Assembly (NCBI GenBank): GCA_033442325.1
Contig: JAWQFM010000023.1
Coordinates: forward strand, 453,775-480,138
DNA: 26,364 nucleotides
From: Salpingoeca rosetta
Taxonomy: Eukaryota; Protista; Choanoflagellata
Direction of reading: 5' to 3'
The notes under the pieces were generated by a model. The model searched no databases. It saw nothing but the letters and a program-made list of their open reading frames with translations, and was not told the origin of the DNA. A program made the translations under genes and the position numbers. This document shows, in pieces, positions 1 through 26,364 of this stretch. Numbering within the stretch: position 1 is the first letter of the stretch; the number at the start of each line of letters is the position of its first letter.

Positions 1-60
<60 letters not shown>
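1..60. repeat. (AC)n microsatellite in the 3' part of an intron of gene 1
   Basis: Pure AC run from window start to 60, with a degenerate continuation to ~121 before the CAG acceptor at 139-141. Confidence 0.95.
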
Positions 61-64
<4 letters not shown>

Positions 65-141
65 TCACACACAAACAATGCACACTCGCACACACTCACC
101 CACACACGCACCCACACACACTCTCATTCTTGTCCCATCAG

Positions 142-1995
142 GTGGTGTTTGTGGTGTCTGTGAAGAAGACGGTGTACGTGGTGGCAAAGCATGATCTGCG
201 CGGGAAGGGTGTGATGTTCAAGTGCCACGGCTTCAAGGTCAAGTCCACAGCCGTGGCAAAGCAGCTGGCCCAGGAGATTGCCGTCATCTGCAACCAAGTC
301 TTCAAGAAGGTGTGTGGGTGGGTGGGGGGAGGGGGAGTGAGAGAGAGTGTGTGTGTTTGTGTGTGGGAGTGTGTGTTTGTGTGTTCTGTGCATGTGTGTG
401 TGTGTGGTTTCTTGTGCCTGACATCCACCATGTCTCCCCTTGCTATTGTGCAGCTGCGGCAAACGCGGACGTTTGTCCGATCACAAAGCACAACAAAGCA
501 GCCGTCCGGTACGGGTACAGGAGCGCATGTATCGCGTGTGCTTGCTCGCATGCATGCGTGCGCGAATGTACAAACTTGTTTGAGACGTTGTGCGCGCGAT
601 GTAGGTTGAGCAACTGACTGCCGCACACACACACACACACACACACACATGTGCGTGCAGTGTCTGCTGAGGGTGTGCCGCTGCGCAACAAGACGGATCC
701 CGACACGCGCGCGCTCAAGCGCCTCATTGCACAGACCCGCATCAGCGTCACACAGGGCGCAGACGTACGTCATGTGTCACGATAACAGTGTCGTAGTAGT
801 CGTCGTGGTGGTGGTGGTGGTGGTGGTGGTGGTACGGCAGTGCTTGTTGTGACAGCCTCTCGTTCGCTTCGTCCTGTGCTATTCACGTGCGTGTCATGCA
901 AGTAGTGTTCTTCATGTCGTGGCACTGCTGGGACTATTTGTTCACTGTGCTCCTGTGGCAATTGTTGTTTGCGCCCATGTGATGTTTGCATGTGTTGCAC
1001 GTCACCGATGCCGACCACCACTCCAACAGCACGTGGATGACGTCTCAGACAAGGACGAGGTAACGCGTGCATTTCTGTTCTCCATCCTGCGCCGATTTCC
1101 TTCTCAACAATCGCGATGTTTGGGAGCATCCACTCGTGCGTCATTCACACACACACACATACATACATACATACACACACACGCATACATACACACACAC
1201 GCACACACACAACAACAACAACAACACCACCAACACGACAGGAGGAGGCTGAGACGATGCTGTGCGGCCCGGAGCCCGCGGTGCCGGCAGAGGCGGAGGA
1301 GGGCGGTGCGGACTTTAGTGTTGTGGACGAAATCATTCGACAGCTGCAGATGTCCATCCTCGCCGTCGACGCTGCCATCGGTCCGTGATGATGATCGTGG
1401 TGGTGGTGGTGGTTTTCTGTTGTCTTTAGCGCCAACTCCTGCCTTTTCACCTGTCAAGCGCTTGTCCTCAAATCTCTTCCACCCCTGCAGTGTTCTCTCA
1501 TCCACCCGTTGTGCTGTCCGACTGTTGCATTTGTGTGTTCATGTGTGTGTGTGTTGCAATGCACGATTTGTGCTGTGACTGCAGAACAACGCGGTGAGGC
1601 GCCGTCGTCATCACAGCAACAGCAGCAACAACAGCAGCAACAACAGGAGCACGGCGCAGAGGAGGACGAGGAAGATGAGGAGGTTGCGGAGGTGGAGGCC
1701 GAGGACATTGACTTTGAAGAGTTTTCAGACGATTTCGCTCGCATGACACTTTACCTCCACGGCGACACCGTCCGAAACGTGAGGCACTTGTGCAAGCCGT
1801 GTGAATGTAGGTGTGTGTGTGTGTACGTGGGTTGGCGTCGAGATGAGTGCTTGTTGGTGCTTGTTGCCACGTGTACCTCGTACTGACTATTAGTGCACGT
1901 GCCCTGGTTTGCGTTTTTCCCGACAGCGGCCGATGCCCAAGTATGCGGAGGTGACGCTGGACAGCGATCTGTTCGACCTCACGTCCATGGTGTAA
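142..1995 (+). CDS. 3' part of a multi-exon gene (5' end outside the window): probable PTB/PID-domain adaptor with acidic/poly-Q tail and C-terminal PDZ-binding motif. Exons 142-309, 454-508, 661-764, 1030-1059, 1242-1380, 1585-1778, 1927-1995
   Basis: All exons are bounded by CAG acceptors and GT donors with consistent phases (0,1,0,0,1,0) and end at TAA 1993-1995. Exon 142-309 encodes VYVVAKHDLRGKGVMFKCHGFKVKSTAVAKQLAQEIAVICNQVF, resembling the 'CHVF...A..I...I.QAF' end of PTB domains (by eye, no HMM run). The protein ends KYAEVTLDSDLFDLTSMV*. Confidence 0.7.
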
Positions 1996-2592
1996 CCGGT
2001 GCCGCTAAAGTGACGCGGCAAACTCTCCTCGACACATGCACACGCACACACACATGTATGTTCACCGCTGTTGCAGGCTCGTGCTTTCTGTCATGTCCAT
2101 CTGTTCCCTGGTTGGTGTGTTGCTTCTACGTCGGCGTTTGGAGGTTTTGGGCTTGATGTTGGAGTGGAACAGAATGAAACGAAAACGCAAGCACGAAACG
2201 CAAACGAAATGGAACGAGTGGAAACGAGAGACAGCGGGATGGGAACATCAAAGAATTAAGCATCAGCAGATAGGGAACGTTGCACGTTAGGAGTCAACAG
2301 GGCACGAAACGACACAAAACCATCAGTAAGTACGCGAATGTGAGAACGAGAACAGACATGAACGCACATCAGGTAGGAGGAACAAAATGGGAACGAGGCC
2401 GATGTGGCAAACTGTCGTGAGCCACAAACAAGCAGCGTTGACAGGCAGACACAAAACGTGGAAGACAGGATGGGGAATTAGGAAAGAACGAACAGGTGCA
2501 AAGCACACAAGGAACCATACAAGGAAGCAAGTAGTCATCATCGTCGTGTTGGAGAGGGCAGGGATGGCCAAAACCAGGAAAGCAGCAAGTAG

Positions 2593-2593
<1 letters not shown>

Positions 2594-2645
<52 letters not shown>
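2594..2645. repeat. (TG)n microsatellite, intergenic
   Basis: Pure TG run. Confidence 0.95.
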
Positions 2646-2646
<1 letters not shown>

Positions 2647-2738
2647 AAGAGAAGAAGAAGAAGGGAGGGCTGGGCAGCAGATTGTATGCAAAGAACAAGC
2701 AAGAAGAAGCGACCAGAGTGAAGGGTCACCAAGATTGT

Positions 2739-3159
2739 CTTGGTTCGTCTCCACAGAGAGGACAACGCATCGTGTGCACCACGGGCGTGGTTCCCTTGCT
2801 CACGCTGCACTCCACACCATTGGAAATCACCAGGTGGGAGGCAAACAGAGAGCATCAGCAGGGAGTGCGTTGTCGTCGTCAAAGGGTCCTGGGGTCCGAA
2901 AGGGATCCGCAGAAGAGGTGTCCTCACGTAAATGTGAGGAACCGACGAGTGCTGCTGCTGTGAACACAGATGTGTGTCAGCAACAAGCAAGGAAGGACGG
3001 GATCAGGCCGCACGACACAGCAAAACAGCGGAATGCTGATGCTGAAGCGTGAGCGTCGGCCTCCCACTTGATGTGCACTGGTGTGGAGTGCAGCGTGGGC
3101 AAGGAATCCACGCTCGTGGTACACACGAGGCGTTGTCCTCTCTGTGGAGACGAACCAAG
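2739..3159. repeat. Long inverted repeat: arms 2739-2842 and 3059-3159 with a ~216-nt spacer
   Basis: cttggttcgtctccacagagaggacaacgc (2739-2768) is the exact reverse complement of 3130-3159. Pairing continues for ~81 nt with 6 substitutions, then gtgggaggc/gcctcccac after an internal loop. Confidence 0.92.
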
Positions 3160-3402
3160 TAGCAGTGAAGGTGCTAGCTTGGCTGTCCCATCAGTAGGTG
3201 GTCGTCGAAAAGCTGTTCTTGCAGGGTCTGCTGTTGAGAAAGAGGGGAGGCTGGATGTTCTTGGTTGATGTGGGTGGGTGGGTGGATGCCAACGAAGGGC
3301 TTAAAGCCATTCCGTCGCGGCCACGACCCAGATGTGTTTTCGGTTAGGATAACACGCCTTGAAGGATCGTGGTTGCTGCGAAAGAAAGGCACCAAGCTGG
3401 CG

Positions 3403-5184
3403 TTAACAACGTTTGTCGCGCTTTCGAGGAAGCTCGTCGTCGTCGTCGTCGTCGTCGTTGTTGTTGTTGTTGTTGTTGTTGGTTGTGGTGGGGCTGCTAG
3501 TGGTGGTGGTGGCGGTGGGGCCGCTGCGGAAAGGGCGTTTTGGCGGCGGGGGCGGGAGCTCGAACATGTGCTTGTCCAGCCGCTTCACAAAGTCCGCACC
3601 TTCAGCAGGAGTTCTTGGGGTGCTGGCCACCGATGTGGCAGGCCGGCTGGCAGGGCGTGGCTGGGGCTGGTGCTGCTGAGGTGGATCCAAGAGGAAGCTG
3701 GGCTCACACTGCGCCAAAAGCGATACCCCGTGGAGCAGTAGCTCATCGGCCAGCAGGTCGTCCAACAAGGCATTCAGGGCTTCAGGATCAAGGCGTTCGA
3801 ATGGTGGTAGGAGCTGGAGGTCGAAGATGTCATCGTCGGCCGGTGACTGCCGTATCGTGGGGGCGGTGCTGTCGACTGGGACATGACCACGCAAGCCATC
3901 TTGCCCGCCATCTGCTGGAGACTGTGGGGTAGCAACTGGACTGGGCTCGCCGTCGCTCCATGGATGCCGCGGGTCATGCGCTTGCCAATTCGCATCGATG
4001 CCGGCGCATTCTCCAGAATCCTGCACGCACTGCGAAGCACATGATCCTGGCGGCACTTGCGGCAGTGAAGACTGGGGCACTTGCGGCAGTGAAGGATGTG
4101 GAGGCGGCTGCCGCGGGTCATGCGCTTGCCAATTCGCATCAATGCCGGCGCATTCTCCAGAATCCTGCACACGCTGCTCGTGCCCACCACCATCACCGCC
4201 ACCACCACCGCGTGGTGCGCGCACTGGTTCAAGGTGCAGTACAATGAGGCCCTCAGCAACACCCCCACAGCCGTCTGGGTCATCGTGGTCGGGATGCTTG
4301 GTGCGAATTGATGTCATTCTTTGCTTTCCGTGTGCGGCGCATGAGTCAGTTCCGGCGTCACTTCGTTCGATCGAGTTGGTTTCATTCGACGCAGATGTTC
4401 GGCCATCTTGTTTGCTTCGCCGGACGCGTTGGTCCAGCGTCGATCGCCCATTATTGCGCAAATCTCTGTACGCAAACAGGGCATCAGCATTGCCAGCTCG
4501 CGCGTGCTGCTCATACTCCTCTTGCATTTGACGATTAACAGCCACACTGAAGTAGCTAAGGCGGTGTGCCAGCTCAGAAGCTGACCCAGCTGAGCACAAG
4601 AGCCAACGTGCAGCGTTCAAGGCTTCTGTTGGTGGTTTGAAACGGGCAAGCTTGTACCGCCACAAGATGATGCGGTGACACGCGTCTTCGTCTGGGTTGG
4701 CGGTGTCAACGCTGGCCACGATGTCGCTTGATAGTATGTCATGCAATTGGATGTCGTCGAGTTGTTTCTCCATTCGTGGAAGATAGTCAACCGCTTTCTT
4801 GACGACGTCGGGAACACCACCACCCTTGGCGTTCCTGCTTGTCTGACGAACCACTTGGTTTCCGATGCTCGATCGCACCCGTTGCTCAAGGTGCGCCAGC
4901 TTCGTCATTTGCTGTCGTAGATCAGGTGGCACAGGATCCTGGCCACCCCAGACGCCGTCCCAACTGCACCTGATGTTATCCAAGCACCCAATCATGTCCG
5001 GCAAGGCGATCAATGACGTGCCAGTGAGCAGCAGGGTCTTGAAGGCAGCCGCAGGCGGAGCGGTGTTGACGTCACACTCGTTCGACTTAGCCACCCCCAT
5101 CAAAGTCTGGGAAACGCCTTGCCAGTTATCCTGCCACTTCTTGTTGCCCTGCTTCTTTCGCTTCTTCCTTTGCTTTGGCTTCAT
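3403..5184 (-). CDS. Intronless hypothetical protein (~593 aa from the first ATG) with basic NLS-like ends and a low-complexity, acidic C-terminal half
   Basis: Long open frame; the ORF-track start at 5325 is a TTG and the first in-frame ATG is at 5184 (MKPKQRKKRKK). The N-terminal ~250 aa look globular, and the protein ends in poly-N/poly-D then PRKRDKRC. No family recognised. Confidence 0.6.
   Translation of the reverse strand: MKPKQRKKRKKQGNKKWQDNWQGVSQTLMGVAKSNECDVNTAPPAAAFKTLLLTGTSLIALPDMIGCLDNIRCSWDGVWGGQDPVPPDLRQQMTKLAHLEQRVRSSIGNQVVRQTSRNAKGGGVPDVVKKAVDYLPRMEKQLDDIQLHDILSSDIVASVDTANPDEDACHRIILWRYKLARFKPPTEALNAARWLLCSAGSASELAHRLSYFSVAVNRQMQEEYEQHARAGNADALFAYRDLRNNGRSTLDQRVRRSKQDGRTSASNETNSIERSDAGTDSCAAHGKQRMTSIRTKHPDHDDPDGCGGVAEGLIVLHLEPVRAPRGGGGGDGGGHEQRVQDSGECAGIDANWQAHDPRQPPPHPSLPQVPQSSLPQVPPGSCASQCVQDSGECAGIDANWQAHDPRHPWSDGEPSPVATPQSPADGGQDGLRGHVPVDSTAPTIRQSPADDDIFDLQLLPPFERLDPEALNALLDDLLADELLLHGVSLLAQCEPSFLLDPPQQHQPQPRPASRPATSVASTPRTPAEGADFVKRLDKHMFELPPPPPKRPFRSGPTATTTTSSPTTTNNNNNNNNDDDDDDDELPRKRDKRC
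3965..4170. repeat. 62-bp direct repeat (3965-4026 and 4109-4170, one mismatch) plus a 19-bp repeat at 24-nt period (4052-4070, 4076-4094) inside the orphan ORF
   Basis: Encodes VQDSGECAGIDANWQAHDPR twice and SLPQVP twice; offsets 144 and 24 nt are both multiples of 3. Confidence 0.9.
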
Positions 5185-5413
5185 GATGGCGTCGTGTTCA
5201 AGCCGAGCAGCACAGGCAAGCAGGCACTGGGGTGGCACTTGAGCGTTTGTGTGATGTTGTTGGGTGGGGAGGGTGTGAGAAAATGCATCTTCATCGTGGG
5301 TGTTGGCGGTGGCATCAAAGTCCAATCAGTCAAGCTTTCAAATTTTCTCGTGGGGTTGTTGTCGAACACGCTGGAAGTCTGCTGTGTTGCTGTCAGTTCC
5401 AAACTCTGGCTTG

Positions 5414-5415
<2 letters not shown>

Positions 5416-5476
<61 letters not shown>
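5416..5476. repeat. (GT)n microsatellite upstream of the orphan ORF
   Basis: Pure GT run; reads (CA)n on the coding strand of the downstream - strand gene. Confidence 0.95.
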
Positions 5477-5479
<3 letters not shown>

Positions 5480-5739
5480 TGATTGCTCCCTTCACTTGTG
5501 TACTACAGTACTACTTCTGCTGCTGCTGCTGTAACGTAACAAATGCAACGCACGCGCACATACCCGCGCACATGCAACACCCACGCACATGCGCGCACAC
5601 ACATGCACCACATGCACACACACGAAAGCAACAACGGAAGCAACCTGCAACATCCTTCAGCAAAGACACAGCGACGCTGTGCTGCTTGCTAATCACGGCT
5701 TTGCATGCAGCATGCACGTGCACACGTATTTCTTTGCCC

Positions 5740-6141
5740 TCAGTAGTTCTTTGGCGCGGCCACGAAGGACCAGCTCTGCGCATCGCTGTCCTCGTCACAG
5801 GGCAGGATTTGCACGTCGTCCTGCTTGCCGCGGGTGAGGCAGTGTGTTGGCTGCAGCTTTGGCGAGAAGCGCTTCTCCTTGTGGATCCACATGTAGTCGT
5901 CCTGGTCTGGGGTGCACGCGCCCTGCCGCACGGCTAGCGAGAGCCCGATGTACGCGTCCGCCATGGTGGCGCTTGCCAAGTGGCCCTCTGCCAAGAAGGT
6001 GTGCGTGCACACGGCTCTGTGAGTGAATGTGTGCAAGCATGCATGTCACAGCCAAACGCAGGCAAGCCCGCACACGCGACCGCAGCCCACGTCATTGTAC
6101 ACAACCCTAAATACAGCCCACACCACACACACACACACACA

Positions 6142-6185
<44 letters not shown>

Positions 6186-7099
6186 ACACCACACCACACC
6201 ACACCACACCACACTACACCAAACCACACGCACACGCACACACACACCACACCACGCACACGCACACGCACACGCAAACACACACTTTCCGCTCTCACCC
6301 GTGTCGAGGACCCATTGCTGGGTGAATCCGCCGTGGCAGCCGTACAGGCCAGGCACGCCGCGCTGCTGCTGCATGTTGTCCAAGCACGTGCCCGATTTCC
6401 CCGTCGACATGACAAACACCTCCGTGCCAGGTGGCACGCCTGCTGCCGCAATACGGCGCGGTGCGTGCTCGGCGGGCTTGAACTCCCACACCTGCGCCTG
6501 CAGGGCTGCAGTCTGCACAGTGCTGGCGCTGTCGCTGGACTGTGCCGCGCACGGCTGGAGGTGCAGGCGGTTGTCTGGTGTGCGCGCAAGGCAGGAGGAA
6601 GGGTCCGCCTTGTTATGGAGGCGGCTGCCGCGCCTTTCAAACGTGAGCGCATCGCTGCGGCCCACAAGCGCAATGGTGTCGACGCGCAGGCACAGCAGCG
6701 TGACGCGCGGGTAGTGGTTGAGGTAGATGTACCCACGCGGAGAAACCACCCACTGCTGCTGGTCGTTGTGCGGCGCGCACGACTGCAGCGTGACGGGGCC
6801 GTCGTCCTTCACGCCGTTGTTGGACAGGCACTGCGCCTCGTCCTTGGACGCAATCTGGCCCGGCGTTGCGTCAATGTCCGGCACAAACACGTCGTAGGCG
6901 ACGTTGTCGAGATACCACTTGAAGGAGCGGCACTGGTTTGCCTCGCGCACCTGCCGCCGCGATGACACGTCCCCAAACTCCTTTCCATGCAGGTGGCGGA
7001 AGTCGTAGAAGATCTTCTTGTACTCGTCCATCCACACCTTTTTTGTTTGTTGGCGCGTGTGGGTGTGTGCGCGCATGTGGGCGTGTGTGTGTATGTGGG

Positions 7100-7133
<34 letters not shown>

Positions 7134-7227
7134 CGTGTGTGTGTGTGTTTGTACGTGCTCTGCATTTTTGGAGACGACGCTATGGAAACTAACCCATTCA
7201 TCCCAACCATCCACCACTCATCACAAA

Positions 7228-7277
<50 letters not shown>

Positions 7278-8955
7278 ATACACACCTCTGCGACGCGAAT
7301 GTCGTTCCGGTCGAGGTAGTAGCCGACGTTGACGGACTTGAGCTTTGGGTCCACGCTAAAGCGGTTAAACTCGCGATAGATGTGCCCGACATTGGAGCAA
7401 GGAATCCACTCCATCGACCCGCCGCACTGCCACACGCGAAAGGACAGCTCCACGTGCTCGGCGCCGTAGTACTTGATCTCGGGATCGTACGCGCCCAGCT
7501 GAAAGAACAAGTCCTTGTCAATCGCAAACAGCCCTGCACGTTGTGCGTATGTGCGTATGTGCGTATGTGTGTGTGTGTGTGTGGTGGAAATTGAGCCCAT
7601 GTTACAGTATTACGTGACTCCACAATGAGGACGTGATCCACCGAGAAAAGGTGACATGCATTACTGCAGCCGACCATGACCGACCCCGACGACGCATGGC
7701 CTCGCCCGCCCCCTCACCCCACCCATCCCTCGCTCCCCGGCACACCCACAGCACGCACAACGTCATGTAGCAAACCCCCGCACTAACCTCCTGGCATGAC
7801 GGGGCTTCTGATGGGGCGCGTGTGTGGGTGACCATCGCCAACAAGATCGCGGTCGATGTTTGCGGGCACAATGGTGAAGGTGAGGCGCCAGTTGAAGCTG
7901 CCCTTGGCGGGCGGCCACAGCTCGCCGGGGAAGAGGTCCAGCTTGTCCAGGTCGATGCCGCGGATGTTGGGCACGACCACGCGCGTGCGGTCTTCGTGGA
8001 TGCGGGCAACCAGGGGCTCGATCCACCCGGGCGACACCTCACTGTGGCTATCGAGGAAGACGAGGATCGGGTGGGACGCCTCCTGCGCCCCGCGCACGCG
8101 CGCCCCGACAATCCCGTCGTGCACGTGCCGGTGGAAGAGCTTGATCATGCCGTCCGGGACCTTGAGCTTCTTCAGGTGCTTTGGGAGCAGCTGCAGCTCT
8201 GGCAGCGTGCTGTTGTCGTCGATGAGCAGAATCTCGCCAAGCAGCTCGGGCGGGGTGCGGTTGAGCACGCTCACGACGTTGCGCAGCAGCGTGGACAAGG
8301 GCTCGTTGTAATAAATGATGATGACGCTGGACTTGGGCATGCCCCTGGGGTACGTGATGGCCTTGCACTCGTCTGACCGGATATCAGGCACATCGTGGGC
8401 GAGCGGCAGCTCGTTGGACTTTTTCAGGTTGAACCCATACTGCCTGTACATGGACTCGCGCGAGTTGAGGATGGGGTCGTCGCGGATGTTCTTTGGCAGG
8501 TCCAGCTCAAGATGCACCGGCTGCCACCAGGCACCGCCACCAGCAGCAGCAGCAACTGCGCGTTGTTGTTGCTGCCCTTGCTGCTGCTGCTGTTGTTGTT
8601 GCTGCTCTTCTTGCTTTCGTTTGAGCTGCGCCTCGGCTTCTGCCTGCCATTGCCGTTCTTGCAGCTGCCGCTCCTTCTCCGCGTTCTCCGCCTCCAGCTT
8701 TTGCTGCTGCGCAAGCATGTCCTGCTTTGCTTGCATTCGACGCAGATCCTCCAGCACAGGCGCATCGTCCCCTTGTCCCCTTGGCACCACACCATTGCCA
8801 CCACTGCCACCATCGCCAGTGCCAGTGCCAGTGCTAGTGCTGCTGCCGCTGCCGCTGCTGCTGCTGTTGTTGTTGTTGTTCAGCGTGCGCAGCCCAAGCA
8901 GCACCACCACCACCACAGCAAGCAACACCAGCTCCCGCTTCCGCGCACCTCGCAT
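5740..8955 (-). CDS. Polypeptide N-acetylgalactosaminyltransferase (GT27/GALNT family), type II membrane protein, ~800 aa. Exons 8955-7788, 7533-7286, 7037-6299, 5987-5740
   Basis: N-terminal signal anchor MRGARKRELVLLAVVVVVLLGL, Q-rich stem, GT-A motifs SVIIIYYNE, EILLIDDNS, FLDSH, SPVMPG|GLFAID, ELSFRVWQCGG, VAE|VWMDEYK and CRSFKWYLDNV, then ricin-B (CL..C..QxW) repeats. Splice phases 1,0,1 give 2403 nt = 801 codons. Confidence 0.93.
6121..6285. repeat. Compound (CA)n/(CACAC)n/(CACACG)n microsatellite in GalNAc-transferase intron 3
   Basis: Directly visible; UG-rich on the transcribed strand next to the donor at 6298. Confidence 0.9.
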
Positions 8956-9059
8956 ATCTTGGGTTCCTATATCAGGGCCGATGGCCGGGATTTGTACTGA
9001 AAATAGGCAATTCACACCAAGTGGCTGATATCTTCCACCACCTTTCCTCTGGTTTGACC

Positions 9060-9073
9060 GTTCGCTTGGCAAC
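9060..9073. promoter_or_regulatory. RFX X-box in the divergent promoter between the GalNAc-transferase and the dynein gene
   Basis: GTTCGCTTGGCAAC (reverse complement GTTGCCAAGCGAAC) matches the 14-bp X-box GTTGCCATGGCAAC with one perfect half-site. It lies ~390 nt upstream of a ciliary gene ATG and just before a CA-rich 5'UTR-like tract. Confidence 0.7.
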
Positions 9074-9466
9074 CAATCTTCCTCAACAACACATACAACC
9101 ACTACATCCGTGCACCGCCACAACACCACAACACCAACCAACAACATTTTCAACTGAACAACCCACCACCACCACCATCACCGCGACGATATTGATTGAC
9201 GTGTTGTGATTCTCTCTGACCAGGTGGGGGCTCCAGAACAAGCAAGGAGGGGTCCGAGCACACACACGCACACACACGCACGCACACGCACACACACGCA
9301 CACACACGCACGCACCCACGCACGCGCAACGCGCAGCGATCGAGGCTGGGTGAAGAACGGTCAAGGGTATTCCTTCATTCATTCACTCAATTCATCGTCG
9401 CGACACCCTGCAAGCAAGCAGCACACACCAACACCAGCAGATAGTTGGCCCAGCCACAAAAAAAAA

Positions 9467-12400
9467 ATGGCTGATACAGAACAACAACCCGCAACAGAGC
9501 AGCCGCCTCCAAAGCCCGTGGAGGCGGAGGAGCAGGAGCAGCAAGCCGACGCACAGCCTGCACAGGAGGCGACTACCGCTTCTACCGAAGATGCGCCTGC
9601 AAACGCAGAGACGGCAAACGAGGAGCAGGACGTGAAGGAGAATGAGAATGGTGACGCGGCAACAGAGGAGGCCAAGACAGAGGAGAAGGAGGACGGTGAG
9701 GCGACTGAGGACAAGAAGGAGGATGGCGGCAGTGAAACTACCGAGGAGGCCAAGACCGACGCAGACGCTGAAGCTGAGGCCGAAGCTGCTGAGGAGGCCA
9801 AGACAGACGCAGACGCAGACGCAGACGCCGACGCAGACGCTGAGGCTGAGGCCGAAGCTGCTGAGGAGGCCAAGACAGACGCAGACGCTGCCAACGCCGA
9901 CGCAGACGCAGAGGCAGACGCAGACGCTGCCAACGCCGACGCAGACGCTGAGGCAGACGCCGCCACCACTGAGGAGGCCAAGACAGACGCAGACGCTGAG
10001 CCGGACGCCGAAGCTGCTGAAGCAGAACAGGAGGAGTCCAAGACTGAGGGTGAGAGCACGGATGAGAAGCCAGCAGCCGATGCAGCCGAGGCATCCACAG
10101 AGGCTACCCCACAAGAGGAACAGTCTGCAGAAGCCAAGACAGAGGAGCCTGCTCCGGCTCCTGAGGCTGAACCTGAGCCTGAGCCCGAGACAGAGGCAGA
10201 GGTGATTGCGAGGGAACAGGCAGCCGTCGCTGTCAAGCGGAGGGAAATCCGCTCCCTTCCTCGTCCTCCAGAGGGCGGTCAGTCCATTGTGTGTGTGTGT
10301 GTGTGTGCGTATCTGCTGTATGTGTGTGTGTGTGTTGTAAGTGTTTTGCACCTGTCAACGTGTGGTCCTGCTTTGCCCCCCCCGTCCCTTCGCTGTTCAC
10401 CCTTCCGTTTGAGCATTCATATCCACCCCATCAGCCCACTCCACGTAAAACCCTAGCCCAATATTCACACTCGTAACATTTTCCCTGTCTTCTCCACACC
10501 TCCCCCCCCCTTGCTGCCCTGCTGCTCATTCTGTTCCTCTCCCCACCAACATCAGAGCGAAAGCACAACCCGCGCACGCGCAAGGCTGCCGCGCCCGTGA
10601 GCAAGTTCACGCGACGGGCACACAAGGTGGCTAAGCCGCAGGAGCGCATGAAGAGCAAGGTGGCCAACAAGGACAGCACCATGGAGGCGTCACACAAGAG
10701 CAAGGAGGCGCGCGCCGCCAAGGCCGCCAGCATGGACGCCCGCCACAAGTACATCATCTCCTGCGTCGCCGACCTCGTGCAGGAGGAGGCCGAGACAGTG
10801 GAGACGCAGGTGCTCGACGGCCCCGGGTTTGAGCAGTTTGACCAGTTCTTCGCCGCCAACCCGACGCGCCGCCAGCTCGTCTTCTTCTACCAGAACTTCC
10901 CCAACCGCAAGGGCGAGATGGAGAAGCGCGTGCAGATTGTCAACCCGGCCGTGGACCGGCTCACGGGCACGTGCGTCTACTGCGTGCGCGGCGCCTCCAC
11001 CCGCGCCCTCAGCACCAGCAACGTCGCGCAGGAGGTGACCTTTGGCCGGTTTGGCCTGGACAGGGCATCCGGCACCGTGCTTGGCGGCATGGAGTCGATC
11101 ATCGCCGACTTCCTCGAGCCCGCGCTCATGGCCAACGAGAACTGGGGCAAGATGGAGAAGGACGATGCGCAGCGTGAGGAGTTCTTCGACGCCCTGGAGC
11201 GGTTCCGCGCCACGCTGAGCGAGGCCAACGTTGCCGTGGCCACGCGCGTCGTGCTGCAGGCGTACGAGCCCAAGGAGGGCGAGCCCGCGCTGGAGCTGGA
11301 CAGCATGTCCGCCGCAGACGTCACGCGCATGTCGCAGGACCACAAGGCGACGGCGCAGCTGGAGGAGCTGGTGCAGCACTGGTGCACGCAGCTGGAGCAG
11401 GTGATTGCGGAGAGCGAGCAGATGCGCAAGGAGGCGGACGACGTCGGCCCCCGCGCCGAGCTGGAGCACTGGAAGCAGCAGATGGCCAAGTTCAACGGCG
11501 TGCTGGACCAGATGAAGGAGGCGCGCTGCCAGAACGCCGTCAACGTGCTGCACCTCGCCAAGTCGCGCCTCATCCCGGAGTGGCGCCGCCTCGAGGTGCG
11601 CATCACAGAGTCCGCAAACGAGGCCAAGGACAACGTCAAGTACCTGTCCACCCTCGACAAGTTCTGCGGGCCCCTGTACAAGAACAGCCCGCCGCAGATG
11701 ATGGAGTCGGTGCCCGCGCTCATGAACGCCGTGCGCATGATCCACTCCATCTCCGGCTACTACAACACGAGCGAGCGCATGACCGCGCTGTGCGTGAAGA
11801 TCACCAACCAGATGATCACCGCCTGCAAGCGCTACATCTACGAGAAGGAGCCCCGCATCTGGGACCAGGATCCCAAGGACCTCACCGCTCGCCTCAGCCA
11901 CGTACGGCCAGCCGTGCATGCTCTTTTGATGATTTGCGCATGTGGTAGCTTTGCATGTGTTGTATGTGTATCTGCACCCATACTTGTACGTCTGTGTCTG
12001 TGTCTGTGTGTGTCCGCGTGTCCAGAACTGTGCATGTACACACAGGAGCTCGCTGTTCCTTGCCACCACAGCATCGCGACGCTTCCCTCCAACCACCAAC
12101 CCACCCCAACAACAAACCCCCCGCCCCAACAACAACAACAACACCCCCCCCCCCACTCACACTAACACACACACACACACCACGCTCACGCACTGATAAC
12201 CGCCCCCCCCCCACACACACACAGTGCCGAGAGCTGAACCAGCACTACCAGCGGTGCTTTAAGCGGGAGAAGGAGAAGCTGCTGGCCACCCCAGAACGGC
12301 GGCAGTTTGATTTTTCGGAGATGTCCATCTTTGGCAAGTTTGACACGTTCTGCGCCCGCACGGAGAAGATTGTGCAGATGCTGGACATTATCGAGCGCTG

Positions 12401-15400
12401 GAGCAAGCTGAGCGCAAGCAAGATTGACGGCATCGAGCCCATCAACGTGCTCTTCCGCTCCCTCGTCAACAACTTCAAGAAGAAGCCGTACGACGTGCTC
12501 AACACGCGCCGCCGCGACTTTGACACAGACTTTGAGCAGTTCCAGAGCGACATCCAGGACCTGCTGCAGCGGCTGCAGGACTTTATGGACGACTGCTTTG
12601 CCCAGGCGCCGAGCGTCATGCGCGCCCTGGACCTCCTCACCAAGTTTGAGAAGATCAAGCACGTCGGCCTCGACCTCTCGGAGAAGTACGAGCTGGTGCT
12701 GCGCGCCTTTGGCAAGGAGCTCGAGGAGGTGCGCAAGGTGTACCAGGCGGAGAAGCAGGACCCCTCCATTGGCCGCAACCTGCCGCCGCTCGCCGGACGC
12801 ATCATCTGGGCGCGCCAGCTCTTCGCCCGCATCGAGGGCCCCATGTCCGTGTTCCAAAAGTCGTGCACCGACCTCCTTAAGACCGCCGACGCGCGCAAGG
12901 TGATTAAGCACTACAACAAGCTCGGGCACGTGCTGCTCGAGTACGAGCTGCTGCACCACCGCGCATGGTGGAAGGCGGTGGACGCCTCGCAGTCCGGCCT
13001 CAACGCCTCGCTCCTCGTGCGCCACCCGGAGACGGGCAAGCTCCTGGTCAACATGGACCCGCAGCTGCCGCAGGTCATCCGCGAGACGAAGATCATGCAG
13101 AAGCTCAACCTGGAGATCCCGGAGAGCGCCAAGCTGCTGTGCCTGCAGGAGGAGCGCCTGGCCAACCAGAAGAACCAGCTCGAGCTGATGATTGAGGAGT
13201 ACAACCGCGTGTTTTCCCGCATCCCGGAGCGCGTTGAGCACCTCCTGCGCTCCGCGCGCAAGGCCGTCGACAAGCAGGTGGAGCCCGGCGTGACGAAGCT
13301 GAGCTGGATGTCGCCCAACCTCGACCCGTACCTGCAGACGTGCTACGGCGCCCTGGCAGACTTTGAGAAGCTGCTCAAGGAGGTGGAGGATACGCTGCAG
13401 GTGCGCATCGACTCCGTGCTGGAGAACATCCGCAAGACGATGCTCGTCAAGCTACCGGAGGAGATGGCCTGGCCCTGCACGCAGTTTGTGGAGGAGACGG
13501 AGGCCCTCTGCGCCACGCGCACGGAGGAGCTGCAGCTGTCAAACAAGCTGGTGGAGCGGGCGGTGGACGAGCTCGTGGCCATGCTGCTCAAGAGCATGCT
13601 GCCGGAGGACCGCCAGTCCGAGCACACCCGCTCCGAGGTGGACAGCCTGCTCAGCCACTTCAACCACAGCGTCGTGGACGCCTTTGTGCGCTGCGTGCGC
13701 CGCAACCTAGAGGCCATCAAGAAGCGCCTCTCCCGCGCCCGCAAGGAGTACGACGAGAACACGGCAAAGTCGCCGCCGTGCTTCTCCGCCTCCATTGTGC
13801 TCGACATCCCAAACATCAGCATGACCCCGGCGCTGGACGACATCCAGAAGGCCGTCAACCAGGCCGTGCAGACGGTGATTGGCGTCACCCGCTCCATCAC
13901 CACGTGGAAGTCGCACCCCCTCGCCCGCGCTGCCCGCAACCACCACGGCAACGCGCAGCAGCAGCAGCAGCGGCAGCAGCGGCAGCAACAGCAGCAGGAA
14001 GGGGGAGACGCAGGTCAGGATGGCGCAGCGGAGGACGAGGAAGAGGACGATGAGGTGCGCAGCCGCGAGCGCGCGGCCCTCAGCGCCGTCGCCGAGGGCA
14101 ACATCTACCACATTGTGTCCGAGAACAAGGAGGTGGCGAAGAACGTGTCGTCGCTCTCGTCGGCCATCAACTCCACAAAGCAGGAGGTGACAGACGTGCT
14201 AGAGCGCCTCAGCAAATACAACCGCCTCTGGCAGGACAGCAAGGAGGACAAGACGGAGGAGTTCTTGGCAACGGAGCCCGACCTGTACGACTTTGAGGTT
14301 GCGGTGAAGGGGTACGAGGAGATTGAGAACGAGATCCTGGCGTTGCCGGAGACGTACCGCGTGAGCGCGATTGAGCTGGCCACGGACACGTTCAAGCAGG
14401 CCATGACGGCGGAGACGCGCGCGTGGAAGCAGGCGTACGGCCGTGGCCTTAACACCAAGGCGCTCAAGGACATGAACAGCATCTTTGAGTTCTGCGAGGA
14501 CCTGACCAAGCGGCTCTCGCGCAAGATTGTGGACCTGGAGGACGTGCGCATGGCGATGAACGCGCTCAAGGAGCTGCGCGAGGAGCAGATTCGCCTGGAC
14601 AACATGCTGGGCCCCATTGAGCAGTCGTACGCCATCCTCAGCAAGTACGACGTCGTGGTCCCGCGCACGGAGACGGAGCGCCTGGACACGCTCAACTACG
14701 AGTGGGACAAGCTGCTCGGCCTCTCCAAGCAGGTGCAGAACAACCTGATTGAGATTGCGCCCTCCTTCCGCGAGGGCCTCGAGTCGAGCGTGCAGAAGTT
14801 CACCCTGGAGGTGTCGTCCTTTGTCAACGACTATGACAGCAAAGGCCCCAACGAGGAAGGCATTGTGCCCGCGGAGGCCAGCGACCGGCTGGCCGTGTTC
14901 CAGGTGCGCTTCGATGACCTGTGGCGCCGCTACATCACGTACACGGGCGGCGAGGAGCTGTTTGGCCTGCCGCAGTCCGAGTACCCGGACCTGCCCCGCA
15001 TCAAGAAGGAGCTCGGCCTACTGCAGAAGCTGTACGGCCTCTACAACGACGTGCTCAAGACGATTGACGGCTACTACGACATTCAGTGGACGGCGGTCGA
15101 CATTGAGAAGATCAACTCGGAGCTGCTTGACTTTGGCAACCGCTGCCGCAAGCTGCCCAAGGCGCTCAAGGAGTGGCAGGCTTTCCACGAGCTGCGCAAG
15201 CGCATCGACGACTTCAACGAGACTTGCCCCTTGCTCGAGGCCATGTCCAACCCGGCCATGCTGCCGCGCCACTGGCAGCGCATCGCCGAGGCCACTGGCC
15301 ACACGTTTGACATTGAGTCTGAGAACTTCCTCCTGCGCAACATCATGGAGGCCGACCTGCTCAAGGCCAAGGAGGAGATTGAGGACATTTGCATTGCGGC

Positions 15401-18400
15401 GGTGAAGGAGCAGGACATTGAGGCCAAGCTGAAGAGCGTGGTGGCGGAGTGGTCTGCGCACGAGCTGTCGTTTATGACGTTCAAGAACCGCGGCGAGCTG
15501 CTGATCAACGCCGCCGAGATTGCCGAGCTCATGACGCTCATGGAGGACAGCCTGATGGTGCTGAGCTCCCTCATGAGCAACCGCTACAACGCGCCGTACA
15601 AGGCCGACATCCAGAAGTGGGTGCGCAACCTCTCCGACACCTCTGAGATTGTGGAGAAGTGGCTCATCGTGCAGAACCTGTGGGTGTACCTGGAGGCCGT
15701 ATTTGTGGGCGGCGACATTGCCAAGCAGCTGCCCAAGGAGGCGAAGCGCTTCTCCAACATTGACAAGTCGTGGCAGAAGATTATGACCCGCGCGCACGAG
15801 AACACCAACCTGGTGCAGTGCTGCACCGGCGACGAGACCATGAGCAACCTCCTGCCGCACTTGCACGAGCAGCTGGAGCTGTGCCAGAAGTCGCTGGTGG
15901 GCTACCTGGAGAAGAAGCGCCTGCTGTTCCCGCGCTTCTTCTTCGTGTCGGACACGGTGCTGCTGGAGATTCTCGGCCAGGCCAGCGACTCGCACACCAT
16001 CCAGGGCCATCTCCTCAACATCTTCGACAACATCAAGCAGGTCACCTTCCACGAGAAGGTGTACGACCAGATCCTGGCGTACTCGTCCAAGGAGGGCGAG
16101 ACAGTGCACATGCAGCGGCCCGTGATGGCGACGGGCAACGTCGAAACGTGGCTGGGCCAGTTCCTGGAGGAGCAGCGGCGCTCCCTCAACAGCGTCATCT
16201 GCGACGCCGCCGTGCAGGCGCTGGACCAGAACTTCCAGCTGATTGAGTTTGAGAACAGCTACCCGGCACAGGTTGGCATCCTCGGCATCCAGCTGCTGTG
16301 GACGCGCGATGCGGAGGTGGCGCTCAACAACGCCCGCCAGGACAAGAAGATCATGCAGCAGACCGACGACAAGTTCCTGCGCCTGCTCAGCGAGCTCATC
16401 AACGCAACGCTGCAGGAGCTGACAAAGGTTGACAGGACCAAGTTCGAGACGCTCGTCACCTTGCACGTGCATCAGCGCGATATCTTCCACGACCTCGTCG
16501 TCATGGGCATCAAGACGCCAATTGACTTTGAGTGGACCAAGCAGGCCCGCTTCTACTTCTTGGAGGAGGAGCGCAGAACAGCCGTCCACATCACCGATGT
16601 CATCTTCAACTACTCGCTCGAGTTTATCGGCTGCGTGGACCGCCTGGTCGTCACGCCGCTCACGGATCGCTGCTACATCACCCTTGCCCAGGCCCTCAAC
16701 CTGCACATGGGTGGCGCCCCTGCTGGTCCCGCCGGTACGGGCAAGACAGAGACCACCAAGGACATGAGCCGCTGCATCGGCAGGTGTGTGTGTATGTGTG
16801 TATGTGCAAGTGTGCGTGTGCGTGTGCGTGTGCGTGTGCGTGCGTATGTTTGGTTGGGAGCTTGTGAGGGGGGTGTGTGTGTGTGTGTGTGTGTGTGAAT
16901 GATCATCGTTTTGCTGGTATGGCACGTTGAAGAAGGGCGCTCGCTGATGGCCGTAAATCTCTCCCTCTCACCTCCCAATTCTCACTCGTTCGTTTGTACT
17001 CACACCACCCACAACCACACATGCGAATGTGATTGATGTGACAGGCTTTGCGTCGTTTTCAAGTACGGCCCTGTGGCGTCTTGTTTGGGTTCTTTTTTTG
17101 GGGGCGGGGGCGGGGAGCGGTCCTTTGCTTGATTTGGAGTGAACCACTCATGTGCTGCTGTGTTTTGCTGTTGTGTCATGCGCATGTCCGTGCCATTCAT
17201 CACTTGACCAACTCACCTCTGCTCGTTTTTCGTTACTTTGCGCCATGTATCGTCACATCACTTTGCACACGCGATTCACCCAACCCACCACAGCGTAAGT
17301 CATATGAATGTTGTCTGCATGCCGTGCACCGTCTGTAACGTGTTGTGGGTCAATTTTCATTGCATACTCGACTGGCTGCCGTGTGTCTGTTGTCATACCT
17401 CATCTCTTCTTGACACACCCACATTGACGCTTTGCTCACCATCACACCTTTCAACATGCAACCAACGCTTTGATCTTGCCACTGGCCCCCTTCCTTCTTT
17501 CTTTCATCGCCCGTCCCCATCTCTGCCCTCCTCCTCGATAGTGTAAGTTAGCCACATTGCGCACTTGTGCGTGCGCGTGTGCATGCTTGTGTGCGTGCGC
17601 GTGTGCATGATTGTGTGCACACACACATGCACACTCTGATTGCGGGGCTAGAAGCGCGTTTCTGCTAGTGTGTCAACAACGCCTTGCTTTCGTTGCCCTG
17701 ACGCCGTTTTTCTGCTTTCCTTTGTTTCCACAACACAACTGCACCATTGCCCTCCACCTCTACCACCACTACCACCACGACCAGGCTCTGATCAAATGGA
17801 CTTCCGTGGCCTGGGCCGCATCTACAAAGGCCTGGCGCAGTCTGGCGCGTGGGGCTGCTTTGACGAGTTCAACCGCATCGAGCTGCCCGTGCTCTCTGTT
17901 GCGGCGCAGCAGATTGCCATTGTGCTCACGGCCAAGAAGGAGCGCCGCAAGAACTTCATTTTCATGGACGGCGACGACGTGTCGCTCAACCCGGAGTTTG
18001 GCCTCTTCCTGACCATGAACCCCGGGTACGCCGGGCGCCAGGAGCTGCCGGAGAACCTCAAGATCCAGTTCCGCTCCGTGGCCATGATGGTGCCTGACCG
18101 CCAGATTATCATCCGCGTGAAGCTTGCCAGCTGCGGTTTCCAGAACAACGTCGTCCTGGCGCGCAAGTTCTTCACCCTGTACAAGCTGTGCGAGCAGCAG
18201 CTGTCCAAGCAGGTGCACTACGACTTTGGCCTGCGCAACATCCTGTCTGTCCTGCGCACGCTCGGCCCGGAGAAGCGCAAGAACCCGGACGATGGCGAGA
18301 CGACCATTGTCATGCGCGTGCTGCGAGACATGAACCTGTCCAAGCTCGTGGACGAGGACGAGCCGCTCTTCATGTCGCTCATCACCGACTTGTTCCCCGG

Positions 18401-21400
18401 CATCGAGCTGGAGACGGTAACGTACCCGGACATGCAGGACGCCATTCAGAAGCACGCAGACGAGGCCAACCTCGTCAACCACCCGGCCTGGAACCTCAAG
18501 CTCGTGCAGCTGTTTGAGACGCAGCGCGTGCGCCACGGCTTCATGGTGCTCGGCCCGAGCGGCGCCGGCAAGACCACCAACATCCACACGCTGATGAAGG
18601 CCATGACGGAGTGCGGCACGCCGCACAAGGAGTACCGCATGAACCCCAAGGCCATCACGGCGCCGCAGATGTTCGGGCGCCTGGACGTGGCCACCAACGA
18701 CTGGACCGACGGCATCTTCAACGTGCTCTGGCGCCGCACCCTCAAGGGCAAGAAGGGCGAGAAGACGTGGATTGTGCTGGACGGCCCCGTTGACGCCGTG
18801 TGGATTGAGAACCTCAACAGTGTGCTGGACGACAACAAGATGCTCACGCTGGCCAACGGCGACCGCATCCCCATGTCCCCGGACGCCAAGCTCGTGTTTG
18901 AGCCGCACAACATCGACAACGCGTCGCCGGCCACCGTCTCGCGCAACGGCATGGTCTTCATGTCGTCCTCCGTGCTGGACTGGCGGCCCATCCTCGAGGG
19001 CTGGTTCAAGCGCCGCTCCGCCAGCGAGAGCGACGTGCTCCGCGGCATGTTCGACCTCTGCTTCGACGACACCCTCACGTACGTGCGCACGAGCCTCAAC
19101 CCGCGCATGACGCTGCTGGAGTGCAACTACATCAAGCAGGCCATCGACCTGCTGACGGGCCTCATCCCCAACGGCGAGCAGGAGGGCTCCGACGGCCACG
19201 GCGCAGAGCCGCTCTCCGCCGAGCACCTGCGGCGCCTGTTCATCTTCGCCATCATGTGGTCCCTCGGTGCGGTGCTGGAGCTGGACGACCGCGCGCGCCT
19301 GCAGGAGTTCCTGCACTCCCTGTCCGGGGACCTCCCGCTGCCAAAGACAACGGGCGAGGAGACCATCTTCGAGTACATGGTCAACGAGCAGGGCGAGTGG
19401 GAGCACTGGAGCAAGCGCGTGGAGCCGTACGACTACCCGCGCGACCCGAACGAGCCCACGCCGGCGTTCCGCAGCATCCTCGTGCCCAACATCGACAACG
19501 TGCGCAGCGAGTTCCTGCTGCACACCATTGCCAAGCAGCACAAGTCTGTGCTGTTTATTGGCGAGCCCGGTACGGCGAAGACGGTCATCACCAAGGGCTA
19601 CTGCAAGAAATTCAACCCCGAGGAGCACCTGTGGAAGTCGCTCAACTTCTCGTCCACGACGCACCCCAACGGCTTCCAGCGCACCATTGAGTCGTACGTG
19701 GAGAAGCGCATGGGCACCACCTTTGGGCCGCCCGGTGGCAAGGCCATGGCCGTGTTCATCGACGATATCAACATGCCCATCATCAACGAGTGGGGCGACC
19801 AGATTGCCAACGAGATTGTGCGCCAGGTCATGGCCGAGAGCGGCTTCTACTCGCTGGACAAGCCCGGCGACTTCATCACGCTGGCGGACATGCAGTACCT
19901 CGCCGCCATGCCGCACCCCGGTGGCGGCCGCAACGACATTCCGGAGCGCCTCAAGCGCCGCTTCTCCGTGTTCAACTGCACGCTCCCGGCCAACGTGTCC
20001 ATCGACCTCATCTTCCGCACCATCGGCAACGGCTGGTTCTGCCCCGAGCGCGGCTTCACCCCGGACGTGGTGCAGATGGCGGACCAGCTGGTGTACCTCA
20101 CGCGCAAGATGTGGCAGGACACCAAGGCCAAGATGCTGCCCACGCCGGCCAAGTTCCACTACGTGTTCAACCTGCGCGACGTGAGCCGCATCTGGGAGGG
20201 CATGCTGCTCATCCAGCCGGAGGAGTGCGACTCCGTGCAGGCCCTGCTCAACCTGTGGAAGCACGAGTGCACGCGCGTCCTCGCCGACCGCTTCACGGAG
20301 AAGAAGGACGTGGCGTGGTTCCAGCAGCGCATCCAGCAGGTGATTGCCTCTGAGCTCGGCGACGAGTACGCCAACCTCACCGACGAAGAGCCGTTCTTCG
20401 TCGACTTCCTGCGCGAGGCGCCCGAGCCGACGGGCGAGGAGGGCGAGGAGGAGGCCGACCTGGAGGCGCCCAAGGTCTACGAGAAGGTCCCCGACCTGGA
20501 CACGCTTGAGGCCAAGCTCAAGGAGTACATGCAGCTGTACAACGAGACGGTCCGCGGCGCCAAGATGGACCTCGTCTTCTTCCGCGACTGCATGATCCAC
20601 CTGGTGCGCGTGTCGCGCATCATCCGCATCCCGCAGGGCAACGCCATGCTGGTCGGCGTCGGCGGCTCCGGCAAGCAGTCTGTCACGCGCCTGGCCACCT
20701 CCATTGCCGGGTACAAGGTGTTCCAGATCCAGCTCAGCCGCTCGTACAATGCCAACAACCTGATGGAGGACATCAAGCAGCTGTACCAGATTGCGGGCGT
20801 CAAGGGCCAGGGCCTCACCTTCATCATGACCGACAACGAGATCAAGCAGGAGGGCTTCCTCGAGTACATCAACAACCTGCTGGCCACGGGCGAGATTGGC
20901 GGCCTGTTTGCCCGCGACGAGATTGACGAGATTTGCGGCGAGCTCATCCCCGTGATGAAGAAGGAGTTCCCGCGCCGCCCGCCCACAAACGAGAACCTGT
21001 ATGACTACTTTATCAACCGCGTGCGCAACAACCTGCACGTTGTACTGTGCTTCTCCCCCGTGAGCGAGAAGTTCCGCACGCGTGCCCTCAAGTTCCCCTC
21101 GGTGTTTGCGGGCACGAACATGGACTGGTTCATGGCGTGGCCGCGCGACGCGCTAGTGGCCGTGGCCGACCACTTCCTCAGCGACTTCCACGTCGTGTGC
21201 ACGAACGACGTCAAGGGCGCCATGGTGGAGACGATGGGTGTGGTGCAGGACCGCGTCGGTGCCGCGTGCGACGACTACTTCCAGCGCTTCCGCCGTCAGA
21301 CGTACGTGACCCCGGCGTCGTACCTCTCCTTCCTCAACTCGTACAGGCACCTGTACTCGGACAAGAAGGAGCACTTTGAGAACCTGCGCCAGCGCATGCA

Positions 21401-24400
21401 GACGGGCCTGGACAAGCTGCTCGAGGCGTCCGAGTCTGTGGCGCAGCTGAGCGAGGAGCTCGTGGTGAAGGAGAAGGACCTGGCCGTGGCCTCGGAGGAG
21501 ACGGAGCGCGTGCTGCAGGAGGTGTCGCAGAGCGCCGCCGCCGCAGAGAAGGTCAAGTCCGAGGTGCAAAAGGTCAAGGACAAGGCGCAGGAGATTGTGG
21601 ACACCATCGACAAGGACAAGAAGGTGGCTGAGAAGAAGCTGGCCGCGGCCGTGCCTGCGCTGGCCGCGGCCGAGAGGGCGCTGGAGACGATCAAGCCCGC
21701 CGACATTGCCACGGTGAAGAAGCTGGGCAAGCCGCCGCACCTCATCATGCGCATCATGGACGCCGTGGTGATTCTGTTTGGGCGCAAGCTGGACCCCGTG
21801 GTGCCGGACCCGGAGCGGCCCTGCCCGACGCCCTCGTGGAAGGAGTCCCTCAAGACCATGAACGGCCCACTGCTAAGCGAGCTGGTCAACTTTGACAAGG
21901 ACACCATCAACGACGAGATGGTGGAGCTGCTTGAGCCGTACCTGGGCATGGAGGACTACAACATCGACCAGGCCAAGCGCGTGTGCGGCAACGTGGCTGG
22001 CCTGCTCTCGTGGACGGAGGCCATGGCCACCTTCTTCGGCATCAACAAGGAGGTGCTGCCGCTCAAGGCCAACCTGGCCGTTGCCGAGGCGAAGCTCAAG
22101 GTGGCGCAGGGCGAGTTGGCGGAGGCGCAGGGCGAGCTGGACGCCAAGCAGGCCGAGCTGGACGTGGTGCAGGCGCGCTACGACGCCGTGATGAAGAAGA
22201 AGCAGGAGCTGCAGGCGGACGCGGAGACGTGCCGGCGCAAGATGGCCTCTGCCTCTGCCCTCATCGGCGGCCTCAGCGGGGAGAAGGTGCGTTGGACGCA
22301 GCAGGCCAAGGAGTTTGAGGCGCAGATCAACCGGCTCGTCGGCGACGTGCTGCTCATGTGCGCCTTCATGTCGTACTCTGGGCCCTTCAACAACGAGTTC
22401 CGCACGCTGCTGCTCAGCGGGTGGCGCAAGGAGCTGGAAACGCGCACCATCCCCTTCACCAAGTCCCTCAACATTGTGGAGAACCTGGTGGACAACGCGA
22501 CCATTGGCGAGTGGGGCCTGCAAGGGCTTCCCAACGACGAGCTGTCGCTGCAGAACGGCATCATCGTCACCAAGGCCACGCGCTATCCGCTGCTGATTGA
22601 CCCGCAGGGCCAGGGCAAGGCGTGGATCAAGAACCGCGAGGCGAAGAACGAGATGCTGGTCACCACGCTGGACCACAAGTACTTCCGCACGCACCTGGAG
22701 GACGCCCTGTCGCAGGGCCGCCCGCTGCTGATTGAGGACGTGGTGGAGGAGTTGGACCCGTGCCTGGACAACGTCCTGGACAAGAACTTTATGAAGGCCG
22801 GTTCCACGTACAAGGTCAAGGTTGGCGACAAGGAGGTTGACATTATGGACGGCTTCATGCTGTACATCACCACCAAGCTGCCCAACCCGACGTACACGCC
22901 CGAGGTGTTTGCGCGCACGTCCATCATCGACTTCACCGTGACCATGAAGGGCCTGGAGGACCAGCTCCTGGCCAAGGTGATTCTCACGGAGAAGGCCGAG
23001 TTGGAGACGGAGCGCGTTGCGCTGGTGACGGAGGTCACGGCCAACAAGAAGAAGATGAAGGAGCTCGAGGACAACCTGCTGTACCGCCTGAGCAACACCA
23101 AGGGCTCGCTGGTCGACGACGAGAGCCTGATTGAGGTGCTGCAGGTGACGAAGACGACGGCAGAGGAAGTGAACGAGAAGCTGGCGGTGGCCGCAGACAC
23201 GGAGCTGAAGATCAACACCGCCCGTGAGGAGTACCGGCCCGTGGCCACGCGCGGGTCCATTCTGTACTTCCTCATTGTGGAGATGTCCATGGTCAACCCC
23301 ATGTACCAGACGTCGCTGGACCAGTTTTTGGGCATCTTCGACTTCAGCCTGGCGCACTCTGAGAAGTCGCCCGTGCCCATGAAGCGCATTGCCAAGATTA
23401 TCGAGTACATGACCTTTGTGGTGTTCAAGTACACGAGCCGCGGCCTGTACGAGAAGGACAAGTTCCTCTTCACCATCCTCCTCGCCCTCAAGATTGACCT
23501 GCAGCGCGGCAACGTGAAGCCAAACGAGTTTATGACGTTCATCAAGGGTGGTGCCGCGCTGGACCTCAACTCCGTGCAGCCCAAGCCCAAGTCGTGGATC
23601 CTCGACTCGACGTGGCTCAACCTGGTGCAGCTGAGCGAGCTGCCCATGTTCGCCGACATTCTCAACCAGGTGTCGCGCAATGACAAGGCTTGGCGCGCGT
23701 GGTTTGACGAGGACGTGCCCGAGGAGGCGCCGCTGCCGGACGGCTACGAGAGCACGCTCGACGTGTTCCGCCGGCTGCTGCTGGTGCGCTCGTGGTGCCC
23801 GGACCGCACGCTGGCGCAGGCGCGCAAGTACGTGGCCTCGTCACTTGGCCAGCGCTATGCCGACGCCGTGCTGCTTGACATGGAGGAGATGTACGGGGAG
23901 AGCGACGTGCGCACACCGCTGGTTGGCCTGCTGTCCATGGGCGCGGACCCGACGGGCGCCATCCAGCACCTGGCCAAGCTCAAGAAGGTGGAGTGTCGCG
24001 AGGTGTCCATGGGCCAGGGTCAGGAGGTGCACGCGCGCAAGCTCATCTCGGACTTCCAGCAGAACGGCGGGTTTGCGCTGCTGCAAAACTGCCACCTTGC
24101 CCTCGACTTTATGAACGAGGTCCTCGACACGGTGAAGACGGCGGAGAACGTCAACCCGGCGTTCCGACTGTGGGTGACCACGGAGGTGCACCCCAAGTTC
24201 CCCATCAATCTGCTGCAGTCGTCGATCAAGTTCACCAACGAGCCGCCGCAGGGCATCAAGGCCAACCTCAAGCGCACGTACGCGGACGTGACCCAGGACC
24301 AGCTGGACATCACCAACCTGCCCCAGTGGAAGCCCATGCTGTACGGCGTGGCATTCCTGCACGCCATTGTGCAGGAGCGGCGCAAGTTTGGCCCCCTTGG

Positions 24401-25667
24401 CTGGAACATCCCCTACGAGTTCAACCAGGGTGACCTGCTTGCCTCGTTCCAGTTTGTGCAGAACCACCTGGACGACATTGACCCGAAGAAGGGCGTGGCG
24501 TGGCCCACGGTGCGCTACATGCTGTCGGAGGTGCACTATGGCGGGCGCGTGACGGACGACCGCGACAAGCGCCTTCTCATCACATACTGCACGCTGTGGT
24601 TTGGCGAACACATGTTCAAGGACGACTTTGCCTTCTACAAAGGCTACGAGATTCCCAAGTGCGCCAAGATTGACGAGTTCCGCGACCACATCAGCCATCT
24701 CAACACTTTTGACGGGCCCGAGGTCTTTGGGCTGCATCCAAACGCGGACATCACGTACATGACCAACACGGCGCAGAACGTGCTGGCCACAATTGTTGAC
24801 ATCCAGCCCAAGGAGAGCGCTGCCTCCGGTGGCGAGACGCGCGAGGACGCCGTCAAGCGCCTGTGCAAGGAGTTCCAGCAGAAGCTGCCAGACGACTTTT
24901 TGCCGCACGAGGTCAAGGCGCGCCTGCGCAAAATGGGTGCCACCAACCCCATGAACATCTTCCTGCGGCAGGAGATTGACCGCATCCAGCGCGTCATCAC
25001 CCTCGTCCGCACCACCCTGTCCGACCTGCTGCTGGCCATTGACGGCACCATCATCATGAGCGAGACGCTGCGCGACGCCCTCGACAACATGTACGACGCG
25101 CGCGTGCCCAAGGCCTGGTCGGCCATCTCCTGGACGTCCATGACGCTGGGTTTCTGGTTTACGGAGCTGATTCTGCGCCACCAGCAGTTCCACAGCTGGT
25201 GCTTCCAGGGCCGCCCCGCGGCCTACTGGCTCACGGGCTTCTTCAACCCGCAGGGCTTTATCACGGCCATGCGACAGGAGATCACCCGCGCGCACAAGGG
25301 CTGGGCGCTGGACAGCGTTGTGTGCTGCAACGACATTACCAAGATGGCCGGCAAGGAGGATGTCAAGGAGCCGCCCAAGGAGGGCGTGTACATCTACGGC
25401 CTCTTCCTCGATGGCGCTGGCTGGGACAAGCGCAACAGCCAGCTCACAGACCCGCCACCCAAGGTGCTCTACACCCCGCTGCCTGTGCTGCACCTCTCCG
25501 CCATCAATTCCACCGCCGATCGTGACAAGCGCCTGTACGAGTGCCCCGTGTACCGCAAACCGCGCCGTACCGACCTCGAGTTTGTCACCATGGTTGACCT
25601 CAAGACCCCAGTGCCCCCAGAAAAGTGGATTCTGCGCGGTGTCGCCTTGCTTTGTGACACCAAGTGA
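9467..25667 (+). CDS. DNAH5: Axonemal outer-arm dynein heavy chain (DNAH5/DNAH8 type, gamma-HC class), ~4872 aa. Exons 9467-10277, 10556-11901, 12225-16783, 17045-17062, 17294, 17542, 17785-25667
   Basis: P1 GPAGTGKT (16725-16748), Walker [12 protein letters not shown]2 GPSGAGKT (18552), P3 GEPGTAKT (19560; DNAH5/8-like), P4 GVGGSGKQ (20655), stalk/MTBD coiled coil, tail motif ELEHWK, C-terminus [13 protein letters not shown]. Exon sum 14619 nt = 4873 codons. Attachment of exon 1 rests on phase compatibility (G|AG). The symbol denotes the DNAH5/8 clade, not a resolved one-to-one ortholog. Confidence 0.95.
9660..10150 (+). repeat. Coding minisatellite: EEAKT(DA)n(EA)n repeats in dynein exon 1
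   Basis: gaggaggccaagac recurs at about 9665, 9743, 9791, 9863 and 9971, with degenerate copies at ~10030 and ~10130, separated by (gacgca)n and (gaggct)n runs. Confidence 0.85.
17045..17062 (+). CDS. 18-nt microexon of the dynein heavy chain, encoding (R)LCVVF(N)
   Basis: acag|G CTT TGC GTC GTT TTC AA|gtacgg; it completes AG|G = Arg from exon 3 and supplies the conserved xxVVF strand after the AAA1 P-loop. Confidence 0.93.
17294..17294 (+). CDS. Single-nucleotide exon (C) completing the Asn codon AA|C of the dynein FNC motif
   Basis: ccacag|C|gtaagt: CAG at 17291-17293, perfect GTAAGT donor at 17295-17300; needed for frame and motif. Confidence 0.85.
17542..17542 (+). CDS. Single-nucleotide exon (T) starting the Cys codon T|GC of the dynein FNC motif
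   Basis: Pyrimidine tract ~17486-17536, then gatag|T|gtaagt: TAG at 17539-17541, GTAAGT at 17543-17548. The next exon starts cag|GC TCT GAT CAA ATG at 17785. Confidence 0.83.
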
Positions 25668-25706
25668 AGCGAAGGGAGAGGAATCCACACGTGTTTGCGT
25701 TTGCGT

Positions 25707-25708
<2 letters not shown>

Positions 25709-25785
<77 letters not shown>
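25709..25785. repeat. (GT)n microsatellite just downstream of the dynein stop codon
   Basis: Pure GT run starting ~40 nt after TGA 25665-25667. Confidence 0.95.
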
Positions 25786-25787
<2 letters not shown>

Positions 25788-26364
25788 TACTGCTTGTGTT
25801 TTGTTTGCATGTGTGAGAAGTACGAATGATTGAAACGAAGAAAGGCATGCAAGCAATGGCAAGGAGGAAGGCAGTGTGTGGGGTGTGCTAAAACTATGAT
25901 AACGTCCTATAAATGTTTGTGAAATGAGCTCCCTTTCTTCTGAATGTTAGCGAAAACAGAAGATAGCAACGCAACGTGGTGACGTGGCAGTGTTTGTTGA
26001 GAGTTGTGTGGTTATGTGGTGTGTTATGCAAGAGCATGTAACATCGAGCAACCACACAAGCTAAACACTGCACGTGCAACAGGTTGGAGGGAAATCACGT
26101 GAACATTCCAGAACACAAGAGAGGTGAATGTGAATTTGTGGTGTCGTGAAGAAGGGAGGTCAATGATGACTCAGCAGACAGGACTTGCCTGTCAACACTC
26201 CCCCGCATTGACCTACCTCTCTGCTGCGTTGATGTTCTGAAACGTGATGAGCATGTGGATGATGTCATGCATGTAGTGTTGAGATTCAGTGAGTTTCTGT
26301 TCTGTGTTAAGTCCTTCCTAATTTGCCTTCGCGTGTGGTTTTGTCTTGTTTGCCAACGGTGCGC

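What the first reader, a model, noticed from the sequence alone, without database searches (positions are those of the whole stretch)
16784..17784. Two consecutive single-nucleotide exons (plus an 18-nt microexon) build the conserved FNC motif of dynein AAA1
Seen in sequence: exon 3 ends ...KDMSRCIG+AG at 16783 and the last exon begins GC TCT GAT CAA ATG GAC ([12 protein letters not shown]) at 17785; joined directly they are out of frame. Established knowledge: axonemal dynein heavy chains read G-K/R-x-x-VVFNCSDQMD here, so 20 nt are missing. Inside the gap are acag|GCTTTGCGTCGTTTTCAA|gtacgg (17045-17062), cacag|C|gtaagt (17294) and gatag|T|gtaagt (17542). Spliced in order they give AGG CTT TGC GTC GTT TTC AA-C T-GC TCT GAT = RLCVVFNCSD, the exact length, frame and residues expected. 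The four introns are 261, 231, 247 and 242 nt, like the other introns in the window. Isolated 1-nt exons are known (e.g. Arabidopsis APC11), but I know of no description of two in tandem in an essential motor gene. Automatic gene models would almost certainly mis-predict this region.
Basis: partly seen in the sequence, partly recalled or inferred. Interest (0 to 1): 0.97.

Follow-up and report, generated by a model that had tools for sequence, protein, structure and literature searches.

The report
Two one-base exons in dynein gene
RNA-seq confirms that an outer-arm dynein gene of a choanoflagellate builds the Asn-Cys codons of its ATP-site FNCSD motif from an 18-base exon and two consecutive one-base exons, and three other dynein genes in the same genome carry the same signals (no RNA laid on them), which is the smallest and densest exon arrangement I could find described.

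Summary

**RNA.**
- Stranded raw RNA-seq (two runs) and contigs from two further studies join 17062 to 17785 with exactly the letters CT between.
- All 23 junction reads carry CT.
- A 145-nt contig has exactly 25 letters between 16778 and 17785, which is 5 + 18 + 2.
- Three reads show a splicing intermediate: retained intron 2, then C17294, then T, then the last exon. This ties the C to 17294.

**Source of the T.** T17542 is assigned by inference. It has a perfect donor, and every paralog has an equivalent AG|T|GTRAGT.

**Genome.** The DNA is present in at least 18 DNA runs from about 7 studies, so this is not an assembly error.

**New here.**
- Three other dynein paralogs (a DNAH7-like gene and two more inner-arm type) have the same TTCAA|…AG|C|GT…AG|T|GT…AG|GC layout.
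- A DNAH2-like gene has one 1-nt exon (T). A DNAH10-like gene has only the last of these introns.
- Orthologues lack these introns in Monosiga, Trichoplax, Oscarella, a fish, a sea cucumber and three metagenomic relatives. The module is therefore lineage-specific and recurs across ancient paralogs.

Other first-stage notes in this genome flagged the paralog cases (s1-435882, s1-435308). Single 1-nt exons are published; I found no tandem case.

The parts
10546..11901 (+). Exon 2 of the dynein heavy chain gene (N-terminal tail); the 5' boundary is approximate
   Evidence: tblastn of homologue P0004, residues 35-483; the donor GTACGG follows at 11902
11902..12224 (+). Ordinary intron (323 nt, GTACGG...CAG)
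12225..16783 (+). Giant exon 3 (about 1,520 codons). It ends with Walker [20 protein letters not shown] plus AG, the first two bases of an Arg codon
   Evidence: DHC_N1, DHC_N2, AAA_6 profile positions 1-57
16784..17044 (+). Intron 1 (261 nt, GTGTGT...ACAG), nearly empty of RNA reads
   Evidence: (depth 0-0.6)
17045..17062 (+). 18-nt microexon GCTTTGCGTCGTTTTCAA, giving (R)LCVVF plus AA of the Asn codon
   Evidence: read depth island in bin 17037-17103; joint from 17062; 25 letters between the two flanks in contigs of X5 and X6
17063..17293 (+). Intron 2 (231 nt, GTACGG...ACAG); the most often retained of the four
   Evidence: depth 1-5 against 30-50 in exons; intermediate reads retain it
17294..17294 (+). 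1-nt exon C (third base of the Asn codon AAC), in the context cacag|C|gtaagt
   Evidence: CT in all 23 junction reads; 3 reads run from intron 2 through C17294, then T, then 17785.
17295..17541 (+). Intron 3 (247 nt, GTAAGT...ATAG)
   Evidence: (depth about 0-0.9)
17542..17542 (+). 1-nt exon T (first base of the Cys codon TGC), in the context gatag|T|gtaagt. The assignment is inferred
   Evidence: one search shows a T between C17294 and 17785. The position is inferred from the perfect donor and from an equivalent AG|T|GTRAGT in all five paralogs that need it. The only other candidate is 17669
17543..17784 (+). Intron 4 (242 nt, GTAAGT...CCAG)
17785..25667 (+). Giant last exon. It starts with GC (completing the Cys codon) followed by [11 protein letters not shown]..., runs for about 2,626 codons to the stop, and encodes the whole motor from AAA1 to the C-terminal domain

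Best explanation
The gene is the DNAH5-type (outer-arm, gamma-class) axonemal dynein heavy chain of a choanoflagellate, most likely Salpingoeca rosetta. Between two giant exons, 20 coding bases are split by four ordinary U2-type GT-AG introns of 231-261 nt into an 18-nt exon, a 1-nt exon (C17294) and a second 1-nt exon (T17542). All three are spliced in constitutively and yield ...GRLCVVF-N-C-SDQMDF.

Inferred mechanism:
- Splicing works by intron definition. Each short intron is recognised as a unit from its own donor, branch site and nearest downstream AG, so no exon has to be recognised.
- The acceptor AG of one intron lies at positions -3/-2 of the next donor, so neighbouring introns cannot be committed at the same time and must be removed one after another.
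- The order is not fixed. Introns 3 and 4 can be removed while intron 2 is still present.
- The 1-nt exons contribute nothing to U1 pairing, so they depend on near-perfect intronic donors (GTAAGT) matching the canonical U1 5' end.

The same C/T module is present in three other axonemal dynein genes of this genome, and in reduced form in two more. It is absent from orthologues in other species. It is therefore a lineage-specific module that either spread between paralogs or arose repeatedly at one site.
For: Shown:
- Sequence and signals.
- The mRNA carries CT between 17062 and 17785 in 23 of 23 junction reads of two stranded RNA runs and in contigs of two other studies. The contig spacing is exactly 25 letters. 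An intermediate joins intron 2 + C17294 + T + last exon. Intron 2 shows the most retention.
- The genomic stretch 17100-17700 is fully held by at least 18 DNA runs of about 7 studies.
- Skipping any of the small exons gives a frameshift or a stop.
- Gene identity: Pfam architecture and 82-84% identity to vertebrate DNAH5 over the first 400 residues of the last exon. All 116 homologues with a P-loop read xxVVFNCSD or the equivalent at this place.
- Paralogs L004, L007 and L012 have TTCAA|GT...AG|C|GT...AG|T|GTAAGT...AG|GC. L010 has AAC|GT...AG|T|GTGAGT...AG|GC. All five spliced products are in frame and canonical.
- The U1 snRNA gene starts ATACTTACCTG.
- Donors after 1-nt exons are GTAAGT in 6 of 9 cases, against 2 of 10 neighbouring donors (one-sided p = 0.055).
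- A genome-wide scan for the tandem signature found only the dynein loci plus one hit that looks like chance.
- The FNC motif is contiguous in orthologues.
Against: - The T is not tied to 17542 by any read. AG|T|GTGTCA at 17669 is a formal alternative, since GTGTGT is used as a donor by intron 1.
- Splicing of the paralogs is inferred from sequence only.
- Intron definition, the mutual exclusion of neighbouring spliceosomes and the role of donor strength are inferences. The donor enrichment is only suggestive (p about 0.055-0.07, n = 19).
Confidence: 0.93

Rival explanations
1. The C comes from 17294, but the T comes from AG|T|GTGTCA at 17669. The last two introns would then be 374 and 115 nt, and 17542 would be an unused look-alike.
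For: 17669 is the only other AG|T|GT in the gap. Intron 1 shows that a GTGTGT donor is used in this gene. No read distinguishes the two T positions.
Against: - 17542 has a perfect GTAAGT donor behind a long pyrimidine tract. It is one of only two YAGNGTAAGT sites in 26 kb.
- All five paralogs that need a T have AG|T|GTRAGT 208-394 nt upstream of the last exon.
- A 115-nt intron would be much shorter than every intron seen in these clusters (185-401 nt).
Confidence: 0.04
2. The module is removed by an obligatory 5'-to-3' recursive (ratchet) pathway that adds one base per step, as in recursive splicing of long Drosophila introns.
For: The AG|N|GTAAGT geometry resembles ratchet points. After each upstream ligation a new exon|GTAAGT donor is regenerated.
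Against: - In one search, three reads (2 starts, at least 37 nt on each side) show introns 3 and 4 already removed while intron 2 is still present.
- Intron 2 has the highest residual coverage, so the upstream intron is often the last to go.
- The introns are short (231-261 nt), not the tens of kilobases for which recursive splicing is known.
- One base is kept at each site, so these are exons rather than zero-length ratchet points.
Confidence: 0.07
3. The CT is not genome-templated at these sites. It would come from insertional RNA editing, or from an assembly or strain error in which CT is really contiguous with a neighbouring exon.
For: Dinucleotide insertion editing exists in some organelles (from memory: Physarum mitochondria). 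Short-read aligners reported the CT only as 'letters between'.
Against: - Intermediate reads run from intron 2 sequence straight through C17294.
- Both bases sit in perfect, statistically unexpected splice-site contexts. Those contexts are repeated in four more genes whose introns are otherwise unrelated.
- The genomic stretch is held completely by at least 18 DNA runs of about 7 studies.
- No AG|CT|GT 2-nt exon exists in the gap.
Confidence: 0.01

Closest known systems
1-nt exons of plant APC11 and VPS55 (PMC4674806; PMC8831610)
   Same: A single nucleotide is flanked by canonical AG and GT, is constitutively included, is needed for the reading frame and is missed by aligners and annotation. 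The donor after the 1-nt exon is strongly conserved as GTRAGT (VPS55), as it is here.
   Different: The plant exons are isolated. Here two lie in tandem, separated by one 247-nt intron and preceded by an 18-nt exon, so four introns fall within 20 coding bases. The module recurs in at least 4 paralogous genes. The organism is a choanoflagellate, not a plant.
1-nt exon of Fusarium CYP621A P450 genes (PMC12940212)
   Same: A 1-nt exon inside a highly conserved catalytic-fold motif (PKG), confirmed by SRA reads and conserved across orthologues. The authors call it the second example known.
   Different: It is a single exon within one orthologous group. Here the case is tandem and is shared by ancient paralogs but not by orthologues in other species.
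Recursive splice sites / ratchet points of long Drosophila and vertebrate introns (from memory: Burnette 2005; Duff 2015; Sibley 2015)
   Same: An acceptor is immediately followed by a strong GTAAGT donor, and a donor is regenerated after the upstream ligation.
   Different: Ratchet points keep zero bases and serve stepwise removal of very long introns in 5'-to-3' order. Here one base is kept per site, the introns are about 240 nt, and an intermediate shows the downstream introns removed first.
Placozoan mitochondrial cox1 single-base exon (PMC5436844)
   Same: A 1-bp exon proven by deep RNA sequencing.
   Different: It is organellar and flanked by self-splicing-type introns with trans-splicing, not by nuclear spliceosomal GT-AG introns.
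DNAH5/DNAH8 outer-arm axonemal dynein heavy chain
   Same: Full domain architecture. 82-84% identity to vertebrate DNAH5 at the start of the motor. Walker A and [14 protein letters not shown] motifs are present.
   Different: Orthologues read GKYVVVFNCSD, whereas this gene reads GRLCVVFNCSD. Fish, sea cucumber and a metagenomic relative encode FNC in one exon.

Membership tests
Spliceosomal single-nucleotide exon | The base is present in mature mRNA but is not contiguous with either neighbouring exon in the genome | tested here: met
   CT lies between 17062 and 17785 in 23 of 23 junction reads and in contigs of two other studies. Genomic neighbours are GTACGG and CCAG.
Spliceosomal single-nucleotide exon | Flanked by a canonical acceptor AG and donor GT | tested here: met
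   cacag|C|gtaagt and gatag|T|gtaagt.
Spliceosomal single-nucleotide exon | Each base is tied by RNA evidence to a specific genomic position | tested here: inconclusive
   C17294: met, by intermediate reads that retain intron 2. T17542: inferred only, from the perfect donor and from conservation in five paralogs. 17669 is not excluded by any read.
Spliceosomal single-nucleotide exon | The genome sequence is real, not an assembly artefact | tested here: met
   100% of the words of 17100-17700 are held in at least 18 DNA runs of about 7 studies.
Spliceosomal single-nucleotide exon | Required for the reading frame and a conserved motif | tested here: met
   skipping gives a stop or a frameshift; the result restores the FNCSD motif and the 8 missing AAA_6 profile positions.
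Recursive splice site (ratchet point) | Zero-length exon: AG directly abuts GT | tested here: not met
   One base lies between AG and GT and is kept in the mRNA.
Recursive splice site (ratchet point) | Obligatory stepwise 5'-to-3' removal of a long intron | tested here: not met
   an intermediate has introns 3 and 4 removed and intron 2 retained. The introns are 231-261 nt.
Outer-arm axonemal dynein heavy chain (DNAH5/8 class) | DHC_N1/N2 tail, AAA1-AAA6 ring, microtubule-binding stalk and C-terminal domain | tested here: met
   Pfam, all above cut-off; colinear with a 4,577-aa homologue.
Outer-arm axonemal dynein heavy chain (DNAH5/8 class) | The closest named relatives are DNAH5/8 rather than other dynein classes | tested here: met
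   the best named hits are DNAH5 and DNAH8-like at 82-84% identity. Paralogs in the same genome are at most 57% identical. No tree was built.
Insertional RNA editing | The inserted bases have no genomic template | tested here: not met
   Templates with splice signals exist, and an intermediate read runs through C17294.

The most novel reading that the evidence does not exclude
The three-intron, two-1-nt-exon module is a lineage-specific cassette that has been copied to the homologous FNC site of several anciently diverged axonemal dynein genes. These are the DNAH5-, DNAH7- and DNAH2-like genes and two further inner-arm genes. Copying could have occurred by ectopic gene conversion across the highly conserved P-loop and CFDEFNR flanks, or by site-specific reinsertion of introns. 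If so, a cluster of spliceosomal introns has propagated between paralogs and is retained as the only interruption in up to about 13 kb of coding sequence, possibly because it has a function such as a splicing-dependent expression checkpoint.
Probability: 0.3. Interest if true: 0.9.

Novelty: new variant of a known kind. Interest (0 to 1): 0.85.

Why it matters
[quoted passage not shown] Two in a row, RNA-verified, with four introns in 20 coding bases, show that a spliceosome can accurately process acceptor and donor signals that physically overlap, twice in succession. This is a clean natural test case for intron definition and for how neighbouring spliceosomes take turns.
- **Experimental access.** The host is probably S. 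rosetta, a laboratory choanoflagellate. From memory, genome editing is established in it, so marked-base and splice-site edits should be feasible.
- **Intron evolution.** The module recurs in ancient paralogs but not in orthologues. That is an unusually sharp case for the question of parallel intron gain against transfer between paralogs.
- **Annotation.** These sites defeat spliced aligners, which reported the CT only as unplaced letters, and probably gene predictors as well. Dynein gene models in this genome and its relatives should be checked.

Tried and rejected
- **Simpler splice solutions.** No AG|CT|GT 2-nt exon and no shifted donor or acceptor can supply CT.
- **Shared intron origin.** BLAST among all 14 cluster introns found only simple-repeat matches of (GT)n, (GTT)n and (CA)n type and no real homology. 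A recent copy event is therefore excluded, and nothing can be said about an old one.
- **Genome-wide tandem scan (intron 208-269 nt).** It returned L004, L007, this locus and one hit on C31. The C31 hit lies in sequence without coding potential. Reversed-pattern controls gave 5 and 1 hits, so I found no sign of the module outside the dynein genes. L012 was missed because its T exon follows AAG rather than YAG, so the scan is not exhaustive. Single 1-nt exons were not scanned because too many chance hits are expected.
- **Ancient (pre-metazoan) origin of the intron positions.** Eight orthologous loci in other species have FNC or NCS contiguous.
- **This genome's own annotated protein models.** They did not appear in three protein searches, so the claim that gene models mis-predict the region is untested.
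- **Saccoglossus DNAH8-like locus.** The gene range was too long and no DNA was returned.
- **'Other letters' at 16650-16727 and 17828-17861.** These are paralog transcripts cross-mapping at 90% likeness. The loose-end consensus sequences match other dynein genes, so this is not editing.
- **Human entries.** Human DNAH5 protein entries appeared in the hit list. They were not looked up, and no human contig was fetched.
Full report
**1. Observation**

The sequence is exactly as described. Exon 3 ends ...ATCGGCAG at 16783 and is followed by GTGTGT. An 18-nt segment at 17045-17062 is bounded by acag| and |gtacgg. C17294 lies in cacag|C|gtaagt and T17542 in gatag|T|gtaagt. The last exon begins at 17785 after accag|. 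The four introns are 261, 231, 247 and 242 nt.

Joining 17062 directly to 17785 reads VVFKL and then a stop. Including C and T gives GRLCVVFNCSDQMDF. The Pfam AAA_6 profile matches positions 1-57 at the end of exon 3 and 66-327 at the start of the last exon, so eight profile positions are missing between them. That is what RLCVVFNC supplies.

**2. Chance**

YAGNGTAAGT occurs only twice on both strands of the 26-kb window, and both matches are these two sites; 0.14 are expected. In 200,000 first-order Markov shuffles of the 722-nt gap, AGCGTRAG appeared in 0.12% and AGTGTRAG in 0.26%. The two never appeared together in the right order. The gap contains no AG|CT|GT that could act as a 2-nt exon.

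**3. RNA evidence**

I laid two stranded raw RNA-seq runs of 2026 (X19, X20) and Logan contigs of two older runs from other studies (X5, X6) on window 16300-18300. X5 and X6 are not on record as RNA. They held only about 0.64 of the sampled words of window 15800-18800, which fits exon-only content.

- Coverage is on one strand, about 30-50 deep in the exons and near zero in the introns, with an island over the 18-nt exon.
- The joint 17062 to 17785 (GT..AG) is seen in 9 reads (X19) and 14 reads (X20) and in one contig each of X5 and X6.
- Every one of these has exactly the letters CT between the two sides.
- A 145-nt contig present in both X5 and X6 aligns 16733-16778 at contig positions 1-46 and 17785-17858 at positions 72-145. 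That leaves 25 letters, which equals 5 (16779-16783) + 18 + 2.
- No joint lacking CT reached the listing threshold, so inclusion looks constitutive.
- Three X20 reads (2 start sites, at least 37 nt on the shorter side) join 17294 to 17785 with a single T between. They run through the 3' end of intron 2 into C17294, then T, then the last exon.

The three-read intermediate is a partly spliced molecule. It ties the C to position 17294. It also shows that introns 3 and 4 can be removed before intron 2. Intron 2 also has the highest residual depth (1-5), against about 0-0.9 for introns 1 and 3.

**4. DNA evidence**

The stretch 17100-17700, which contains both 1-nt exons, is held at 0.98-1.00 of its sampled words by 18 DNA-type runs from six studies. 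Two further runs of a seventh study hold 0.89-0.94. An assembly error is excluded.

**5. What the gene is**

The two giant exons carry the complete dynein heavy chain architecture. They are colinear with a 4,577-residue homologue. The best named relatives of the motor's first 400 residues are vertebrate and invertebrate DNAH5 and DNAH8-like proteins at 82-84% identity. The gene is therefore the gamma-class outer-arm heavy chain.

The genome is 55.45 Mb in 68 contigs. The best named relative of a paralog is Monosiga brevicollis. S. rosetta has a 55 Mb genome (PMC4054682). The organism is thus a choanoflagellate, probably S. rosetta. This is an inference.

**6. The same module in paralogs (new)**

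The genome has 12 dynein heavy chain loci. I name three intron positions:

- a: after TTCAA (phase 2 of the Asn codon)
- b: after AAC
- c: after the T of TGC

| Locus | Type | Intron positions in the Walker A-FNC region |
|---|---|---|
| L001 (this gene) | DNAH5-like | a + b + c, plus the extra upstream intron that creates the 18-nt exon |
| L004 | DNAH7-like | a + b + c |
| L007 | inner-arm type | a + b + c |
| L012 | inner-arm type | a + b + c |
| L010 | DNAH2-like | b + c, so a single 1-nt exon T |
| L003 | DNAH10-like (named from memory of the motif) | c only |
| L002 | — | one intron between the Val and Phe codons |
| L009 | — | one intron 12 codons upstream |
| L005 | — | none |
| L006, L008, L011 | cytoplasmic-type | none |

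In L004, L007 and L012 the sites read AG|C|GTAAGC, AG|C|GTACGT or AG|C|GTAAGT, then AG|T|GTAAGT. All five conceptually spliced products are in frame and read ...VVFNCSDG... or ...IIVNCSDG....

The introns of the different genes share nothing beyond simple repeats. Only the splice signals and the single bases are conserved. This is the main argument that the T of this gene comes from 17542 and not from AG|T|GTGTCA at 17669.

In L001 and L010 the cluster is the only interruption in more than 4,100 codons of open frame.

Two first-stage notes on other windows of this genome (s1-435882, s1-435308) describe what are evidently two of these paralog sites. I found the sites independently before reading the notes.

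**7. Orthologues elsewhere lack the module**

| Class | Species or locus | State at FNC/NCS |
|---|---|---|
| DNAH5 | fish (L014) | contiguous |
| DNAH5 | sea cucumber (L015) | contiguous |
| DNAH5 | activated-sludge metagenome relative (L013) | contiguous; its intron lies 8 nt upstream of a |
| DNAH7 | Trichoplax (L022) | contiguous |
| DNAH7 | Oscarella (L023) | contiguous |
| DNAH7 | metagenome relative (L021, 90% identical protein over 1,845 aligned residues) | contiguous; intron about 32 nt upstream |
| DNAH2 | Monosiga brevicollis (L024; one open frame of about 12.6 kb) | contiguous |
| DNAH2 | Tara Oceans relative (L025) | contiguous |

Fourfold-site identity to the metagenomic relatives is about 0.62, with G+C above 0.9 at third codon positions, so they are not close relatives.

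The module is most simply lineage-specific. Outer-arm, I1 and single-headed inner-arm dyneins are ancient paralogs (established knowledge). Its presence at identical codon positions in five or six of them therefore needs either transfer between paralogs (gene conversion across the conserved flanks) or repeated gain at one site. The nested pattern (c; b+c; a+b+c) fits one origin followed by partial precise losses, or stepwise accretion. I cannot decide between these.

A weak hint for exchange comes from the microexon. It encodes RLCVVF, whereas all DNAH5-type homologues read KYVVVF, and the paralogs of this genome read QCVVF or LLCVV.

**8. How it most likely works**

Shown:
- canonical GT-AG boundaries;
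- constitutive and accurate inclusion;
- a non-obligatory order of removal, with intron 2 slowest;
- a canonical U1 5' end, ATACTTACCTG;
- GTAAGT donors after 6 of 9 one-base exons, against 2 of 10 neighbouring donors (one-sided p = 0.055).

Inferred:
- Introns of about 200-400 nt are recognised by intron definition, pairing each donor with the nearest downstream branch site and AG. A 1-nt exon then never has to be defined.
- The acceptor AG of the upstream intron occupies positions -3/-2 of the next donor. U1 binding and recognition of that acceptor AG therefore compete for the same bases, and flanking introns have to be spliced one after the other.
- The near-perfect intronic donor compensates for the lack of exonic pairing.
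- Any skipping gives a stop or a frameshift right after the P-loop.

**9. Rivals**

- The T comes from 17669. This is about 4% likely; see section 6.
- An obligatory recursive ratchet. The intermediate contradicts it.
- Editing or an assembly error. Excluded.

**10. Known and new**

Single 1-nt spliceosomal exons are published for plant APC11 and VPS55 and for Fusarium CYP621A. The Fusarium paper (February 2026) calls its case the second example known. Searches for tandem or consecutive cases, and for dynein or choanoflagellate microexons, found nothing. The library holds only open-access papers and preprints.

I class this as a new variant of a known kind: tandem 1-nt exons, recurring across paralogs, in a relative of animals.

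**11. Limits**

- Only one read-laying run was available, so paralog splicing and the origin of the T are inferred.
- The organism's own protein records did not appear in the searches, so public gene models could not be checked.
- Human DNAH5 entries in a hit list were not looked up, and no human contig was fetched.

Noticed in passing
G000:C21:1106968-1107788 (L004), C20:945381-946199 (L007), C7:1251661-1252348 (L012), C3:816794-817438 (L010): Three more dynein heavy chain genes have the same two tandem 1-nt exons (C, then T) at the same codon positions. A fourth, DNAH2-like, has a single 1-nt exon T. Their introns are unrelated in sequence.
   Followed up: partly
window 17045-17062: The microexon encodes RLCVVF, whereas every DNAH5-type homologue retrieved reads KYVVVF. 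Paralogs in this genome read QCVVF or LLCVV. This may be a trace of exchange with a paralog.
   Followed up: no
L013:1-200 and L021:1-70: Metagenomic relatives (activated sludge; another ENA assembly) of the DNAH5- and DNAH7-type genes also begin a giant last exon just upstream of FNC, with an intron 8 nt or about 32 nt upstream of position a. Introns close to the P-loop/FNC region in otherwise nearly intron-free dynein genes may be a wider habit of this group.
   Followed up: partly
window 16650-16727 and 17828-17861: The RNA 'other letters' and the many loose ends here come from paralogous dynein transcripts that cross-map in the most conserved segments at 90% likeness. They are not editing or alleles.
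   Followed up: partly
window 16784-16900, 17560-17640, 9240-9330, 12100-12224: The introns start with G/T-rich microsatellites of (GT)n and (GTGC)n type and end C/A-rich. The same strand asymmetry is seen in the paralogs' introns, and (CACACGCA)n-like repeats lie upstream of the gene.
   Followed up: no
G000:C16:1134342-1135199 (L006) and C14:543927-544799 (L008): There are two separate cytoplasmic dynein-1-like heavy chain loci (both GRFVLVFNCDETFD) besides one IFT-dynein-like locus (L011).
   Followed up: no
G000:C11:720361-720524 and C12:1451701-1451864: Two U1 snRNA genes have identical Rfam scores and a canonical 5' end, ATACTTACCTG.
   Followed up: partly
window 3403-9153, minus strand: Long open frames of 640, 427 and 456 aa lie on the opposite strand upstream of the dynein gene. 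They were not examined.
   Followed up: no
G000:C31:552537-552767 (L020): This is the only non-dynein genome hit to the tandem AG-N-GTANG ... AG-N-GTAAGT pattern. It lies in sequence without evident coding potential and is probably chance.
   Followed up: partly

What the first reader, a model, noticed from the sequence alone, without database searches (positions are those of the whole stretch)
17285..17550. Perfect GTAAGT donors at the 1-nt exons suggest ordered, recursive (ratchet-like) splicing that adds one base per step
Seen: both 1-nt exons are followed by the full U1-complementary GTAAGT, while none of the other donors I assigned in the window has it (gtgtgt, gtacgg, gtacgt, gtaacg, gtccgt, gtgagg, gtcagt, gttagt, gtgaga). 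Inference: a 1-nt exon cannot be bound by 3' and 5' splice-site machinery at once, so the introns are probably removed sequentially by intron definition. Each ligation would create a new exon end (TTCAAC|GTAAGT, then TTCAACT|GTAAGT), analogous to AG|GT recursive splice sites but leaving a coding base behind.
Basis: partly seen in the sequence, partly recalled or inferred. Interest (0 to 1): 0.8.

Follow-up and report, generated by a model that had tools for sequence, protein, structure and literature searches.

The report
Two tandem one-base exons, spliced downstream-first

Summary
AG|C|GTAAGT (C at 17294) and AG|T|GTAAGT (T at 17542) lie in the roughly 1 kb that splits an outer-arm (DNAH5-like) dynein heavy chain gene. 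RNA reads from three studies show mRNA with exactly CT between 17062 and 17785. One intermediate pins the C to 17294. The T is placed at 17542 by inference; the rival site 17669 is far weaker. Chance is excluded: 0 of 20,000 shuffles give such a path with GTAAG(T) donors.

Stepwise removal is plausible, and was already proposed for the Arabidopsis 1-nt exon. The predicted 5'-to-3' intermediates were not seen. The only intermediate found keeps the upstream intron (17063-17293) while both GTAAGT introns are gone. Sense-strand intron depth runs I2 > I3 >= I4. That fits downstream-first splicing, as reported for other microexons.

GTAAGT has a simpler reason. A 1-nt exon fixes donor positions -3 to -1 as A, G, N, so no exon-side U1 pairing is possible. 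Six intron matches bring these donors to 6 of 9, the same as seven other-type donors checked here would need (five others score 6-7).

Relatives lack these introns. Two tandem 1-nt exons appear unreported. The scan noted this same stretch under two other ids, and a further 1-nt exon elsewhere in this genome.

The parts
12225..16783 (+). Giant upstream coding exon of the outer-arm (DNAH5-like) dynein heavy chain. It ends ...[19 protein letters not shown] + AG, the first two bases of an Arg codon.
   Evidence: Open frame. Donor CAG|GTGTGT at 16784. The X6 RNA contig runs from 16733 through the junction into 17785 with exactly 25 letters between 16778 and 17785, which equals 5 + 18 + 2 (table 8).
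16784..17044 (+). Intron 1 (261 nt). It is GT-repeat rich at its 5' end. The donor is CAG|GTGTGT and the acceptor is gtgacAG.
   Evidence: RNA depth is about 0 over 16911-17011. Positions 16779-16907 were skipped by the reads tool as repeats, so its joint is not listed directly.
17045..17062 (+). 18-nt microexon G CTT TGC GTC GTT TTC AA, coding (R)LCVVF(N).
   Evidence: RNA joints start at 17062. Loose ends read TTGCGTCGTTTTCAACT before 17785 (table 7).
17063..17293 (+). Intron 2 (231 nt), donor CAA|GTACGG, acceptor ccaccacAG. It is the most retained of the four introns and is still present in the one intermediate seen. Retaining it gives a stop after 23 further codons.
   Evidence: sense-strand depth is 1.3-4.1 here, against 0-1.5 in introns 3 and 4. 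The joint 17294->17785 has at least 37 nt of this intron attached. An X4 contig covers 17116-17294 at depth 7.5. Translation.
17294..17294 (+). 1-nt exon C, the third base of the Asn codon AAC in VVFNCSD.
   Evidence: Flanked by AG and GTAAGT. Three RNA reads join 17294 to T and then 17785 (tables 5 and 5c). The mRNA carries CT at this point.
17295..17541 (+). Intron 3 (247 nt), donor AGC|GTAAGT, acceptor cctcgatAG. Positions -40 to -3 are 82% pyrimidine. There is no AG anywhere in its 239-nt interior.
   Evidence: An AG-free interior arises in 11 of 20,000 mononucleotide shuffles. An X4 contig covers 17307-17538 at depth 3.6 and nothing covers 17539-17718.
17542..17542 (+). 1-nt exon T, the first base of the Cys codon TGC. 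Its placement is inferred. The rival site is T at 17669 (ctAG|T|GTGTCA).
   Evidence: The T in the mRNA is contiguous with neither side (table 5c). Only 17542 and 17669 are AG-T-GT sites. Site 17542 has 6 of 9 U1-consensus matches against 2 of 9, a 240-nt against a 12-nt AG-free stretch upstream, and pyrimidine content of 0.82 against 0.53. Coverage breaks near 17539 in X4 and X21.
17543..17784 (+). Intron 4 (242 nt), donor AGT|GTAAGT, acceptor cacgaccAG. A candidate branch site CTGAC lies at 17698, and 114 nt before the acceptor are AG-free.
   Evidence: The acceptor at 17784/17785 is used by all joints. Intron depth is 0 in X21 and X4, and 0.3-1.6 in X20.
17785..25667 (+). Giant downstream coding exon, starting GC TCT GAT CAA ATG GAC (=(C)SDQMDF...) and running to the stop codon.
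   Evidence: Open frame. RNA depth is 30-90 with first mates on the minus strand, meaning sense RNA in a stranded library. It is 75-89% identical to DNAH5/8-type dyneins over its first 500 residues.

Best explanation
This is a real pair of consecutive single-nucleotide spliceosomal exons, C at 17294 and T at 17542. They lie inside an outer-arm dynein heavy chain gene and supply the last base of Asn and the first base of Cys in the invariant VVFNCSD segment of AAA1.

In a 1-nt exon, donor positions -3 and -2 are the A and G of the preceding acceptor, and -1 is dictated by the codon. The exon half of the donor therefore cannot pair with U1 (inference from the universal U1 5' end). Perfect GTAAGT on the intron side restores pairing to 6 of 9, the same level as ordinary donors in this window.

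Removal is stepwise, but not 5'-to-3'. Shown: the two GTAAGT introns can be spliced out while intron 2 is still in place. Inferred: this fuses C and T onto the 7.9-kb downstream exon and turns the intron 2 acceptor into an ordinary acceptor in front of a long exon. Intron 2 goes last. The relative order of introns 3 and 4 is not shown.
For: -: the mature joint 17062-CT-17785 is seen in 23 reads and one contig from independent studies.
- the intermediate 17294-T-17785, with at least 37 nt of intron 2 attached, is seen in 3 reads from 2 start places.
- strand-specific intron depth is about 1.3-4.1 for I2, 0-1.1 for I3 and 0-1.6 for I4. X4 contigs give 7.5 for I2, 3.6 for I3 and none for I4.
- no joint of the upstream-first kind was listed.
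- U1-consensus matches are 6, 7 and 6 for I0-I2, 6 and 6 for I3 and I4 (all six on the intron side), and 7 and 6 for the two GalNAc-transferase donors.
- 0 of 20,000 shuffles give two GTAAG(T) 1-nt exons.
- the spliced product reads [28 protein letters not shown], matching every orthologue.
- Literature: strong GTRAGT donors are conserved at plant 1-nt exons (PMC8831610). Downstream-intron-first splicing, and the U1/U2 steric argument, are described for microexons (PMC10250204). The potato invertase mini-exon loses its downstream intron first, as cited in PMC4674806.
Against: - The intermediate rests on 3 reads in one run, plus low intron coverage.
- Steady-state polyA-type RNA shows what accumulates, not the flux. 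The intron 2-retaining species could be a dead-end or detained transcript rather than an on-pathway intermediate.
- Intron 1 could not be scored because repeats were masked.
- X20 shows slightly more coverage in I4 than in I3.
- The position of the T exon is inferred, not read directly.
- The compensation argument uses only seven donors from one window, and the U1 sequence of this organism was not seen.
Confidence: 0.6

Rival explanations
1. This is an ordered 5'-to-3' ratchet: intron 2 goes first, creating TTCAAC|GTAAGT. Intron 3 then goes, creating TTCAACT|GTAAGT, and intron 4 goes last. One coding base is added to the upstream exon at each step.
For: The AG|N|GTAAGT layout resembles fly ratchet points, which are AG|GTAAGT with strong regenerated donors (PMC8605326). 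Transcription order would favour it. Depth is too low to exclude a minor route.
Against:: neither predicted joint reached 3 reads in any of four runs. The opposite intermediate was found, with intron 2 in and introns 3 and 4 out. Intron 2 is the most retained, whereas a 5'-to-3' order predicts intron 4 should be. The introns are about 240 nt, not the tens of kilobases where recursive splicing is described.
Confidence: 0.08
2. There is no fixed order. The four introns are removed independently at different rates, and intron 2 is simply the slowest. GTAAGT only compensates for the missing exon-side pairing and sets no sequence of events.
For: The equal 6-7 of 9 donor complementarity explains GTAAGT without any ordering. 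X20 shows some I4 coverage without I3 coverage. Three reads cannot establish obligatory order.
Against: A U1 site 1 nt from an acceptor AG makes simultaneous recognition of both sides unlikely. This is the steric argument in PMC10250204 and PMC4674806. Graded retention of I2 > I3 > I4 in X21 and X4 looks nested rather than independent.
Confidence: 0.25
3. The T comes from 17669 (ctAG|T|GTGTCA) rather than 17542. In that case only one 1-nt exon has a GTAAGT donor.
For: 17669 is the only other AG-T-GT site between 17295 and 17784. No listed read crosses either candidate junction with an intron retained.
Against: - Its donor has 2 of 9 consensus matches, against 6-7 for every other donor.
- Two AGs lie within 17 nt upstream of its acceptor, and the pyrimidine fraction is only 0.53.
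- In X4, coverage at depth 3.6 stops at 17538 and is nil across 17539-17718. This fits an intron boundary at 17542.
- GTAAGT directly after AG-T at 17542 would then be an unexplained coincidence.
Confidence: 0.05
4. Artefact. On this reading the gap is an assembly error or the gene is a pseudogene, and the CT belongs to a paralogue's mRNA.
For: Paralogous dynein mRNAs do cross-map to the conserved P-loop region. They account for the loose ends at 17819, 17832 and 17879 and the variants at 17828-17861.
Against: The joint reads carry the window-specific 18-nt exon sequence (TTGCGTCGTTTTCAACT) and fit both flanks exactly. Intron sequence is found in sense-strand RNA and in contigs from several studies. 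The intermediate links unique intron 2 sequence to C-T-exon.
Confidence: 0.02

Closest known systems
Single-nucleotide exons of plant APC11 and VPS55 (Guo & Liu 2015, PMC4674806; Yu et al. 2022, PMC8831610) and of Fusarium CYP621A (PMC12940212)
   Same: One coding base is flanked by AG and GT, is needed for the reading frame of a conserved motif, is missed by annotation, and is confirmed by RNA reads. Plant VPS55 1-nt exons carry a conserved GTRAGT donor. Stepwise removal of the two flanking introns was proposed for APC11.
   Different: Here two such exons stand in tandem, next to an 18-nt microexon, so four introns sit within 20 coding bases. The host is not a plant or a fungus; its best protein matches are unnamed protist-type sequences and animal DNAH5/8. 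The introns are absent from the closest relatives found. A splicing intermediate gives some direct evidence on the order of removal.
Downstream-intron-first splicing of microexons (Insplico, PMC10250204; potato invertase 9-nt mini-exon as cited in PMC4674806; the exon-intron-exon unit model for the troponin I mini-exon, Sterner & Berget 1993, recalled from memory)
   Same: The exon is too short for U1 and U2/U2AF to sit on both sides at once. A strong 5' splice site drives removal of the downstream intron first, and the upstream intron goes afterwards. The intermediate seen here is of that type.
   Different: Those exons are 3-51 nt, and many depend on SRRM4. Here the exon is 1 nt, there are two in a row, and splicing is constitutive. 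No trans-factor is known, and the order of introns 3 and 4 is unresolved.
Recursive splicing at ratchet points, the '0-nt exons' AG|GTAAGT of Drosophila and vertebrates (PMC8605326; bioRxiv 10.1101/006163; PMC6224609)
   Same: The acceptor and a strong donor are juxtaposed, and removal is stepwise.
   Different: Ratchet points lie in very long introns, leave nothing in the mRNA, work 5'-to-3' by regenerating a donor, and need a cryptic downstream RS-exon. Here the introns are about 240 nt, a coding base is kept, and the observed intermediate runs the other way.
Spliceosomal twin introns (stwintrons) of fungi (recalled from memory)
   Same: Consecutive splicing reactions are needed at one tightly packed site.
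   Different: In a stwintron an internal intron interrupts a splice signal of the outer intron, and nothing is left between them. Here each intron has its own complete GT...AG, and the bases between them stay in the mRNA.

Membership tests
Single-nucleotide spliceosomal exon | The mRNA holds a base that is contiguous with neither flanking exon in the genome. | tested here: met
   table 5c: CT lies between 17062 and 17785 in 23 reads and one contig. T lies between 17294 and 17785 in 3 reads.
Single-nucleotide spliceosomal exon | The base lies in the genome between an acceptor AG and a donor GT, inside the gap. | tested here: met
   AG|C|GT at 17294 and AG|T|GT at 17542. No 2-nt CT exon candidate exists. 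The C is placed directly by the intermediate. The T is placed by exclusion of 17669.
Single-nucleotide spliceosomal exon | The base is required for the reading frame of a conserved protein segment. | tested here: met
   with C and T the product reads VVFNCSDQMDF, as in all orthologues. Skipping either or both shifts the frame.
Single-nucleotide spliceosomal exon | Changing the genomic base changes the mRNA base (the mutational proof used for APC11). | not testable with these tools
   This needs a minigene or genome edit.
Recursive splicing ratchet point | Acceptor and donor are directly juxtaposed (AG|GT), with nothing retained in the mRNA. | tested here: not met
   One base lies between AG and GT at both sites, and it is kept in the mRNA.
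Recursive splicing ratchet point | 5'-to-3' stepwise removal, with intermediates in which the upstream exon is joined to the regenerated donor. | tested here: not met
   no joint 17062->17294 or 17062-C-17542 was listed in four runs. The opposite intermediate was found. Depth is modest, so a rare route is not excluded.
Recursive splicing ratchet point | It sits within a very long intron and depends on a cryptic downstream RS-exon. | tested here: not met
   The introns are 231-261 nt. Dependence on an RS-exon was not tested.
Downstream-intron-first microexon splicing | Partly processed transcripts have the downstream intron removed and the upstream intron retained. | tested here: met
   17294|T|17785 with intron 2 attached. 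Intron depth runs I2 > I3 >= I4. Read numbers are low.
Downstream-intron-first microexon splicing | A strong 5' splice site follows the microexon. | tested here: inconclusive
   The intron side is perfect at 6 of 6. Overall complementarity is 6 of 9, equal to other donors and not above them.
Stwintron | An internal intron interrupts a splice signal of the outer intron, and the signal is rebuilt by the first splicing. | tested here: not met
   All four introns have intact GT...AG ends of their own.

The most novel reading that the evidence does not exclude
The four introns form an obligatory backward cascade, I4, then I3, then I2, with I1 early. Each splice lengthens the downstream exon by one base and so unmasks the next acceptor. 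The last step, intron 2, acts as a detained-intron gate on production of a 13.6-kb dynein mRNA. Retaining intron 2 gives a stop after 23 codons. This would be a natural 'reverse ratchet' of splicing, built recently in this lineage, because close relatives have no intron here.
Probability: 0.25. Interest if true: 0.75.

Novelty: new variant of a known kind. Interest (0 to 1): 0.6.

Why it matters
One-base exons are the limiting case for splice-site recognition, because acceptor and donor signals overlap physically. The papers I could find describe only single cases, in plants and Fusarium. Their order of intron removal has been argued, not observed.

This locus has two such exons in a row in a highly expressed gene, and public RNA data already hold an intermediate. 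It is a compact natural substrate for three questions:
- Must the donor side be used first?
- How much U1 pairing does a donor need when the exon side contributes none?
- How do such arrangements arise, given that sister lineages lack the introns?

It also matters for annotation. Gene callers will break or mis-join this dynein.

Tried and rejected
- **2-nt CT exon.** None exists. The only AG-NN-GY sites hold CG and AA.
- **Other 1-nt sites.** C at 17655 (AG|C|GC) would leave a 13-nt intron before 17669, and the intermediate contradicts it. The path T17542 + T17669 would give TT, not the CT that is observed.
- **Origin by tandem duplication or an introner family.** Introns 2, 3 and 4 show no similarity to each other beyond chance (z <= 1.7). 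Only GT/GTGC microsatellites are shared between I0, I1 and I4 and the rest of the window.
- **Conservation in relatives.** The closest relative is L001, a genomic contig with two other introns. It is 86% identical over the 139-residue junction peptide and 89% over the first 500 residues of the downstream exon. It reads straight through GTCGTCGTGTTCAATTGCTCTGAC. L003 is also uninterrupted. L002 has a single intron 8 nt downstream of the intron 1 position and nothing at the FN|C sites. Conservation therefore could not be used to place the T exon.
- **Joints 16682->17844 and 16762->17819, and several loose ends.** These are paralogous dynein mRNAs cross-mapping to the conserved P-loop region, not isoforms of this gene.
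- **X4 contig ending at 17294.** Two further letters of it do not fit the genome, but their identity is not shown. I did not count it as a second sighting of the intermediate.
- **Genome-wide enrichment of GTAAGT after YAG-N.** Not testable from one window. The other 1-nt exon noted in this genome lies on a piece I could not read.
- **A second read-laying run.** I could not collect more intermediates from X5, X7-X11 or X22.
Full report
**What is at the site**

The + strand of the window carries an outer-arm, DNAH5/DNAH8-like axonemal dynein heavy chain gene. Two very large open exons, about 12225-16783 and 17785-25667, are separated by about 1 kb in the AAA1 P-loop region. The first 500 residues of the downstream exon are 75-89% identical to dynein heavy chains of unnamed protist-type sequences and of animals.

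The upstream exon ends ...[19 protein letters not shown] plus AG. The downstream exon starts GC TCT GAT CAA ATG GAC. Between them lies an 18-nt exon, 17045-17062 (G CTT TGC GTC GTT TTC AA). To read the invariant VVFNCSDQMDF, two more bases are needed: C or T, and then T.

The sequence offers AG|C|GTAAGT at 17292-17300 and AG|T|GTAAGT at 17540-17548. There is no 2-nt CT exon candidate.

**Is it more than chance?**

AGNGTAAGT occurs only at these two places in 26.4 kb on both strands, against 0.22 expected. I shuffled 17063-17784 20,000 times, preserving dinucleotides. About 10% of shuffles offer some AG-[C/T]-GT ... AG-T-GT path. None offers one with GTAAG or GTAAGT at both donors.

**RNA evidence**

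I laid two raw stranded RNA runs (X20, X21) and contigs of two further runs from other studies (X4, X6) on 15800-18800. Exon depth is 15-90 with first mates on the minus strand, which means sense RNA for a + strand gene in a usual stranded library.

- The joint 17062->17785 carries the extra letters CT in 9 reads (X20), 14 reads (X21) and an X6 contig of depth 94.
- Loose ends read CTGCTCTGATCAAATGGAC behind 17062 and TTGCGTCGTTTTCAACT before 17785.
- The X6 contig has exactly 25 letters between 16778 and 17785, equal to 5 + 18 + 2. The whole mature structure is therefore confirmed.
- Three X21 reads, from two start places and with up to 37 letters on the shorter side, join 17294 to 17785 with a T in between.

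Those three reads contain intron 2 sequence running into the C at 17294, then T, then the big exon. This places the C exon directly. It also shows molecules in which introns 3 and 4 are gone while intron 2 is still present.

**Where the T comes from**

Only two AG-T-GT sites exist downstream of 17294: 17542 and 17669. No listed read crosses either junction with an intron retained, so the placement is inferred. The comparison favours 17542:

| Feature | 17542 | 17669 |
|---|---|---|
| Matches to CAG\|GTAAGT | 6 of 9 | 2 of 9 |
| AG-free stretch before the acceptor | 240 nt | 12 nt |
| Pyrimidine fraction, -40 to -3 | 0.82 | 0.53 |

In X4, intron coverage at depth 3.6 runs from 17307 to 17538 and is nil from 17539 to 17718. 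This fits an intron boundary at 17542. I put 17542 at about 0.9.

**Order of removal**

Neither joint (17062->17294, or 17062-C-17542) reached the listing threshold of 3 reads from 2 start places in any of the four runs. The listing share was set at 1 read in 100. The one intermediate listed is the opposite kind.

Intron coverage is all on the sense strand, so it comes from pre-mRNA rather than DNA:

| Run | I2 | I3 | I4 |
|---|---|---|---|
| X21 | 3.7-4.1 | about 1 | 0 |
| X20 | 1.3-2.9 | 0-0.4 | 0.3-1.6 |
| X4 contigs | 7.5 | 3.6 | none |

Intron 1 shows 0-0.8 where it is not masked as repeat.

Intron 2 is thus the last or slowest to go. The two GTAAGT introns are removed independently of it and usually before it. 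This contradicts an obligatory 5'-to-3' ratchet and fits a downstream-first route.

There are caveats. The numbers are small. Steady-state RNA shows accumulation, not flux. The intron 2-retaining species could be a dead end, since it has a stop after 23 codons. The order of intron 3 relative to intron 4 is not resolved.

**Why GTAAGT**

In a 1-nt exon, donor positions -3 and -2 are the A and G of the acceptor, and -1 is fixed by the codon (C or T here). None of the three can match the CAG that pairs with U1. I counted matches to CAG|GTAAGT over -3 to +6 (splice sites):

| Donor | Sequence | Matches of 9 |
|---|---|---|
| I0 | CAC\|GTACGG | 6 |
| I1 | CAG\|GTGTGT | 7 |
| I2 | CAA\|GTACGG | 6 |
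| I3 | AGC\|GTAAGT | 6 (0 exon side + 6 intron side) |
| I4 | AGT\|GTAAGT | 6 (0 exon side + 6 intron side) |
| GalNAc-transferase, first | GAG\|GTTAGT | 7 |
| GalNAc-transferase, second | GAG\|GTGTGT | 6 |

The perfect hexamers therefore do not make these donors stronger than the others. They bring them up to the ordinary level. This explains the observation without any ratchet. It rests on seven donors and on the universal U1 5' end, which is established knowledge; this organism's U1 was not seen.

A U1 site 1 nt from the acceptor AG would also be expected to compete with U2AF for that AG. This would favour use of the donor first. That step is inference, in line with the argument in PMC10250204.

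**Other anatomy**

- Intron 3 has no AG in its 239-nt interior. This arises in 11 of 20,000 mononucleotide shuffles.
- Introns 1, 2 and 4 have 107-152 nt AG-free stretches before their acceptors.
- The best branch-like motifs (YTGAY) lie 68-97 nt upstream of each acceptor. They are candidates only.
- The four introns are of similar length (261, 231, 247 and 242 nt).
- Apart from shared GT-type microsatellites (I0, I1, I4), they show no mutual similarity, so there is no sign of recent duplication or of an introner family.

**Relatives**

- L001 is a genomic contig from another species. It is 86% identical over the 139-residue junction peptide and 89% over the first 500 residues of the downstream exon. 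It shares the window's intron at about 11902-12224 and has a further 5' intron that the window lacks. It reads straight through GTCGTCGTGTTCAATTGCTCTGAC.
- L003 is also uninterrupted.
- L002 has one intron ending 8 nt downstream of the intron 1 position, and nothing at the FN|C sites.

The cluster is therefore lineage-specific. Either it was gained in this lineage, or the relatives lost it together through a cDNA-mediated event. These data cannot tell which.

**Comparison with what is known**

- Nuclear 1-nt exons are documented for Arabidopsis APC11 (PMC4674806), plant VPS55 (PMC8831610) and Fusarium CYP621A (PMC12940212).
- Guo & Liu already argued for one-after-the-other removal. They cite the potato invertase mini-exon as losing its downstream intron first.
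- Yu et al. note the conserved GTRAGT donor at VPS55 1-nt exons.
- Insplico (PMC10250204) reports downstream-first splicing for most SRRM4-dependent microexons and gives the steric U1/U2 argument.
- Fly ratchet points need a cryptic RS-exon and leave nothing behind (PMC8605326).

The mechanism class is therefore known. New here are two 1-nt exons in tandem, with four introns in 20 coding bases, outside plants and fungi, together with a sighted intermediate. I found no report of tandem 1-nt exons in the papers searched. That is absence in a limited library, not proof.

The scan noted this same stretch under two other ids, and noted a further 1-nt exon in a PARP gene on another piece of this genome. 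I could not read that piece.

**Verdict**

The best reading is compensation of lost exon-side pairing by a perfect intron-side donor, with the GTAAGT introns removed before the upstream intron.

Noticed in passing
window 17301-17539: The whole interior of intron 3 (239 nt) contains no AG dinucleotide. This arises in 11 of 20,000 mononucleotide shuffles. It looks like selection against cryptic acceptors between the two 1-nt exons.
   Followed up: partly
window 16944, 17204, 17470, 17698: The best branch-site-like motifs (YTGAY) of introns 1-4 all lie far from their acceptors, 68-97 nt upstream, and are followed by long AG-free, C-rich tracts. A distant branch point would keep U2 away from the crowded 1-nt exon. 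These are candidates only.
   Followed up: no
L001:150-690 and L001:1945-2150, against window 10560-12224: The closest relative's genomic contig shares the window's intron at about 11902-12224. It has an extra intron after ...KVTKPQ near the 5' end that the window lacks, and it lacks all four AAA1 introns. Intron turnover between these lineages is therefore brisk.
   Followed up: partly
L002:1-175: An activated-sludge metagenome relative has a T/GT-rich intron ending at ...AAAAAG|TCGTGTTCAAC. That is 8 nt downstream of the window's intron 1 position, so a second and different intron position exists in the same few codons.
   Followed up: partly
window 17063-17293: Intron 2 is 231 nt, which is 3 x 77, so it is in frame. 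It carries a TGA after 23 codons. The retained form seen in RNA is non-productive and could be a detained-intron or NMD-type control point.
   Followed up: partly
window 16644-16762 and 17819-17879: RNA reads and contigs of other dynein heavy chain paralogues cross-map to the conserved P-loop/AAA1 coding sequence. This produces apparent variants (17828 A>G, 17841 T>A, 17843 T>A, 17861 T>C), loose ends, and two false 'joints' (16682->17844, 16762->17819).
   Followed up: partly
window 11902 and 17063: Two dynein donors share the unusual hexamer GTACGG, as CAC|GTACGG and CAA|GTACGG. Donors in this window have a weak +3 to +6 consensus, but all five ordinary ones keep A at -2.
   Followed up: no
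window 1-120, 2595-2645, 5410-5480, 6120-6290, 7100-7275, 9260-9335, 16784-16900, 25700-25790: Long GT/CA microsatellites fill introns and spacers all over the window. They forced the reads tool to mask the 5' part of intron 1.
   Followed up: no
window 5934-9153, minus strand: A polypeptide GalNAc-transferase-like gene with a ricin-type C-terminal part is split by at least two introns. Their donors are GAG|GTTAGT at 7787 and GAG|GTGTGT at 7285. It was used here only as a source of comparison donors.
   Followed up: partly
P0001: The top-scoring database protein (4,295 aa, metaclust) carries protein kinase Pfam hits in addition to the dynein domains. It may be a chimeric gene model.
   Followed up: no
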